From the IMG/VR virus record IMGVR_UViG_3300048691_000182, positions 1 through 64,000 of that record: a stretch of DNA of 64,000 nucleotides, one strand, 5' to 3'. The notes beneath the pieces are model-generated. The model worked only from the letters and a program-made list of their open reading frames with translations. It was not told the DNA's origin and did no database searches. Both the position numbers and the translations under genes were made by a program. Within the stretch, counting starts at the first letter, position 1. Each line of letters begins with the position of its first letter. This document shows, one piece after another, positions 1 through 64,000 of this stretch. Source of the DNA: a virus.

Positions 1-1230
1 ATAGCGTACCAACCAGCTATTACTAATTATGTTTCTATAGATTCTTTTAAGAAAACATGTAAATCTTTATTTGATAGTGCTCAAAATCAATTAGGGTTTA
101 TCGCTACTGCTCAACATCATTTTAGAAGAGCTTTGTTGGAAAACATGGTAGCGAGAACGTATTGTGATATTCGTTGCACTGTTGCTTTGTTTGAAGAAAA
201 TATAGAAACTTGGAAAATTAAAAATAGTATTCCAACAACTGTTTTTTCCAAAACAGAATACTTAGATATTTATAAACAGCTTTTTGAAAATACTACCGGG
301 TCTAGTCTCAATAGTAGTAAAGATTTACAAGATCTTCAAAACGCAATGGTTGGTTTATTTTCCCAGCTATCTAGTTACAGTGTACAATTCATAACCGAAG
401 TTAATAGCTCCAATATCAAGGTATTCAACTGGGGCGCCATTAGGTTAGGTGATGTAGATGCAGAAGCTGCTGGTGGATATTTATTACCAGACTTAATAGT
501 TAACTTAGAAAATGCTGATGCTAAATCTAGCTTTGAAACTGACACTGGATTAAAATCGCCAGTAATTGAATTAGGTGAGAAAAACCCCATTACCCAAGAA
601 GGTAAATACCATATTGCTGTTACAGCTCATCCTGCTGAGCAATCTATTATTTATACAAACACTATTTCAATAGGATCGTTAAATGGATTTACTTTTTACC
701 AAGACGAAAGCAAGAATCTAAGCGACGCTACAAGTTTTATTGGGTACGATGAAATATGGCGTAAGAAAGATTTACAGATTGGAGACATCCGTGATATTTA
801 TTGTGATTGCTTCCAACTACCAACGATAAAAGGTATTGACCTTAATACCGTTATTCTTGACGGTACTTTAGGTATCTTCAAATATTTAAAGATAAACGAT
901 CCAGTGTTGAAATCTTTTGTTTACGTTGATATGGCTGGAACTACTAATGCGTTTGTTAATATTACAGATGTTAAGGAAATTGAAGCGTTCAAATCTAACG
1001 CTGGTAACGGGGCTATTAATGCTTTTAAGCCTAATGCTGAAATTACTGACCTGGAAGTATTTAATTATAACGATATACCAAACAACGTTTATGTGTCAGA
1101 TGAACAAGTTTACTTCTTAAGTGAAGGATCGTATTTAGCTTATAATTTCGATATTGAAAATTACTACGAGTCTGACACAGGCATAGTTTTCTTGTCTGAC
1201 GACGATGAAACTTTTACTCCAGATTTATAA
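1..1230 (+). CDS. Virion structural protein, 5'-truncated (phiKZ gp130-like baseplate-region protein)
   Basis: Frame is open from base 1 (IAYQPAITNY...), so the 133 start is a window-edge artefact. QNAMVGLFSQLSSYSVQF motif and position upstream of the fibre slot and gp139-like gene (recalled synteny). Confidence 0.55.
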   Translation: MAYQPAITNYVSIDSFKKTCKSLFDSAQNQLGFIATAQHHFRRALLENMVARTYCDIRCTVALFEENIETWKIKNSIPTTVFSKTEYLDIYKQLFENTTGSSLNSSKDLQDLQNAMVGLFSQLSSYSVQFITEVNSSNIKVFNWGAIRLGDVDAEAAGGYLLPDLIVNLENADAKSSFETDTGLKSPVIELGEKNPITQEGKYHIAVTAHPAEQSIIYTNTISIGSLNGFTFYQDESKNLSDATSFIGYDEIWRKKDLQIGDIRDIYCDCFQLPTIKGIDLNTVILDGTLGIFKYLKINDPVLKSFVYVDMAGTTNAFVNITDVKEIEAFKSNAGNGAINAFKPNAEITDLEVFNYNDIPNNVYVSDEQVYFLSEGSYLAYNFDIENYYESDTGIVFLSDDDETFTPDL

Positions 1231-1247
1231 TTAAGGAAAAATAATTT

Positions 1248-1895
1248 ATGTCTACTAAGATGCTTTCGGAAATACCTTTAGTTAATTCCTTAGCCCCTGT
1301 TAAAACACTTGTTGGAACTAATAGTAACGATAAAGATATTAACGTACCTTATAGTTTAATTAAAAGTTATATTGATACTGCTGTGGCAGCTGCTGGTGGA
1401 GGGTCTACTAATAGCAAGTTGCTGATTACTTTAACTTCAGCTATTCCTTTAAACCTAGGTAGTTATTATTACACTCCTAACGGGTTCTGGGATGTTGTGG
1501 AGGCTTTAGCCTCCTCGGATGCATCCTACGATACTATTAATTCCCAAATTTTAGTGAACACGCCAGGAATATATAAAGTTTCGCTTAGTGCTAAAATGTC
1601 AGCTTCTGGAATAGACGGATCTCCAGTTGGATGGCAAACTTCCAAAGAATTTAATCTCGGTACTTCTTTACCAGGACTACCCACCATACCACCTGGTATG
1701 GAGTCATCCCGGATAACAGCTAAAAGTGTTGTTAGTGATAGTGCTAAAAATTATTTTCAATGGTCAGATGAATATTTTATACAGGTAGCTAGCGCAGGTG
1801 ATGGTTTTATGCCTAGAATTTATTGGAATTCTTACGATAACCCAAATATGCATAGTAGTTTTTTAATGCTTGTGTGTGTTGAAAGAGTTAACTAA
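1248..1895 (+). CDS. Putative virion fibre/decoration protein A with C1q/BclA-CTD-like beta-sandwich
   Basis: RBS AAGGA. N-terminal STKMLSEIP...L resembles fibre-anchor motifs, followed by an AAAGGGS linker. YDTINSQILVNTPGIYKVSLS resembles the C1q/TNF-fold GxYxV strand. Paralog of 2588-3190. Confidence 0.5.
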   Translation: MSTKMLSEIPLVNSLAPVKTLVGTNSNDKDINVPYSLIKSYIDTAVAAAGGGSTNSKLLITLTSAIPLNLGSYYYTPNGFWDVVEALASSDASYDTINSQILVNTPGIYKVSLSAKMSASGIDGSPVGWQTSKEFNLGTSLPGLPTIPPGMESSRITAKSVVSDSAKNYFQWSDEYFIQVASAGDGFMPRIYWNSYDNPNMHSSFLMLVCVERVN

Positions 1896-1900
1896 GTTAT

Positions 1901-2578
1901 ATGGAATTAGCTGTAATAACTTTTACAAATAACAAAAGAGGCCGGTGGCTGGAAGAAACAAAACAAAGTGTTTATAAATTTCTTCCAGCCACCGCTGAGC
2001 ACTTAATTTTAAACTGCGAGAAACCAGAACACTTAGAGCCAATGAGATTGGAATGTGTTGGTATCGCCAAGTACATTACCTTTGTAGATGACGACGATAC
2101 AATAATTAAAGACAGTTTAAATACTTGTTTAGATTTATTAAATAAAACAAATTTTGGTGTTGCTTTTACTGATGAACAAAAAATAGACAGCGATTCAAAA
2201 ATTATTTTTCCTGATGAGAAAATAAGAACTGGTTTAACAACAAGATGCGTTGCTATGCATCCAAACATTGTTCACCATTTAGCAATGATAAGATCTGATG
2301 CTGTCCCTAAAGAGATTATTTCAGAGGCTTTAAAACTAGGCAGAGGGGCTGAATGGTTAATTAAGGCATCAGCAGGCCTAACAAATAAAGCTATTCATGT
2401 TAAGGATTTTGGTTATCAATGGCGGCAGCATGGGGATAATTTTCATAAAACAAAAGAATGGACAGAAAACTATAAAACAAAAATGAATGATTTAGTTTTA
2501 TGCTTATCTAAATATTCCAATTTTATTAATAGAATATTACCATTTTACAAAGATGGTAATATTCAAGGTTTGTATTAA
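1901..2578 (+). CDS. Glycosyltransferase, GT-A fold (GT2-like), paralog 1
   Basis: N-terminal LAVITFT strand; YITFVDDDD (DxD) motif; C-terminal YQWRQH motif. Confidence 0.85.
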   Translation: MELAVITFTNNKRGRWLEETKQSVYKFLPATAEHLILNCEKPEHLEPMRLECVGIAKYITFVDDDDTIIKDSLNTCLDLLNKTNFGVAFTDEQKIDSDSKIIFPDEKIRTGLTTRCVAMHPNIVHHLAMIRSDAVPKEIISEALKLGRGAEWLIKASAGLTNKAIHVKDFGYQWRQHGDNFHKTKEWTENYKTKMNDLVLCLSKYSNFINRILPFYKDGNIQGLY

Positions 2579-2587
2579 GGAAACGAA

Positions 2588-3190
2588 ATGGCAACAAAAC
2601 TTTCAGAAATTACACCGACTACTGATCTCAGCACCATTAAGAATGTTGTCTGTATTTCTAACACAGACAAAGACAGATTAATACCCTTTTCTAGTTTAGT
2701 AAGACCAAATCCAGCAGTCTTTGTTTTAAACGGCGATTCTTTAGAATCAATATCTTTTCAAGATTATAGAAATTGGACTGGTTTAGAAGTCGTTACATCT
2801 GAGATTGCTAATTGGGCAGCTTACGGTACTCGCATTACATTGCAACAAGTAGGTATATACCAGGTACATGTAAGAACGGTTATTGAGTGCTTTGATGATT
2901 ATGGTCTTCAGGCGGGTTGGCCAAATGACGGTGTAACACCGACAAGCACTAGAATAGGTCTTTTCGGTGCCATAACCGTTGGTGATTTACCTAGCTTTAG
3001 TAATCAGTTTCACGCAATCAACAACAACCCCACTAGTTATTTTCTTAATTTAGATAATACATTTATAATAGCTGCTGATTCAATTGGCGATTACTTTACG
3101 CCTGAAGTTAGTTGGTTTTATGGTACTAGTGGTTATAAATTTAAACCAGGAATGGTCATAACTGTTACGAAATTAAAAGACACTATTTAA
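2588..3190 (+). CDS. Putative virion fibre/decoration protein B with C1q/BclA-CTD-like domain
   Basis: RBS AAGGA. MATKLSEIT...SNTDKD..IPFS aligns with MSTKMLSEIP...NSNDKD..VPYS of 1248-1895. RITLQQVGIYQVHV strand. Confidence 0.5.
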   Translation: MATKLSEITPTTDLSTIKNVVCISNTDKDRLIPFSSLVRPNPAVFVLNGDSLESISFQDYRNWTGLEVVTSEIANWAAYGTRITLQQVGIYQVHVRTVIECFDDYGLQAGWPNDGVTPTSTRIGLFGAITVGDLPSFSNQFHAINNNPTSYFLNLDNTFIIAADSIGDYFTPEVSWFYGTSGYKFKPGMVITVTKLKDTI

Positions 3191-3194
3191 CATT

Positions 3195-3234
3195 TGTCAG
3201 AAAGCTTAGAACTTAAACTCTAAGCTTTCTGACA
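3195..3234. terminator. Hairpin, 16-bp perfect stem, 8-nt loop
   Basis: tgtcagaaagcttaga / tctaagctttctgaca immediately after the stop at 3190. Confidence 0.7.
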
Positions 3235-3261
3235 GTGCTATTACTTAAGAGGTATTAGTTT

Positions 3262-3921
3262 GTGAATCATGAGTTAACAGTAATTACGCTAACCAACGGT
3301 AAACGGTCCGAATGGTTAGAAAAATGTTGTGATAGCATTAATAGTTTTTTACCTAAAACAGCTAAGCACTTAATAGTTCAATGTAAAAACTATGAAGAAA
3401 CAGACACACAAAGATTAATAAGTTTAAATCATTCGAAATACATTACTTTTGTAGATGATGATGACTGGATAATAAACGATAGTTTAAATATTTGTTTAGA
3501 TTTGATTAAAAGTAAACAACTTGGTTTGGTTTTTACTGATGAAATTATAATAAACAAAAATGGCTTAGAACAACCACCACACGGCGGACGCGGTAAGTTA
3601 TTTTATTCAGATTTAATAAATAAAATAAGTACAGCCCACCAGTTAGCTATTTATAAAACTGATCCAGTGCTAGAGGAACTAAGATTAAACCCTTTAAATT
3701 GTAGTTCTAGAATAGAGTATTGGATGAAAGCTGTAGCTGGGTTACGTGAAGGTGCGCTACATGTGCCTATAAATGGTTATTGCTGGAGACATCATTCTGA
3801 TAATCGCAGCGCCAATATTGAGGAAATAAATCTATACAAAAATAAGTTCAGCATAATGAGAGACCATTTAACTAAAGCTTATGGTGATAATAAAGAGGTT
3901 ATTCCTAGACATGAATTCTGA
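3262..3921 (+). CDS. Glycosyltransferase, GT-A fold (GT2-like), paralog 2
   Basis: GTG start with GAGGT RBS; YITFVDDDD; YCWRHH. Confidence 0.85.
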   Translation: MNHELTVITLTNGKRSEWLEKCCDSINSFLPKTAKHLIVQCKNYEETDTQRLISLNHSKYITFVDDDDWIINDSLNICLDLIKSKQLGLVFTDEIIINKNGLEQPPHGGRGKLFYSDLINKISTAHQLAIYKTDPVLEELRLNPLNCSSRIEYWMKAVAGLREGALHVPINGYCWRHHSDNRSANIEEINLYKNKFSIMRDHLTKAYGDNKEVIPRHEF

Positions 3922-4573
3922 ACTAAAAGTATTTACATTTACTAATGGTAAAAGAAAAGAATGGTTAAATGAATGCATGCGGTCTGTTATTAAGTATCTT
4001 CCTTTAGCTGCCCTGCATGAGATAGTGTTTTGTTCCTCTTATCAACAAACAGACATAGAGAGAAATAATTGTCTTAGTAAATCTAGGTATATTGCTTTTG
4101 TAGATGACGACGATTATCTTTTAAATGACAGTTTAAATATTTGTTTAAAAACTATAAAACAAACTGGTGTTGGAGTAGTATTCACAGATGAGTTTTTAGT
4201 TACTGAAAAAGGGTTACCCCATCCTAGTAACCGAGAAATAAGATCAAATATTAAATACAGTGATTTATATTCCCAGCCTCTTGCTCTGCACCACTTAGCA
4301 ATAATAGACACTTTGGCTATTCCTGGTTTAATAAAGAATTCCATTGACCCTTTTATTGCAGGTAGCGACTGGTTAATAAAAGCAGGTGCGGCTCTAAATA
4401 AAGGTGCTATTCATATCCCTATTTATGGCTATGCATGGAGACAACATACAAACGGTAGATCTGTAATTAAATCAGAAGTTAAAATTTATAACGATAGATT
4501 TTCAGAATTAAAACAGATGCTTAAGCCTTATACTAATTTTAAAGATAAAGAAATACCCAGTATAAAGTTATAA
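3911..4573 (+). CDS. Glycosyltransferase, GT-A fold (GT2-like), paralog 3
   Basis: Start moved to ATG 3911 (MNSELKVFTFTNGKR aligns with the paralog N-termini); YIAFVDDDD; YAWRQH. Confidence 0.85.
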   Translation: MNSELKVFTFTNGKRKEWLNECMRSVIKYLPLAALHEIVFCSSYQQTDIERNNCLSKSRYIAFVDDDDYLLNDSLNICLKTIKQTGVGVVFTDEFLVTEKGLPHPSNREIRSNIKYSDLYSQPLALHHLAIIDTLAIPGLIKNSIDPFIAGSDWLIKAGAALNKGAIHIPIYGYAWRQHTNGRSVIKSEVKIYNDRFSELKQMLKPYTNFKDKEIPSIKL

Positions 4574-4580
4574 GCTATTA

Positions 4581-4590
4581 AAATACTATG
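4581..4590 (+). promoter_or_regulatory. Putative late promoter (AAATACTATG)
   Basis: Identical 10-mer at 9339-9348, both upstream of structural genes. TATG is the phiKZ late promoter core. Confidence 0.5.
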
Positions 4591-4632
4591 AGTTTATTAA
4601 ACAACAGTTTTAGTTTCAAGGATTAAATAAAA

Positions 4633-5475
4633 ATGGAAAATTTTACACGCACAGTTTACGGTAGTAATTTGCAGTCATCGCAGCTGTTGGGTATCCCTGT
4701 AGTCATTGCACCTAACACCACACTCAATCAGAAGTTTAATATTCAGGCAGCGACAGCCATTGCACCCACTGACGTACCCACTATGCGGTATGTAGCTGTT
4801 GGTAATGGTGGCCATAAACTGACTGTTGGTACAAGCGGTATTCCTTTGCCTGAACCCCTGCAACACAGCCCCACTGACGCCGCTTTGTTTAATCAGTTGC
4901 CTTTTGTGCTGCGTGAATTAACTAACGACATTCCAGCTAATGAGAGAGTTAAGTACGCCTTGCGTAGACAAGAGTCACATGGTGGAACTACATACATTGC
5001 TTACTACTTACGTAGATTGGATTATAGTGATGTAACTGCTTCTATGAAGTATAAGAGCACTACTAACGGGGTTACCACCACGACTGATTTTACACCAACC
5101 ACATCAAATTTAAACCCTACTCCTGTCGCTACTAGTTCCACAGGTGCTAATATTACAACTGGCGATTACGTTACTTCTAGCGGTAAGATTCCTTTCGAGT
5201 TAACTGAGGCCGACGTTACTGAACTAATGGAAGTGGCTAACATTATCTATGGCAGTAGCGCTTACGCTATTATTAGTGAAGTTGCATTAGTGTCAGCTGT
5301 TGACAAGGTAGTTACTGTGGCGTCTGCCAATAGCGGGTCTTTCAGTTTTACCGAGGCCATTGGTGCACAGGTTGTCTCATTTATGGAAGGTTTGTATGTA
5401 ATGAACTTTAATAATAAAGGTCTTGCTCTTACTCTTGAGGTGGGTGCTACTGAACCAATGTACATTCTGGCCTAA
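4633..5475 (+). CDS. Virion structural protein (phiKZ gp139-like)
   Basis: NTTLNQKFNI, YVAVGNGGH, YIAYYLRR and terminal VGATEP motifs recalled for this family; lies upstream of RuvC. Confidence 0.7.
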   Translation: MENFTRTVYGSNLQSSQLLGIPVVIAPNTTLNQKFNIQAATAIAPTDVPTMRYVAVGNGGHKLTVGTSGIPLPEPLQHSPTDAALFNQLPFVLRELTNDIPANERVKYALRRQESHGGTTYIAYYLRRLDYSDVTASMKYKSTTNGVTTTTDFTPTTSNLNPTPVATSSTGANITTGDYVTSSGKIPFELTEADVTELMEVANIIYGSSAYAIISEVALVSAVDKVVTVASANSGSFSFTEAIGAQVVSFMEGLYVMNFNNKGLALTLEVGATEPMYILA

Positions 5476-5477
5476 GC

Positions 5478-6047
5478 GTGCTTCATATTCCCGAAGGATC
5501 GAGTTCAACTAGTTGCATAGTTGGAATTGATCCTGGATCAGAAACTATGGGGGTGGCTATAATTCATTTTGATATAACCACTCTCAAAATAGTAAAATCT
5601 CATGTAAGTACTTTCACAGGTAGTAAACTTTATGCAATGCAGAACTGGAATGAACAAACCCAGTCTGCTAGATATGCAAGAATAAATGCACATAAAGAAA
5701 ATTTACTTAGGTTATTTCAAGTAAATAACCCTGTACAAATAGTAGCTGAGGATGGTTTCTTTAACCAAAGAAGACCAAATGCTTTTGCTGTTCTGATGGA
5801 AGTACAAATAGCTATTAGACAAGCTGTGTACGAATATAGCCACTGGAGAGAGTTATTTCTCATAGATCCACCCACTGTGAAAAAAGCAGTAGGTGTAGCT
5901 GGTAATGCTGATAAATTTAAAGTAAAAGATGGAGTTTGTGCTTTGTCTGATTTAAACTACGAAGGGTTAATTCCTTTGAATGATTTAGATGAACACTCCA
6001 TCGATGCTTTAGCGGTTGCGTATGCAAAGTTAAAGTCAATAACTTAA
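5478..6047 (+). CDS. ruvC: Holliday junction resolvase, RuvC-like
   Basis: IVGIDPG (catalytic D), VAEDGFF (E), PPTVKKAVG...ADK, HSIDALAVA (D). Confidence 0.85.
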   Translation: MLHIPEGSSSTSCIVGIDPGSETMGVAIIHFDITTLKIVKSHVSTFTGSKLYAMQNWNEQTQSARYARINAHKENLLRLFQVNNPVQIVAEDGFFNQRRPNAFAVLMEVQIAIRQAVYEYSHWRELFLIDPPTVKKAVGVAGNADKFKVKDGVCALSDLNYEGLIPLNDLDEHSIDALAVAYAKLKSIT

Positions 6048-6050
6048 CAC

Positions 6051-6080
6051 TGTTACGATAGAGCTTGCTCTATCGTAACA
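6051..6080. terminator. Hairpin, 13-bp stem with CTTG loop
   Basis: tgttacgatagag / ctctatcgtaaca right after the ruvC stop. Confidence 0.6.
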
Positions 6081-6094
6081 CAAAGAAAGAAACT

Positions 6095-6568
6095 ATGTTT
6101 ACATTACCTGCGCAAGTTATTAAAGCTCTGTCTTTTATTTTAAAGTCACTCCCCTACATTTTGATTATTTGTGTTACTATTTTTGTAGTTACAAAGCTAC
6201 AATCTTGTTCTGTTTTTGGTCCCACTAAAGTACAGTTAGAACAAGCTGTAGAGAAAAAAGATATTGTTATAAAAGAAGTACAAAACGCTAACAAAGATCT
6301 TGCTGATACAATAGTAGAAATAAAAAAATCTAACAATATAACTGTTGATGTAATTGATAAGTCTAACAAAAAAGAAAAATCAATAATAGCGAAAAAGATT
6401 CAAATAGAGAATAAAGTTAAAAAACAAATAGAAGAAGTTAAAGTAGTAAACCTTGATTCAACTATTAGGTCAGAAGAAATTAAACAAACAAAAATAAGTA
6501 CTATCCAAATAGAAAGTATTTGGGATACCTACGAGTCAACTATTAAACAAACAGAAAGTCAAGTATGA
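6095..6568 (+). CDS. Putative i-spanin (Rz-like)
   Basis: Start at ATG 6095 (the 6065 TTG lies inside the hairpin). N-terminal TM then a long coiled coil. ATGA overlap with a downstream lipoprotein. Confidence 0.6.
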   Translation: MFTLPAQVIKALSFILKSLPYILIICVTIFVVTKLQSCSVFGPTKVQLEQAVEKKDIVIKEVQNANKDLADTIVEIKKSNNITVDVIDKSNKKEKSIIAKKIQIENKVKKQIEEVKVVNLDSTIRSEEIKQTKISTIQIESIWDTYESTIKQTESQV

Positions 6569-6867
6569 AATTAGCCCTATTATTTATTATTGCTTTATTA
6601 ACAGGTTGCAGTACTTTAACTAAAGAAGTTATAGTTTATAAGAAGGAACCTGTTTTCATCAATACTCCTGTGCATTTAACCAGCAATTGTTTAATAACTC
6701 CACCCCCTAGTAAACAAGAATATCTATTAGCATCTATGCAGAAAAGGGAAGAATACTTAGCTACTTATGTTCGTAATTTAATTACTGATCTAGGTGTTTG
6801 TAATTCTAAATTAGCAGATATCAGAACTTGGAATAAAGAACAAGAGATAGTGTTTAAACCCAAATAG
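6565..6867 (+). CDS. Putative o-spanin (Rz1-like lipoprotein)
   Basis: Signal peptide with lipobox LLTGC; Pro-rich CLITPPP; further Cys in LGVCNSKL..IR.W. Confidence 0.7.
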   Translation: MKLALLFIIALLTGCSTLTKEVIVYKKEPVFINTPVHLTSNCLITPPPSKQEYLLASMQKREEYLATYVRNLITDLGVCNSKLADIRTWNKEQEIVFKPK

Positions 6868-6875
6868 GAAATAAA

Positions 6876-7337
6876 ATGCCATTGCAAGACGACGCACTAG
6901 ACATTATAAAGACAATAAGAGAAACTTACGACTCAACTAAAGTAACTGCTGTAGCACAAGAGTTGACTAGTACAGCCCAGGAAAAATTTGTAATTAATAA
7001 CACAGCATCAGGTAGTCTTAGTGATCTTCCTATGTCCGACGATGCACTGCTGGCATCTTTTTATAAATTGTCTGAAAAAGATCAAGTAACCATTCTTCAG
7101 GATGCTGTACTTGCGCATCAAAAGTTTAATTGGTACAAAGGACAGAAAGTAAACACAGTTAGAGATTTAGAATTGTTTGATTTAAAAACATGGGGCATTA
7201 AAGTAATTACTTCAGGTGTAGTTTTATTTGTAATAGCTGCTGCCTTAATTACTCTGTTTGTACCTAATACACCTGCTGTTGGATTATTTCCAAATGGTGA
7301 GTTTTTGAACGATATCTTTAATTTAATATTTTCTTAA
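6876..7337 (+). CDS. Hypothetical membrane protein
   Basis: RBS AGGA; single C-terminal hydrophobic segment VITSGVVLFVIAAALITLFV. Confidence 0.55.
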   Translation: MPLQDDALDIIKTIRETYDSTKVTAVAQELTSTAQEKFVINNTASGSLSDLPMSDDALLASFYKLSEKDQVTILQDAVLAHQKFNWYKGQKVNTVRDLELFDLKTWGIKVITSGVVLFVIAAALITLFVPNTPAVGLFPNGEFLNDIFNLIFS

Positions 7338-7342
7338 AGTTT

Positions 7343-7993
7343 ATGAATAACGATCATATTGGTGTTCAGGTTACTAATATTTCCATTGAGAGTGAAATAG
7401 CTATTTACGGTAAAATTACTAATTTTGAAGGTTTGAAACAAGCCACTAAAGTTATTTACCAAGAACAACACAGCATCAAACCAAAAGAAGCTGGTGACTT
7501 AAAAGGATCTATTAGAGTACGCAAGGAAGTAATAGATGGAGTAGAAGATTATAGTTTAACAACTAAAGTTAATCAAGAATGTGGCATTCTTGATTGTAAT
7601 AAAGAATTTACTTGTAAAATAGATAGAGAGTATTTTGATGCTTTTAAATCTATTGCTGGTTCAGGTATGCACAAAACCAGATATATCTTTGAAGCTAAAA
7701 AAATAACTCTTGGTGATTTAGATATTGAAACAACCGGGACTAAGTTTGAAGTAGATGTTTTTAATGATGCTGCTGGCAATCCCTATTCGTGGTGCAAGAT
7801 AGATATTGAGCTAGATACAGTAACTAAGAAAATCTATTCTAAACTTGGTGACGACAAGCAGGTTAAGTTAAAAATACTAGCCAGTAAATTACCTTTTGCC
7901 CCAATAGATGTTTTTACGAATAAAACAGCTGACTTAACTCAAAAGCAAATACTGGATCATTTGTACAAGTACGTTTTTACAATACAAAAATAA
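7343..7993 (+). CDS. CYTH / triphosphate tunnel metalloenzyme-like protein
   Basis: ESEI..YGK, SIRVRK, LTTK, KTRYIF, FEVDVF, WCKIDIE follow the CYTH strand pattern. Confidence 0.7.
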   Translation: MNNDHIGVQVTNISIESEIAIYGKITNFEGLKQATKVIYQEQHSIKPKEAGDLKGSIRVRKEVIDGVEDYSLTTKVNQECGILDCNKEFTCKIDREYFDAFKSIAGSGMHKTRYIFEAKKITLGDLDIETTGTKFEVDVFNDAAGNPYSWCKIDIELDTVTKKIYSKLGDDKQVKLKILASKLPFAPIDVFTNKTADLTQKQILDHLYKYVFTIQK

Positions 7994-7998
7994 TCAAC

Positions 7999-8048
7999 CA
8001 TACCCCCTACCCTGGAAGCTTTTAGTGGCTTCCAGGGTAGGGGGTATG
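7999..8048. terminator. Bidirectional hairpin, 21-bp perfect stem
   Basis: cataccccctaccctggaagc / gcttccagggtagggggtatg between convergent genes. Confidence 0.8.
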
Positions 8049-8053
8049 TAAGT

Positions 8054-9295
8054 TTAAAAATCTTTACCTATTTCTAGCAAATAACCTTGCGAGTTACTAG
8101 CAAACATTTCAGGTAAGTCTGAATCATTGATAATGTTTAAAAAACTCTCGGGCTGAGTAGCGTTAAGCTTATTACGTTGATAACTATTCTCTACGTTGAC
8201 AGCCCATTGGCCATCTTCAAAAACAGACCAATACTCAGCTGTTCTTCCGTGACCGACAAACATAGGGTAGTTAGGTTCAGTATAAGCAATCATCATACCA
8301 GGTCTTGCTGAACTTCTCAAAGGTATTCTATTTGTAAATAATGATTCAGTGTTTACAATACAGAAAAACGATTGCGGGAGAGTCAGATATTTGGTAAGAG
8401 TCTCGTCTGAATAAAGTTCGCTTAACTTTGTAGCCGAAGGATTTACAGTATTAACAGGTAATCCTAGAGCGGATAAATCTAAGTATTCTTTGGACTCGAA
8501 ATATCTTTCAACAAAAGGTAGCTTCATAATGTCTATTGCAAAAACATCATCACCTGTCTGCCAAAATACACCCGACTCAGGAAATACTAAATAACCACCT
8601 AAAACTAATATGACAGTTTTACCTAGTGTTGGCTGTGCAAGTTTGAGATAAATTCTTTTCTTTAAATTAGAATCAAGAGCTTGTTTGAAAATCATTGATT
8701 CAGTAATTGGTACAGACTCGATTGTCCCAATAGGTAAGAAACTTAAAACTCCTATTTGGTTTTGCTTCGACTGAAGCATAGATTTTGCACCATCTACAAC
8801 GTAAGCTGCCGTTCCGTCGAAATCAGTTTTATGGTAATATCCATTAACAGATACTAAACAGTTGTTGTAAAACACTTCCATGTCAGTAAGTGGATTAGAC
8901 TTGGTTAGTTTCAAACTAGTTCTATCAGCTACTGGTAATATGCTTGAGTCTCCTACTCCTATTTTAACAGGCTCTACTTTATAACCTGTTCTGAATGCAT
9001 CTCTATAAACTGCAAACTTAGGTTTTAAAACAGGTGGAATAGAAACAGTTGTTAAAGCTGTATTACCTAAACTTGTCAATAAGGTTGAGAAACTAGATGG
9101 GAGAGAAGAGTATTCTAATCTTAAAGTTTCAAAATCAATTGTAATATTGTTTTCCAGAAAACTATTACTAAGTGTAATAAACATTTTTCTGTATAGACTG
9201 AATAGTTGATTTACAGGTACGTTAGAAATATCAACAGTGCTCCATCTAGCACCAGCTGATTTCTTCACACCTATAGCTGTAACTAAATTGTACAT
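8054..9295 (-). CDS. Virion structural protein (phiKZ gp143-like)
   Basis: 413 aa; NCLVSVNGYYH and ILVLGGYL motifs; divergent from the gp145-like gene (recalled synteny). Confidence 0.6.
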   Translation of the reverse strand: MYNLVTAIGVKKSAGARWSTVDISNVPVNQLFSLYRKMFITLSNSFLENNITIDFETLRLEYSSLPSSFSTLLTSLGNTALTTVSIPPVLKPKFAVYRDAFRTGYKVEPVKIGVGDSSILPVADRTSLKLTKSNPLTDMEVFYNNCLVSVNGYYHKTDFDGTAAYVVDGAKSMLQSKQNQIGVLSFLPIGTIESVPITESMIFKQALDSNLKKRIYLKLAQPTLGKTVILVLGGYLVFPESGVFWQTGDDVFAIDIMKLPFVERYFESKEYLDLSALGLPVNTVNPSATKLSELYSDETLTKYLTLPQSFFCIVNTESLFTNRIPLRSSARPGMMIAYTEPNYPMFVGHGRTAEYWSVFEDGQWAVNVENSYQRNKLNATQPESFLNIINDSDLPEMFASNSQGYLLEIGKDF

Positions 9296-9338
9296 ATTTT
9301 TATATTTCCAGTATTATAACGTCAGTACAAGGTTAACC

Positions 9339-9348
9339 AAATACTATG
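9339..9348 (+). promoter_or_regulatory. Putative late promoter (AAATACTATG)
   Basis: Same 10-mer as 4581-4590; upstream of the fibre operon. Confidence 0.5.
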
Positions 9349-9459
9349 GTTAAACCTTACATAAACCATTTACATAAAAATGAATGGTTGAGAATTTCAA
9401 AAGTTGTATTTAAAAACACCATACAATTTATATTTCTGTGGTTACAAAGGAGTCTATAG

Positions 9460-12400
9460 ATGCCAACAAGTATAATCTATCCGTTTGACCCCACGGGTAG
9501 AGCCGCAACTAACTTAATTGCGAACGAACAACATGTAGTTACTAATAACAACTACAAAAATTATTATTTTATTGTACCTAACCTAGGACCTTTCTTTGCC
9601 GAATCAATTGTAGTTTCACACAAAGTAAATGGTAACACAGTACTATTAACAGAAAATGTTGATTATTATCCTGTGCTTCCTTTTATTGGTGCTACTCGTT
9701 CTATTGGGATGCCTGTATTTGGTGGCATTAGTTTTACTAACCTTAGCATTTCTGGTATAGTTACAGTAACCTACCAAACACTTGGTGGGGATTGGACTTA
9801 TGATGATGCTACTGTATTAGAATCTATCGCTAACCAAAGTTATAACCCTAGTTTTGCCACTTGGGAACAAGTTACTGGTTTACCAACACAGTTTCCTGTT
9901 GTTAACCATGAGTGGAATTTGGTTGACATGGTTGGGGAGACCGAACTGATAGAAAGCATAGTTTCTTTGGAGCAAGCAATTCTATCAAGACCTGTTGCAG
10001 TAGATGTCCCTACTACCAAAGCATCTATTGGTTTAGGTAATGTTGAGAACTACCCACCAGCTACTGCGTTAGAAGCTATTACTGGTACTTCAACCCAGCG
10101 TGTTATTACACCAGCTACGTTGAAGGCTGTGCTCAATCTTATTGATACGGGTGCTTCTAACTCCGACTTAACAGCTTTGACGCAAGCTATTTCTGCCACG
10201 AGTGACGGCTTAAACGTTACTACCAATGCTTTATCAGCGCACACTGGTAACACCGGTAATCCACATAACACTACCGCAGCCCAGGTGGGGTTAGGTAATG
10301 TAGAGAACATTGGAGTGGTGACAGATGCTGAACTTACAGCAAATACTGCTGTAAGAAAAGTAGTTACTTTTGATCAACTGTTAAAAACATCTACGGGCGC
10401 AGGTCAGTACAAAGTTAATATTGACTTACTGGGTGCGTCACCTTCAAGATTCTATCCAGTTTACTGGTTTGGACAATCTTTAATTAGAGCCGGTGGTGTT
10501 ATTCCTGAAATTACCATTTACAGAAAAACAGACGATACAACTGCGTCGGCTAGTGGTGCTATGTCGCTATCTGTTGAACAAGTTGGTAGTATCTGGGACG
10601 GTTATACCCAGACTTATTCCAAAGTTAAATTCTTTTCACAGACAGGTCCTACTAAGTTTATTAAATGTTTTAAACATGGCATTAAGTCTATTTATAGAAA
10701 CATGAATAAAAATGGTACAGGGCTTGCTAATTACCCAGGTACTGTTTCTGGTACTGTTGATTTAGCTGGTCCTAAGTCTGGACTGTACTTGCGTGGTGGA
10801 TTTCAGTATGAGTTTGTTACTAATAACTTAGTTATTAAGAATTCAGTGGAGTACATTAATAACGACATAGAAAAAGAAATTTACTACGCTGTGCAATCTA
10901 ACTTCGGTTTTGAAGGAGGGTGGTATGCTAGATCTTACAGTGAGAACGATTTATTCTTAGAGAATTTCTACACAAGTATGAGTAGAGATGATGCCTATTT
11001 CTCCTGGAATGGCCAACCATCTGTCTATACATTTGACGCTACAGCTAGCGCTACTTTTACTTGGGCTAGTTCTAATGTGACTATTCTTGGTGGCGCTACC
11101 CCAACGATTACTGGCACCCTCACGCTGTTACCTGGGTCAGCTAATCTTAGAGCTGTAACTACGTTTACAAAGCAGGCTAGTAACGTAGTGGTTACAGTAA
11201 ATACATTATTTACATCCAGTGCAACAGGAACTTATGCACTATCTCTTACTCCAGCATTAAATGCTGCAAGTGGCGATGTGTTTAACTATAGCACCGTGGT
11301 TACACGTGTTGATAACGGCGATACTGTTGTTACTAGCTCTACTGCCGTTGTAAGTGCCGCTTCTCCTGTTCTGAATACCACAGGTACTGCTTCAGTCTAC
11401 CTGAACCAAACAGCTACAGTTACACTGAACGTTGCCAGCTTTACACCCAATACGGCTCTCGCCTTGAAGCTTTTCTTGGTAAATCCTGCCGGTGTTAAGA
11501 GCGCTTGGGTTGATGCAAATAATACCCAATATGTTTCTAACGTTACCACCAATGGTGCCGGTGCAGCCACGACAACTGTTAACTATGTAAATAACGGTGC
11601 TCTTGTTTCTGGTGTGTGGAGTATTGCTTTTGAGATACTAAGTAATGGAACTACTTATACAAGCTCTAACCAGGCTGCTATAACTATTGTTCCTACAAGC
11701 GTAACTGTTAGTGGTACAGGCACAGCTGCAACTGGAACAGCTTTCTCTATTGCATATTCAGTAGCTGGATTCGAACCTAATGTTGGTGTATCTGGAACAC
11801 CTTATCTTGTTAACCCAAGTGGCACGCGTGTAAGTTTTGCTTCCGCCACAGCAGCAACAGGCGTAGTTAACATTACACCTATGGCTAACGGTACTGGGTC
11901 AGGTAATATCACGGGTTCATTATTAACCACGGCAGCAATTGGTACGTGGCGTGTTGGTCTTGATGTGGTGGCAGGTATTCCGGGTGGCACTAAGACTGTT
12001 TCTTCAGTTACTTTGGGCACATTGAACGTTATTGCTGTTAACGCAAGTACTGGTTCTAGCCTAACTGCTAACAGAACAGTTATGACCTCTGGTGAGGCTA
12101 TTACATACACAGGCACATGGGCTGGTTTAACGCAAGGTACTAACTTGTACCGTATTGAATTTGGCACTACGTTGAACAATGCTGCTGTTGTAACAGAATC
12201 TATCGCTGTAACACCTAACGGTAATGGTGCCTTTACTATTAGTAGAGCTGTAACTGTTGGGGCCAATAACACAGCTACCTTGATTTACGCTTACGCTAAA
12301 CTGATTAGAATAAGTGATAATGCAGTGCTTGTTGTGAATGATGCACCTACTGCTGCTATTCTTGCACCAGGACCAACAGGTAGAACTTGGGCTCCTGATA

Positions 12401-13455
12401 ATGCATGGGTTGTCCCTGGCAGCAATACTACGTTTAACGGTGCTGTTACAGGTCTGTTTGGTGCTGGACGTTACACATACCGTATTGAAGAGAGCATGGA
12501 GCCTGGTGGTGGCCAGACTGTTGTTACAACAGGTGCTATCAATCCTGATGCCAATGGTAACTGGAATATTTCTAGAGCAACCACTATTGACAATTCCACA
12601 GCAGGGGATTATTTCCGCTCTAAGTTGATGATTATCCGTGTCTCTGATGGTGCTACTTTAAACGATACTGGATTCCAGACTGTTAATATCAGCTACCCCG
12701 TTCCTACTGTGTCTTTTGTTAAGACAGGAGGAGCTAACCCAGTACAACCTGGACAAGGTCAGAACTACAGAGTTAATATTTCTAATATCCACGGTAGTAA
12801 TAAATACCATATTCGCACGTACTTCACTGTTAACGGTGGTGCTTGGCAGAGTGCTGGTGGCGAGAACATTACAAGTGTTTACACCCACATGGACAGAGGT
12901 TATACTGTACCACTTAATGCTCCATCCGGTACATTTAGAGCTTATGCTGAAGTGGTTAGAAATTCTGACAATGCTGTTGTTGCACCTGTTATGGAAATCG
13001 CTAGCACTATCCAACGTATTCCCACAGTTACGTCGTTTACAAAGGTAGATGACAGTGGTCTTTATGGCGGTACTTATGGAATCGTTTACCTAGATGGTTC
13101 CATGACACCTAATAGATTCCTTGCTTCGGTAACTGGGTTAGAACCAAGTACTTCCTACACAGCAGGCATATATCGCAGAACTGGTAATGCAAATGACGGC
13201 TATGATGGTTTTGCGTATCTTTATGTTACACCTTATACAACTGATGCTAACGGTAACGTTAACTTAAATATTAACAATACTAATGGTGGTTATTACGGGG
13301 ACTTTAGCACCTTTATATTTATAACTAGTGGGTCCACTACACAAGCTCAAATAAATGCTGGTCAGGGCTTTAACGTTATTACTAGACAAGGATTCTTAAA
13401 CGTCACTACCTATTATGAGGCATCGAACGGCGGTGGTGACCATGATTCTCAATAA
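9460..13455 (+). CDS. Large tail fibre protein (phiKZ gp145-like N-terminus) with tandem Ig-like repeats
   Basis: YPFDPTG N-terminus; NPHNTTAAQVGLGNVEN fibre motif; T/S/A/G/V-rich repeated C-terminal 800 aa; RBS AAGGAG. Confidence 0.75.
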   Translation: MPTSIIYPFDPTGRAATNLIANEQHVVTNNNYKNYYFIVPNLGPFFAESIVVSHKVNGNTVLLTENVDYYPVLPFIGATRSIGMPVFGGISFTNLSISGIVTVTYQTLGGDWTYDDATVLESIANQSYNPSFATWEQVTGLPTQFPVVNHEWNLVDMVGETELIESIVSLEQAILSRPVAVDVPTTKASIGLGNVENYPPATALEAITGTSTQRVITPATLKAVLNLIDTGASNSDLTALTQAISATSDGLNVTTNALSAHTGNTGNPHNTTAAQVGLGNVENIGVVTDAELTANTAVRKVVTFDQLLKTSTGAGQYKVNIDLLGASPSRFYPVYWFGQSLIRAGGVIPEITIYRKTDDTTASASGAMSLSVEQVGSIWDGYTQTYSKVKFFSQTGPTKFIKCFKHGIKSIYRNMNKNGTGLANYPGTVSGTVDLAGPKSGLYLRGGFQYEFVTNNLVIKNSVEYINNDIEKEIYYAVQSNFGFEGGWYARSYSENDLFLENFYTSMSRDDAYFSWNGQPSVYTFDATASATFTWASSNVTILGGATPTITGTLTLLPGSANLRAVTTFTKQASNVVVTVNTLFTSSATGTYALSLTPALNAASGDVFNYSTVVTRVDNGDTVVTSSTAVVSAASPVLNTTGTASVYLNQTATVTLNVASFTPNTALALKLFLVNPAGVKSAWVDANNTQYVSNVTTNGAGAATTTVNYVNNGALVSGVWSIAFEILSNGTTYTSSNQAAITIVPTSVTVSGTGTAATGTAFSIAYSVAGFEPNVGVSGTPYLVNPSGTRVSFASATAATGVVNITPMANGTGSGNITGSLLTTAAIGTWRVGLDVVAGIPGGTKTVSSVTLGTLNVIAVNASTGSSLTANRTVMTSGEAITYTGTWAGLTQGTNLYRIEFGTTLNNAAVVTESIAVTPNGNGAFTISRAVTVGANNTATLIYAYAKLIRISDNAVLVVNDAPTAAILAPGPTGRTWAPDNAWVVPGSNTTFNGAVTGLFGAGRYTYRIEESMEPGGGQTVVTTGAINPDANGNWNISRATTIDNSTAGDYFRSKLMIIRVSDGATLNDTGFQTVNISYPVPTVSFVKTGGANPVQPGQGQNYRVNISNIHGSNKYHIRTYFTVNGGAWQSAGGENITSVYTHMDRGYTVPLNAPSGTFRAYAEVVRNSDNAVVAPVMEIASTIQRIPTVTSFTKVDDSGLYGGTYGIVYLDGSMTPNRFLASVTGLEPSTSYTAGIYRRTGNANDGYDGFAYLYVTPYTTDANGNVNLNINNTNGGYYGDFSTFIFITSGSTTQAQINAGQGFNVITRQGFLNVTTYYEASNGGGDHDSQ

Positions 13456-13469
13456 ACAAGGTTAACATA

Positions 13470-13829
13470 ATGAGCACAGCAAATCCTTTAATTAAAATAG
13501 AAAGACTAGACGCCGTTACCAAGGGCGACGTTAAAAGTCTTTTTTATGTTATTGAATACAGTAATCTTTCTGATAAAACTTTATACGAATCCATAGTTTT
13601 ATTAGCTTTTAGTGATAAAAAAACTATTAAGTGGTCTAAGTTTAGATTTAAAGATAGAAATACTTTTATTGCTTCTGATTTTATTGAACCTTTACCAGAA
13701 GCAAGTCAGTATAAAGTACTAATTGAGTTATCTAACAAAGAAACAGGTGAGATTCTTTTAACGGAAGAAAGAATTGTTACTAACGATATTGAAATTTTAA
13801 CGCCTGCGGAGGTTACCAGCAATGCCTAA
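13470..13829 (+). CDS. Hypothetical protein between fibre genes (possible fibre accessory/chaperone)
   Basis: 119 aa, beta-rich; coupled to the next gene by an 8-nt overlap. Confidence 0.5.
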   Translation: MSTANPLIKIERLDAVTKGDVKSLFYVIEYSNLSDKTLYESIVLLAFSDKKTIKWSKFRFKDRNTFIASDFIEPLPEASQYKVLIELSNKETGEILLTEERIVTNDIEILTPAEVTSNA

Positions 13830-15777
13830 TGTTATTCGTTACGGTTTAGACACAACGGGTTTAAACTCTGACAACTTTGTCAGTGGGGAAACCCATGTGT
13901 TAGCTAACTTTCCTCTACGCACCGTAGTACCTACATACGGTGCTTTCTATACTGAATCGGTTAAAGTCTACGATGCTAACGCTAATAGGCTCTTAACCAG
14001 AGGTACGCACTACATCTGCACTGAACTAGCTGTAACTCCTAGTGAGTTGTACGGTAAAGAAATTTGCTACCTTGTTCTTATTACAGATGCCACGGTAAGC
14101 GCTAACGTTCGCTTAGATTACCAGGCTCTTGGTGGTCTTTACGGTGCTAGCACTGAAGCTATTTTGTCTGTTTATAATGCTTTCCTTAATAGCTCTTCAA
14201 ATGCTGCATGGAACAACATTCTAAATAAACCAGCTGAGTTTAACCCCTCAGCTCACCTGCACGACATTGGCGATGTTTATGGTTTTGAGTATGTTGTTAA
14301 TGCACTGGAGCGTATTAAAGAAGCTATTACTATTAGTGCTACTCCTGCTTTCCAAAGAGTACTGGGGTACATAGACGATCAAATATCGTCTATGCAAAAC
14401 ACAGTCACTATAGCTAGTAATGCTTTAAGTGACCATAGTACCGACGCTAGCAATCCTCATCAGACTAACAAAGCTCAAATTGGTTTAGCTAATGTTAGTA
14501 ACTTAAGAACAGCTAGCACTACTGACATCAACAAGGTTATTGCCAATGTAGCTGCTATTACTGACGACGCTTATGTTACTGTGGCTGGTTTATTATTCTT
14601 TAATAAGAATAATACCTCTGCCAGTACTGATAGTTTAGCTGCTGCTAAAGCTTACGCTGATAGTAAAGATAGTCAACAACTAGGTGTTGTTTATCAGTCA
14701 ATCATTGATAATGTTGCAGCTGTAAATAATGCCTGGAGAGCTGGGGATAATACTACTATTGTTAGTGCTAGAAATTATACTGACGGTTTAGTAGCTAGTA
14801 CTAAAACTGATACGGTTAACCTTATACATGCTAAGGGCATCAGATACCCTAACCATAACGGCATTGCTCTACCTGCTGCCACTAACGTTATTCTTTCAGC
14901 TAACATGGGTAAGTGGCACGAAGTGCAATTAGATGGTTCCGTGACCACTTTACCAGCTTTGGCTAGTGTTGACATAGGTGCTACTGTTACAATTACGTGT
15001 TGCATCACTAAAGCAGCTATCCAGACATTTAGCACTACTGAGTTAATTTCTATAGCTGGATCTACATATAGAACTTCTGGTATTCGTTTAGGTGAAACCA
15101 TTACATTTACTTCTAATGGCCAATGGTGGTACATTACTAGTATTGGTAGCCCTAGTTTCATGTTAACACCTGTTAACTCCATTGTCATGTTTGACGGTGA
15201 TGTTGGATTGTTACCAAGTAATTGGGCTGTCTGTGACGGCACCAGAGGTACGCCTAACCTTAGAGATAAGTTTGTTGTTGGTGCTGGTGGTAGATGGCCT
15301 TTGGGAACTACTGGTGGTACTGCTAACGCTGTTAGTGTTAACCACAACCACGCAGCCACTTCTACTTTTATTGGTAATGCTTTAGGTGGACATAGTCACG
15401 GTGTTAATGATCCAACTCACCATCACAACGTGCAGGATAATGGACATGCACACGGCGTTAATGATCCTGGTCATAGTCACGTTATTGAGGCGCCTGTACG
15501 CATAAATGATCAAGATAGAGGTGGTGGCGGATCATTATTTTCGCTAGATAGTTCTCAAAATACTGCGACCAACCACGTTGGTACAGGTATTTCTATTCAG
15601 GGATCTCTAGCTAATATTTCTATTGCAGGTAACCCCACCGGTGTTAGTATTCAAGCAAGTGCTGCTGGTACGCCAACAGGTACAGTGAGTACTTCTATTG
15701 CGCAAGACGGTGTAAGTGGTATTGACCAAAACTTACCACCCTACTACGCGTTGGTTTATATTAAGAGACTTTATTAA
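13822..15777 (+). CDS. Tail fibre protein (phiKZ gp146-like) with tail-collar domain and His-rich tip
   Basis: N-terminus paralogous to 9460 ORF; PVNSIVMF..PSNWAVCDGTRGTPNLRDKFVVGAG collar; five HxH motifs; terminal NLPPYYALVYIKR. Confidence 0.8.
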   Translation: MPNVIRYGLDTTGLNSDNFVSGETHVLANFPLRTVVPTYGAFYTESVKVYDANANRLLTRGTHYICTELAVTPSELYGKEICYLVLITDATVSANVRLDYQALGGLYGASTEAILSVYNAFLNSSSNAAWNNILNKPAEFNPSAHLHDIGDVYGFEYVVNALERIKEAITISATPAFQRVLGYIDDQISSMQNTVTIASNALSDHSTDASNPHQTNKAQIGLANVSNLRTASTTDINKVIANVAAITDDAYVTVAGLLFFNKNNTSASTDSLAAAKAYADSKDSQQLGVVYQSIIDNVAAVNNAWRAGDNTTIVSARNYTDGLVASTKTDTVNLIHAKGIRYPNHNGIALPAATNVILSANMGKWHEVQLDGSVTTLPALASVDIGATVTITCCITKAAIQTFSTTELISIAGSTYRTSGIRLGETITFTSNGQWWYITSIGSPSFMLTPVNSIVMFDGDVGLLPSNWAVCDGTRGTPNLRDKFVVGAGGRWPLGTTGGTANAVSVNHNHAATSTFIGNALGGHSHGVNDPTHHHNVQDNGHAHGVNDPGHSHVIEAPVRINDQDRGGGGSLFSLDSSQNTATNHVGTGISIQGSLANISIAGNPTGVSIQASAAGTPTGTVSTSIAQDGVSGIDQNLPPYYALVYIKRLY

Positions 15778-15785
15778 GTAAACAT

Positions 15786-15830
15786 ATTTCAAACACTCTA
15801 CAGGTTTTTAGTCTGTAGTGTGTTTGAAAT
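15786..15830. terminator. Bidirectional hairpin, 18-bp stem with one mismatch
   Basis: atttcaaacactctacag / ctgtagtgtgtttgaaat between convergent genes. Confidence 0.75.
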
Positions 15831-15838
15831 TATGTATG

Positions 15839-16762
15839 TTAATTTGTATTTGGTGAAGAAATACTAGTAGAAGAAGTTATAGCGCCATTAGCATGTAAGT
15901 TACCTTCCACTACAATGTTCCCGCTCAAAGTAGCCGATGTACCACCACCAGAACCAGTGCCTAAAGTAATTCCATTACTAGCAGCAATTGGACCATCCAC
16001 GTTATTGCTAGTAGCAGATAGAGTATTAATGTTACTTTTAATAGATGTTTCATTACTAGCACTTACCAAAATATCTTTACTGTTTAAACTAATAGAGTCA
16101 GTAGCAGTAAAAACAATATTAGTTTTATCAACATCAACAACAGACCCATCTCCATTTTGCATAGTGAGTCTATTTTCTTTAGAATTTAAAACAAAGAAAT
16201 TATCAGCATCATCGGTAATGACAATCATGCCGTCTTTAGCGTTGATTTGTACATCGTAAGAAAAAGGTTCACCATCTGACTTAGAAGTGTGCAGGTGCAT
16301 AAGTTTCTTATGTGTGCTTACCTCTAGAAAATAAGTACTTGTGGCACTATCTTCAGGACCTTCTTTAGCGTTGTTACTAAAGGCATAAATAACTGTTTCT
16401 AGTCTACGTAACTTAGAGTCATTAAACAAAGTATTCCACCAATACTCATCGGTATCACCAAACTTATAAATAACAACTTTCTCACCCCGTCTAACGTCAG
16501 GTGGGGTTCTTCTATTGCTATTATTAATAGGAAGCCACTTAGCATTCACAGTAACAGTAGATTTAACAGAAGTACTTTTAGCGCTGCCTTCCTTATCCGT
16601 TGTATCAGCTTTGTAGTCTACTTTGTTGTCAGATATTTCACCATCAAGCATGGGGAATTCTTCAACTGGCGTTACCTCGATTTTATCAGAGCTAAGTTTC
16701 TTATTACTAGCTACAATTCCTAAAGAATAAAACTGTAGTTTAGAAATAGATTGTTGGTCCAT
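15839..16762 (-). CDS. Baseplate central spike / tail tip protein (phiKZ gp164-like)
   Basis: NRRTPPDVRRGEKVVIY OB-fold-like N-terminus followed by short beta-repeat C-terminus. Confidence 0.65.
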   Translation of the reverse strand: MDQQSISKLQFYSLGIVASNKKLSSDKIEVTPVEEFPMLDGEISDNKVDYKADTTDKEGSAKSTSVKSTVTVNAKWLPINNSNRRTPPDVRRGEKVVIYKFGDTDEYWWNTLFNDSKLRRLETVIYAFSNNAKEGPEDSATSTYFLEVSTHKKLMHLHTSKSDGEPFSYDVQINAKDGMIVITDDADNFFVLNSKENRLTMQNGDGSVVDVDKTNIVFTATDSISLNSKDILVSASNETSIKSNINTLSATSNNVDGPIAASNGITLGTGSGGGTSATLSGNIVVEGNLHANGAITSSTSISSPNTN

Positions 16763-16821
16763 TGTTAGTCCTTAAAATTATATTGAGCCTCATTATTTAT
16801 TAGGAGGCACTTAGAAGCTTT

Positions 16822-19314
16822 ATGAAATACACAGAATTAGTGTTAAGAGATTACAACCGTATGTCTCTTAACAATATTGATTATTTTTCCATTCAACCTA
16901 TTAAACCAATACAGTTAATTTTAGGTACAAACGGTAGTGGAAAATCTAGTATGGTCTCAGAAATGACTCCACTTCCACCCAATGCAAATGATTTCTCACC
17001 TACAGGTGGTAAGAAGGTATCTATAGAGTCCCAAGGCAGTGTTTATACACTAGAGAGTATCTTCACCCCTAAAACATCTCATAGCTTCTTAAAAGACGGT
17101 ATAGAGCTAAACAAGGGTGGAACTACATCTGTTCAAAGAGAACTCTGTAAACAGGAGTTTGGAATAACCCCAGAGATACATTCTATTATTACCGGTGAGA
17201 CAAAGTTTACTAACATGTCTGTGCCCGATAGAAAATACTGGCTAACTAAGTTATCTGATAAAAGCTATGATTACGCAATCAAAGTCTATAACAAACTTTG
17301 TGAGAAATCAAGGGACGTAACAGGTACACTTAAAAGGTCAAAACAAAGACTAGTTACTGAAACAGCTAAGATTGTATCCGAGGACGAGAAACAAAACTTA
17401 GTAGACCAAATTACAGACCTACACAAAGTCTTAGAAGAGATGATGGCTTTTAGGCAACCTAACAGTAAGACGACTAATGAGCTAGAGTCTAAAGCAAGTA
17501 ACTTAGAAAAACAAATTATCAGTTTTTCTAATACAGTTATTAACACCCATTTACAAAACACTGGAAAGTTTAACTTTACTTGTTTTGAAGATATTGCTAA
17601 AGAACAAATAAAGTTAGAATCAAACTCTATTGTCTTTAAACAACTAATAGATAAGTATTTTGAAGACCACAAAACACTGGATGAAACCGCTGTTGTTTTA
17701 AAACAAAAAGGTGATAATAGTACAGAAGACTTGGTGAATAAAGCTGAAAGTTTAGAGCCGCAAATAGCTAATATTTTATTCAATAGAAAACTATCGCTTA
17801 GCTTTGATAATCCCACTGAAGCTAAAAACGCTGTAGAAACTGTCTACGAGATTCTTACCAGTATTTCAGCTGAAATACCTAGTAATAAAAATAGAGAATT
17901 CAGCAGAGCTAACGCGGTTGTTTTAAACGAAAAACATATTGATTTAAAAACAAAACAAAAACACTTCTCTAATGAGCTAAGTAAATTTGTTTCCCAAAAA
18001 GAACACCAAGAAAAACACAAAGACAAAGAACTTACCAATTGTCCTAAGTGTTCATTCTCATGGTCTATAGGTTTTAATCAAGAACTTTACGATAACATCT
18101 GTTTAAACATAGAAAGTTTACAAAACAATCTTGATGAAGTTACATCAGAGCTTATTGAGGTAGAATTGAATAAGGAGAAAATGAATGATTACATTAATTC
18201 TTTTAAGCAGTTTCAGTCTTGTGTTAGTAACTGGCCTACTCTTAATCCTCTTTGGGACCACTTAAGTAGTAACAACATTCTAACAGATGAGCCTAGGTCT
18301 ATTCAGTCTATTTTAGAAAAATTAAAATACGATTTAACTCTAGAGCTAGACGCACAATATTTGCTAGATGATCTTAATAAAACCAAAGAGCTTATTAAGC
18401 TATCTAAACAACTAGGTGGTGAAAGCTTAGATAAAATACTGAAAGAGCAAAATAAGTTAGAAAATGAAATATCTTCTATTACGCAAAAACTCACAGTTAA
18501 CCAACATAACCTCAAAGAGCTTTTAAGTTATAAAAAAGATATAGAACTTATACTTGATCTAGCTGCTAAAATAGATACTTTGTCTGTAGTATTTCACAGT
18601 ACTTACGATGAACATAAAACAGTCTTAAGAAATGCAGCAATATCGGACATGATAAAGTCAGTACAAATTATTTTAGCCAGAAAAGAACAACTTTTATCTG
18701 AGATAAATATGCAGCAAGGCATTATCAACGATATTAAGAATCAAATTACTGTATTGGAACAAGAAGAAACTTCTTACAAACTCCTTATTAAGCAACTCTC
18801 TCCTACTGAAGGTTTAATAGCTGAAGGTATGTTTGGTTTTATTTCTAACTTTGTAGCTAAGATGAATTCTTTTATAAAGAAGATTTGGACTTACGAATTA
18901 GAAATTGTTCCATGTAGCGTCGAAGAAGACGGCTCTATTGATCTTGACTATAAGTTCCCACTTAAAGTGAAAGACAGTAAGAAACCTGTTCCTGATGTTT
19001 CCAAAGGCAGCACAGCAATGCAGGAGATTGTAAATCTTGCTTTCAAAATCACAGCTATGAAATATTTAAATCTAGGTAACACACCAATTACTTTAGATGA
19101 GTTTGCCAGTAGTTTTGATTCGGCACACAGAGTGTCAGCTGTAAATATTCTAAAGTCTTTGATTGAGGAACAACCTTTTACACAATTGTTTATGGTATCT
19201 CATTACGAGAACTCGTATGGATCTTTGGTAAATGCAGATATTTGTGTATTGTCTTTGTCTAACATTATTGTTCCTAAAGACGCTGTCATTAACGCACATG
19301 TGGTAATTAGATAA
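16822..19314 (+). CDS. sbcC: SbcC/Rad50-like SMC ATPase
   Basis: Walker A GTNGSGKS; coiled coils; CPKC zinc hook; Walker B ITLDE; H-loop VSH. Confidence 0.9.
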   Translation: MKYTELVLRDYNRMSLNNIDYFSIQPIKPIQLILGTNGSGKSSMVSEMTPLPPNANDFSPTGGKKVSIESQGSVYTLESIFTPKTSHSFLKDGIELNKGGTTSVQRELCKQEFGITPEIHSIITGETKFTNMSVPDRKYWLTKLSDKSYDYAIKVYNKLCEKSRDVTGTLKRSKQRLVTETAKIVSEDEKQNLVDQITDLHKVLEEMMAFRQPNSKTTNELESKASNLEKQIISFSNTVINTHLQNTGKFNFTCFEDIAKEQIKLESNSIVFKQLIDKYFEDHKTLDETAVVLKQKGDNSTEDLVNKAESLEPQIANILFNRKLSLSFDNPTEAKNAVETVYEILTSISAEIPSNKNREFSRANAVVLNEKHIDLKTKQKHFSNELSKFVSQKEHQEKHKDKELTNCPKCSFSWSIGFNQELYDNICLNIESLQNNLDEVTSELIEVELNKEKMNDYINSFKQFQSCVSNWPTLNPLWDHLSSNNILTDEPRSIQSILEKLKYDLTLELDAQYLLDDLNKTKELIKLSKQLGGESLDKILKEQNKLENEISSITQKLTVNQHNLKELLSYKKDIELILDLAAKIDTLSVVFHSTYDEHKTVLRNAAISDMIKSVQIILARKEQLLSEINMQQGIINDIKNQITVLEQEETSYKLLIKQLSPTEGLIAEGMFGFISNFVAKMNSFIKKIWTYELEIVPCSVEEDGSIDLDYKFPLKVKDSKKPVPDVSKGSTAMQEIVNLAFKITAMKYLNLGNTPITLDEFASSFDSAHRVSAVNILKSLIEEQPFTQLFMVSHYENSYGSLVNADICVLSLSNIIVPKDAVINAHVVIR

Positions 19315-19624
19315 ATGGAACTAAAAAAACAACTCTATTGCAAAAGCTGCATTTGAAATAACAATCAGTGAAAGCTTGGGACTGCCCTTAGTTTTAGTTT
19401 TCAGATGGAGAGATATTGGCGTAAAAAATAGAAAATTTGTTGAAGAAACAGTTTCTATAATAAAGCTTTGTAGCACCGATTATAACTTAGAGAATTCTTT
19501 AAACTATGAAAAGAGTTTAGAGTCATGGATAACAATGTTTGAAAAATATATGGATAGATTTGCAGCTCAACAATTATTTACTAAATTTGAAATAATTGTT
19601 GTAGCTTTGAGTAAGATAAAATAG
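19315..19624 (+). pseudogene. Hypothetical ~102-aa gene interrupted by a +1 frameshift in an A7 run (or a sequencing error)
   Basis: ATG directly follows the sbcC TAA. Removing one A from 19323-19329 fuses it to the 19376-19624 frame. Confidence 0.5.
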
Positions 19625-19631
19625 ACATAAT

Positions 19632-19670
19632 CTCTACACCAGAATACCGTAATAGTATTCTGGTGTAGAG
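19632..19670. terminator. Bidirectional hairpin, 16-bp perfect stem
   Basis: ctctacaccagaatac / gtattctggtgtagag. Confidence 0.8.
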
Positions 19671-19675
19671 TATGT

Positions 19676-20290
19676 TTACAGTATAGTTTTGATATAAGCT
19701 TCTAATTGAGTTACTCTGAGAAGCAATGCATCTCTCTCAGTTGTCATCTCCACAAGCTTAGCTTTATCAGATTTTGTTGTTACTCTTAAAGTATTTCTAG
19801 CAGTCTCAATACTTGTGTGTTTAACATAACTAATTAAAGCTGTGTCTGAGACAGCAACCTCTTTAATAGTAGGTGTTACTCCAAGTAGATCTTTAACTAC
19901 GTTAGACACAGAAGTCTTTAAAGCTGTTAAGTCAGTGCTATCGGGTAAAGCACCTAAACTAACACCAACCATCATAGCTGTATAAGAAACACCAGAAGTA
20001 GTTGGATAACTTAGAATAGCAGTACTAGGCACGTATAACCAGTTACCACCGCTAGAGACCAAGGATACAATACTAACATCGGCTAAAAGATCTAACTGAT
20101 AAGCAGCATCAGTTATTCCATTAGGTTCATAGTACTCTTCAAAAGGATCAAGACCTGACGCAATAATATCTGTTAACTTTCTAATACCTTTACAAGTATA
20201 GATAATTTGTGCAGGCATTAAAGCATTATAAGGAGCTTCTAGTGTAAATACCCCAGAAGCTTCCAGGTACATAGTTAAATTACTAGGCAT
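19676..20290 (-). CDS. Conserved phiKZ-like hypothetical/virion protein
   Basis: 204 aa; YVPS..I.SYP and VSLGALP motifs; C-terminal coiled coil; co-transcribed with the 20294 gene. Confidence 0.55.
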   Translation of the reverse strand: MPSNLTMYLEASGVFTLEAPYNALMPAQIIYTCKGIRKLTDIIASGLDPFEEYYEPNGITDAAYQLDLLADVSIVSLVSSGGNWLYVPSTAILSYPTTSGVSYTAMMVGVSLGALPDSTDLTALKTSVSNVVKDLLGVTPTIKEVAVSDTALISYVKHTSIETARNTLRVTTKSDKAKLVEMTTERDALLLRVTQLEAYIKTIL

Positions 20291-20293
20291 GGT

Positions 20294-21598
20294 TTATGTT
20301 GGGTAGTTAATCTTACCAGCGACCATGTACTGGATATTATCATAGACTCTGGCAACATACAAAATACCATCACGGGTAAGTCTACGCATACCAACAGGTA
20401 GGTCATTAAAGGTGGTCATTTCTTCAGCAGCAATAACCATATTCTCAATCATACTAGACCATTCTCTAGTAGCAAGCGCCATTCTATTAAAATCAGTACT
20501 ACCAGTTCCAACGTCAATGAAGTCAGGAAATACGTCATTAAGTTCAAACAAGGAATCACGGTTATCTGGGTTACTAATCGTGAGTAAGGCAACGGATCTG
20601 TAAACACAAGGATGTATGGTCATATACAAATCAATGTGTGCTGCTGGCACACTTGCTACCTTAGTCTTCATAAAAGTAACTGCTTCTTTTATGTTTACAA
20701 TAGGTGAATAAACACCTTCTTGCACAGACATATTCGGAATAGCGTATTTATTCCAAGCTGGTAGAATTAGAAACTCTGTTCTTTTAAAAAGATCAGGAAG
20801 AATAACTGTCCATTCTTCTCTCGTGTGGCTACTATTAGCGAGGATGTAAGTAATAATAGCGTCTTTAACAGAATCTACATTATCGCCAGCAAGACCGTAA
20901 ATTAATAAAGACCAAGAAGTAGGAACAGTAACGCCTGGGTAAGTAGGATTACTGTAAGTAAAAACATCATTTCTGATAACAGTCTCAGGGTTTTTATTCT
21001 TAGCAGTTTGAATAGCGTCAATTGTTTGCGAGAAAGTACGTTCTTCTATTTTTGTTCTAACCACGTTAGCAGCCAAGAACATATCGTCTAAGTTTGCTAA
21101 AGGAGGAATAACAACAATGCTAAATTCATCAAACTGCTCTAAGAAAGCTTGATTAGCAAACCAAATCTTTATCTGGTTTGCACCCGCTGCCATAGTTGGA
21201 TTGGACCAGCTAATCCATGCAGGAACAGAATAGCTTCCGTTACTAACCATATCACCAAACTGAACACTACTCATTTCGCCTGTAAACTCGGCCAATAAGT
21301 CATCTCTAAAATCATCTCTTGTAATAAAAGTAGTTTGTGCCAAACCGTAGTCAGCAATCCATTTAGCTACTTGTAGAACATGGTCAGAATAAGGAGCCGT
21401 AACAGCTATAACGCCAGTAACAGAATCTACGCTACTAATGCTATTTAATTTAAAACCAGGAGAGGCGACTGAAGTGTATTCACCTTTTTCTTTGGTGTAA
21501 GTAAGACCCCATGTAGAGAGTTCACCAAACGGAGCAGTTGTGCCAACAGTGTTGTTTATTAGCGACGTTATCTCTATAAAACCTTTTAATTGGTACAT
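20294..21598 (-). CDS. Virion structural protein (phiKZ gp157-like)
   Basis: MYQLKGF...GELST start, IKIWF, LPDLFKRTEF..P.W motifs; recalled synteny next to RNase H. Confidence 0.6.
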   Translation of the reverse strand: MYQLKGFIEITSLINNTVGTTAPFGELSTWGLTYTKEKGEYTSVASPGFKLNSISSVDSVTGVIAVTAPYSDHVLQVAKWIADYGLAQTTFITRDDFRDDLLAEFTGEMSSVQFGDMVSNGSYSVPAWISWSNPTMAAGANQIKIWFANQAFLEQFDEFSIVVIPPLANLDDMFLAANVVRTKIEERTFSQTIDAIQTAKNKNPETVIRNDVFTYSNPTYPGVTVPTSWSLLIYGLAGDNVDSVKDAIITYILANSSHTREEWTVILPDLFKRTEFLILPAWNKYAIPNMSVQEGVYSPIVNIKEAVTFMKTKVASVPAAHIDLYMTIHPCVYRSVALLTISNPDNRDSLFELNDVFPDFIDVGTGSTDFNRMALATREWSSMIENMVIAAEEMTTFNDLPVGMRRLTRDGILYVARVYDNIQYMVAGKINYPT

Positions 21599-21687
21599 AA
21601 TTCTTTAAAACTCCGGTGTATAATGATATTGTGTTGTAGTAAAAAATTAACTTATTATTTGGCCGTACTTTGTTGTTTTACAAAGTT

Positions 21688-21696
21688 CATAGAATG
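21688..21696 (-). promoter_or_regulatory. Putative late promoter (CATTCTATG on minus strand)
   Basis: ATnCTATG variant about 90 nt upstream of the 21598 start. Confidence 0.35.
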
Positions 21697-21713
21697 TGAA
21701 AGGAATTCATCTC

Positions 21714-22040
21714 ATGGTAAAAGTATTAAATTTACTTATACCTTTTTTAATGGAGATGGTATTTGGTAAGAAAGAGGACATTGCTAAACTTGATGCTAAA
21801 TCTAGATTTAAGCGTTGGATCTTTTTAATTCTTGTTGTTTTATCGCTTGTGATAAACTATTACACTATCGAGAAAATAGCTACTATCTCTGTGAAATATT
21901 TAGCGTTAAGTAAAGAGAAAAAAGTGTTAGAAGTTAAGTTAAAAGAAAAAGATTTAGAATTAAGTAAAGCCCACAGCATTCAGGAATTATTACAAGGTTG
22001 TATTAAAACAAACTATAACAAACAAGCTAAGCAAAAGTAA
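21714..22040 (+). CDS. Small membrane protein with coiled-coil tail
   Basis: ATG 21714 preceded by AAGGA; TM WIFLILVVLSLVINYY. Confidence 0.6.
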   Translation: MVKVLNLLIPFLMEMVFGKKEDIAKLDAKSRFKRWIFLILVVLSLVINYYTIEKIATISVKYLALSKEKKVLEVKLKEKDLELSKAHSIQELLQGCIKTNYNKQAKQK

Positions 22041-22090
22041 TTTTACTAGCCTTTGACATAATTTGAATTAAACAACACTCGGTATAAATA

Positions 22091-23668
22091 ATGATTACAA
22101 GCAATATTGAAATTTTAAAACCAGTTTCTAAAAATAAAAATACCAGTACCGAACCTGTTGTTATTAATAACAAAGGTTTGGTACTGTATTCTGACGGTGG
22201 GTCACGAGGAGCTCTAGGACTTAATCCAAATCCAGGTTGCATTGGATGGGGTGTGCACGGGTATGTTTTTGAAGATACCGTAGCAAAGAAAGGTGCGGGT
22301 ATTTCTGGTTATCTTGTCGGTAAGAGTGGGTATATCATCAAAGGTGAAAGTAATACCAAAGACCAATCAGTTAAGCCTTTACTATACGTAGACGGTTATG
22401 GCTCCAGCACTCAATTGGCTTCTAACAATGTGGCTGAATTAAATGGAGCAAGGTTTGCACTGATTAAAGCACAAGAACTTTGTGCGTTACACACACCACA
22501 GACCGGATCAATTGCCACAGTTGTTTTGTACACAGATAGCAAATACGTAGTTGGTGGCATTAACGAGTGGTCTAATATTTGGATTGCTAGAAACTGGATC
22601 AAGACCGACGGATCACCAGTACCTAACAAGGCTGAATGGCTACTACTTTTAGAAGCACATAAGAAATTAAAAGAGCTTTGTCCAAATGTGAAAGTAGAAT
22701 GGGTTAAGGGTCATGGTGATTCTCTTGGAAACAATACAGCAGATAAGTTAGCTACTACAGCTGTAATGTACTCGTTAAGTAAAATTGAGAAAATTGACTT
22801 TACTGTTACTAGCCCTGATGGTTACTGGAAAACTGAACCTGCAAAACATCCTTTCTTAGCACATAAAAGAATCTATTTTAACACTCTTTATTCAGCTAAT
22901 CTAACTGGAGAGTATTACATGGGTGACCATGGGCCTGACTCTTACTACCACGGTAAGAGAATGGCTGATAACTCTTATTCTCTAATACAGCTAGCTACCC
23001 CTGAACCGGCTATCGAATGCATCAAAGATAAATTTTGTATTGAAGCTGATGGTCGCAATAGCATTATTATTGTAGACGCTGCTCTTTTGTTTAGTCCAGA
23101 AGTACATAACGATATGTTAGAGCACGGTAGCAGAATTATTCCTTTCTACAAGAAAGGAATGACAGCACTTACTCTATCAGGTAAGCCTTTGACAGAAGAA
23201 CAAAACCCACCCGGACTCTCTTATCGTGGTGTTGAATCCATGGTTCTTCTTGACAGTATTCTTAAAGCATATAAAACTAATGATTTAACCAACACCATGG
23301 TTGACATCACAGATGAATTTTATGAAAAAGAAATTAAGAAGAAAAAGAATGAAGAAATAGTGGCGCTCAAACTAAAACCACAATTTGTTGTTGGGATTAG
23401 AGCTTTGCCTTATAAGCTAACCATGGTTTCAGAAAAAGGTAAAATTTGTTTACCTCTTACTTTAACTTTTGGTATTGATATGCCTGAGAGAAATGTCTTT
23501 AAGCAATTAGAGACTTTAGAGCCTAAAGTAACTTTGATTGCTTGGCAAGATTCGCCAGATGTAGTCAGGTATGCAACTGTTATTGAATCCCAGGGAAGCT
23601 TTAGCGCCTGGTGTGGAATTCATTCCAACCTTGTGATTATCACTCCTGATAAATTACTACCCACATAA
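22091..23668 (+). CDS. rnhA: Ribonuclease HI with long C-terminal extension (phiKZ gp155-like)
   Basis: LYSDGGS, SNNVAEL, YTDSKYV, WVKGHGDSLGNNTADKLA give the complete D-E-D-H-D set. Confidence 0.9.
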   Translation: MITSNIEILKPVSKNKNTSTEPVVINNKGLVLYSDGGSRGALGLNPNPGCIGWGVHGYVFEDTVAKKGAGISGYLVGKSGYIIKGESNTKDQSVKPLLYVDGYGSSTQLASNNVAELNGARFALIKAQELCALHTPQTGSIATVVLYTDSKYVVGGINEWSNIWIARNWIKTDGSPVPNKAEWLLLLEAHKKLKELCPNVKVEWVKGHGDSLGNNTADKLATTAVMYSLSKIEKIDFTVTSPDGYWKTEPAKHPFLAHKRIYFNTLYSANLTGEYYMGDHGPDSYYHGKRMADNSYSLIQLATPEPAIECIKDKFCIEADGRNSIIIVDAALLFSPEVHNDMLEHGSRIIPFYKKGMTALTLSGKPLTEEQNPPGLSYRGVESMVLLDSILKAYKTNDLTNTMVDITDEFYEKEIKKKKNEEIVALKLKPQFVVGIRALPYKLTMVSEKGKICLPLTLTFGIDMPERNVFKQLETLEPKVTLIAWQDSPDVVRYATVIESQGSFSAWCGIHSNLVIITPDKLLPT

Positions 23669-23694
23669 ACCCAACCAAAAACACCGAGATCATT

Positions 23695-24252
23695 ATGTCC
23701 ACTTTAGATTATAACTCTACTAAAGAAACATATAGAACAATCAAAAACTCTAGTTACGATCAATCTATTCAATCTAACCCTTATTATTGTGAAATACACA
23801 AACCAACCATTTTTGAAAGAGTGGGTAACTTTGTCAATAGAAAAATTAACAAAGGTTTAGCCAACACATTACCTGTTAAAACAAAGAAACTATTTTTTGT
23901 TTCGTCTTTAATAGCGAGTATAGTTGACATTAAAGATTCTGATATTGAACTACTAGAAAGAATTAATACTAAATTCCAACTAAGTAATTCATCAGAAGCT
24001 CTTGCATTACCTATTTGGATGGGTGTAAAACTATGGAAAACAAGAGTACCTAAGAACCTTTGTTTAAAATGTGTTGGTGACGAACCTTTACATGTTCTTT
24101 CTGAATTAAAAGGAAAGAAACTAACCCAAGGTGAAATGAGAGTTGCCGCTAATAGCGTTATTAACTGCGCGCCTATTTGGCTTCTTTACGGAAGCAGAAG
24201 AAGCATGCGAAATGATTTTGTAGAAGTATTGCAGTTTGTGCAGGAAATGTAG
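23695..24252 (+). CDS. Hypothetical protein
   Basis: 185-aa ORF ending at a hairpin. Confidence 0.6.
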   Translation: MSTLDYNSTKETYRTIKNSSYDQSIQSNPYYCEIHKPTIFERVGNFVNRKINKGLANTLPVKTKKLFFVSSLIASIVDIKDSDIELLERINTKFQLSNSSEALALPIWMGVKLWKTRVPKNLCLKCVGDEPLHVLSELKGKKLTQGEMRVAANSVINCAPIWLLYGSRRSMRNDFVEVLQFVQEM

Positions 24253-24262
24253 AACATAACTA

Positions 24263-24301
24263 CTCCTATACCGAATAGATTTTATCTATTCGGTATAGGA
24301 G
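24263..24301. terminator. Bidirectional hairpin, 18-bp perfect stem, 3-nt loop
   Basis: ctcctataccgaatagat / atctattcggtataggag. Confidence 0.8.
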
Positions 24302-24309
24302 ATTATGTC

Positions 24310-25140
24310 TTAATGTATATTTTTCAACATGTTATTTACTTTTAAACCAATGTTATCAACACTAGTTGTAAAACCGAGTACTCTGAAATAAATAATAGAA
24401 AAGAACTCTACTTCCTTTGCTAGCTCAGTGGCTCCAAAAGCTAAGTTCTTTGTAGTCTCAGGAGTAACGTTTGTAATTAAACCTTTTTCTACCTGATCAA
24501 TAATCAAACTAATTAAATCTACACATTTCTTGACAGAAGCATTAATTTGAGTTAAATCAAAAGTTTCTAAATGACGCTTAATACTAGAAGCTTCACCAAA
24601 CAAAATCCGTAAATCATCTTTACGTGAAATTATTGATTCTAGCTTTACTTCAGTAGAAGAGCTGTTGGTGCTATAAGGATTTAATAAACCAATTGTTTCT
24701 TCTCTTCCTTTTGACAGGTTACCATATTTGCTTGTCAGGTCAACAGTACTTAGCTTAGCATCTTTACTAGACAGGAACTGAGCAAGATAAATATTAAAAT
24801 CATTTAGACCTTCAGTGGCACTTGCTCTATGTTTCTTCAAAGATGTTTCTAAAACCACTCCGTAGTTCAACAAATTACCTGTAAAGTTAATTGGTGTGTG
24901 TACTTTTACATCACCAATTTCAGTAAATGGAACTTGATGTGAGTTTTCAACAACAAACTTTTGTTCTTTACTGAATGACATTTTAATTGCTGGTAGTTCT
25001 TTGGTAACAGCAAACATTGTTGTTATTTTTTCTGCAATGGATGGAAATACTTTAGCAATAGTATTTGTCATGTTGTCTAAAACGCTAGACTCCATTGCAA
25101 TCATTTTCATTTCAAAATCAAACGGATTTGCTGTTTGCAT
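24310..25140 (-). CDS. Virion head protein with putative propeptide (phiKZ gp153-like)
   Basis: Probable start MQTANPF at 25140; IAMES protease-type site at residues 14-18; divergent from uvsX. Confidence 0.55.
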   Translation of the reverse strand: MQTANPFDFEMKMIAMESSVLDNMTNTIAKVFPSIAEKITTMFAVTKELPAIKMSFSKEQKFVVENSHQVPFTEIGDVKVHTPINFTGNLLNYGVVLETSLKKHRASATEGLNDFNIYLAQFLSSKDAKLSTVDLTSKYGNLSKGREETIGLLNPYSTNSSSTEVKLESIISRKDDLRILFGEASSIKRHLETFDLTQINASVKKCVDLISLIIDQVEKGLITNVTPETTKNLAFGATELAKEVEFFSIIYFRVLGFTTSVDNIGLKVNNMLKNIH

Positions 25141-25209
25141 ATTAAGTTTCCAATAGAGTTTCTTAAGTAATAGTAGCACTGCACGAACCAGCAATGCTTC
25201 AAAATCTTT

Positions 25210-25235
25210 CATAGCATTCGTATTATTTTACTATG
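25210..25235. promoter_or_regulatory. Back-to-back putative TATG promoters
   Basis: AATGCTATG on minus (25218-25210) and TTTACTATG on plus (25227-25235) between divergent genes. Confidence 0.4.
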
Positions 25236-25301
25236 CCTAGAAATAGTTTGTACAGGTAGAATTCTTAACCTTAAACTAATTTATTAAAAAGAAAGTTATA
25301 C

Positions 25302-26750
25302 ATGAGCTTAATTCAACCATTTGCACAAATACCTTCAGTAAAAGTACTTATTAACGTTGGGGCTTTGTTAGATATTCCAACAGGTACTTATCATAAAGGC
25401 AAGTACCGTGAAAGCATTCTTAACGGTGGCCTTGGTGGTGTTACAGGTGTTGTGGGTATTGGTAATAACTTTAAGAGCACTATTCTGCACTACATGATGC
25501 TTAGTGCTGCTGAGCGCATAGACTGTATGTCCGAGACAAGTATGGGCACATACGACACAGAAACAAATATTCATGAAAGTCATCTGGCTAGTTTCTTGAA
25601 ACGTTTTCCGGGATTGAACAAGCCTGATATTTTTGAAACAGGTAAATGGAACGTCACAGATAAGATTCAGTACCATGCCAATGAGTGGTATGAAGTACTA
25701 CGTGGTTTTCTTAAACAAAAACAAAAAGATGAAAAAAAGCATCTTCGCAAAACACCTTTTCTTAACCGTGACAATATAACACAGTTAGAGATTCCTACAC
25801 CCACTTTCGGTCAGGTTGATAGTCTTACAATGTTTGAACCTGAAAACGTTGCGAAGATGCAAGAAGAAAATGAATTAGGTGATTCTGGTGCTAATACAAT
25901 TCATATGCGACAAGGTGCAGCCAAGACACGATTCTTGATGGAACTTCCTGGACTCGCAGGTGCCTCTTACCATTATGTTCTCATCACAGCCCACGTTGGT
26001 AAGAAAATTGAAATGGCCACAGGCCCCATGGGTCCTCCACCCACCAAACACTTGCAGTATTTAAAAAATGGGGATGTCATTAAGGGTGTTACTGAGAAGT
26101 TTTTCTTTTTGATGAACTGTTGTTACAATTCTTACAATGCAGCCCCTTTGATTAACCAAGGTACTAAAGCCACAGAGTACCCGCGCAACCCTAACGATAA
26201 TCTTAGACTGGATACAGATTTGAACGAGGTGACTCTACGGGTACTGCGTTCCAAAGCAGGCCCTAGCGGGATGACTATTCCACTGGTTGTGTCTCAGTCT
26301 GAAGGTGTTCTGCCATCATTGACTGAATTTCACTACTTGCGCGAAAGTAAAGGTTTTGGTATGCAGGGTGCTGAGTTTAAAACTCTGGATCTTCTACCCG
26401 ATGTGAAAGTATCACGCAATACTATTCGCACTAAGATTGATGAAAATCCTGAGCTACGCAGAGCCCTTACTATTACGGCTGAAATTCTGCAAATGACAGA
26501 ACTATGGCATCATCTTGAAGAAGGTGTTCTCTGTACACCAAAGCAACTCTACGACGATCTTAAAAACCTAGGGTTTGACTGGAAAGTACTGCTGAACACA
26601 CGAGGCTGGTGGACACTCGATAATGACCAACACCCAGTGCCTTATTTGAGCACCATGTGTTTACTGAGAATGCGTTTACCTAAAACACATAAGGAATATT
26701 ATTTTCCTTATTGGATGAACGAAGACAAAACCATGAAAGTAGGTAAATGA
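25302..26750 (+). CDS. uvsX: UvsX/RecA-like recombinase (phiKZ gp152-like)
   Basis: INVGALLDIPTG, Walker A variant GIGNNFKST, YDTE, QVDSLT Walker B, LRSKAGPSG. Confidence 0.8.
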   Translation: MSLIQPFAQIPSVKVLINVGALLDIPTGTYHKGKYRESILNGGLGGVTGVVGIGNNFKSTILHYMMLSAAERIDCMSETSMGTYDTETNIHESHLASFLKRFPGLNKPDIFETGKWNVTDKIQYHANEWYEVLRGFLKQKQKDEKKHLRKTPFLNRDNITQLEIPTPTFGQVDSLTMFEPENVAKMQEENELGDSGANTIHMRQGAAKTRFLMELPGLAGASYHYVLITAHVGKKIEMATGPMGPPPTKHLQYLKNGDVIKGVTEKFFFLMNCCYNSYNAAPLINQGTKATEYPRNPNDNLRLDTDLNEVTLRVLRSKAGPSGMTIPLVVSQSEGVLPSLTEFHYLRESKGFGMQGAEFKTLDLLPDVKVSRNTIRTKIDENPELRRALTITAEILQMTELWHHLEEGVLCTPKQLYDDLKNLGFDWKVLLNTRGWWTLDNDQHPVPYLSTMCLLRMRLPKTHKEYYFPYWMNEDKTMKVGK

Positions 26751-27049
26751 ATTTTTTTATACTGAGCATTATTTTAATTATTACACCTATTATTGTAGGT
26801 TCAATAATTTATTATGGTGAAACGCATAGTCCAAACAGACGTAAAAGTTTAGACAGACGTTTAAATGACTTAAATTTTAAACAACCAGATAGACGTAAAA
26901 TATCGAGCAGAAGAATGCCCCTTGCTCGTGAAATTATGACAAAGGAATATCATGCAGAAGAAAAAAGAAATCACCCCAGGAATCTCACCGTGTATGAAAG
27001 TGGCTATTGGGGTGGCTCTGGTAGCAGTAGCGGGAATTACAGTAATTAG
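26747..27049 (+). CDS. Small membrane-anchored protein with (N/D)RR repeats
   Basis: ATGA overlap with uvsX; N-terminal TM; NRRKSLDRR...PDRRKISSRR. Confidence 0.5.
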   Translation: MNFFILSIILIITPIIVGSIIYYGETHSPNRRKSLDRRLNDLNFKQPDRRKISSRRMPLAREIMTKEYHAEEKRNHPRNLTVYESGYWGGSGSSSGNYSN

Positions 27050-27239
27050 TCTTTTAAAGACTAAGCCTGAATTTAGCTTGGTTAAAGGAATACACAATAT
27101 CCCTGGCTTTAACAACGACTTTGATTATACAGAACCAGATCTTTACGGACCTTATAAAGTTTGTAATATGGAACTGGCTGAAATGTATGATAAATTTGAT
27201 TGGGAAATGAGTAAACGCGTAGTAGGAGCTGTAGCATAA
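26952..27239 (+). CDS. Small membrane protein
   Basis: AAGGA RBS; TM VAIGVALVAVAGITVISLL; TAATG coupling to the next gene. Confidence 0.55.
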   Translation: MQKKKEITPGISPCMKVAIGVALVAVAGITVISLLKTKPEFSLVKGIHNIPGFNNDFDYTEPDLYGPYKVCNMELAEMYDKFDWEMSKRVVGAVA

Positions 27240-27580
27240 TGAAAACTAAAGAAGTTACTTTTGTAGACGAACAAACACCAGGCACCTTAATCGTTGCAGT
27301 AGCACAAATTTTAGCAAATAACGGTTTGGTGAATGAAGCTAATGAAGTATTTCTGCAAAGTCCTGTAATTGCACAAGCGTGTATTGCTGACAATAAAACA
27401 CAAAGAAATGCTCTTAATAGATTTTTCTATTCTCAACTAGCTTCGCTAGATGTTCCTACGCAAACACCAAGGTACTATCTTGTTCCAGATTGTGAGATTG
27501 ACCAATGGTTTATATTTTTTAGCACTAAAGTACTTCCTTATTTGGTAGAATACCGTTTACCTAAGAAAGATTGGAAATGA
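27239..27580 (+). CDS. Conserved hypothetical protein upstream of the vRNAP subunit
   Basis: 113 aa; translationally coupled on both sides; AGGAG RBS. Confidence 0.65.
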   Translation: MKTKEVTFVDEQTPGTLIVAVAQILANNGLVNEANEVFLQSPVIAQACIADNKTQRNALNRFFYSQLASLDVPTQTPRYYLVPDCEIDQWFIFFSTKVLPYLVEYRLPKKDWK

Positions 27581-28251
27581 GCAATAGAAAACAAACTGAG
27601 GATTATATTCTTGAGTATGTTACAAAAATAGCCCCTGGTGGTGAAAACACCATCATCTACCAAGGGTTGTTTAAATCAATGTCAGAAGAAGACTTTAAGA
27701 TTTTTATGGAAAAAATCGAAACAGGTGAAAACACGCTTGCTTTGATTAGTCCTAATTTTGGCAAAACAGGCATTACTGTTGCTAACAACTTAGAAGTAGC
27801 CAAAGAACTAAAGCATCCGTTCTTTGAAAGAATTTTAATTGAAAGCGACGACGATGATACGCCTACTTACTTGACGCCTATTCCTTACCTAGTTATTGAT
27901 GTTCCGCTTCGCAGACAAGCTCAACTACTCGTCAAGAAAATTTCAATACCTGAAGATAATAAAGTGGTGGATAACCTAACAGGACAACCTACTGGTAGAT
28001 CTAAGGGTAGTAGAATATCTTTACCTGAGTTACAGGTAATGGCTTCAATGGGTCTTGATAAAACATTGGAAGAATTTATTAAATACCGTGGTGGGGATAC
28101 CAAAGGCTTTAATGCAATGAACACCAGCATTCAAAATAATGGTGCCGTTGTGATGGATTCAATTAAACATCTTGCCGGTGGCGTAGAAAGTACAAAAACT
28201 CTACGCACTTATCTCTTAGGTATGATGCTAGAAAACACCCTACCTCAATGA
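27577..28251 (+). CDS. Virion RNA polymerase beta subunit, C-terminal part (phiKZ gp149-like)
   Basis: Start ATG 27577. DNLTGQPTGRSKGSRISLPE resembles the RpoB TQQP.GGK..GGQRFGEME region; IKYRGGD. Confidence 0.8.
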   Translation: MSNRKQTEDYILEYVTKIAPGGENTIIYQGLFKSMSEEDFKIFMEKIETGENTLALISPNFGKTGITVANNLEVAKELKHPFFERILIESDDDDTPTYLTPIPYLVIDVPLRRQAQLLVKKISIPEDNKVVDNLTGQPTGRSKGSRISLPELQVMASMGLDKTLEEFIKYRGGDTKGFNAMNTSIQNNGAVVMDSIKHLAGGVESTKTLRTYLLGMMLENTLPQ

Positions 28252-28997
28252 TAAATTCATCGGATACTAAACAAGGTGTTTATATTGATCTTGATGCTTT
28301 ACTTGATACTAGACTAGGCACCATTATTGATAATTTTGGGCAGGATAAAGCTATTAGTATTTTATCTAACGGATACTTTACTAGGAAATCAAATACATTT
28401 GAAGGCATAACTTTAACTGAATTTGAAAACCTATACGCACTGCGGACAAAGAAAGTTTTATTAAATTCCATGGTTACTAAAGTAATGAGATTACTTGTTG
28501 ATCTTGTTGCAACCATGAACAAACAAGCCATTACCTCCCCTCTGCATAGCGGCCCTAAAGTTTATATTAATATTTATCCATATAAACTAAATGAGTTAGA
28601 AGTAAACACAATACTTAAATGTGTTGTTTTAAGTTGTAACAAAGCTTGCGATGTGGTGATGATTAATACAGCGCCCGAAAACTTAACTCCCCAGTATTGT
28701 AAAAATACTTTTGCTGTTATGTTTAAGTACGACTATGGTGAGTGGTTTGAGAAACAAGCAGCTAATTTTGATAAAGCTAGATGCCCTGGTTTGACCTGTT
28801 TTGTTCCTGCCATGTATTTTGTCAGAGAACCTACCAAAGAAGAGTTAGAGAAGTTTGTCAAAGAAGACATGCATCCTTTATCAGCTATTGAAATGGCATC
28901 TTCTGTTTTTATTGACTTGAAGCTTTATGAAACAGAATATTTCTGTGCCAATATAGCTAATGACATCATGACTTTAAAGTCTTATAAAAATGCATAA
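28248..28997 (+). CDS. Conserved hypothetical protein (phiKZ gp147-like)
   Basis: VYIDLDALLDTRLG and INIYPYKL motifs. Confidence 0.6.
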   Translation: MINSSDTKQGVYIDLDALLDTRLGTIIDNFGQDKAISILSNGYFTRKSNTFEGITLTEFENLYALRTKKVLLNSMVTKVMRLLVDLVATMNKQAITSPLHSGPKVYINIYPYKLNELEVNTILKCVVLSCNKACDVVMINTAPENLTPQYCKNTFAVMFKYDYGEWFEKQAANFDKARCPGLTCFVPAMYFVREPTKEELEKFVKEDMHPLSAIEMASSVFIDLKLYETEYFCANIANDIMTLKSYKNA

Positions 28998-29042
28998 TTA
29001 CTACAGTCAAGGAAGCTTAGTTGCTTCCTTGACTGTAGTAAT
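28997..29042. terminator. Bidirectional hairpin, 20-bp perfect stem
   Basis: attactacagtcaaggaagc / gcttccttgactgtagtaat. Confidence 0.8.
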
Positions 29043-29053
29043 ATGTTTGTTAC

Positions 29054-29467
29054 TCAACCCATTTTATCGACAAATTCATTATAGCTACCAGACTGGGTAC
29101 CTATGAGTGTTTCACCTTCAACATAACCAAATTCAGGTAATTTTTCAGTCTCTAAAATTGGTGCATTGCTTGTCGGGATTGTATTCTTCACACTTTTAAG
29201 TGATACCTTAGACATAAGGTTAGCAATAGCGAGAGCTGCCGCTGCATTGCCAGAAGCATTCTTATCTTCGCTCTTTATTCTCATCTTTACCAAAGCTGGT
29301 CTGTCCATGTCAGCCAAAGCCTGTAATAGAATAGCTTTTTCGCCTTTGTCAGCAGGCACACCCTGACACATAATTGATTCTACGATCTTTTTTCTTTTGT
29401 CCTGTGTATATTGTAAAACTTCTTCTTCGGGAGTTAAATTTGTTATAGTTTCAGTATTGGTATTCAT
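29054..29467 (-). CDS. Hypothetical protein
   Basis: 137-aa ORF between a hairpin and a divergent promoter region. Confidence 0.6.
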   Translation of the reverse strand: MNTNTETITNLTPEEEVLQYTQDKRKKIVESIMCQGVPADKGEKAILLQALADMDRPALVKMRIKSEDKNASGNAAAALAIANLMSKVSLKSVKNTIPTSNAPILETEKLPEFGYVEGETLIGTQSGSYNEFVDKMG

Positions 29468-29510
29468 GATTAGCCCAGTAAAATTAGTTTATCACTGAAT
29501 AGTGTATTTT

Positions 29511-29531
29511 TTTACAATCACTTATTATTAA
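29511..29531 (+). promoter_or_regulatory. Putative early/middle promoter (TTT-N-ACTTATTATTAA)
   Basis: 12-mer ACTTATTATTAA shared with 51952-51963; both precede clusters of small non-structural genes. Confidence 0.5.
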
Positions 29532-29573
29532 GTAGAGTCTAAGCATTTAACTATCAACTTTTAAAGGAGAGAT

Positions 29574-30095
29574 GTGTGGGCTAAACATATAACCAAATAT
29601 AATCTTTTTGTGGAAAAGATTATAAATAATCTTAATAAACCACAAGTAGTGGAAAAGAAACTATCCTTGATTGAAAGTTTGTTAGAGTCTATTGATCCTG
29701 ACAAATTTAAAGATATCAATAGACACGAATATTCTACTTTATTTGTAAGATCACCTTTTAAGAATTTTGTTGACTTCAACAGAAAACTAAGAGAGGGTGT
29801 TATGTTTTTACAACTAAACCATAGTTTTTATAAATTATGGGGAAAAGAAGAAGTGGTCAATTTAACTGTGACTAGCTTGTTTGTAGATGCTGGGGTTTAC
29901 TTGGATGAGTTTGAGCAACTAAATTTGTTTAAACTAAAAGCTTTAGAGTTCACAAGACTTTATGAGAAAAACCAAATTACTGTGTCTACAAAAGTATCTG
30001 AACATAATAATTATGTCCTGGGTAGCTTCGTGGGTAAGTTGAGAGATTTTGTTTCTGATCTTGTTACTATTCAAGAAAAGTTAATTTTGGTCTAA
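29574..30095 (+). CDS. Hypothetical protein
   Basis: GTG start after AAGGAG; 173 aa. Confidence 0.6.
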   Translation: MWAKHITKYNLFVEKIINNLNKPQVVEKKLSLIESLLESIDPDKFKDINRHEYSTLFVRSPFKNFVDFNRKLREGVMFLQLNHSFYKLWGKEEVVNLTVTSLFVDAGVYLDEFEQLNLFKLKALEFTRLYEKNQITVSTKVSEHNNYVLGSFVGKLRDFVSDLVTIQEKLILV

Positions 30096-30115
30096 CCAAG
30101 TTAAGAAAGACTCGC

Positions 30116-30529
30116 ATGAGTAAAGAAGATGATATTGTAATTCCTGAAAATCCTTATAAAAACAAGAAAGCTAAACGTTTACTTGCTGCTATAAATTCAG
30201 GTCCTCCACATGCTATTTTAGCTGGGTTCTACCGTGATATTTTGGATGATATCAAATGTGGCCCTCAAATGTGGATGATGTTCATGAATGAATTTGTTCA
30301 CGATATTAAAAATGGGATATCTCAGAACACACGAGATATTTCTTCTGCCAGGGGTAATATCCATAAAGAATTACAGAAACCTGGTATGACGTGGAAAGTG
30401 TTTTGTAAGGGTCTACAATTTATCAAAGTAGTTCGTTTTGAAATTATTCTGAGAGCTTACCACTCAAACGGTACTATTACAGAACATTCTAAAACAGCTG
30501 ACTTTTCTTCTGAAGGAGACGATGAATGA
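30116..30529 (+). CDS. Conserved hypothetical protein
   Basis: RGNIHKEL..P.MTWKVFCKGL motif; ATGA overlap with the next gene. Confidence 0.65.
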   Translation: MSKEDDIVIPENPYKNKKAKRLLAAINSGPPHAILAGFYRDILDDIKCGPQMWMMFMNEFVHDIKNGISQNTRDISSARGNIHKELQKPGMTWKVFCKGLQFIKVVRFEIILRAYHSNGTITEHSKTADFSSEGDDE

Positions 30530-31044
30530 GCCAAGAAAATTGTCTTACTCTTTGCCAGTTTGGTAAGGTAAAAGAAATATTTAAAGATTGTTTTGAAGTA
30601 GAGCTTAAAAAGTTAGAACTACATTCAAAAATCTTTATTACGTCTAGACTTAATGACGACTTTAGTATTTTAAAACTACACACTATTTTACGTGGTGACG
30701 TTATAAAGTCCGTATCAGAAAACATTTTCTCGCACAGTGATTTAACTGATTTTATTTTCTGCTTAACTGATAGGTTTCAGTGTTACACTGGCTTAATTGA
30801 GTTTAGTGGCGATAAGATTATTAATACTGTCATTAACTGTTTTAGTGAAAAAAATGAAGAGTTTAATAACAATTCTCTAATTCCTAAAAAGATACTTGCT
30901 AACCTAGCAATAGACAAAGATACTGCTTTAGACATATTGCGGTATAACAAACATTATCTAACGATAATTCTTCTGGTTCTTTTCTTGCATGAGACCAGCA
31001 TTTATGAACAAGTTGCAGCGGTTAATAAAACCAAAACTCAATAG
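30526..31044 (+). CDS. Hypothetical protein
   Basis: AAGGAG RBS; 172 aa. Confidence 0.6.
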   Translation: MSQENCLTLCQFGKVKEIFKDCFEVELKKLELHSKIFITSRLNDDFSILKLHTILRGDVIKSVSENIFSHSDLTDFIFCLTDRFQCYTGLIEFSGDKIINTVINCFSEKNEEFNNNSLIPKKILANLAIDKDTALDILRYNKHYLTIILLVLFLHETSIYEQVAAVNKTKTQ

Positions 31045-31069
31045 CTGAATATAATTTTTAAGGTAGAAA

Positions 31070-32095
31070 ATGTTTCAAACTAAGCAAAATAAAAATCGTC
31101 GTAGCTTTGGTGACCAGGTGCGTTTGCTCGCCCCGCAAATTAAAAGTCGCGCGCCTCAGTTGCCTCGTATTACCGAAATTGGCAACGATGGATGGAATCA
31201 TATTAACATTTGGGAAGACGGCGATACGCAGCTAGGTCGCGCACTGAGCCACATGGCTCATCTTCCTTTCACTCACTCTACCTTGGGTGCATTCAGCTCT
31301 ATTGAGGGTTTGTGGTTTTATGTACAGGCACAAGTTCCTGATGAGGCTCTACGCACTAAATCTGGCTTACTTGCACACTCGGCTGGGCGGCGTGTTAAAA
31401 CTAAACAAATTGAAGATTTTCGTGTAATCATTGCCCAGGCTAACTGGGAAAAGATTAATGCTTATCCTGATCTCGCCGCAGATATGTTGGCTACTAATTT
31501 GCGATTTGAAAAATACTACATTGTTAATAGCGTGGGTCCTGATAACGGCAAGCGTCAACGGACAGTTAATTCGCCATGGATGATTGCAATGTTCGAAGAG
31601 ATTCGCTATGCACTATTCCACAAAATTGATCCAGATTTTAGTTTCTTAACTGATGCTGAACAAGATCGAATTCAGAATGCTTACCGTAGTCAAGGTAGTA
31701 ATTCTGACATTCTCAATGTTTACAAGAGCAACCAACCAGCTCCTGTATTTCCCGAGATTGTTAAAGCTGAAGCACCGAAACCTCTGCCAAAGAAAAAGAA
31801 ATGGAAAGATGCACCTAAGGGTACTTACGGTGCTAAGTCAGAAGTTAAAGAAACTGAAGTTATTAGTGAGGTAGCTCAAAATACTACTTCACTAACCGAC
31901 ATTAGTGTAGCCGACCAAAGTGTAGAAAGTACTTTGGATGACACAGCAGTACTTTCTACACTTTCTCATGGTGATTCAGAATTTTCTTGCGATAAAAGAA
32001 CTAACCTTTTGTCTTTTGGTGAAATGGAATGGAAGCCTGAAGCTACCATGGTAGCACCAATATCTATTCAACCTGAACAGGAAACTTCTGTTTAA
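31070..32095 (+). CDS. NADAR-like (T4 30.3/YbiA-like) domain protein with disordered tail
   Basis: HINIW..G.TQLGRALSHMAHLPF....GAFSSIEGLW matches the NADAR LSNF..xF...xSxE pattern. Confidence 0.55.
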   Translation: MFQTKQNKNRRSFGDQVRLLAPQIKSRAPQLPRITEIGNDGWNHINIWEDGDTQLGRALSHMAHLPFTHSTLGAFSSIEGLWFYVQAQVPDEALRTKSGLLAHSAGRRVKTKQIEDFRVIIAQANWEKINAYPDLAADMLATNLRFEKYYIVNSVGPDNGKRQRTVNSPWMIAMFEEIRYALFHKIDPDFSFLTDAEQDRIQNAYRSQGSNSDILNVYKSNQPAPVFPEIVKAEAPKPLPKKKKWKDAPKGTYGAKSEVKETEVISEVAQNTTSLTDISVADQSVESTLDDTAVLSTLSHGDSEFSCDKRTNLLSFGEMEWKPEATMVAPISIQPEQETSV

Positions 32096-32104
32096 GCTTT
32101 AATA

Positions 32105-32165
32105 TTACCTACTACACCGTGGCTTAACTGCACATGGTGTAGTAGGTAAATTATATTTTTTTTTT
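32105..32165 (+). terminator. Hairpin (14-bp perfect stem) followed by a T10 tract
   Basis: ttacctactacacc / ggtgtagtaggtaa, then T run at 32156-32165. Confidence 0.75.
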
Positions 32166-32183
32166 GTTTCAAGAGGTGATAAG

Positions 32184-33284
32184 ATGGGTATTAATACTCT
32201 GGCTAGTACCACATTTTCTTCTGGTCCTGACGACGAACAAGTAGTAGCGGATATTTATGACATTACAGAACCAGGTGTTATTAATAGCATTGATGCTGAT
32301 GATGCCTACAATAATGAAATTGCTAATAGGGATGTAAGTAGTTTTAGTGGTGGTGATCTAGATGCTATTCAAAATAAAAAATTAGCGGCTAAAGATGCGT
32401 TAGATGCACAACTAACAACGCGTTTGTCTAATGATGCGTCTAGCGCTTTAACACAATTAAAAAGCTTGTCTGATGTTGTTAAGAAAAATATTACCATAAA
32501 TCCAATACTAGGTAGAGTAATAACTGCTACGTTAGGAACTAAAAAAGCCAACATTTTAACACAGCATTTAAATGATGCTAAAGCAGTTACTAGACTGATA
32601 GATAACTTTGCTAAAGGCAACGGTGGTTATGGTGTTGGATTTACAGACAAGGGCGCTATAAGTGGGCTTATAGCCGGGTTAGCTACAGAGGGAAGTAGAC
32701 TTGGTCTCCCTAGTACTTTTACCAAACTTGCGGGTGCTGTTACTAGTAAAGGTCCTTTAATGGCAGCTGCCTCTATGCTGCTACCTAAAGCAGCTAAGTC
32801 TGGTGATTTAAACCTTTTAAGAGATGTGGCTGATTCGGTTATAAAAGACGATATTTATAAAATAATGCCCAGCGTAATAAGTGAAAATATAAAAAATTTT
32901 AGTTTACCGAAACCACTTAGCCTTAAGGACGCTGTATCTAAGTACGATCTTTTAAATAGTACTTTTAGTGATATTAAAACTGATTGGAATAAAGTAAGTA
33001 GAAACGGGGTTAGTACTTTATCTGGGTTAAAGCTAGGGAGTAACCCAATGATTCGCAGTTTATTAAGTTCTAAGGTTATGTCACAAACTGAAGAGGTTGT
33101 AGAGGCAGATTATGGGTTTGGTATTAATAGTAATGCTCATTCTCAAGATGAGAAATTTACCTTACCTGCCGCTTATTCCTTAACAGATGTCACCGGTGAG
33201 TTAGAAAAATCTTTTCCCAGTATAAATGTTAAAGATGATTTATTTGTAAAAGAAAAACCAGTATTTGATCCTCAGTATATTTAA
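32184..33284 (+). CDS. Hypothetical, probable virion (tail/baseplate) protein
   Basis: GAGGTG RBS; 366 aa; convergent with the gp182-like gene. Confidence 0.5.
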   Translation: MGINTLASTTFSSGPDDEQVVADIYDITEPGVINSIDADDAYNNEIANRDVSSFSGGDLDAIQNKKLAAKDALDAQLTTRLSNDASSALTQLKSLSDVVKKNITINPILGRVITATLGTKKANILTQHLNDAKAVTRLIDNFAKGNGGYGVGFTDKGAISGLIAGLATEGSRLGLPSTFTKLAGAVTSKGPLMAAASMLLPKAAKSGDLNLLRDVADSVIKDDIYKIMPSVISENIKNFSLPKPLSLKDAVSKYDLLNSTFSDIKTDWNKVSRNGVSTLSGLKLGSNPMIRSLLSSKVMSQTEEVVEADYGFGINSNAHSQDEKFTLPAAYSLTDVTGELEKSFPSINVKDDLFVKEKPVFDPQYI

Positions 33285-33328
33285 ACAGCATAATAGCCAG
33301 GAATTTATCCTGGCTATTATGCTGTTTA
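33282..33328. terminator. Bidirectional hairpin, 21-bp perfect stem
   Basis: taaacagcataatagccagga / tcctggctattatgctgttta. Confidence 0.8.
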
Positions 33329-35404
33329 TTACCTTCTAGTACCTGCAAATAAACCTTCTAACATCCCAACGGGAGTATCTTCTTTTACCCATAATGCCCA
33401 TGCAGCTGGAGAAGTAAAAGCTTGTCCTGACCGTAGCTTTCTAGCAGCGTTTAAACGCAACTTAGGAATTGTGTGAAATTGCTGGTCTAACGATAGCGAA
33501 CTAAGAGTATTCATGTAGTCCGAGAATACTGTTTCTTCATCAAATACACCGTCCTCGTGTCCAAAGAATCCTCTAGATATTTGCATATGCATTACTGAAG
33601 ACATATCTACGACAGTAAAACTCACATCAATACCCATAGCCTGGTTACTACTATTAAAACCTAGATTGGTGGTTCCTCTAGTAATACTCAACGAGTCTAT
33701 CATACCTAATCTAGTCTGGTGTCTACCGTGGTCGTATAGCTCACAAATAAAAGGACTAGTGTAAGACTGCTTACCAGTAGATAATGGAAGAGCAGCAGCC
33801 AACAACATACTGAGCGGTATGTATAAATTCTGCATCTGAGAAATAACATTACCGTAAGGTGATCTTAGCTTAATAGTGTACGATGATCTTGGTAAACTAG
33901 CAGACGAGCTCTCCCAATGCTTAGGAATATCTACAAAACCGCCGCCAGCTAATTGAAGTAAACCAGACAAACCAAAAGTATCAGCTGTGCCAGCAATAAT
34001 ACCTTTTGCCGTATTAACACCCATGTCAATAACAGATCCTATTCCGCCGATATTACCGCCACCCGCAAAAGAAAAGTTAACAGATCTACCAGAGCTAGCC
34101 ATTCCGTTCATTTTACCTTGAATATCCGAATCTCTAACTGAATTACTAAAACTTTCCTGCACTGAGCCTGTGTACTCAACTTCAAAAGTTGCAAAAGCAG
34201 CACCATCATCCAATTCAGCTTTCAAGTCAGCCCAAAAATTCTTCAACCAACTTCTATTTCTGGTTGGATCATTTTGCTGCACACCTGGGGTTTCAGGTGG
34301 CGCTACGTAATCTGGATCAATTTTAATGTCTTGTTCTGAGCTAAGATCAGCTTTCTTTGAATCAGGGTCTGGCATGGTTGCTTCAGACTTTAACCAGCTC
34401 TGAAGTCTATCGTACCAGCCACGATTCATAGAACTATCGCTTAACATTTCTTGTCCAGCTTTCTGTACCACGCCAGCAAAATCTGTACTAGAAGAATTAT
34501 TAAACTGTTCCCACAATTCATTATCGGCTGCAATCTTAAACCTCTGAGCCCTATTAGCAACTGCATAAACATCAATACCGCCATCTTTAGAAAAGACTTC
34601 CGGCATTAAATCATGAAGTTGTTCTAAGAACTCTCTGTCTGCTAAGTATGCTGTGTCAATTTTTTGATCAGTGGGGTCGTCTGATTTTAAAAGAGAAGGT
34701 ATTAGACCACGCCCAACAGCAATTTTATTTACAATAGAATTTACAGCAGACCAATAACTCAGCATTGTTGGCTTAAGATAATAGTATTTACTAGTCTGTT
34801 TCCCAAAGAAAAAACTAGCTACGTGCCCAAGTGCATTTACAGCAGCAAGTTGCCAAACAGCAACACTTGCCACTAAAGAAATAACTCTACCAACAGCATA
34901 GCCTAATTTTTCTGATAAAGTAGTTCTACCGCTTCTTGATAATGCTGCTGCCTTACTGTTGTAATAACCTGTAAAGAATTGTGTAAGACTGTTGTATTGC
35001 GGGACACCAAACCGCATATGAATTTGTTGCTTATTTTTATCAATAGCTTCATGGTAATATCTACCCATACCGTTCTTACCAGTAATGGAGCCTGGCGTAA
35101 CAAGCTCTCTACCCGGTAATCTACCCATAGATCTTAAGTCCGCATATCTGGTAAACTGTGGTCTAGAATTAACAGCGTATGTACCGCCAAGTGAGGTATC
35201 TTGAAAACTCAGGCTCACAGTGGAAAAAGTTCTATTGAGCACGTCTACACTTTCTAAATCTCCTGCTGAAACAAAAAAAGCTTGTTTAGCCCATGCTGCA
35301 TCTAATACGGTGGATTGTTGGTCAGTAGCAAAAATGTTTTGTTGTTCTATTGTTGGTTCAGCAACGTTACTATCGCCCGTAGCAGATTCTTTATAAGTGC
35401 TCAT
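33329..35404 (-). CDS. Tail/baseplate structural protein (phiKZ gp182-like)
   Basis: GMGRYYHE, MRFGVP.YNSL, DIPKHW, LRSPYGN, GMIDSLSITRG motifs; directly downstream of the tape measure. Confidence 0.7.
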   Translation of the reverse strand: MSTYKESATGDSNVAEPTIEQQNIFATDQQSTVLDAAWAKQAFFVSAGDLESVDVLNRTFSTVSLSFQDTSLGGTYAVNSRPQFTRYADLRSMGRLPGRELVTPGSITGKNGMGRYYHEAIDKNKQQIHMRFGVPQYNSLTQFFTGYYNSKAAALSRSGRTTLSEKLGYAVGRVISLVASVAVWQLAAVNALGHVASFFFGKQTSKYYYLKPTMLSYWSAVNSIVNKIAVGRGLIPSLLKSDDPTDQKIDTAYLADREFLEQLHDLMPEVFSKDGGIDVYAVANRAQRFKIAADNELWEQFNNSSSTDFAGVVQKAGQEMLSDSSMNRGWYDRLQSWLKSEATMPDPDSKKADLSSEQDIKIDPDYVAPPETPGVQQNDPTRNRSWLKNFWADLKAELDDGAAFATFEVEYTGSVQESFSNSVRDSDIQGKMNGMASSGRSVNFSFAGGGNIGGIGSVIDMGVNTAKGIIAGTADTFGLSGLLQLAGGGFVDIPKHWESSSASLPRSSYTIKLRSPYGNVISQMQNLYIPLSMLLAAALPLSTGKQSYTSPFICELYDHGRHQTRLGMIDSLSITRGTTNLGFNSSNQAMGIDVSFTVVDMSSVMHMQISRGFFGHEDGVFDEETVFSDYMNTLSSLSLDQQFHTIPKLRLNAARKLRSGQAFTSPAAWALWVKEDTPVGMLEGLFAGTRR

Positions 35405-35436
35405 AATTTCTTTTCTATATTTTTTTTTTACAACAT

Positions 35437-35470
35437 ACTCAGAGTAAACCGTGAAAGGTTTACTCTGAGT
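35437..35470. terminator. Hairpin, 14-bp perfect stem
   Basis: actcagagtaaacc / ggtttactctgagt just 3' of the tape measure gene. Confidence 0.7.
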
Positions 35471-35482
35471 GCTTTATGTTAT

Positions 35483-38400
35483 CTAAGTACGTGCCATTGA
35501 CACTGGGACAGTTTTATTGGGTGTTCTTTGTGGTTGAGCACCCTGCACATTACTCGTATTCATATCATTATTACTAGGTGTGTTTTTCTCATCTACCTTC
35601 ATTGCTTTAGGTTGACCAGAATTTTCTAATAATTTCTGTAACACAGACAACATACTAGTCTGTACATCAAGAGATTTCTTCAAAGTAGTAGAAACATCAC
35701 CAATAGCATTTGTCATATCCGCATTAGGATTAGACTGAACTTGTTTAGTGGTGGGTACATTAAATCCACCTACATCTGCTCTAGGGGTCAGAGCAGCACT
35801 AATATTTCGATCAGGCTGGCTAGAGCTAGGCGTATTAGTAGAACTACTTTGACTAGGCATCCCAGCTATAGTACTAGCTGTTGAATTAGGAGCTTTTAGT
35901 CCCAAACCAGAACTACCGGGAACACCCGGTTTAACACCTTCTAAACTAGAGCCTGGCTTCAACCCTATACCACCTACGGGATGGTATTCAACTGGGACAC
36001 CGTGTTCTTTTACTTTATTCTTGACTCTACCGTCTAATAAAGAATAAACTTCAGAAATAGTCCTAGGTGTATTACCATTATAAAAAATACCAGGATTGCT
36101 CTTTGCTGCGTCTGGTAATACGTTAGCAGCAACAGTGTTTGGATCAGCACTAAAGAATTTCTTGGCACCTGCTGCACCTAAGAAATGAGCCATGTATAAA
36201 TCAGTAGCATTTAAGTCTGATTTACTACCGGACAAGGACTTCATATTTTCTTTAATGTACTCAGCAGTCATTAAAGCATTAGCCCTTGAATCCATGGGTG
36301 AAGTACCAGGTGTGATGCCGTACTTACTGCCATTTTTCCTAATCATGTCTTCCCAAGTTTTGTCAACAAATTGACCCAAACCTGAAGCTGTGCTAGACCC
36401 AGCTCTTGCATTAGGATTAAACCCGGATTCGATAGCTATAACAGGGGCTAAGATTTTAGGATCTACTCCAGTCATCTTTGAAGCACCAAGAATAACGTCT
36501 TTCTGACTCTCCCAGCCTTTTGCAGAACTACCCTCTCCAAGAAGAGAATACTTTCCGCCCGTCCCAGGAGTAGAAGATTTTAAAGCTTCCATCTTGTCGC
36601 CAGGGGCTGGTGCTCTAGACGAAGTAGACATCATTCCCTTACCTGATTCACTATCAGCACTGGATGTAATTCCTGCTAATCCAGAAGGTCCATCAGATTT
36701 AACTTGTGGTTTATCAGGGATAGTTTTCTTAGTAATATCAATCATTGTTCCGGCGTTACCCGCTTTTGCACTTTTATCAATAGCTGTTAATACTTTTGAA
36801 TTATCAGTGATTGCCGGTGACTCTGCTTTAGCAACAGCGCTTGGTGTTACATTCATGTCCAGTAGTTTCTTGGCTAATACTGGGTCTCTTGTAGCTAGTT
36901 TACTACCAGCAACAGTACCTAGACCGCCACCACCTTTGCCTAAAGAAGCCTGAATAGCTTTTGTGGCTGCTTGAGGATTTTGTTTAAATCCTTGAATATC
37001 AGTTTGAATACCAGCAGGCTCCATATGCCACTTTTCACCCCCAACAGGTCTGGTAAAACCATACTTACGCATTAGGCCTAGCTTTTCCATTTCATCAAGA
37101 GTAGCTGAATTTATATCCACAGCTAAACCAGACTCATGCATACTAGTACCAGGTTTAGCCGCCTTACTTGAGTCAGCGGCATACAGTTGTTGTTGCTGAG
37201 CAAAAGTTCTAAAACCATCGTTGATATAAACAGTCTTACCTGTCAGTTTACCAAACTCTTCAATCATACCGTTTAAGTTAGCTTTAAAGGCAGGATTTAA
37301 GTTATCAATATTAACACCTGGTTTTAATTTTGTAAACTGAGAAGCATTTCTACCATCAGAAATAGCACCTCCAGCTAAAACTAATCCATTAGGTGCCGCG
37401 CCACTAGTAGTATCAAAACCACCACTTCCTTTAGCACCTAGAGAACTAGACTCTGAATCAGGACCTCCTTGGGGTTTTCCTGATTCATAAGCGGAAGGAT
37501 TATTGCCTCTTGCTCTTGGAGATGTATCGGTTGAAGGTTTAACCTTACCTGCATCACTAGTCTGAGGGGTTAGTTTTTTCTTTATGGCTTCAGCTGCTAA
37601 TTCATTCTTAGCATCTTCTTGTAATGATTCTAATATATCTTTTAAAATACTAGAATTACTTCCTAAGCTATAACCATCCCAAGGTGAACTAGTAACACCC
37701 CATATTCCAGGTAAAGAAACTAGCTGATTTACAATGGTTAATTCTTGACTAGGTTTTAGTTGAGGTAGTTTACCTTTGACTAATTCGGACCCAGACATTT
37801 GTTTTACTAAACCTAGATAAGTTAAGTAAACAGGTAAGAATCTTTTCTGAAACCAATTAATCCAATCTTCACCCTTATCAGTGTTTCTAGAAACCCCAAA
37901 AACACCACCTATGGAGTCTATAATTATATTTGCATCAGCCTTGAGACTTGCTTTTCCATCAGCTCCATAAATACTGTTATCAGTAATTAGATCTTCTAAT
38001 TGGCGAAGACAGTTTACTTTCATGGTCTCCATTTTGTGTAAACCATATGCTCTAAATCTAGCGCCCTCTAAAGCCTCGATGGTGCCTGCTTTTCTATATC
38101 TTGGTGCAGAGCCCTTGGCTGATATATTGCGGGCCTCTGAGGCTGCTGTAGCTGCATCTCCTAAGCCATCAGCTTTGGTATTCTTAGCAGTAGAGTTAGT
38201 ATTTTTCTGATTTAGTTTATTTACTACATCTTCACCTAATTGTGCAGCGGTTGCCACACCTAAACGGGTAGAATCTTTCTTTTGTTTTAGATCTCTATCT
38301 GCGGCAGCTTTAGCTACTTTGAAAGCAGCTTCAACATCAGCACCGTTAGTTACTTTAACATCCGAAGTAATGTCAGGCCTATACTCAGAATCGTAAGGAC

Positions 38401-41400
38401 CTTCAGGAAAATGAACTAATTCTAAATATTTAACTTTAATGGCTGGTTTAAAATCATCAACCTCAGCTAAAGGTGTTTTATTATCTAAAGCAGCAATAGC
38501 GGTATAGTGCGTTAAGTAAACAGGTTTGAAACGATTAGTAAACCACGCTGTCCAGTTATTAAGAGCAGAGCTATCGTCCTTAGAAACATTGAACAAAGAC
38601 AAAGCTTTTTCCATGTCAAAGTTTTTATCGGATAATGAAGCTCTACCAGCTTTCACCATGGTTATTTTCTTTAGCATGTCTTCTAATTCAAGTATTTTTT
38701 GTATACCTGAATTATCATCTTGCCTATAACCGTACTGCACCATTCTGAAAGCAACTAAAGGACTAACTTTAGCTTTCAGGTATTTGTACGCTTTGTAACC
38801 ACCATAACTTAGTGCAGCCGCTGCGACTAAACCTAAGGTAATAGGTGATGTCAGAATAGCGCCTATAGTTGTTAAAGTACCAGCTAGTCCTGCCACTATT
38901 GTCGCACCTAAAGTACTGCCTGTTGCTGCTGTAGCCGCAGCCGTGGCACCTGTAGCAGCCGCTGCGCCACCACCAGTTGCACCTGCGGCTATTGTACCAG
39001 CGCTAGCTGTTGCTGCGCCAGTAGCTAAGGCACCCGCACCCATACCAAATAAGCGCATACCAGCAAGGCTAGTACCGACAGACTTTAAAGCAGAAGCACC
39101 TTTACGCAACCAACCCTTACCACCTTTTTTCTTAGATCCATCACCAATATCGAAGAGATCAGTAAGTGTATCCATAAGACCTGATAAAAGACCACCTTCT
39201 TTTTCGCTTTTCTTTACAGCTTCATCTGCTTTCTTAGCACCTTCTGCGACACTTTTACCTTTGGTACCAAAACCTTTTTGTTGCTTTCTCCACGAACCTT
39301 CACGCACACCGTCACCATCTGTATCGTTGAAAGCTTGTTTCTTCTTACCAGGTAATCTGTCGTTGAGAACCGTATAAATTTGAGTAAGTACGTTTACAGA
39401 AGCCTGACCATAGCCACCTATGTCAATCCCATTAACACCTCTGGTTATTAAATTAGCAGCTCCCTTTACTACATTTTTAACAACAGTACCAATACCTCTT
39501 GTAAACTTTAATCCAGAAATAATGGTGTTTTTAACCATTGCTAATATTTTCTGAATAGGTAGTCTAATTGGATCTCCTTTAGAATCTACTAAACCCATTT
39601 TTATTTGCTCGGTAGTTAAGACAACCTCACCGGTGCTATTTTTAATGACGCCATCAATATCAGAAGGCCTCATAACTGGTCCATTGTCAGAAGCTCTGAA
39701 ATAACCACCATTTCTCATAATGAGAGCCGTCATTACTGGGTTTTCAATACCTTTGACATAAATGTCAACTGGTTCATTGAGAATGTTTTTAGCTTTATTA
39801 ATTATAAATTTAGCTGTATCAAAACCCAATTTTAAAATAGGTGGAATAACTAAATTACCAAGATTAGATATTCTTCTAACATTTTTACCTAAGAAATTAC
39901 TTACGCCGGTAACGGTTTTAGATAAGAGGTTTCTAGAAACTAAATTCTTTAACTCGCTTGCTTCTAAAATAACATTGCCTGCTTTATCTCTTACTTCACC
40001 GGTAATATCCGAAATCTTTTCAATTACTTTTTTACTGTTAACGTCAATGTAAGCGCCTGCTTTCAGTAACTCAGCCCTTAAAGCGACCCCGTCCCTACCA
40101 GTAACGTAAAGATCACTTATCTCATTGTAAGCTTCTTTAGTTTTATTCCAAAGAAAACTTCTTGCTGGTTGTGTAAAGTCTTTTGCAATATTAAAAGCGC
40201 CTTTGGCAGTGTCTTTAACAATACCAGCAGTTTCAAAAGGTTTCTTTGCAACCCAAACGGTGGCGTTCTTAGTCTTTCTAAGGAAATTCACTATGTTGAT
40301 ATTTCCGCGAGAGAAAATATCCTTAGCATCGGTTTTTAAATCAGCATAGCTATTATTTCCAGAACCACCAGGCATTCCACGCGCCAGCATCTCAATCAAC
40401 GATCCAAAATAAATAGATTGATCTTGACTGTTAAGGCTGGTAGTAGATTCAATTTTCTCTAATAATTTTCTCATTAGAGTAGCTTCGCTAATGAGCGTGG
40501 TGTTTTCTTCTTTGGTAAGAATAGCCTCACCTTCGTGAATCTTTGCAAACATGTCATGCGGTACTTTGTCCACGCCCACTGCAAACGAAGGAACTCTTAC
40601 GTTTTTACCATTTTTACCTCGTGGTTTCTTTTTCTGTCCCGGCTTATCGTCCTTGCTTCTGAATACAAGATCATCCGCAGAATCCATACCACCAACACCA
40701 CCTGCGTAATTAAGTAGTTTCTCAATGTTAATGTTTCCATTTTCATTGACTAGGTCATTATTAGAGAGAAAATCATTCATTCCTAAATTGATCATCTCTT
40801 GTATTTTTGATGCAGGGTTTTCTAAATATTGTCCAACACTTTTTTGCTTATCTGTAAAAGCATTATGCTTAGAAAGTGTTTCGTTATCTAAGCCAAAACC
40901 TACCTTGGTGTGTTCTTGAACTTTGAAGAACTTAAGCATAACGTTATGTATTTCGTCAGCGTATTTCTCAGTTATTTTATCATTCGTAAAAGTATCTTTA
41001 TTAGTAACGCTACCAATACCTGAATTAGTGTTGTCTAGGTTCTGAGAAAGAAGCTTCTTACCTAATGCTACTCTTGCGTCAGGTGACATTTTACCACCAG
41101 GATCAACCATCTCTAGCAATTCATCTAACTGACGCCCAGTGGCGTTCTTGCCGCTAGACATATAGTTTTTACTTGCTTGCTTTATTTGTTCCTTGGTAAG
41201 TTTTTTATCTGGATCAATTTTCTTTAAGTGTTTCTTAAGGTCTTCATCTGTTGGATTACCTTCAACAAGATTATTCAGAAGATTCTTCTCAGCAATTTTA
41301 GCATCTAAAAACTTATTTTTAGTAACGTCGTATGTGGTGAGATTGATATTCTCGTCACCTGTGCGCATTACTTGGAGTTCTCTAAATATTCTTGATAGAT

Positions 41401-42739
41401 AACCAGGAATTACCTCGTTAATAGATTTATGTGTCTGCTTAGTAAAGATGTGTGGTTTATTTAAATCACCTAACTTGTCTTCTTTAACGCCAGTATCGGG
41501 ACTGAGATCAGGAACTAACTCTTGCAGAAGACTAATAAGCTTTGATCCTATATTGTCTTTATATAAGAGTTGCTTATTGTTTTTGAATTCGGTTAACTTA
41601 GCAGGTGCATTTCCAACAAAATCTTTAAGTAGTTCATTACCTTTAGCAATTGTTTTATGTTTACCTAGAAAATCTTTTTGTCCCTTAGCTAACTTCTCAG
41701 CTAACCAGGTAATAAAAGCACTGGAAGCCGTGTTGCCTGCTAAACCTAACTTATCATCAACTTGTTCTAAAGTTTCTTTAGCTTCGCCAGCTTGCTCCAG
41801 AGCACCTGTGGCCTCATTTATTTTATCTTTAAATAAACTTACCTTATCTTTGGCTAGTTTAGTAATGTGGTCACCAAATTTCTTACTGATGTTGCTATCA
41901 AATAACTTATTGGCCATTCTAGTACGCAACATCATATCTAGTCGTTCACTATTTGTCTGTTTGACAAAATCTGGTAGACCTGTATTCTTTTGAATAGCGT
42001 CTAAACTAGTTCTGAGAAAAGCATTTTGCTCTTTAGTTTCACTAAGTAAATCCATCATCACAAACTGCGTGCGCATTTGTGTTTCTAAAGATTTACGTTG
42101 AAAGTTAATAGTTATTTTATCCTGATACTGAGCAAGTCTATTAGTAGCGTTACCAATTCTATTAAGCATTCCAAACACATCTCTGTGTCTACCAATTTCA
42201 ATGCCTTCTTGTAGTCTTTCTCTTACTTCCTTACGAGCATCTTGCTTAGCATTATGCGTCATTTGGAATTTAAAAGTATCAGCTAAACTAATACCAAGAC
42301 CCTCTGTTCTCTGGTCTTCCTTACTAGCGGCTGACTGAGTTAATGCTTTTTGCTGATCAGCCCATTTATTAATAGAACTAAGAGTATTCTTTAAATAAGG
42401 AGCGCTAGTAGGTACTAATTTATCAGCCGCTTTGCTCATTTCAGCAATACTGGGCTTAATTTCCCTGGCAGCGTTATTGTATAGCTGCTTAGCTGTAGTA
42501 CCTACTTCATCTGCAAAATCCATCGCTTGGCCGTACCCTTCAGGTAGGGCTATGCGCAATAACTTCTTTATAAAAGAGGCATCTTTGATAGTAGATGTGG
42601 CACCTTCATAGACGCCATGCGCTAGTTTTGTAACTGGGGTTCTGTCGTCTTTGCCTTCGAGAGAATCGAAGTCGAAATCTGGTACATCAAAATCATCCTC
42701 CACAGGACGAGACGTATTTAGTTTGTCTGTCTTTGCCAT
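35483..42739 (-). CDS. Tape measure / virion-associated peptidoglycan hydrolase (phiKZ gp181-like) with M15 peptidase and SLT domains
   Basis: 2418 aa; Ala/Gly hydrophobic stretch; GFRT..QQ.LY...SMHESGLAVD...EKWHME (M15); IAIESGFNPNA...ASGLGQF...W, LYMAHFLG (SLT). Confidence 0.9.
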   Translation of the reverse strand: MAKTDKLNTSRPVEDDFDVPDFDFDSLEGKDDRTPVTKLAHGVYEGATSTIKDASFIKKLLRIALPEGYGQAMDFADEVGTTAKQLYNNAAREIKPSIAEMSKAADKLVPTSAPYLKNTLSSINKWADQQKALTQSAASKEDQRTEGLGISLADTFKFQMTHNAKQDARKEVRERLQEGIEIGRHRDVFGMLNRIGNATNRLAQYQDKITINFQRKSLETQMRTQFVMMDLLSETKEQNAFLRTSLDAIQKNTGLPDFVKQTNSERLDMMLRTRMANKLFDSNISKKFGDHITKLAKDKVSLFKDKINEATGALEQAGEAKETLEQVDDKLGLAGNTASSAFITWLAEKLAKGQKDFLGKHKTIAKGNELLKDFVGNAPAKLTEFKNNKQLLYKDNIGSKLISLLQELVPDLSPDTGVKEDKLGDLNKPHIFTKQTHKSINEVIPGYLSRIFRELQVMRTGDENINLTTYDVTKNKFLDAKIAEKNLLNNLVEGNPTDEDLKKHLKKIDPDKKLTKEQIKQASKNYMSSGKNATGRQLDELLEMVDPGGKMSPDARVALGKKLLSQNLDNTNSGIGSVTNKDTFTNDKITEKYADEIHNVMLKFFKVQEHTKVGFGLDNETLSKHNAFTDKQKSVGQYLENPASKIQEMINLGMNDFLSNNDLVNENGNINIEKLLNYAGGVGGMDSADDLVFRSKDDKPGQKKKPRGKNGKNVRVPSFAVGVDKVPHDMFAKIHEGEAILTKEENTTLISEATLMRKLLEKIESTTSLNSQDQSIYFGSLIEMLARGMPGGSGNNSYADLKTDAKDIFSRGNINIVNFLRKTKNATVWVAKKPFETAGIVKDTAKGAFNIAKDFTQPARSFLWNKTKEAYNEISDLYVTGRDGVALRAELLKAGAYIDVNSKKVIEKISDITGEVRDKAGNVILEASELKNLVSRNLLSKTVTGVSNFLGKNVRRISNLGNLVIPPILKLGFDTAKFIINKAKNILNEPVDIYVKGIENPVMTALIMRNGGYFRASDNGPVMRPSDIDGVIKNSTGEVVLTTEQIKMGLVDSKGDPIRLPIQKILAMVKNTIISGLKFTRGIGTVVKNVVKGAANLITRGVNGIDIGGYGQASVNVLTQIYTVLNDRLPGKKKQAFNDTDGDGVREGSWRKQQKGFGTKGKSVAEGAKKADEAVKKSEKEGGLLSGLMDTLTDLFDIGDGSKKKGGKGWLRKGASALKSVGTSLAGMRLFGMGAGALATGAATASAGTIAAGATGGGAAAATGATAAATAATGSTLGATIVAGLAGTLTTIGAILTSPITLGLVAAAALSYGGYKAYKYLKAKVSPLVAFRMVQYGYRQDDNSGIQKILELEDMLKKITMVKAGRASLSDKNFDMEKALSLFNVSKDDSSALNNWTAWFTNRFKPVYLTHYTAIAALDNKTPLAEVDDFKPAIKVKYLELVHFPEGPYDSEYRPDITSDVKVTNGADVEAAFKVAKAAADRDLKQKKDSTRLGVATAAQLGEDVVNKLNQKNTNSTAKNTKADGLGDAATAASEARNISAKGSAPRYRKAGTIEALEGARFRAYGLHKMETMKVNCLRQLEDLITDNSIYGADGKASLKADANIIIDSIGGVFGVSRNTDKGEDWINWFQKRFLPVYLTYLGLVKQMSGSELVKGKLPQLKPSQELTIVNQLVSLPGIWGVTSSPWDGYSLGSNSSILKDILESLQEDAKNELAAEAIKKKLTPQTSDAGKVKPSTDTSPRARGNNPSAYESGKPQGGPDSESSSLGAKGSGGFDTTSGAAPNGLVLAGGAISDGRNASQFTKLKPGVNIDNLNPAFKANLNGMIEEFGKLTGKTVYINDGFRTFAQQQQLYAADSSKAAKPGTSMHESGLAVDINSATLDEMEKLGLMRKYGFTRPVGGEKWHMEPAGIQTDIQGFKQNPQAATKAIQASLGKGGGGLGTVAGSKLATRDPVLAKKLLDMNVTPSAVAKAESPAITDNSKVLTAIDKSAKAGNAGTMIDITKKTIPDKPQVKSDGPSGLAGITSSADSESGKGMMSTSSRAPAPGDKMEALKSSTPGTGGKYSLLGEGSSAKGWESQKDVILGASKMTGVDPKILAPVIAIESGFNPNARAGSSTASGLGQFVDKTWEDMIRKNGSKYGITPGTSPMDSRANALMTAEYIKENMKSLSGSKSDLNATDLYMAHFLGAAGAKKFFSADPNTVAANVLPDAAKSNPGIFYNGNTPRTISEVYSLLDGRVKNKVKEHGVPVEYHPVGGIGLKPGSSLEGVKPGVPGSSGLGLKAPNSTASTIAGMPSQSSSTNTPSSSQPDRNISAALTPRADVGGFNVPTTKQVQSNPNADMTNAIGDVSTTLKKSLDVQTSMLSVLQKLLENSGQPKAMKVDEKNTPSNNDMNTSNVQGAQPQRTPNKTVPVSMART

Positions 42740-42780
42740 GTTTTATAAACTCCAAGTGGAATATTTTAAGAAAGATAGAA

Positions 42781-44421
42781 ATGAGTAATAATGAAATTCC
42801 GTTTAATATAAATATATTAAACCTTACAGATGATAAACTGACGGGAATGAAGCCTGTTAGGTCACAAGACATTTTTGATGGAGCAACTCGGAACTTTCAC
42901 GAAGACGGTATTTATAGTACCAGTATTTTTGGAAAAGTGGGAGATGAGAGAAGAAATAGACGTTTCTCTTATATTGACATCAAACTAGGTATTCTTCACC
43001 CTGTAGTTTACAGAGCTTTAATTAAAATAAAAGGTTTATACCAAGGCATTATTAACGGTACAGAATTTGTACTATGGAATAATGAAATTAAAGACTTTGA
43101 GAAAACAAATGCGTTAAGTGGTAAGACTGGTTATAGTTATTTCTTAGACCATTGGAAGGATATTAACTTTATTGAAAATGATAGCGATAGACGACAATTC
43201 AATATTGATATCTGTAAACGTTTTGCTAACAAAGCAATTCTTACTAAAATCACCGTCATTCCAGCAGGCGTAAGAGATCTTCAAGATAATGGTGGAGGTA
43301 GAACTGAAGAAGATGAAATTAATGTACTTTATAGAAAATTACTTTCATTTGCTAACTCTGTTCCCGCTACAGCTATTGAGACTAATCCAGAAATTTTAAA
43401 TAAAGCAAGAGTGGGTCTACAAAGAACCTATAATGAGATTTATGAATTAATAGAAAGTTTTGTTGAAGGTAAGAAAAAATTAATTACTGGTGGGTGGGCT
43501 GCCCGTAAGGTATTTAACGGAACACGTAATGTTCTTACCGCCATGAACTTTAACTCAGGCGACATGGGTTCACCCACTAACGTTGGTTTTAACGACACAG
43601 TGGTTGGTCTGTATCAGTTCCTAAAAGGCACGCTTCCTGTTAGTAAATACAATCTTAGAAATGGTTTCTTAAGTAAAGTATTTAGTGGTCCTAACTCTCC
43701 AGTTTACTTAACTAATATTAAAACAAGAAAACGTGAAGCCGTTAGAATTAATTCTAAACTTAGGGATATTTGGGATAGTGCTGAAGGTATTGAGAAAGTA
43801 ATTACTTCTTTTCAAGAAACTTCATTTAGATCAAATCCTGTTATTATTGAAGGTTACTATATTGGTTTAGTTTATAAAGGACCTGACGGTACATATAAAC
43901 TATTTCAAGATATCGAAGAGCTTCCTAAAACTAGGTCTGTCGATGATGTCCATCCAATTACTTTTACGGAGCTTTTATATTTATCTGTTTATAAAACAGC
44001 TAACAAATATCCTGCTTTTGTAACTCGTTACCCGATTACTGGTTACGGGTCAATATATCCTAGTAAGGTATTTTTAAAACCAACTATTAAAACAGAAATT
44101 AGAACAGAGCTAGACGACAACTGGCAACCAATGGATGACTCTAACACAGCTTATCAGTTTCCTATCACAGGTAGCTCGTTTGTTGACTCCATGGCTCCGC
44201 ATTCCACCCACCTGAGTAGACTGGGTGCTGACTATGATGGGGATACTGGAAGCTTAAATATAGCCTATACCGACGACGCAGTGGCTGAAATTGATAATTA
44301 CTTAAAAGATAAAAGTTACTATATTGGTACAGATGGTAGCATTAGTTTTAGTGCTAACACGGATACCATCACTTACGTTTTACACAACATGACTACTAAC
44401 GTAGAACAACCACAGGAATAA
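42781..44421 (+). CDS. Virion RNA polymerase beta' subunit, catalytic part (phiKZ gp180-like)
   Basis: Start MSNNEIPFN at 42781; GIYSTSIFG, VIPAGVRD, TRYP, and catalytic LGADYDGD. Confidence 0.92.
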   Translation: MSNNEIPFNINILNLTDDKLTGMKPVRSQDIFDGATRNFHEDGIYSTSIFGKVGDERRNRRFSYIDIKLGILHPVVYRALIKIKGLYQGIINGTEFVLWNNEIKDFEKTNALSGKTGYSYFLDHWKDINFIENDSDRRQFNIDICKRFANKAILTKITVIPAGVRDLQDNGGGRTEEDEINVLYRKLLSFANSVPATAIETNPEILNKARVGLQRTYNEIYELIESFVEGKKKLITGGWAARKVFNGTRNVLTAMNFNSGDMGSPTNVGFNDTVVGLYQFLKGTLPVSKYNLRNGFLSKVFSGPNSPVYLTNIKTRKREAVRINSKLRDIWDSAEGIEKVITSFQETSFRSNPVIIEGYYIGLVYKGPDGTYKLFQDIEELPKTRSVDDVHPITFTELLYLSVYKTANKYPAFVTRYPITGYGSIYPSKVFLKPTIKTEIRTELDDNWQPMDDSNTAYQFPITGSSFVDSMAPHSTHLSRLGADYDGDTGSLNIAYTDDAVAEIDNYLKDKSYYIGTDGSISFSANTDTITYVLHNMTTNVEQPQE

Positions 44422-44424
44422 ATT

Positions 44425-47400
44425 ATGCTTGCTTATGATCTATTCTACAGACACTCAGGTGTTAGAATACCACAACAATTAATGACTCCCATCATAACTT
44501 CTATGGAGAAGTTTGAGTTTCCTAAAAACTCTTTGTTTAACAGCATTTCTTACGATGGTGTACGCTCTGCCCCCAGTAGTGATGAATATTTGTTTAGACT
44601 CATTACTAAACAAATACTGATGGACCACGTTATTAATTTAACTGAGTTCACGGGTAACCCTAGAAGAATCAACACACAAATAACACCTTATATTCGTGAG
44701 TACCATGTTCACAATAGAAGGTTCAGGCTAAGCAAGGATATGGTTAAAACCGATAGAGAACAAAATACTCTAATGGTTACTAACTACGACTTCTTACCTA
44801 AGGCATATCGGTACACAAGAAATAAGTTTACAGAAGCATATATCTGGCATAACCTTACTAAGACTTTATGCGACACCATTGAGTCCCAAGCTAAAGTTAG
44901 TCAAAGACAACAATTCATTCTTATTGATCTTCCTACCATTCTACCGAGTGTTACATCTTTAGATCTTTATTCTAAGGTATTTAATACTAATTATTTAAAT
45001 ATTTTCAATACTGCTGAATCTAAAATGATTTTGGAGATTTGGAAGTGGTTAGGTGAAGACAGTAGAAAAGATTCTATTCTAAATACGTTATCTAAAGATT
45101 CTTTATCTAAAGTTAACATTATTTACAGAGATGTAAATAAGTGGTTAGTAGTGAATCTTGGAGTTTTGAATAGTTGGAGATATGTTAAAGTTGAGGATAG
45201 TGAACCAGGTCAGAAAATCAAGATAACGCCCGCTGATCTACAGAAACGGTTCTTGAGAATGTTGATGGGTTTAATGCATCTTAGAAGTACGCCTAGTGCT
45301 TCTGAAACTGAGAATCCAGAAACCACCGCCGATACAGCTGCTTCCGCACCTGAAGAAGATCCATTAAAGAATGAATTAAAACCTATTGTTGCTGAACAAG
45401 AGTTAACTGACGGAGTAGCTCTTAATAACGAAGAGACTAGACTAGAGGCTTCAAACAGACTCTTAGCCAGTATAGACGATGACTTAAAACAACTCGACGT
45501 TATTGAAAGCTTAAAATTAAGTGCTTTGGTAAATGCTGATTCTGAACAAGGTGATCAAAGTTTTAATGACTCTAGTGCTTCTTTAGAAGATTTTAACAAA
45601 GAAGTTAAACCGGAAGACGCCATTATTAAGATTTGTAATAAACAAGCTGATGACGGTATTATTACAGCAGCTGTTTTTAAGAATCTCGTAAGCGCAGCTT
45701 CTACTTACAAAACGCTAAAGGCACCAGGCACGGATGTTTCTCTAGAAGAGTACATTAACATACCTCCTGAGGACTTAGCCATTAACGAATCTAAGCCTAT
45801 CAAGAGTATTGCGACTGTACTTGATAAGTCAATGTTAAAAAGTAGTCTATTAACTTTTGATGAAAAGTATGTAGAGAAGGTTCTGTCTAAGGACATTGCT
45901 GGTATGGTAGTGGGGGTTCAGAAAGCTGGTGTCATTCTTAATGACTACTCTATCGAACGCCATAACGAATTACTTGGTGAGTACGAAGTCCACACAATGC
46001 GAGTAAGACCCGTTGAAGGTGTTAGTTCAGTTTTGCATTTTAGAATACCAGTTGTGCAAGAAGACGGAACACTAACCATTGCTGGTAATCGCTACAGACT
46101 TAGAAAACAGAGATCTGATTGCCCTATTAGAAAAATATCACCTAGGTCTGTTGCTCTCACTAGTTATTACGGTAAAACGTTTGTTAATAGAAACGATAAA
46201 AAAGTAAATGATTACGGAAATTGGCTCTGTAATAACATTATGCTTAAAGGACTAGATAGTACAGATGAAACTGTTTCTAACATAGCAACAGGTGATGTTT
46301 TTAATAATGATGCATCTGTACCTCGTGTTTACAGTGCCATCTCTCAAAACTTTATTAGTTTTAATTCACAAGGTTATAGTTTTAATTTTGATATTAACTC
46401 TATTGAGAAAATTCACGGTAAAGAAAATTCTGATAAACAAAAAGAGTTTGGTGTTACTTTGGTTGCTATTAATAACAAAGATGAAAGTCTTGGTATTGAT
46501 ATCGACAACAACATTGTTAAGATTGAAAAATCTGGTAATAAAATACTGGGTACTATTGAAAACTTTCTTGGTCTGAATCCTATTAATTCACCAATAGATT
46601 TTTCTGAACTCAAAGTAATGGGTAAGAATATTTCTGTAGGTTTAGTACTTGCTTACGACATTGGACTTAGTGAACTCTGCGAACGTTTAAAAGTAGAACC
46701 TAGAAAAGTTCTTGCTGGTAATAGATTAAACCTAGAACATCATGAGTACGCAATTACTTTTAGTGACGTAAGTTTAGTATTCAGCAAAAAAGATAAGTTA
46801 GCTACCTTAATTCTAGCTGGTTTTAATGAATACGATAAAGTCATTAGAAGATATTCTGTTGCAGCAATGGATAAACCAAATGTTTATCTAAATATTTTAG
46901 AATCCGCCGGAATGACAGTTAGGCACTTGCGCGAACTACAGAACTTAAATGGTTTGTTTGTTGACCCTATCACTAAAGAGCTTTTAGTGGAGATGAAAGA
47001 ACCTACCACGTTCCATGGTCTGTTAGTCAGAGGCAGCGAATTACTTTTAACAGACGAACATCCCGATCAACTCGATATGCGATACATGCGCATTAAGGGA
47101 TATGAACGTATTGCTGGTGCTGTTTATTCTGAGTTAGTACATTCTGTTCGTTCACACAGTAACCGACCTGGTAAGCACACTAAGCCGTTAGAACTACACC
47201 CTTACGCAGTATGGAAAAGAATTACTGCTGATCCAGCAATGGCTTTAATTTCAGATCTTAATCCAATCGAGAATTTGAAACAAATGGAAGCTGTGACTTA
47301 CAGCGGTGAAGGTGGTAGAAATAGTAGGACAATGACCAGAGATACAAGACAGTACCATGAGACAGATATTGGTGTTATCTCGGAGTCCACTGTTGATAGT

Positions 47401-48678
47401 TCTGGAGTTGGTATTAATATTTTTACTAGCGCCGACCCTCAATTTAAATCTGTCAGAGGAACTACCAAACCTTTTGTTTTAGAAAAAGCTGGTCCAGCTG
47501 CCATGCTTTCTACTTCGGCTTTAATGTCGCCAAGTAGTGATCACGACGACCCAAAACGAGTAAACTTTATTGCTATTCAACACTCGCACGGTATTGCTTG
47601 CTCTGGTTATAAACAAACTGGTTTACGCACCGGATACGAGCAAGTCATTGCGCACAGAACAAGTGATATGTATGCTTTTACAGCCAGACAAGATGGCGAG
47701 GTAATTTCATCTCAACCTGACGGTATACAAGTTAAATATAAAGACGGTACTGTAAAAGGTTTTCAAGTAGGTAGAAGATTTGGTGCAGCGGCAGGTCTTA
47801 CAATCCCGCATGACTTAGTTACCGATTTAAAGACAGGGGATAAGTTTAGCTTTGGTGATCCTATTGTTTACAATAAAGGTTTCTTTGAAAAAGACATACT
47901 TGACCCTAAACAAATTGTTTGGAAAGCGGGTGTTAACGCTAAGGTTGTGTTGTTTGAATCTACTGAAACTTTAGAAGATGCTTCCAGTATTTCTGAAGAG
48001 CTAGCTCAGCGCTTGAAGACTAAAACCACTAAAGTTAAAACCATTGTAGTTAACTTTGACCAAGTGGTGAGGTCTATGGTTAATGTTAACGACATAATGA
48101 AACCAGACACACCACTATGCATAGTTGAAGATGCTACAACACACGGTGCTAATTTGTTTGATGAAGAAACTTTAAATACTCTTCAACTACTCAGTAACCA
48201 AGCACCTACAGCTAAAGTTAACGGAGTATTAGACAGAATTGAAGTGTATTATCATGGTGATATTGACGACATGAGTGATAGCTTAAAGAAGTTAACTAAT
48301 CAATTTAACAAATCAGCTAGTGTTAGATCTAAAGCTATTGGTAAAGAAAATGTATCTGGTAGCGTAGCAAGTGGTATGAGTATTGACGGTGAACCTCTTG
48401 CGCTTGATACTCTTGCTATTAAGTTTTATATTACCGGCGACGTACCGGCCGGCGTCGGAGATAAAGGCGTTTTTGCTAATCAGTTAAAGACTGTATTTAG
48501 TAAGGTATTTGCTAATAAAATGAGGACTGAGTCAGGCACTATTATTGATGCTGTGTTCGGTCAAAAGAGCGTACAAGACCGTATTGTTACTAGCGTAAAC
48601 ACTATTGGTACTACCAATACCCTTTTGGGTGTTATTGGTAAACGCGCTGTACAAATTTATAAACAAGGAGTTAAGTAA
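44425..48678 (+). CDS. Virion RNA polymerase beta subunit, main part (phiKZ gp178-like)
   Basis: VTYSGEGGR, ISESTVDS..VG, DHDDPKRVNF, TLEDASSIS, GVGDKGVFANQLKTV, IDAVFG. Confidence 0.92.
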   Translation: MLAYDLFYRHSGVRIPQQLMTPIITSMEKFEFPKNSLFNSISYDGVRSAPSSDEYLFRLITKQILMDHVINLTEFTGNPRRINTQITPYIREYHVHNRRFRLSKDMVKTDREQNTLMVTNYDFLPKAYRYTRNKFTEAYIWHNLTKTLCDTIESQAKVSQRQQFILIDLPTILPSVTSLDLYSKVFNTNYLNIFNTAESKMILEIWKWLGEDSRKDSILNTLSKDSLSKVNIIYRDVNKWLVVNLGVLNSWRYVKVEDSEPGQKIKITPADLQKRFLRMLMGLMHLRSTPSASETENPETTADTAASAPEEDPLKNELKPIVAEQELTDGVALNNEETRLEASNRLLASIDDDLKQLDVIESLKLSALVNADSEQGDQSFNDSSASLEDFNKEVKPEDAIIKICNKQADDGIITAAVFKNLVSAASTYKTLKAPGTDVSLEEYINIPPEDLAINESKPIKSIATVLDKSMLKSSLLTFDEKYVEKVLSKDIAGMVVGVQKAGVILNDYSIERHNELLGEYEVHTMRVRPVEGVSSVLHFRIPVVQEDGTLTIAGNRYRLRKQRSDCPIRKISPRSVALTSYYGKTFVNRNDKKVNDYGNWLCNNIMLKGLDSTDETVSNIATGDVFNNDASVPRVYSAISQNFISFNSQGYSFNFDINSIEKIHGKENSDKQKEFGVTLVAINNKDESLGIDIDNNIVKIEKSGNKILGTIENFLGLNPINSPIDFSELKVMGKNISVGLVLAYDIGLSELCERLKVEPRKVLAGNRLNLEHHEYAITFSDVSLVFSKKDKLATLILAGFNEYDKVIRRYSVAAMDKPNVYLNILESAGMTVRHLRELQNLNGLFVDPITKELLVEMKEPTTFHGLLVRGSELLLTDEHPDQLDMRYMRIKGYERIAGAVYSELVHSVRSHSNRPGKHTKPLELHPYAVWKRITADPAMALISDLNPIENLKQMEAVTYSGEGGRNSRTMTRDTRQYHETDIGVISESTVDSSGVGINIFTSADPQFKSVRGTTKPFVLEKAGPAAMLSTSALMSPSSDHDDPKRVNFIAIQHSHGIACSGYKQTGLRTGYEQVIAHRTSDMYAFTARQDGEVISSQPDGIQVKYKDGTVKGFQVGRRFGAAAGLTIPHDLVTDLKTGDKFSFGDPIVYNKGFFEKDILDPKQIVWKAGVNAKVVLFESTETLEDASSISEELAQRLKTKTTKVKTIVVNFDQVVRSMVNVNDIMKPDTPLCIVEDATTHGANLFDEETLNTLQLLSNQAPTAKVNGVLDRIEVYYHGDIDDMSDSLKKLTNQFNKSASVRSKAIGKENVSGSVASGMSIDGEPLALDTLAIKFYITGDVPAGVGDKGVFANQLKTVFSKVFANKMRTESGTIIDAVFGQKSVQDRIVTSVNTIGTTNTLLGVIGKRAVQIYKQGVK

Positions 48679-48866
48679 TGGATGTCTCTAATAAGACTGA
48701 GGAAACTCAAAAGGTATTGGGTAATGCAACTGAGTTCGCAACCAACATTATTTTGAATGTAGTTGGAAACGATGTTTCTGATTCTCTTAATGGTGAAGTG
48801 GTTGGTCGCACTATTTTGAATGGTATTATTCAAAATCGTTTCGCCAGAGAACTCAAGTTAATTTAA
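48678..48866 (+). CDS. Small hypothetical protein
   Basis: AAGGAG RBS and TAATG coupling to the beta gene. Confidence 0.6.
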   Translation: MDVSNKTEETQKVLGNATEFATNIILNVVGNDVSDSLNGEVVGRTILNGIIQNRFARELKLI

Positions 48867-48878
48867 GGAATTATAAAA

Positions 48879-50324
48879 ATGATTAATGTCGATACAATGC
48901 AAGCTTGTTCTAGTCTTGCCATTAAGGCAACGGGTAAAGATAAACGAATTATTGCTGTAACTGGCACTCCTCTAGCTTCATTGGTCAAAGCTACTAACCT
49001 TTGTCTAGCTAGTTCTAATGTTTGCGCTGCTACCGATGATGTTTTTAGCGGCTCTAGTGTAGCTTATGCAACTGGTGCGGAAAGCAAACTTGAAGAAACT
49101 ATCCATGATAAAACAATGGATGATTTAGTTAATGATGTTTCCAAGGCTGTAGCCACACATATTAGTTTTGCTAAAAATGTAGTTAGTCCAATGGTGGTTA
49201 AGTATATTGATTATGTTGTAAAACAAATGTCAATTGACTTGAATTCAGCCGCTACTAAATTTTCTGTTGAAGTTATCGACTTACCTGAACCTTTAACTAA
49301 TGGTTCTTTTGAGCAAAGTTTGGAAAGATTTAAAGAAAAGACTTTCTATGAACCAGAAGACAAATTGAAACTAGGCGCCCGCACTAGTGAAGAAATTTTT
49401 GCTTTGTTGCAAAGCGGTTCTAAAGATTTTGATGCAAAAGTAGCTGTTTGGTATGGAACTCTTTCACCACGTTTTATTGACGATGTCTGGAGCCAGTATT
49501 TTGGAACACCCAGTATTGTTACTACTAACGACTGGGGTACTAGCTCACTTAGTCTGAACTCTATTAACAATAGAGATACTTCTATTTTGGTATTTTTACT
49601 TGCTCAGCGTCTTGGTCAAGATATTCCAGAGTCAACTAGTATGACTCTGACACAATACCGTGACACTATTTACAATTTGACAGAAGCTAGCGCTTTACAA
49701 ATTTTAGGTATTTACGATAGACATGTGTTATCTATTAAAACTAATACTTTAGTTGAATTTGTTTCTTTTGATGGAAGATCAATTAAAGTAAACGGTACTG
49801 TTTATCGTGATTGGTTAGCTGGTGGTGGGTCTAACGAGATTATTCTCGGTATGGCTGCTAGTAGCTCTAAAGCAAGAGTAGTTTCAGAATTTACTGAGAA
49901 AGCCGATTCTTTCAAAGCTTCTTGGTATCAGTTTGAGGAACTTAACAATACTCTTGCACGTAATAACAAATACGCTCGTTTTGTTCAGGCTTTAGAAACT
50001 GGTTTTGAATATATTCAAACAGGTGAACAATCAGAACAAGAACGTGTTTTGATGCAAGAAAAACCAACAGTATCTGAAGAAATAAAGAAATATTTCAAAG
50101 AAGAGTTGGAAAAGATCAAGAACGCAGATGTTGAGAATGTTAACGATACATGCATGCGTTTGTTGTGCCGTAGCCGTTACTTCTACACTGATGCTGAAAA
50201 GTTCTTGACAAGCATCAATGAGGCACATAAAGCTAATCCTGAAGTTGATGTTCGTGTAGCAGCTTTGATTGCAACTATTGAGTATGTTGCTGATTATGTT
50301 GCTGACCAAATGCAAGTAGTATAA
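48879..50324 (+). CDS. Conserved protein (phiKZ gp177-like)
   Basis: 481 aa; position between vRNAP beta and the gp176/gp175-like genes. Confidence 0.55.
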   Translation: MINVDTMQACSSLAIKATGKDKRIIAVTGTPLASLVKATNLCLASSNVCAATDDVFSGSSVAYATGAESKLEETIHDKTMDDLVNDVSKAVATHISFAKNVVSPMVVKYIDYVVKQMSIDLNSAATKFSVEVIDLPEPLTNGSFEQSLERFKEKTFYEPEDKLKLGARTSEEIFALLQSGSKDFDAKVAVWYGTLSPRFIDDVWSQYFGTPSIVTTNDWGTSSLSLNSINNRDTSILVFLLAQRLGQDIPESTSMTLTQYRDTIYNLTEASALQILGIYDRHVLSIKTNTLVEFVSFDGRSIKVNGTVYRDWLAGGGSNEIILGMAASSSKARVVSEFTEKADSFKASWYQFEELNNTLARNNKYARFVQALETGFEYIQTGEQSEQERVLMQEKPTVSEEIKKYFKEELEKIKNADVENVNDTCMRLLCRSRYFYTDAEKFLTSINEAHKANPEVDVRVAALIATIEYVADYVADQMQVV

Positions 50325-50336
50325 AAGAGGTAAGGC

Positions 50337-51062
50337 ATGGATATTAAACAATTAGAGCGTAACGCTGCTAAGGTCCATGCTTGTCTTCAAGAAACACCAG
50401 ATGGTCGTCTAATAGCCTTGGAGGAATGTAAAATATACGTTCCTTCAAGGTTTGAAGAACGTGGTCTGATGGAACATGGCGTAGAAACTTATATTGTTGG
50501 TATTTATGCTATTGTTGTAGAAGACAAGTACTTAGCTGTTTCAATGGTTAACGCAATGATGCGTATTAAACCATCCTCAGCAATGAAAGTAAAAATAAGA
50601 GGTACTGAGTGCTATGAATTTACTTTTGATGCTGGTAGTACTATAATCGCTTCTCTTAATCTTGTTAAGAATGACGTTTTAGTTTATAAAATTTATAATG
50701 AAATTTTATCTAACGGTGAGATACCTTGGTATTTAAACTACAGTGATCTTGGTAAACTTTTTGATACAGCTAAACTTCACGCTGGTGCTAACGTCGGACA
50801 AAACTCCGAAGTTACAGAATTGATTATTTCGCTGATAGCAAGAACTCCTGAAGATAAAGTTAAATACTACAGAACGATAGCACAAGACGAAGACATTATT
50901 CAAAATAAACCAGCTACATACGTGGCTTTAAAGAACGTACAATATTCTGCAACTAACACTACAGATAAGCTAGCAGGTTCTTATTTTGGCGATGCGCTTA
51001 CATCTGCTCTTATAAACCCATCATCAAAAAGAGAGCGTTTAGAATCACTGCTATTAAAATAA
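50337..51062 (+). CDS. Conserved protein (phiKZ gp176-like)
   Basis: GEIPWYLNY.DL..LFD and ATNTTDKLAGSYF motifs; upstream of the protease. Confidence 0.6.
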   Translation: MDIKQLERNAAKVHACLQETPDGRLIALEECKIYVPSRFEERGLMEHGVETYIVGIYAIVVEDKYLAVSMVNAMMRIKPSSAMKVKIRGTECYEFTFDAGSTIIASLNLVKNDVLVYKIYNEILSNGEIPWYLNYSDLGKLFDTAKLHAGANVGQNSEVTELIISLIARTPEDKVKYYRTIAQDEDIIQNKPATYVALKNVQYSATNTTDKLAGSYFGDALTSALINPSSKRERLESLLLK

Positions 51063-51079
51063 TTTATGTAAAAATAAAT

Positions 51080-51088
51080 TATGCTATG
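51080..51088 (+). promoter_or_regulatory. Putative late promoter (TATGCTATG)
   Basis: ATnCTATG motif 29 nt upstream of the protease start. Confidence 0.4.
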
Positions 51089-51116
51089 ATTTCTATTTAA
51101 TTTATTTTGGATCATT

Positions 51117-51875
51117 ATGGACAATATTCGTTTTACTTGTACTAGCCTTGCTAATACTAATAAAGTAGGGATTATTACACCCGATACAGATGGCTACTAC
51201 GACATGGTTGTAGGCGGTTTAAACGTTTTCAATAGCGTGGGTCAGTATTATGAATACGAAGGTGCTAAAGCACTGTTTGAGAGCTCTAGTCCTTTTATGC
51301 GGCGTATTAAGCGTGGCGCTCTTCGTGGCGAAGTAGGTCACCCTAAACAAATGCCTGGTGAAAAGGACGAAGACTATCTTGACCGTATTTATGTAATTGA
51401 CGAACGTAACGTTTGTGTGCATTTTAAAGAAATCTATCTTGATTTCAACTCTAAGAAAATGCCTAACGGTGATCCCGTAATTGCTATCATGGGAAAGCTT
51501 ACTCCTAGCGGACCTAAGGGTGATTATTTAGCTAAGCAGATAGCTAATAAAAATGAGAATGTTTGTTTTAGCATTCGCTCTCTCACACAGGACACAATGG
51601 TGAGAGGTCGTTACACTAGAACAATCAAACATATTGTTACGTTTGACCATGTTAATGAACCAGGCATTTCTATAGCTAATAAATACGATGCGCCTGGCTT
51701 AGAATCTCTCACTCCTTTAGTTGACAAGCCTGTTACAAAGAACCAAATTCTAAGAAGCGTTAATAAATCAGTAGCTACAATCGGAACAGAAAGTGCTGTG
51801 ATGGATGCTAATGAATTGTTTTCTTCTTTTGGTTGGAGTAGCAACACTGGTAAGCCTGCTTATTCTAAATGGTAA
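51117..51875 (+). CDS. Prohead (head maturation) serine protease (phiKZ gp175-like)
   Basis: LRGEVGHP (His), FSIRS (Ser), VTFDHVNEPGI (Asp). Confidence 0.9.
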   Translation: MDNIRFTCTSLANTNKVGIITPDTDGYYDMVVGGLNVFNSVGQYYEYEGAKALFESSSPFMRRIKRGALRGEVGHPKQMPGEKDEDYLDRIYVIDERNVCVHFKEIYLDFNSKKMPNGDPVIAIMGKLTPSGPKGDYLAKQIANKNENVCFSIRSLTQDTMVRGRYTRTIKHIVTFDHVNEPGISIANKYDAPGLESLTPLVDKPVTKNQILRSVNKSVATIGTESAVMDANELFSSFGWSSNTGKPAYSKW

Positions 51876-51881
51876 TATAAC

Positions 51882-51925
51882 TACTCACAGTACAGGAACT
51901 TATTATAGTTCCTGTACTGTGAGTA
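51882..51925 (+). terminator. Hairpin, 19-bp perfect stem
   Basis: tactcacagtacaggaact / agttcctgtactgtgagta. Confidence 0.8.
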
Positions 51926-51943
51926 TGTCTGTATTTTAAAATA

Positions 51944-51963
51944 TTTCAGATACTTATTATTAA
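51944..51963 (+). promoter_or_regulatory. Putative early/middle promoter (TTTCAGATACTTATTATTAA)
   Basis: Shares ACTTATTATTAA with 29520-29531; starts a new unit after a terminator. Confidence 0.5.
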
Positions 51964-52060
51964 ATTGGTAAAGCAAGTAGAAAAAGCTTGTAATAAACCA
52001 GTGTAAATTTTACACAAACCACATCTTCTATAGTTTAAACTTTTTAAGGAATAATTTTCT

Positions 52061-52504
52061 ATGACCAAAACTGTTCGTTTCAACAGTATCAATTACAGCG
52101 TTGAAAAGCTCATTGCATTCAAAGGACAGGGAACTCTTGTCGATGTCGGAGATGCCAAGGTTGTAGAGAATCCTCAAACTGCAACTGTGACTGAAGAACA
52201 ACTAAAACACCGTTTGGTGGTTTGTGTTAATGGTAGCTTTATTGTCCTAGTAAAGCCTGAGAAATCTTCAGATTACGCCAATTCTAAAGTAACTATTATC
52301 ACCAAGTTGGTACTGAAGAAAGTAGCGGCACCTGCTCTTCCTGCAAACGATCTACGTCCACCTTACGTACCTCCTATGGATCTTCAAAATCGCTACGAAG
52401 GACGACACGCAAGCCAACCTCGTCAAGATTCATATCGTGCGCGTAGCCCGCAACCACAATCTAGTGATAACGGGTACGGTAATCGCAACAACCGTGGTTA
52501 TTAA
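52061..52504 (+). CDS. Hypothetical protein with low-complexity P/Q/R/N/G/Y tail
   Basis: AAGGA RBS; 147 aa. Confidence 0.65.
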   Translation: MTKTVRFNSINYSVEKLIAFKGQGTLVDVGDAKVVENPQTATVTEEQLKHRLVVCVNGSFIVLVKPEKSSDYANSKVTIITKLVLKKVAAPALPANDLRPPYVPPMDLQNRYEGRHASQPRQDSYRARSPQPQSSDNGYGNRNNRGY

Positions 52505-52506
52505 AA

Positions 52507-52773
52507 ATGTTTACAAATAATCCAGCTTTTAAAAAGCTTTGTTATCTTATCCTTGCTCTTGCTTTTGCTGTGTTTATAACATCTATGCAAAAAGAAAGTC
52601 ACGTAAAAGATGAAGTCAATCAGCTGCGATATGAATACATTGTTAGCAATAGTTCTGATGAAAGAAAAGAAAAGGCTAAACAATTGATTGGTAAAATTGA
52701 TAGTTTACCTAAGCACTTAGTTACTCCTGATATGGAAGACCTTGTAAGTAATTTAAAAAGTAACTTGCAGTAA
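52507..52773 (+). CDS. Small membrane-anchored hypothetical protein
   Basis: N-terminal TM LCYLILALAFAVFI. Confidence 0.6.
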   Translation: MFTNNPAFKKLCYLILALAFAVFITSMQKESHVKDEVNQLRYEYIVSNSSDERKEKAKQLIGKIDSLPKHLVTPDMEDLVSNLKSNLQ

Positions 52774-52887
52774 CTAAGAACAAAATTTGTTACCTAGTGT
52801 TTATTCTTAAGAAAATATTGGGTAACATTTAAGCAGGTCAATGACCTAAATACCAACCGCTAGAAATAGCAAATGAAGTGAGTTATT

Positions 52888-53355
52888 ATGTCCGTTAAAG
52901 AATTGAATCCCGCTACCGCTGCTTTGGCTGTTTTGCTTGCTGACAAATTCAACTACGATAAGAAGGAAAACACGATTAATCGTGCTGACGATACCTTTAC
53001 AGGTACGCTTCCAGAAGATCTTACACCTGCCATCGTGGAACGTGTGTCTGAGCATTACACTACTTTTGCCGCAGCTTCCGCCAAGGTGTATGGTGATTTG
53101 GCCATCAAGGCATTGACCGCTGACGAAAAACTGGATCGTGTGAGCATTGAAATTCCTTTGACCGGGAAAGATTCTTTGAGCTTCTCTATGGATCGTTCTG
53201 TTACCAGCCCAATTCCTGGCAAACCAGGTGAGTCAGTTACCAAATACGGTGTGCTGCGTCCTAAGTTCGACTTTGTTGCTGGTAATAACTCTGGTCAACT
53301 CAAACTGGCACGCACGCAACTCAATGAGCTGGCTGAAGCAGCTTTGTGCAAGTAA
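52888..53355 (+). CDS. Hypothetical protein, probably highly expressed
   Basis: 155 aa; CTG/CGT/GCC-rich codons unlike its neighbours; followed by a hairpin. Confidence 0.7.
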   Translation: MSVKELNPATAALAVLLADKFNYDKKENTINRADDTFTGTLPEDLTPAIVERVSEHYTTFAAASAKVYGDLAIKALTADEKLDRVSIEIPLTGKDSLSFSMDRSVTSPIPGKPGESVTKYGVLRPKFDFVAGNNSGQLKLARTQLNELAEAALCK

Positions 53356-53400
53356 TACACGTATTTAATTAACCTCTTAGCTGAGGCGCCTAAAGTCGAT

Positions 53401-53442
53401 TACACACTACCTAGAAGATTAATTTCTTCTAGGTAGTGTGTA
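53401..53442. terminator. Hairpin, 18-bp perfect stem between convergent genes
   Basis: tacacactacctagaaga / tcttctaggtagtgtgta. Confidence 0.8.
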
Positions 53443-53457
53443 TGGTTTATTTATTTT

Positions 53458-53949
53458 TTATTTTAAATTATTGCTAAAATCACTATTTGGTAAGTAAATT
53501 TCGCTTCTATGGTGAAGTACATTTCCACCGTAGATATCCTTTAGCATATACCAAATACCATTAGGACCTAAAAGATGTGGCTTAGATAATCCAATCGAAG
53601 CACCTATTGATTCTGAACAAAACCATTCGTTTTCAGTATGTTTGACAAGACCTGTGAAGAACTTAATATTACCCATAATGTCGTAAGGTTTACCATCGTG
53701 TTTAATAAACCATTCCGTTGTTCTATCGGATAAGTAGTCAGGTAATTCTAAGAAATCCCATGCGTTAGGTGTAGAATAACCAATTCTTTTTGTTCTTACA
53801 CCTCTGTCAATATAACTACTACTGCGACTGAGTCCATCAGTACCTATTAATTCTACATGAATATAAATACCATCATCTAGTGCTCTACCAAGTCTATCCA
53901 TGACTCCTTGGAGACCTCTGTGTTTTCCTTTGTATGCCGCTAAATACAT
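53458..53949 (-). CDS. Permuted papain-like (NlpC/P60, YaeF/YiiX-type) amidase/peptidase
   Basis: His before Cys: YIHVEL ... GKPYD ... WFCSE ... P; AAGGA RBS. Confidence 0.75.
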   Translation of the reverse strand: MYLAAYKGKHRGLQGVMDRLGRALDDGIYIHVELIGTDGLSRSSSYIDRGVRTKRIGYSTPNAWDFLELPDYLSDRTTEWFIKHDGKPYDIMGNIKFFTGLVKHTENEWFCSESIGASIGLSKPHLLGPNGIWYMLKDIYGGNVLHHRSEIYLPNSDFSNNLK

Positions 53950-53982
53950 TACTATTTCCTTTAAAATTTATAGGCATAAACT

Positions 53983-54021
53983 CCATACAACCAATAAAGC
54001 TTTTGCCTATTGGTTGTATGG
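53983..54021. terminator. Hairpin, 14-bp perfect stem downstream of the tail tube
   Basis: ccatacaaccaata / tattggttgtatgg. Confidence 0.7.
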
Positions 54022-54035
54022 GTTTAAACTAGTTT

Positions 54036-54905
54036 TTAAGCACGACCAATGGACGAGCTAGCCAGAGTATCTACACCTTCTTTGTAACCAGAGGCTGCTG
54101 CTGCATCAGCAGAGATACCAGACACAAAAGCTGCACGCATGTTAGGGTTTGCATTGTTTAGCACAATGTTATCCAACATACGCTGAGCGAGTACGTTACC
54201 GCCAAGATTGTATTGGCAGATGCTAGAGAAAGGAATTGACAATGAAGGCATTTCCATAGCAGCTGTCAAATCACGTTTACCTTCAATTGCACCAGTGCCC
54301 TTGGGGAACATATTAGTAGCTAACCACGAATGAATAACCTTGCGTCCTGTGGCATCAGGTTCAATGAAGATGCATGTAGCTGAATACATATCAGCCAACA
54401 TGTCATCTGGTTTATTGCCAGTTAAAGTAGCGATGCCTGGAATCTTTGAGTCTGGATTCATCATACCCATGGTAATCCAGTCAGAGATGAAAGTCTGAAT
54501 AGGGCGACCATATTTATCATGACCAAAGTTAAACGAAATGCTACTAGGGGCACGCTTAACGTCAACGATTTCTTCTTGTACTTCACCAGCACCGCCAACA
54601 GGTGTACTGGTTGTTTCCACAGTCAGTTCAGCATTCAAACCTTCGATTGACTGGGCATGCAGTTCAAACAAAGCTTTAAGCGCACTAACCCATTTATCTT
54701 TATTTGTCAGATAATCGAAGAATTTAGGTGCTTCGATTAAAATACAAATAATATTGCGACGCACATACGCACCGTTACTAACCCACTGGGTCAAGTCTGG
54801 CGCGTAACCATGTTGACCGCCATAAGTCAGGTCCAACATCTTCGCATTGGCATTTTCACTATATGCTTGGCTATCAAGCAAAGCAGCAGTTACACGACCT
54901 GTCAT
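54036..54905 (-). CDS. Tail tube protein (phiKZ gp30-like)
   Basis: 289 aa directly after the sheath; GGQHGY.PD, AYVRRN, DKYGRPI, IFIEPD, NMFPK motifs; strong RBS. Confidence 0.85.
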   Translation of the reverse strand: MTGRVTAALLDSQAYSENANAKMLDLTYGGQHGYAPDLTQWVSNGAYVRRNIICILIEAPKFFDYLTNKDKWVSALKALFELHAQSIEGLNAELTVETTSTPVGGAGEVQEEIVDVKRAPSSISFNFGHDKYGRPIQTFISDWITMGMMNPDSKIPGIATLTGNKPDDMLADMYSATCIFIEPDATGRKVIHSWLATNMFPKGTGAIEGKRDLTAAMEMPSLSIPFSSICQYNLGGNVLAQRMLDNIVLNNANPNMRAAFVSGISADAAAASGYKEGVDTLASSSIGRA

Positions 54906-54976
54906 AGAAAAACTCCTTAAAATGTTTGGAATAAAAACAAGATATTTCTACCTTGTTTTTATTTATTTTTTTTTTA

Positions 54977-57073
54977 TTAGGCGGCAACAAAGTCGCTAAT
55001 ACGGTAAGCTTGTACGCTAGTAGTCATCACTGTCTTCATGTTGGACGCGTAAATCTTTACAGGCAGAGTCCAGCTATAACCACGTTGATCGTCAGCACTA
55101 CTGACGTAAGCTGCTGGTTGCATGATAAAGCGGTTATCAAAACGACCTTCAAGCAAGCTGGTGGTTTTAGCATTAACTTTCTCAACCAGTTGATCGTTGC
55201 TTAGATTAGCGCCAGAGCTACCGCTGTAGAAACGCCAAACACGCTCAGCTACCTTATTGATTTCACAAATGGCCATAGCTGTAAAGAAGCTATTAAGCAC
55301 AGAAGTGTCATCAGAACAAACTGTTTTCAAAGCAGGGAAGAAGTAACTACGCAGATCATAAGACTGGACCCAATTCAAACCAACATCCCAGTCTTTATTA
55401 CGCGCAGTTGCTGGCGTGAACGTAACATTGAAGTTAGTCATGTTATCCAGAACAGAGCCAGGAGCACCATCAAAGTTAGAACCAGCTTTCCACTTACCAT
55501 TTGCAGCACCCATGTACTTAGCTGCTTTCACAGCAATTTCCATAGTGGTGGGAACGTCTTGTGTGAATTGGCTATTACGCAGTTTACCACTACGACCCAT
55601 GATCATACCGCGTACCACAGGGGTGCCAAAGTAATCCGATTCAGGAGTAAGCTGTAAACGAGTGCGCAAAGCAACAGCCAGTGAGTGCTCTTCTGATGCA
55701 GTCAAAGCAACCGCACCAACGGTGTGGGTACCGAGCACAACAAACGTGTCTTTACGTACTGCAATAAAATTACAGAGCGCTTTCTTGGTGTCCAGAGGAA
55801 AACCACTATCGTAAATAATGGATTCAACGTTAACCGCTGTGTCCATCAGTTTTGAGTTAGAATTGCTGTACTCGTTAACTTCAGCTGTGACTAAGTCAGC
55901 AAACAATGCGTCGCTCATTGTGCCATCAGAACCAGACTTAGCGTAAATATTGGTATATTCGCTAGGACGAACAACGCCAGTACCTGTGCTCAAGATCTGG
56001 AAAGTGTTATAGTAGTTACCATTAGACGACTGACCAGACACCATGTTAAACAAATAGGATTCATTTGCAACACCAGTAAAATCTGACGAATCAGTTTTAT
56101 TTGGATATTCAGCAGCGTAGAACATATCAACTAAAGTTTTGATATTGTTTTTGTAAACCACCATATCACCAAAATCGCAATACTGGATTGGGTATGTTGG
56201 ATCTGTCAAGTTACGGTACTTATCCAAGAACACATCACCGACATAAAGTTGTGAGTCAGTGACTGGATCAATAACACCTGGCTTCAGGGTCAGAGTAACG
56301 CGTTGCTCAGCAAAGTTAGTTTCAATAACTTTAGGGCTAGAATTAACATCGTCACGGCGAATCAGAGCCATAAAGAAAGGATAAGCCTTTTCTCTGGTTA
56401 ACAAAGCTTCACTCACCAAAGTGTTAACTTCGTTGGTAGGTGCCCACAGACGCAAACCAACATCATTACCAAAAGCACCTTTACTAAAGGCTTTCAGTTC
56501 CATGATAGGGTATCGCTGTGATTGAGCGGCTGTAGTGGTGTCAGTTTGATCGCCAGCAACAATACCAGCTGCACCAAACGTCTGCATAAGGACGTTAGTG
56601 TTACGAGTCGTGACTACCCATTTAACTGTATAACCTGCAACTGTTGAACCAGTAGGAACTTTAGCTCCTTGGGCATCAGTGACAAAGCTACCATCGGCAT
56701 TACGGGTATATAAAGGAACCGTAGTTGGAAGTACGTCCAAGGACAGTAACAAATTAGATTCTGGACCAGCATCAGCAGGAATAACACGCTGATACATACA
56801 CTGATTACCTTCGGCGTTAACCAAATTAGCCAGCACAGTAGCATGGTTAGCCCAAGGCTTGCGCAGATCAAAAGAGTCTGCATGAAAAGCTTCAGACCGG
56901 GTATCTCCAACCAGCAACTGAGGAAGAGTAACGCCTTTCTTTGCGTAAAGATAAATCTTTGGCAAATGTTGGGGGATGTTTACAGCTTCTCTTACTGGGG
57001 GGCGTGTACTCAGATCCTGCGTGCCTTGAAGCACTGTTTGTGGCGACGCATTAATGATTGTCGTTTGGGTCAT
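54977..57073 (-). CDS. Contractile tail sheath protein (phiKZ gp29-like)
   Basis: 698 aa; GTQDLS, PQHLP, IYDSGF, PESDYFGTP, DDTSVLN, GYSW motifs. Confidence 0.88.
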   Translation of the reverse strand: MTQTTIINASPQTVLQGTQDLSTRPPVREAVNIPQHLPKIYLYAKKGVTLPQLLVGDTRSEAFHADSFDLRKPWANHATVLANLVNAEGNQCMYQRVIPADAGPESNLLLSLDVLPTTVPLYTRNADGSFVTDAQGAKVPTGSTVAGYTVKWVVTTRNTNVLMQTFGAAGIVAGDQTDTTTAAQSQRYPIMELKAFSKGAFGNDVGLRLWAPTNEVNTLVSEALLTREKAYPFFMALIRRDDVNSSPKVIETNFAEQRVTLTLKPGVIDPVTDSQLYVGDVFLDKYRNLTDPTYPIQYCDFGDMVVYKNNIKTLVDMFYAAEYPNKTDSSDFTGVANESYLFNMVSGQSSNGNYYNTFQILSTGTGVVRPSEYTNIYAKSGSDGTMSDALFADLVTAEVNEYSNSNSKLMDTAVNVESIIYDSGFPLDTKKALCNFIAVRKDTFVVLGTHTVGAVALTASEEHSLAVALRTRLQLTPESDYFGTPVVRGMIMGRSGKLRNSQFTQDVPTTMEIAVKAAKYMGAANGKWKAGSNFDGAPGSVLDNMTNFNVTFTPATARNKDWDVGLNWVQSYDLRSYFFPALKTVCSDDTSVLNSFFTAMAICEINKVAERVWRFYSGSSGANLSNDQLVEKVNAKTTSLLEGRFDNRFIMQPAAYVSSADDQRGYSWTLPVKIYASNMKTVMTTSVQAYRISDFVAA

Positions 57074-57226
57074 GTTTTATCCTATTAAAAAACAAATTTG
57101 AAATTTACTCTTTTTATAAACCTCAGGCATACAGATAATTCTTATTGAACATTTCGAATAAACCCTGCCGACTAACTAGTCTGTCGCCAGCATATGATGG
57201 CTCTGACAAACACTTGGGGTCCATTT

Positions 57227-57235
57227 AATGCTATG
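57227..57235 (+). promoter_or_regulatory. Putative late promoter (AATGCTATG)
   Basis: Same 9-mer as at 25218-25210 on the minus strand; lies in the divergent sheath/baseplate spacer. Confidence 0.4.
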
Positions 57236-57445
57236 AATAGAATTAGTAGAAATATCCTTACTAATTAGTTTGCATTAAGTCATAAAGTTATCAGATTAGT
57301 TGCTGATACCTCCAGTGTAAATTAATAAGTTACAAAATATTTTTACCCATCAAATCAGGCTCTGTCTGAAATGATGAAAGCTCATTCTATAATGTATAAA
57401 AATTACACCAACACCTTATTAAATTAAATTTTAGGATTGACTTAA

Positions 57446-58390
57446 ATGACAGTATTCAAATCGGCTTATGAAACCACTATTGGTACTGGTCTTCATACTA
57501 AAAATATAGCTTTACAATTACGACAAGTATTAGTATCGACATCGTCTAATTCTATTTTTTCTGGTGACCAAGAACCCTATCTTGAATCAATCACAGGTAA
57601 GGATGTTAGCCACGCATCTGTTCCTGTGTTTGTTCACCCTTACTTAGTTGACGGTATTGATAAAAAGAATTATCTGTTTATTGACTACCGCCCATTTGTT
57701 AAAATAGATTCTGTTGATAAATGGGAACCTAAGGTAATTGTTAAAAATACCGTTGAGTATAATTTTGCTAAAGCAAGATTACTTATCAACAAAGTTTTAC
57801 TCACGCAAGGGTCTGGAAGCTTATCTGGTTTGTCTTCTCTTCCAATGGGTGTTTTTGCCTCATGGATCAGTGAGGCTGTTACACACAGATTTGCTCTCGA
57901 TATGTCTGAACAGGTTAAGTTAACTGTTTTGGCTTGTATTTATTACCAAACTTTGTTTGTTGAAAATGAAGACTTGGATGAACAAATGTTGAATGTCTTT
58001 AAAGCCAATGCTATCAGAGTACTTAAAATACCTGCGACAATTGTTTATGAAGTAACAGACAACATTCCTTTGTTCACTAACATTAAATCTCTTTGTGAAG
58101 TAATCAAAACTAAGTTAGAGAATTCTAGATTAGAAGATTTTAACGAAGGTATATTAATCACCATGCTAAAGAATACATGGTACGGGAGTAACGCTGCCGA
58201 GATTTTAGCTGTAGCTTTAGAACACACCCCTACCTGGGTTTCTCTGGTTTATACCTCTATTTCAGAGAGAACATTTAAAAACTCCACTATTGCTAAAATA
58301 ACAGAACGTTATTCTAAAGGTGGGGCGGGCGAAGCATTTCAAAAAAGCTTTGTTACCTTAGCTTTAAGTGTTGATACAGAAGTCAAATAA
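57446..58390 (+). CDS. Virion structural protein (phiKZ gp28-like)
   Basis: SAYETT, PVFVHP, IDYR, WYG, VALEH.PTW motifs; divergent from the sheath. Confidence 0.65.
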   Translation: MTVFKSAYETTIGTGLHTKNIALQLRQVLVSTSSNSIFSGDQEPYLESITGKDVSHASVPVFVHPYLVDGIDKKNYLFIDYRPFVKIDSVDKWEPKVIVKNTVEYNFAKARLLINKVLLTQGSGSLSGLSSLPMGVFASWISEAVTHRFALDMSEQVKLTVLACIYYQTLFVENEDLDEQMLNVFKANAIRVLKIPATIVYEVTDNIPLFTNIKSLCEVIKTKLENSRLEDFNEGILITMLKNTWYGSNAAEILAVALEHTPTWVSLVYTSISERTFKNSTIAKITERYSKGGAGEAFQKSFVTLALSVDTEVK

Positions 58391-58396
58391 CCACTC

Positions 58397-58432
58397 TATA
58401 CTCCAGTGAGTTTTAAAACTCACTGGAGTATA
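58397..58432. repeat. Perfect 36-bp palindrome (hairpin/terminator)
   Basis: tatactccagtgagtttt|aaaactcactggagtata. Confidence 0.8.
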
Positions 58433-58460
58433 TCCTCATTTTTATCATGGGATTTTATAC

Positions 58461-61049
58461 ATGTATGATTACTTAGTAGACCATGCAATTAAAAATGTAT
58501 GGTGCACTCCAAACCAAGACAACCAAAGAATCTATGCACCTAAGAGATTAACCCCTAACGGTGGTGTGAGAAATAGCTTTAGAGTACTTTGGCGCTTACT
58601 TGCTATGCCTGATTTAGTTTCACAGTGGCATGTTTACCAGGTGGGTCAAGTGCATCCTGTAATTCTTAATCTTTTACCCGATGAAGGTAAGTGGACTAGT
58701 TTTACCGAGGCTATAAATACTAGAAAATTAATTTGTGATATTTATACAGATCAAGGTGTTCAGATACCTAGGTTTAATAGCTTCTTTCAATTCACAGAAG
58801 ACCATAATTTAATTATAGCCATTAGAAAGAATGTTAAGCTACCTATTGATTTTAATAACGATCAGCCTTTTATTCGTTTATATTCTAATGCTTATTTTGC
58901 AAGTGAAAGAGCAGATGTAACAGATGAATTAATTTATTCAGAAGGGTCTATTGTTACTAATACTGAACAAATTCTAGATTTACAAAATGCTTATACGCGT
59001 TATAGTTTACTTACTGAAGGTGCAGCATATGCATTTGTAAATGGCTATAAGGTTTCTGGAATTAATTTGTTCACAGCTTCTGTAGGTGATACTTGCGAAT
59101 TTGTATATGATTCGTCTATTTACAAAGTAGTTGATTTTAAAGTAGGTGATCTTGGTGTTTTTAACAGCACACTTGACACTACATTAAAGTATTTCCTTCA
59201 TTATCCAGGTGTTGATAATCAGACAATTGATTATAGAGACGATATTGATTTCTTTTTGGTATATCCAGGAGAACCTAATAGTAAAGGTTTATGGTACCAT
59301 AAAAATCAAGACGCTAGCGTTAGGATGATAACACATAGAGATTACTCACTGCCTACTGCTTTTATTGCAGGTTATCAAACTCAATTAGCGGCAATGATAG
59401 GTACGGGTAATGAATACATACCCCAAAATCTTATTGTACGTCTACATATTAGAAAATCAGGTTACGATAGGGCTTTAGTTTTTGATGCTAATAAAATTAA
59501 AGAACTATATAAATTACCACCTAACCTCATACCTAGAGCTATGCTTGGTATTGACGCCACACTTCCTAATTGGCAGGTAGATACATTAGAGAGTTCTGGG
59601 TATACAGAAATTATGTCAGCTGATTGCTGCGATATTACTAACGCTTTGGTAAATAAAGCTTATGGTTATAACGCTTTGAGTAAACTACTTGGCAGTACCC
59701 CGCAGTTTACTAGATATGAATCTAATCGTAAGCTGGTGGATTTACCTTATGGATTACAGTCTAAAAGCACTGTTTATGAATACGATAGCGAAGGTATTCT
59801 AACCCACTGGGATACACACTTAACAGGGTCTAGATATGATTGTGTTAATTTAACAACTAACATGATCGAGGTGTTTTCTGGTACTGGTGGTAACGAGCTA
59901 TCGGATAGATTTACATTAGACTCCATTAACGTAGATGCCACACAGAGCTATAGAGTATATTACAATCCTTTAAGTACAGTTGGTATTCCTGGTGACTGGA
60001 CTGACATTACAGGTACTGATAAATACATTGTTACTAACGGTTTATTAACTAGAAGTAATGATATAATTTTAGGTACTTTAATGGTACGTACTGAAGCTAA
60101 ATTCTTGGCTTACGACTTAGAGTTAAACATGGTGCGGGGCGAGCTTCGTTTTGGACTACAACAGTTCAGAATGGTAGGTACTGTTAACACCAGTGTTTCG
60201 ATGGAAGTGCCTTGTGGCCAGTTAGATTTATTTCTAAATGGTAGATCTCTAATCCGTAATCTTGATTATTTTATTAAATTCCCTGAAATAGTCATTATTA
60301 ATAAAGAGTATTTAAACGATCCTTTAAACACTAAACAAAAAATTCATGTGAGAATGTCTGGTTATTGTGAAGAAACTTTATCTGTTAATACACCTAGTGA
60401 TATGGGTTTTATTGAGCACGGTTTATTGTCTAACAACGATAAGTTTGATTTAAGAGATGATAAAGTCTTACGCATAGTTGTAGATGGGAAACTCTATGAC
60501 AAAAGTGAGATGATTTTCTCTGAAGAACACTCGGGTGTAAGTATACAAAACCCTATTAATGGTAAACCTTATTCTGTTCAAGATATTGTTGTGCCTTTAA
60601 GGGATTATGTTGCTGAACCTACTTTTACTGTTAGAAATAGAGCCGTCTTAGTTGACAACGCAGTTAAGCAATACTTAACTCTTAAAATACCTCAACCTGT
60701 AAGAAATCCTATTAGCTCTATTGAAAGACGCTATACGGTTTTTAGTCCTTTTATCTGTAAGATTATTTATGACCTGGAATCAGGTTTATTAGACGATTCC
60801 AGATACAAGACAAATTACAATGACATGACAGCAAGAGCTGTTTGCCAACCCTATGAGTATTTACTTGAATATGACCCAACTCAACAAGATCAGGCTGTTA
60901 ACGATAGATATGTTGTCGTTCACCCGCATAATCTGACAACTACAATAGACTTAGATTTATTTAGTTACAGATTTGTTGAAAGAGTTCTAAAGATATATAC
61001 AAATAACTTAGTCAAACTCTCAGGCTACGTAACACTATCCTCAACTTGA
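58461..61049 (+). CDS. Baseplate structural protein (phiKZ gp27-like)
   Basis: 862 aa; YLVDHAIKNVWC.P.QD start, RMITHRDYS, AYGYNA, LFLNGRSLI..LDY motifs. Confidence 0.7.
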   Translation: MYDYLVDHAIKNVWCTPNQDNQRIYAPKRLTPNGGVRNSFRVLWRLLAMPDLVSQWHVYQVGQVHPVILNLLPDEGKWTSFTEAINTRKLICDIYTDQGVQIPRFNSFFQFTEDHNLIIAIRKNVKLPIDFNNDQPFIRLYSNAYFASERADVTDELIYSEGSIVTNTEQILDLQNAYTRYSLLTEGAAYAFVNGYKVSGINLFTASVGDTCEFVYDSSIYKVVDFKVGDLGVFNSTLDTTLKYFLHYPGVDNQTIDYRDDIDFFLVYPGEPNSKGLWYHKNQDASVRMITHRDYSLPTAFIAGYQTQLAAMIGTGNEYIPQNLIVRLHIRKSGYDRALVFDANKIKELYKLPPNLIPRAMLGIDATLPNWQVDTLESSGYTEIMSADCCDITNALVNKAYGYNALSKLLGSTPQFTRYESNRKLVDLPYGLQSKSTVYEYDSEGILTHWDTHLTGSRYDCVNLTTNMIEVFSGTGGNELSDRFTLDSINVDATQSYRVYYNPLSTVGIPGDWTDITGTDKYIVTNGLLTRSNDIILGTLMVRTEAKFLAYDLELNMVRGELRFGLQQFRMVGTVNTSVSMEVPCGQLDLFLNGRSLIRNLDYFIKFPEIVIINKEYLNDPLNTKQKIHVRMSGYCEETLSVNTPSDMGFIEHGLLSNNDKFDLRDDKVLRIVVDGKLYDKSEMIFSEEHSGVSIQNPINGKPYSVQDIVVPLRDYVAEPTFTVRNRAVLVDNAVKQYLTLKIPQPVRNPISSIERRYTVFSPFICKIIYDLESGLLDDSRYKTNYNDMTARAVCQPYEYLLEYDPTQQDQAVNDRYVVVHPHNLTTTIDLDLFSYRFVERVLKIYTNNLVKLSGYVTLSST

Positions 61050-61061
61050 AAGAAATAAATA

Positions 61062-62747
61062 ATGGCAACTTCTGATATAAGTACGTCAGGTATCACAGGT
61101 TCAGACGGTGTTACACCGTTGTACTCTCCTAACGAAAGATGGTGTATTTGGAATCTTGATGAAATTTATGTTGGTACTGTTGGTACTAAGCGGTATGTTC
61201 CAAAGATAAATGATTATGTTGTAGATATTACTTCTGGTACTTTTTACAAAGTAAGAACCATTGATCCGGTTACTCTTATATGCACTTATGACCAAGTAAA
61301 CATTAATACCGTTGATACCTCTCTGAGTGAAAATGATATTTTATTTGGTGTTGGCCCAGGTACTCAGTCTGACACGTATCTCGCTTATGTAGATGCAAGT
61401 GTGGTTCCTAGTATTCTAGCTGTTGATGCCAGACTTCGCATTGGTGGCAGTATGGCTAGTTACTGTAAAATCTTTAAGGGTGCTGATGTTTCTAGCTCTG
61501 GCAAGGTAATCAGTAGAGTATACGATCAAAACGGAACTTTGTTAACGCAGAACATTCCTCTTGAATTAGCAGCAATTGATTCACACACTAACCACAGTAT
61601 CAAAATTGTAAGCGTAGCACACACCGTTGAAACTTTGACTGATGGTGAAATTGTAACTGTTGTTGTTTATGATGATGTTGGGCACGTTGTATCTAAACGG
61701 CAATTACTGGTAGAAAATACTGCTTTTATTCGTTCTATCAATGTATCTCAGAAATATATTTCGCATATTTCTTTAGCCAGTCCATTCATGTCTTCTTCAG
61801 ATAACACTCTGATTGAACTACCTATCAACGTTCTTGTTGAAGGTTTGGATTTATATGGCATTGTGCATTATTCCGATGGTACGACCTTGAAGTTACCTGT
61901 AGACGGTACTAAGTTTAGAATGTTTGGGCTTGAGCAGTATTTAGGTACTGTTGTTGGGCAGCGCGTCCAGCTTGTGTTACGTTATGCTTTAAGCACTGGT
62001 GAAACTGCCTATGGCGCAGTAAGCGGTGATGGTAAATCAATAACTAAACAATTTACTCTTAATTCACTTGTTCAAAACGGTGCTTATGCTGTTAAACTGT
62101 TTGGTTATCCTGTTTGGGTGGACACAGTAACCGGTTACAAGATGGAGTGGTTCCTCTACAGCTTAGATAGAAACATTGTCTACAATGTAACTGATTACGT
62201 TAGATATAGTGCTGTAACTGGAGCTTTCAGACCCAAGGCTTATGGTTTCTCTCAGGACTTAACTGTAAGTATTAATTTGCGTGACGTTAGTGGTTCATTC
62301 AAATCCTATATCCATGCACAAAACTATAATGTTGTGTTAGTTGACAATGGAGCAGCAAGAACTACTAACTGGACTGTTACTTATGAGCCAGGACAAGTTC
62401 CGTTGTTTGGTGTTGGTCTTCACGCACAAGCTACTTTGGTTAGTGCTAATAACTACAAACTGACTGTGCACTCTGGTTTAACTACCAAGGCTGATTGGCT
62501 CAATAGAGTTTATTATGCATCTAAACCTATTATTGATTTAGAGCGGGAAATTACTGCACCTGAACCAAATTTCTTTGCTATTATTGCTGGTAATAATCGT
62601 GTTGAATTCAGTATTGATGACTGGGATAAAAACTTGACAATTGGGTCGGGTCCAGTTATTAACGGAACTGTATTTATTGAGTTCTTTAAACGTGTTTCAA
62701 CTAACGATATTCAGTTAGCTATTGCTGGCATGCCTATCTATAATTAA
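61062..62747 (+). CDS. Baseplate structural protein (phiKZ gp26-like)
   Basis: 561 aa; EIY.G..G..RYVPKIND.V.D and AYAVKLF.YP.W motifs; convergent with the terminase. Confidence 0.7.
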   Translation: MATSDISTSGITGSDGVTPLYSPNERWCIWNLDEIYVGTVGTKRYVPKINDYVVDITSGTFYKVRTIDPVTLICTYDQVNINTVDTSLSENDILFGVGPGTQSDTYLAYVDASVVPSILAVDARLRIGGSMASYCKIFKGADVSSSGKVISRVYDQNGTLLTQNIPLELAAIDSHTNHSIKIVSVAHTVETLTDGEIVTVVVYDDVGHVVSKRQLLVENTAFIRSINVSQKYISHISLASPFMSSSDNTLIELPINVLVEGLDLYGIVHYSDGTTLKLPVDGTKFRMFGLEQYLGTVVGQRVQLVLRYALSTGETAYGAVSGDGKSITKQFTLNSLVQNGAYAVKLFGYPVWVDTVTGYKMEWFLYSLDRNIVYNVTDYVRYSAVTGAFRPKAYGFSQDLTVSINLRDVSGSFKSYIHAQNYNVVLVDNGAARTTNWTVTYEPGQVPLFGVGLHAQATLVSANNYKLTVHSGLTTKADWLNRVYYASKPIIDLEREITAPEPNFFAIIAGNNRVEFSIDDWDKNLTIGSGPVINGTVFIEFFKRVSTNDIQLAIAGMPIYN

Positions 62748-62754
62748 ACATACT

Positions 62755-62793
62755 CTACTACTACACAAGCTATAAATGCTTGTGTAGTAGTAG
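62755..62793. terminator. Bidirectional hairpin, 16-bp perfect stem
   Basis: ctactactacacaagc / gcttgtgtagtagtag. Confidence 0.8.
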
Positions 62794-62805
62794 TAGTTAT
62801 GCTTT

Positions 62806-63999
62806 TTAATATCTTTGTCTATAATTGCTGTAATTTTGAGTATTGTGTTTTGCTACTCTATTGGCTCTTTTAGACTCTCTAACATTATTAATAAGTTCAT
62901 CAACAGAGAAGACTTCACCCTCTTCTAAAACAATAGACCTATTTAAAGATCTTAATTTTTGTTCTAGTTTAAGTATAATAAAATCATCGTTTGTTTTACT
63001 TAGCTCTTCTTCAATAGCAACTATTTCTTGTCTGATATAATTTTGCTCCATTAGAAAATCATATTCAGCCTGGGTAGTTACTTTATTCTTATTTGAAGCT
63101 GAGAATATTTTCTTACTGTCAATCCCATAAAAAGAAAGATTAGTAGCTTTAGTTAAGAACCAAAATATCAACAACCACGCAATTACCATATCGTCATGCA
63201 TACCTTTTAAATGGTCCACACGATTATTAATAATTAACAAACTTGTTATCTGGTCTATGGTTGTCTTATCTCTAACTAAGTTTCCACCTTGTTTAGCGGC
63301 TAGTTGTAACGTAGTTGAATAAAGCTCACTTCGACTAGTTAGGCCTGAACCCGTAGTAATAAATCCAAATGTTTTCTTATTAGTAGTGTAGACGTGCGAA
63401 GGTCTTCTCCCAAAAGGAATATTTAAATCTCTCCAGGTCTCTTTATCTTCATCACCTTTTTGAACAGCCATATTAAATAATCTTTTAAATGGGTCAATAC
63501 CTTTTGCAGGTAACATTAAAAGTAAATAATCAATAATAGCCACACCAGATGATTTTCTTTCAATAATAACAGTTAGATTGTCGTATTTAACAATCCAATC
63601 ACAGATCCATTCAGCAAAAGTAATTAAATTAGTTTCATTGTAATTACCTGCACAGATAGTACCACCGTCGACAATATCTGCTAATAATAAAGATATATCA
63701 TCACCACCAGAAGCATCGCTGGTATCCAGCGCCATTACAAAGTTACTAGATGACATTATTCTACCTAGTTCGTCTTGATTCACATACCACTTTGTAATGT
63801 AGTTGTAGGGTGCGGCTATTTTGGTAGTAAAGTTTAAGTCTTGTGAATTTCTGATTCTAGTAAGTAGTTCAACAGACAACGGAGACGATTGCGAACCAGA
63901 AGTCCAAACGTTAAAGAAGTCTCTGTCTGCATCCTCACCTTTTTGGATAGCATCTTCAATAGCGCGCTTTAACCACTCGTCGTCCTTACCTAGCTGAGT
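62806..63999 (-). CDS. terL: Terminase large subunit, C-terminal nuclease half (gene continues beyond the window)
   Basis: Frame open to the edge (TQLGKDDEWL...ADRDFFNVWTSG); MALDTSDASGGD, IIERKSSG, HDDMVIAWLL nuclease motifs. Confidence 0.9.
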   Translation of the reverse strand, partial: TQLGKDDEWLKRAIEDAIQKGEDADRDFFNVWTSGSQSSPLSVELLTRIRNSQDLNFTTKIAAPYNYITKWYVNQDELGRIMSSSNFVMALDTSDASGGDDISLLLADIVDGGTICAGNYNETNLITFAEWICDWIVKYDNLTVIIERKSSGVAIIDYLLLMLPAKGIDPFKRLFNMAVQKGDEDKETWRDLNIPFGRRPSHVYTTNKKTFGFITTGSGLTSRSELYSTTLQLAAKQGGNLVRDKTTIDQITSLLIINNRVDHLKGMHDDMVIAWLLIFWFLTKATNLSFYGIDSKKIFSASNKNKVTTQAEYDFLMEQNYIRQEIVAIEEELSKTNDDFIILKLEQKLRSLNRSIVLEEGEVFSVDELINNVRESKRANRVAKHNTQNYSNYRQRY

Positions 64000-64000
64000 G

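Follow-up and report, generated by a model that had tools for sequence, protein, structure and literature searches.

Judged from sequence comparison, a gene for a predicted TNF/C1q-like fibre knob followed by a gene for a putative glycosyltransferase (GT) is a conserved, translationally coupled and co-diverging two-gene module in many unrelated phages. The pair recurs in about twenty unrelated uncultured phages, and it is this pairing as a conserved module that seems to be new. The cassette described here is part of the window, a stretch of 64,000 nucleotides that opens IMG/VR record IMGVR_UViG_3300048691_000182, and may represent two copies of the mobile module, A-GT1 and B-GT2-GT3, the second with its enzyme duplicated. 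Tentatively, and with less than an even chance of being correct, we propose that diverse phages, here a phiKZ-like jumbo phage, use such a mobile knob with its dedicated GT to glycosylate their own receptor-binding tips.

Gene organization and genomic context

The five cassette genes (positions 1248-4573) all lie on the forward strand: knob A (1248..1895, 215 aa), GT1 (1901..2578, 225 aa), knob B (2588..3190, 200 aa, a paralog of A), GT2 (3262..3921, 219 aa, a GT1 paralog with a GTG start behind AAGAGG), and GT3 (3881..4573, 230 aa, sister paralog of GT2). The GT3 start is more likely the ATG at 3911, also behind AAGAGG, which gives an overlap of 11 nt with the end of GT2. Gaps of 5 nt separate A from GT1, 9 nt GT1 from B, and 71 nt B from GT2. 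These reading frames and gaps confirm the order, spacing, and co-orientation described in an earlier sequence-only reading of this DNA. The 71-nt spacer contains a perfect hairpin of 16-17 bp (3194..3235, forward strand), which is highly stable (dG -30.1 kcal/mol, z -6.8; 0 of 200 shuffles equally stable), is not followed by a U-run, and is one of the long intergenic hairpins that occur at gene ends throughout the window. It probably marks a transcript end or acts as a stabiliser between B and GT2. Owing to this terminator-like element B and GT2 are not coupled in the window, which counts against glycosylation of the knob.

Both flanking genes encode relatives of phiKZ virion proteins. The left one (1..1230, forward strand) is the C-terminal part of a protein related to phiKZ gp128, 201phi2-1 gp213, and FLC9 gp79; residues 5-212 match phrog_3222 (E 8e-32), the kinship to the 201phi2-1 and FLC9 homologues was found by tblastn, and the final 200-260 residues are absent from the relatives in all three phages. 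The right one (4633..5475, forward strand) is related to phiKZ gp139, 201phi2-1 gp224, and FLC9 gp78 (phrog_3315, E 6e-98; 53% identity to FLC9 gp78). In 201phi2-1 the homologues of both flanks are annotated as virion proteins by mass spectrometry. With gp140- and gp130-like genes and gp131-135-type paralogs also present, the neighbourhood resembles the baseplate/tail block of phiKZ-like (Chimalliviridae-type) phages, and by these homologies the source phage is phiKZ-like and carries the cassette amid core virion genes, as had been supposed. The block differs from that of the cultured phiKZ-like phages of the collection, in which neither knob nor GT was found. In FLC9, the nearest cultured relative, gp79 and gp78 are directly adjacent, and the cassette is thus an insertion. 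The earlier view of the slot as a site of variable fibre paralogs is only loosely right: the phiKZ gp131-135-type paralogs lie at 9460-15777, beyond the gp130 homologue, and the cassette slot itself is empty in FLC9. A search of IMG/VR found no close relatives of the source phage.

The knob proteins

Knobs A and B are paralogs (26% identity, BLASTP E 6e-9). Knob A consists of an N-terminal anchor of about 50 aa and a TNF/C1q/BclA-like jelly-roll knob (residues ~51-215). In its AF2 model, which has a pLDDT of 59 overall and ~75 in the core, residues 51-215 align by VIA-align with 4-1BBL/TNF ligands, the carbohydrate-binding short tail fibre domain (CBD) of cyanophage A-1(L), the BclA C-terminal domain, PRD1 P5, and the phi812 spike knob, all with Z 10.5-10.9. 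The rmsd is 3.0-3.5 A, with 126-143 residues aligned. The ten strands of the TNF/C1q jelly roll are present in this model of moderate confidence. Knob B shares the N-terminal motif of A and matches the knob profile with E 1e-49. Both proteins are thus predicted, from a model of only moderate confidence, to have a TNF/C1q/BclA-type knob fold, and the C1q-like fold first guessed from the sequence has gained structural support. Neither A nor B matches Pfam C1q (PF00386) or BclA_C (PF18573) at E <=1; in the ESM Atlas only look-alike clusters carry these domains (C1q in 21% and BclA_C in 12% of members).

Among known structures, C-terminal trimeric C1q/TNF-like knobs of the same kind occur in the Bacillus exosporium proteins BclA and F-BclA and in ENA tip proteins (Z about 10.4-10.5 for knob A against 1wck, 2r6q, and 9h38). 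BclA is a glycoprotein with its glycans on the collagen-like region. Unlike A and B, it is a bacterial spore protein and not a phage fibre. Jelly-roll knobs of this kind also occur at the distal ends of viral fibres, such as the A-1(L) short-fibre CBD (8ke9), the cyanophage A4 tail (9k09), PRD1 P5, the Sf6 needle knob, and the phi812 spike knob. To our knowledge no paired GT gene has been reported for any of these five, and a literature search retrieved no report of one for TNF-like viral fibre knobs. A conserved acceptor residue in the knob was considered and dropped: a 16-sequence knob alignment contains no invariant Ser, Thr, Asn, or Tyr, and G107 is its single invariant column. This counts against the knob as acceptor.

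A divergent GT2 subfamily

The three GTs are paralogs with mutual identities of 38-43% and 55 invariant columns, including F61-V62-D63-D64-D65-D66 and Y172-x-W174-R175-x-H177. Across 80 homologues D63, D65, and H125 are invariant, and D64 and D66 are at least 90% conserved. No membrane-spanning stretch occurs in any of the five cassette proteins (maximum 19-residue Kyte-Doolittle mean 1.48). The GTs had been described as soluble proteins sharing FVDDDD and YxWRxH motifs, which agrees with the lack of a hydrophobic span and the invariance of both motifs. The AF2 model of GT1 (pLDDT 97) has a GT-A fold, and Foldseek retrieved K4CP, SpsA, TarS, TarP, and GalNAc-T (E 5e-9 to 1e-6, TMq 0.5-0.67), with RmlT also among the structural matches. 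In a profile of the three GTs, DDDD aligns to DSDD, the DxD position of the K4CP GT2 domain. The window GTs score 15-19 bits with PF00535, under the gathering threshold of 23.3 bits, and 36 of the 80 family members match it at E <=1e-3 (best 1e-6). Fold model, Foldseek, and PF00535 matches agree with the original GT2 assignment and indicate a divergent, DxD-bearing GT2/GT-A subfamily. NCBIfam yielded sub-threshold matches only, to TuaG and PglI, and PADLOC matched no defence family.

SpsA, K4CP, TarS, prophage TarP, and RmlT share the GT-A fold and the DxD motif with the family, and its HH motif aligns with that of K4CP. Compared with these polysaccharide and teichoic-acid GT2s, the window family is smaller (~215 aa), lacks an oligomerisation or acceptor domain, stays below the Pfam gathering score, and resides in viral and metagenomic contigs by virion genes. 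The conserved HH and C-terminal motifs were considered as a sign of a common acceptor; this idea was dropped, as both also occur in K4CP and are GT2 features.

At least two weak relatives in bacterial genomes were among the matches listed. A search for fibre-GT fusions, crowded by other hits, found none, and its long matches were unrelated multi-GT2 proteins. In 50,697 cultured phage records, megablast of 8 kb and tblastn of GT1, GT3, P0025, and P0030 retrieved nothing but Arthrobacter phage Atuin gp169 (E 1e-3), which has a non-structural context. By these searches the family is essentially absent from cultured phage genomes, and this absence counts against glycosylation of the knob.

The module in other phages

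Because the 80-sequence GT alignment was too diverse for a locus search, the search relied on three sub-alignments. In viral and metagenomic contigs with GC contents of 34-69%, the GT gene lies directly downstream of a gene ending in the knob in 17 of 27 non-identical family members; beyond these come L005, as a weak case, and GT3, which itself follows a GT. The partner fold is constant over this GC range. Four partners outside the training set of the knob profile (L074, L076, L077, L078) score E 2e-25 to 5e-13. The knob-bearing products range from 205 aa up to tail fibres of 1072 and 1233 aa, and the upstream partners of L005 and L076 have collagen-like repeats ahead of the knob. Knob and GT genes mostly meet in a 1-nt stop/start overlap or within <=3 nt. 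In the reverse direction, a knob-first scan found the new loci L111-115, every one with a GT directly downstream. Relatives with the N-terminal anchor alone have neither knob nor GT, and other fibre types in the same phages lack a GT. The divergent knob of L118 has no GT, which counts against glycosylation of the knob. Knob and GT divergence are correlated (Mantel r 0.73, p 2e-4; 0.51, p 6e-4 with a close cluster removed), and the clades {A, B, L004} and {L010, L016, L111, L115} are common to both trees. L004 shares no further similarity with the window besides the module (BLASTP 1e-4).

Virion structural genes (fibre, head, sheath, or other) are among the examined neighbours of 24 of the 27 members, the neighbourhood being partial only for L077, L078, and L019. 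Location in or by structural genes is also a mark of the mycobacteriophage-type systems discussed below. An occurrence of the GTs independent of structural genes, which had been named beforehand as evidence against virion glycosylation, was thus not observed.

Proposed glycosylation of the knob and alternative functions

The reading that we favour, and that comes close to an even chance without reaching it, is that a GT2 in the cytoplasm adds sugar to the knob or fibre with which it is paired, prior to assembly. The first gene of the module would encode a small trimeric-type TNF/C1q-like knob, the distal tail-fibre or receptor-binding tip, which in other phages is found as the C-terminal end of long tail fibres. 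The second would encode a minimal soluble, metal-dependent GT2 with GT-A fold and DxD motif, made alongside its knob through translational coupling late in infection. The GT would draw on a host NDP-sugar and glycosylate the knob, or the linker next to it, while the fibre is still in the cytoplasm and not yet attached to the baseplate; the tandem GT2 and GT3 might extend the glycan or add a second sugar. This reading draws on the GT-A fold and DxD motifs, the knob fold, the conserved adjacency with tight junctions, the co-divergence, the knob-first scan, the breadth of host GC, and the virion-gene neighbours. That the knob is the acceptor and carries a glycan we infer from these features; roles in shielding, masking, or adhesion are conjecture. 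The absence of donor-sugar genes counts against glycosylation of the knob, as does the knob pLDDT of 59: the earlier finding that the window lacks sugar-nucleotide genes extends to the whole 96-kb record (~36% of a genome), which contains no NTP_transferase or NAD-epimerase Pfam match.

Precedents exist in other phages. Mycobacteriophages use GTs of their own to glycosylate capsid and tail-tube proteins (Freeman 2023, as cited in PMC12363180 and PMC12619734), and jumbo phage XacN1, which has virion glycoproteins, also encodes GTs (PMC5852040). The systems of Che8, Corndog, and Myrna resemble the one proposed here in that soluble GTs of the phage modify its own structural proteins in the cytoplasm, as supposed in some cases and demonstrated in others. 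However, their targets are capsid and tail-tube C-termini instead of fibre knobs, their hosts are actinobacteria, the phages are not jumbo phages, and no dedicated gene-by-gene pairing with a substrate gene is described for them. The Che8 GT (Q855A2) has the GT-A fold in common with the window GTs with generic similarity only, and no mycobacteriophage was matched in the tblastn searches of the 50,697 records.

Modification of the host receptor is an unlikely alternative. The GT would add a sugar to the envelope glycan recognised by the neighbouring knob (LPS core or O-unit, teichoic acid, or capsule precursor, at the cytoplasmic face) and thereby block superinfection or keep progeny from being trapped on debris. 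Knob and GT would co-travel because their specificities must match, so that adjacency and co-divergence are expected equally well and count against glycosylation of the knob. T5 llp, which adjoins the pb5 gene, is a precedent for linking a receptor-binding protein with a receptor modifier. Among solved structures, the closest belong to polysaccharide and teichoic-acid GT2s such as TarS, prophage TarP, and RmlT, the weak TuaG and PglI matches point the same way, and carbohydrate binding is known from TNF-like phage knobs, for example the A-1(L) CBD. However, the GT follows one protein fold across hosts whose GC contents of 34-69% presumably go along with very different surface glycans, and it is missing beside the other fibre types of the same phages. 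A stop/start overlap with a late structural gene suits action on the fibre better than early envelope remodelling, the enzyme has no membrane anchor, and the members next to genes for the major head protein, tail sheath, or an internal virion protein follow no receptor logic.

A rather improbable reading has the GTs act on virion proteins other than the knobs, for example sheath, capsid, or the 1331-aa fibre at 9460; their place beside the knob gene would then mean no more than that both are expressed late and transferred together. Such a function would fit the capsid and tail-tube targets in mycobacteriophages (PMC12363180) and the members that lack a knob partner, of which L056 follows the major head protein, L020, L055, and L081 precede the tail sheath, and some adjoin other or internal virion proteins. 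The 1331-aa fibre, proposed earlier as a possible acceptor, has stretches with 30-33% Ser+Thr. Yet nothing was found that ties the GTs to it, and the conserved, co-diverging module indicates that the partners are the adjacent knobs. The knob link of 17 of the 27 members, with coupled translation and co-divergence, and the entry of the module into phages as dissimilar otherwise as L004 also speak against a general function.

Lower still ranks an assembly partner, a GT-fold chaperone or knob-bound accessory tip protein that transfers no sugar to the knob. A coupled gene directly 3' of a fibre gene occupies the classical position of Tfa/gp38-type tail-fibre chaperone genes, and co-divergence of both genes would be expected. 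However, TNF/C1q knobs as a rule need no dedicated chaperone to trimerise, and the invariance of the DxD-type aspartates and His125 in 80 homologues predicts retained catalysis. Glycosylation of hydroxymethylated phage bases against restriction is hardly credible: GT-A enzymes can take nucleosides (AvpGT with Ara-A, 9jn3, a Foldseek match) and the GT overlaps a dNMP kinase gene in the sub-clade L020, L053, and L055, but no thymidylate-synthase-like hydroxymethylase was found in the 96-kb record, the examined contexts are structural, and the knob link would have no rationale.

Implications

If glycosylation of the knob is correct, no earlier case would exist of an enzyme gene paired with its substrate gene for the post-translational modification of a phage receptor-binding protein, and virion glycosylation would be new to the phiKZ-like jumbo-phage group, with a co-evolving enzyme for every knob paralog. 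The module, which measures ~1.3 kb and so far comes from uncultured phages alone, would also provide a compact two-gene cassette for site-specific protein glycosylation. If instead the enzyme masks the host receptor, the module would be a new form of linked receptor-binding protein/receptor-modifier cassette. Receptor-binding tips set host range, and both neutralising antibodies and engineering are aimed chiefly at them. Thus, if phages routinely glycosylate their knobs, recombinant knobs produced without the enzyme may misbehave, and host-range prediction from sequence would miss a determinant.

Organization and genomic context of the cassette

The source contig (96,279 bases, IMG/VR viral), of which the window makes up the first 64 kb, has a CheckV completeness of 36% and is therefore a fragment of a jumbo phage genome. 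As described in the sequence-only reading, the cassette comprises five co-oriented ORFs at 1248-4573: the knob gene A (1248-1895; 215 aa), the glycosyltransferase gene GT1 (1901-2578; 225 aa), the second knob gene B (2588-3190; 200 aa), GT2 (3262-3921; 219 aa), and GT3 (3881-4573; 230 aa). A and GT1 are separated by 5 nt, GT1 and B by 9 nt, and B and GT2 by 71 nt. GT3 more probably starts at the ATG at 3911, which is preceded by AAGAGG and leaves an 11-nt overlap with the end of GT2. No membrane-spanning stretch was found in any of the five proteins, in agreement with the view that the GTs are soluble.

The expected virion-gene flanks are present, with a phiKZ gp128 match on the left (1-1230) and a gp139 match on the right (4633-5475). 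Further into the virion gene block follow a gp140 match, homologous to RuvC-like resolvases (5478-6047), a small ORF with matches to Rz-like spanins (6565-6867; E 1e-8), a homologue of phiKZ gp130 and 201phi2-1 gp215 (8054-9295, -), and the paralogous fibre-like set corresponding to phiKZ gp131-135 and 201phi2-1 gp216-220 (9460-13455 and 13822-15777). The nearest cultured phage, Burkholderia phage FLC9, shows only 35-53% identity in flank and virion proteins. Its gp79 (gp128-like) and gp78 (gp139-like) genes are adjacent, 47 nt apart, and by this gene order the 3.3-kb cassette has evidently been inserted between a pair of conserved virion genes. Neither the knob nor the GT family is present in cultured phiKZ-like phages, and both are essentially absent from 50,697 GenBank phage records. 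Relatives of the gp128-like protein match only its first 150-240 in-window residues. Because its last 200-260 residues lack a PHROG match and an FLC9 counterpart, this C-terminal part, located directly upstream of the cassette, may be a further distal domain acquired by swapping.

The spacer between B and GT2 contains a perfect hairpin (3194-3235; 16-17 bp, dG -30.1 kcal/mol, z -6.8) that is not followed by a U-run. It is one of more than 12 perfect hairpins of like length located just past gene ends across the window. Members of this class (perfect stems of 16-23 bp) lie directly behind genes or in the gaps where two genes converge, at 7999-8048, 19632-19670, 24263-24301, 28997-29042, 33282-33328, 51882-51925, 53401-53442, 58397-58432, and 62755-62793, mostly lack U-runs, and probably are transcript-end or stability elements of the phage. 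Since the same type recurs throughout the window, the hairpin at 3194-3235 is most simply explained as such an element, with nothing specific to the cassette. A separate inverted repeat, with perfect 16-bp arms around a 20-nt loop (1943-1958/1979-1994, encoding RWLEETKQSVYKFLPA), lies within the GT1 coding sequence, 43 nt past the start codon. Its chance occurrence in 6 kb is unlikely, and it may act in translation or RNA stability.

Predicted folds of the glycosyltransferases and knobs

GT1, GT2, and GT3 share 38-43% pairwise identity, and their comparison confirmed that the FVDDDD and YxWRxH motifs are common to all three. Their Pfam GT2 scores (15-19 bits) fall under the 23.3-bit cut-off. 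A profile of the three matches the GT2 domain of the E. coli K4 chondroitin polymerase (K4CP; E 0.002), aligning DDDD with the DSDD stretch at the DxD position and HH with HH. When 1.84 billion cluster representatives were scanned in full with HMMER, 814 relatives were retrieved, of which 179 reached E<1e-10 and 77 reached E<1e-30; almost without exception, they are stand-alone proteins of 200-235 aa. In an alignment of 80 sequences, D63, D65, and H125 are invariant, conservation reaches at least 90% at T7, T9, S23, H34, D64, D66, T90, H126, W152, G171, Y172, and W174, and 36 members match PF00535 at E 1e-3 or better. The AlphaFold2 model of GT1 built with this alignment (pLDDT 97) adopts the GT-A/GT2 fold according to Foldseek, with matches to K4CP, SpsA, TarS, TarP, RmlT, and GalNAc-T (E 5e-9 to 1e-6), and thereby supports the initial assignment to glycosyltransferase family 2. 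The predicted viral structure closest to the model belongs to an uncultured phage, in which it represents a protein of 209 aa that is uncharacterised; the glycosyltransferase of mycobacteriophage Che8 is only one of many generic GT-A matches. Sequence conservation and the predicted fold thus identify a divergent GT2 family that looks catalytically intact. A viral contig retrieved in this study also encodes a giant multi-glycosyltransferase of 1335 aa (L064:1746-5753) with five successive GT2 domain matches (PF00535, E 3e-72), followed by a second GT2-containing ORF.

A and B share 26% identity (E 6e-9) and gave no matches in a Pfam search. A was modelled with moderate confidence, the overall pLDDT being 59 and that of the beta core about 75. 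Residues 51-215 of this model align with TNF-type jelly-rolls with Z-scores of 10.5-10.9 and an rmsd of 3.0-3.5 A across 126-143 residues, consistent with the C1q-type fold suspected from sequence. Structural matches outside viruses include TNF ligands and the C-terminal domains of Bacillus BclA and F-BclA. Those from phages are PRD1 P5, the phi812 spike knob, and two cyanophage proteins, namely a tail protein of A4 and the carbohydrate-binding domain of the short tail fibre of A-1(L). Look-alikes in the ESM Atlas are viral proteins of about 207-212 aa, and in one cluster 21% of the members are annotated with C1q. Based on these model alignments and look-alikes, A and B are predicted to be small fibre-tip proteins that consist of a short common N-terminal segment and a TNF/C1q-type knob.

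A recurrent knob-then-GT module

GT sub-alignments were searched against IMG/VR and JGI/ENA metagenome contigs, and all ORFs of the retrieved loci were scored with GT and knob HMMs. At a family cut-off of E<1e-20, this neighbourhood survey yielded 27 non-identical GT members, and in 17 of them a knob domain terminates the directly upstream gene on the same strand. GT3 is the second GT in a row behind knob B. A weaker case is L005, where the upstream gene encodes a 541-aa collagen-repeat tail fibre with a knob domain at E 3e-5. Four of the 17 positive loci (L074, L076, L077, and L078) were not yet in hand when the knob HMM was constructed and are therefore independent detections (E 2e-25 to 5e-13). 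At the short end, the upstream partners are bare knob proteins of 205-253 aa; at the long end, they are tail fibres (372-1233 aa) that have PHROG tail-fibre matches and the knob at the C-terminus. Nearly always, the GT start codon overlaps the knob stop codon by 1 nt or follows it after no more than 3 nt, which implies that translation of the two genes is coupled. The main new result is that knob-then-GT, as judged from gene order, is a conserved module. The tail fibres at L005:6374-7999 and L076:3315-4997 carry collagen-like Gly-X-Y repeats followed by a TNF-like knob, the domain order also found in Bacillus BclA, and a GT gene follows each.

The module occurs in loci of 34% to 69% GC on contigs of about 45 kb to about 180 kb, and it is the sole gene content that L004 has in common with the window (BLASTP, 1e-4). 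Across pairs of loci, knob identity correlates with GT identity (Mantel r 0.73, p 2e-4; once a close cluster is removed, r 0.51, p 6e-4), and the resolved clades of both trees agree. The knob clade of A, B, and L004 (support 94/96) corresponds to a GT clade of GT1, GT2, GT3, L004, and L012 (98/96), and a clade of L010, L016, L111, and L115 is present in both trees. From the topology (GT1,(GT2,GT3)), supported by 94/88 and 96/90, we infer that the module was duplicated in the lineage of the window and that one GT was later duplicated again. Knobs evolve at about twice the rate of the GTs (median end branch 1.6 versus 0.9).

The remaining GT members likewise reside among virion genes. The GT gene follows that of a major head protein in L056 and those of paralogous virion/tail-fibre proteins in L035. 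In L042 and L021 it is flanked by genes for a phrog_437 virion protein and an internal virion protein. A tail sheath gene lies downstream in L081 and also in L020, L053, and L055, where a dNMP kinase gene occupies the other side; in L019 only the sheath side is seen. In the sub-clade of L020 (908-4869), L053, and L055, the GT gene overlaps the upstream dNMP kinase gene and the sheath gene is next; this context could reflect a different acceptor.

A reverse scan for which knob sequences were the sole seed found new contigs (L111-L115), each with a GT immediately downstream, one divergent knob without a GT (L118), and several relatives that have just the N-terminal segment in common and lack both knob and GT. 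Thus, it is the knob domain that the GT tracks, rather than the lineage of the phage or the anchor segment. The L118 protein (4001-4642; 213 aa) combines an N-terminal segment as in L016-type knobs with a divergent knob (E 3e-11), has no downstream GT, and is a natural GT-less comparator.

Possible function of the GT

Taken together, these comparisons demonstrate a tight and recurrent genetic coupling of the GT to a predicted TNF-like fibre tip and its location in virion modules. Tentatively, and with slightly less than even confidence, we propose that the GT would be synthesised along with its knob late in infection, draw on a host nucleotide sugar, and, in the cytoplasm and prior to assembly, glycosylate either the knob itself or its adjoining linker. 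The sequence-only reading had the GTs act on adjacent surface proteins or on the Thr/Ser-rich fibre at 9460; this interpretation is supported in part, and the recurrent pairing sharpens the partner to the neighbouring knobs. The lack of sugar-nucleotide genes also holds beyond the window, as no NTP_transferase, epimerase, or further GT is encoded across the 96-kb contig. Several observations count against glycosylation of the knob: hydroxyl and amide residues are nowhere invariant in its alignment, a GT is missing beside one knob, and in the window the hairpin uncouples B from GT2. Motifs conserved in the GT's C-terminal half are uninformative on the acceptor, because K4CP has them too.

Linkage to a receptor-binding protein would also be expected if the GT modified the host receptor. 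Receptor modification is unlikely, however, and glycosylation of the knob is favoured over it, because one protein fold is associated across hosts whose surface glycans must differ greatly, the GT is absent from other fibre types of the same phages, and coupled late expression fits an action on the fibre. Moreover, the receptor rationale is inapplicable to members adjoining head, sheath, or internal virion proteins. General glycosylation of the virion, for which these same positions could be cited, is rather improbable given the recurrent coupling to knobs, and a role of the GT as a chaperone or accessory partner, to which such coupling would also be open, is slightly less probable still. That enzymes encoded among virion genes would glycosylate DNA is very improbable.

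For mycobacteriophages, glycosylation of capsid and tail-tube subunits by phage-encoded enzymes is established (Freeman et al. 2023, as cited in PMC12363180 and PMC12619734). Virion glycosylation has also been suggested in jumbo phage XacN1, whose genome encodes two GTs and whose virion contains at least two glycoproteins (PMC5852040), and the same speculation was raised for archaeal viruses with GT genes near tail or capsid genes (PMC11706807). A full-text literature search found no description of a GT paired gene-for-gene with a TNF/C1q-like fibre knob, nor of a knob-GT system in phiKZ-like phages. Thus, while a phage GT2 in a structural module is already known, what is new, as far as gene order and phylogeny indicate, is a dedicated, mobile, and co-diverging knob-GT pair.
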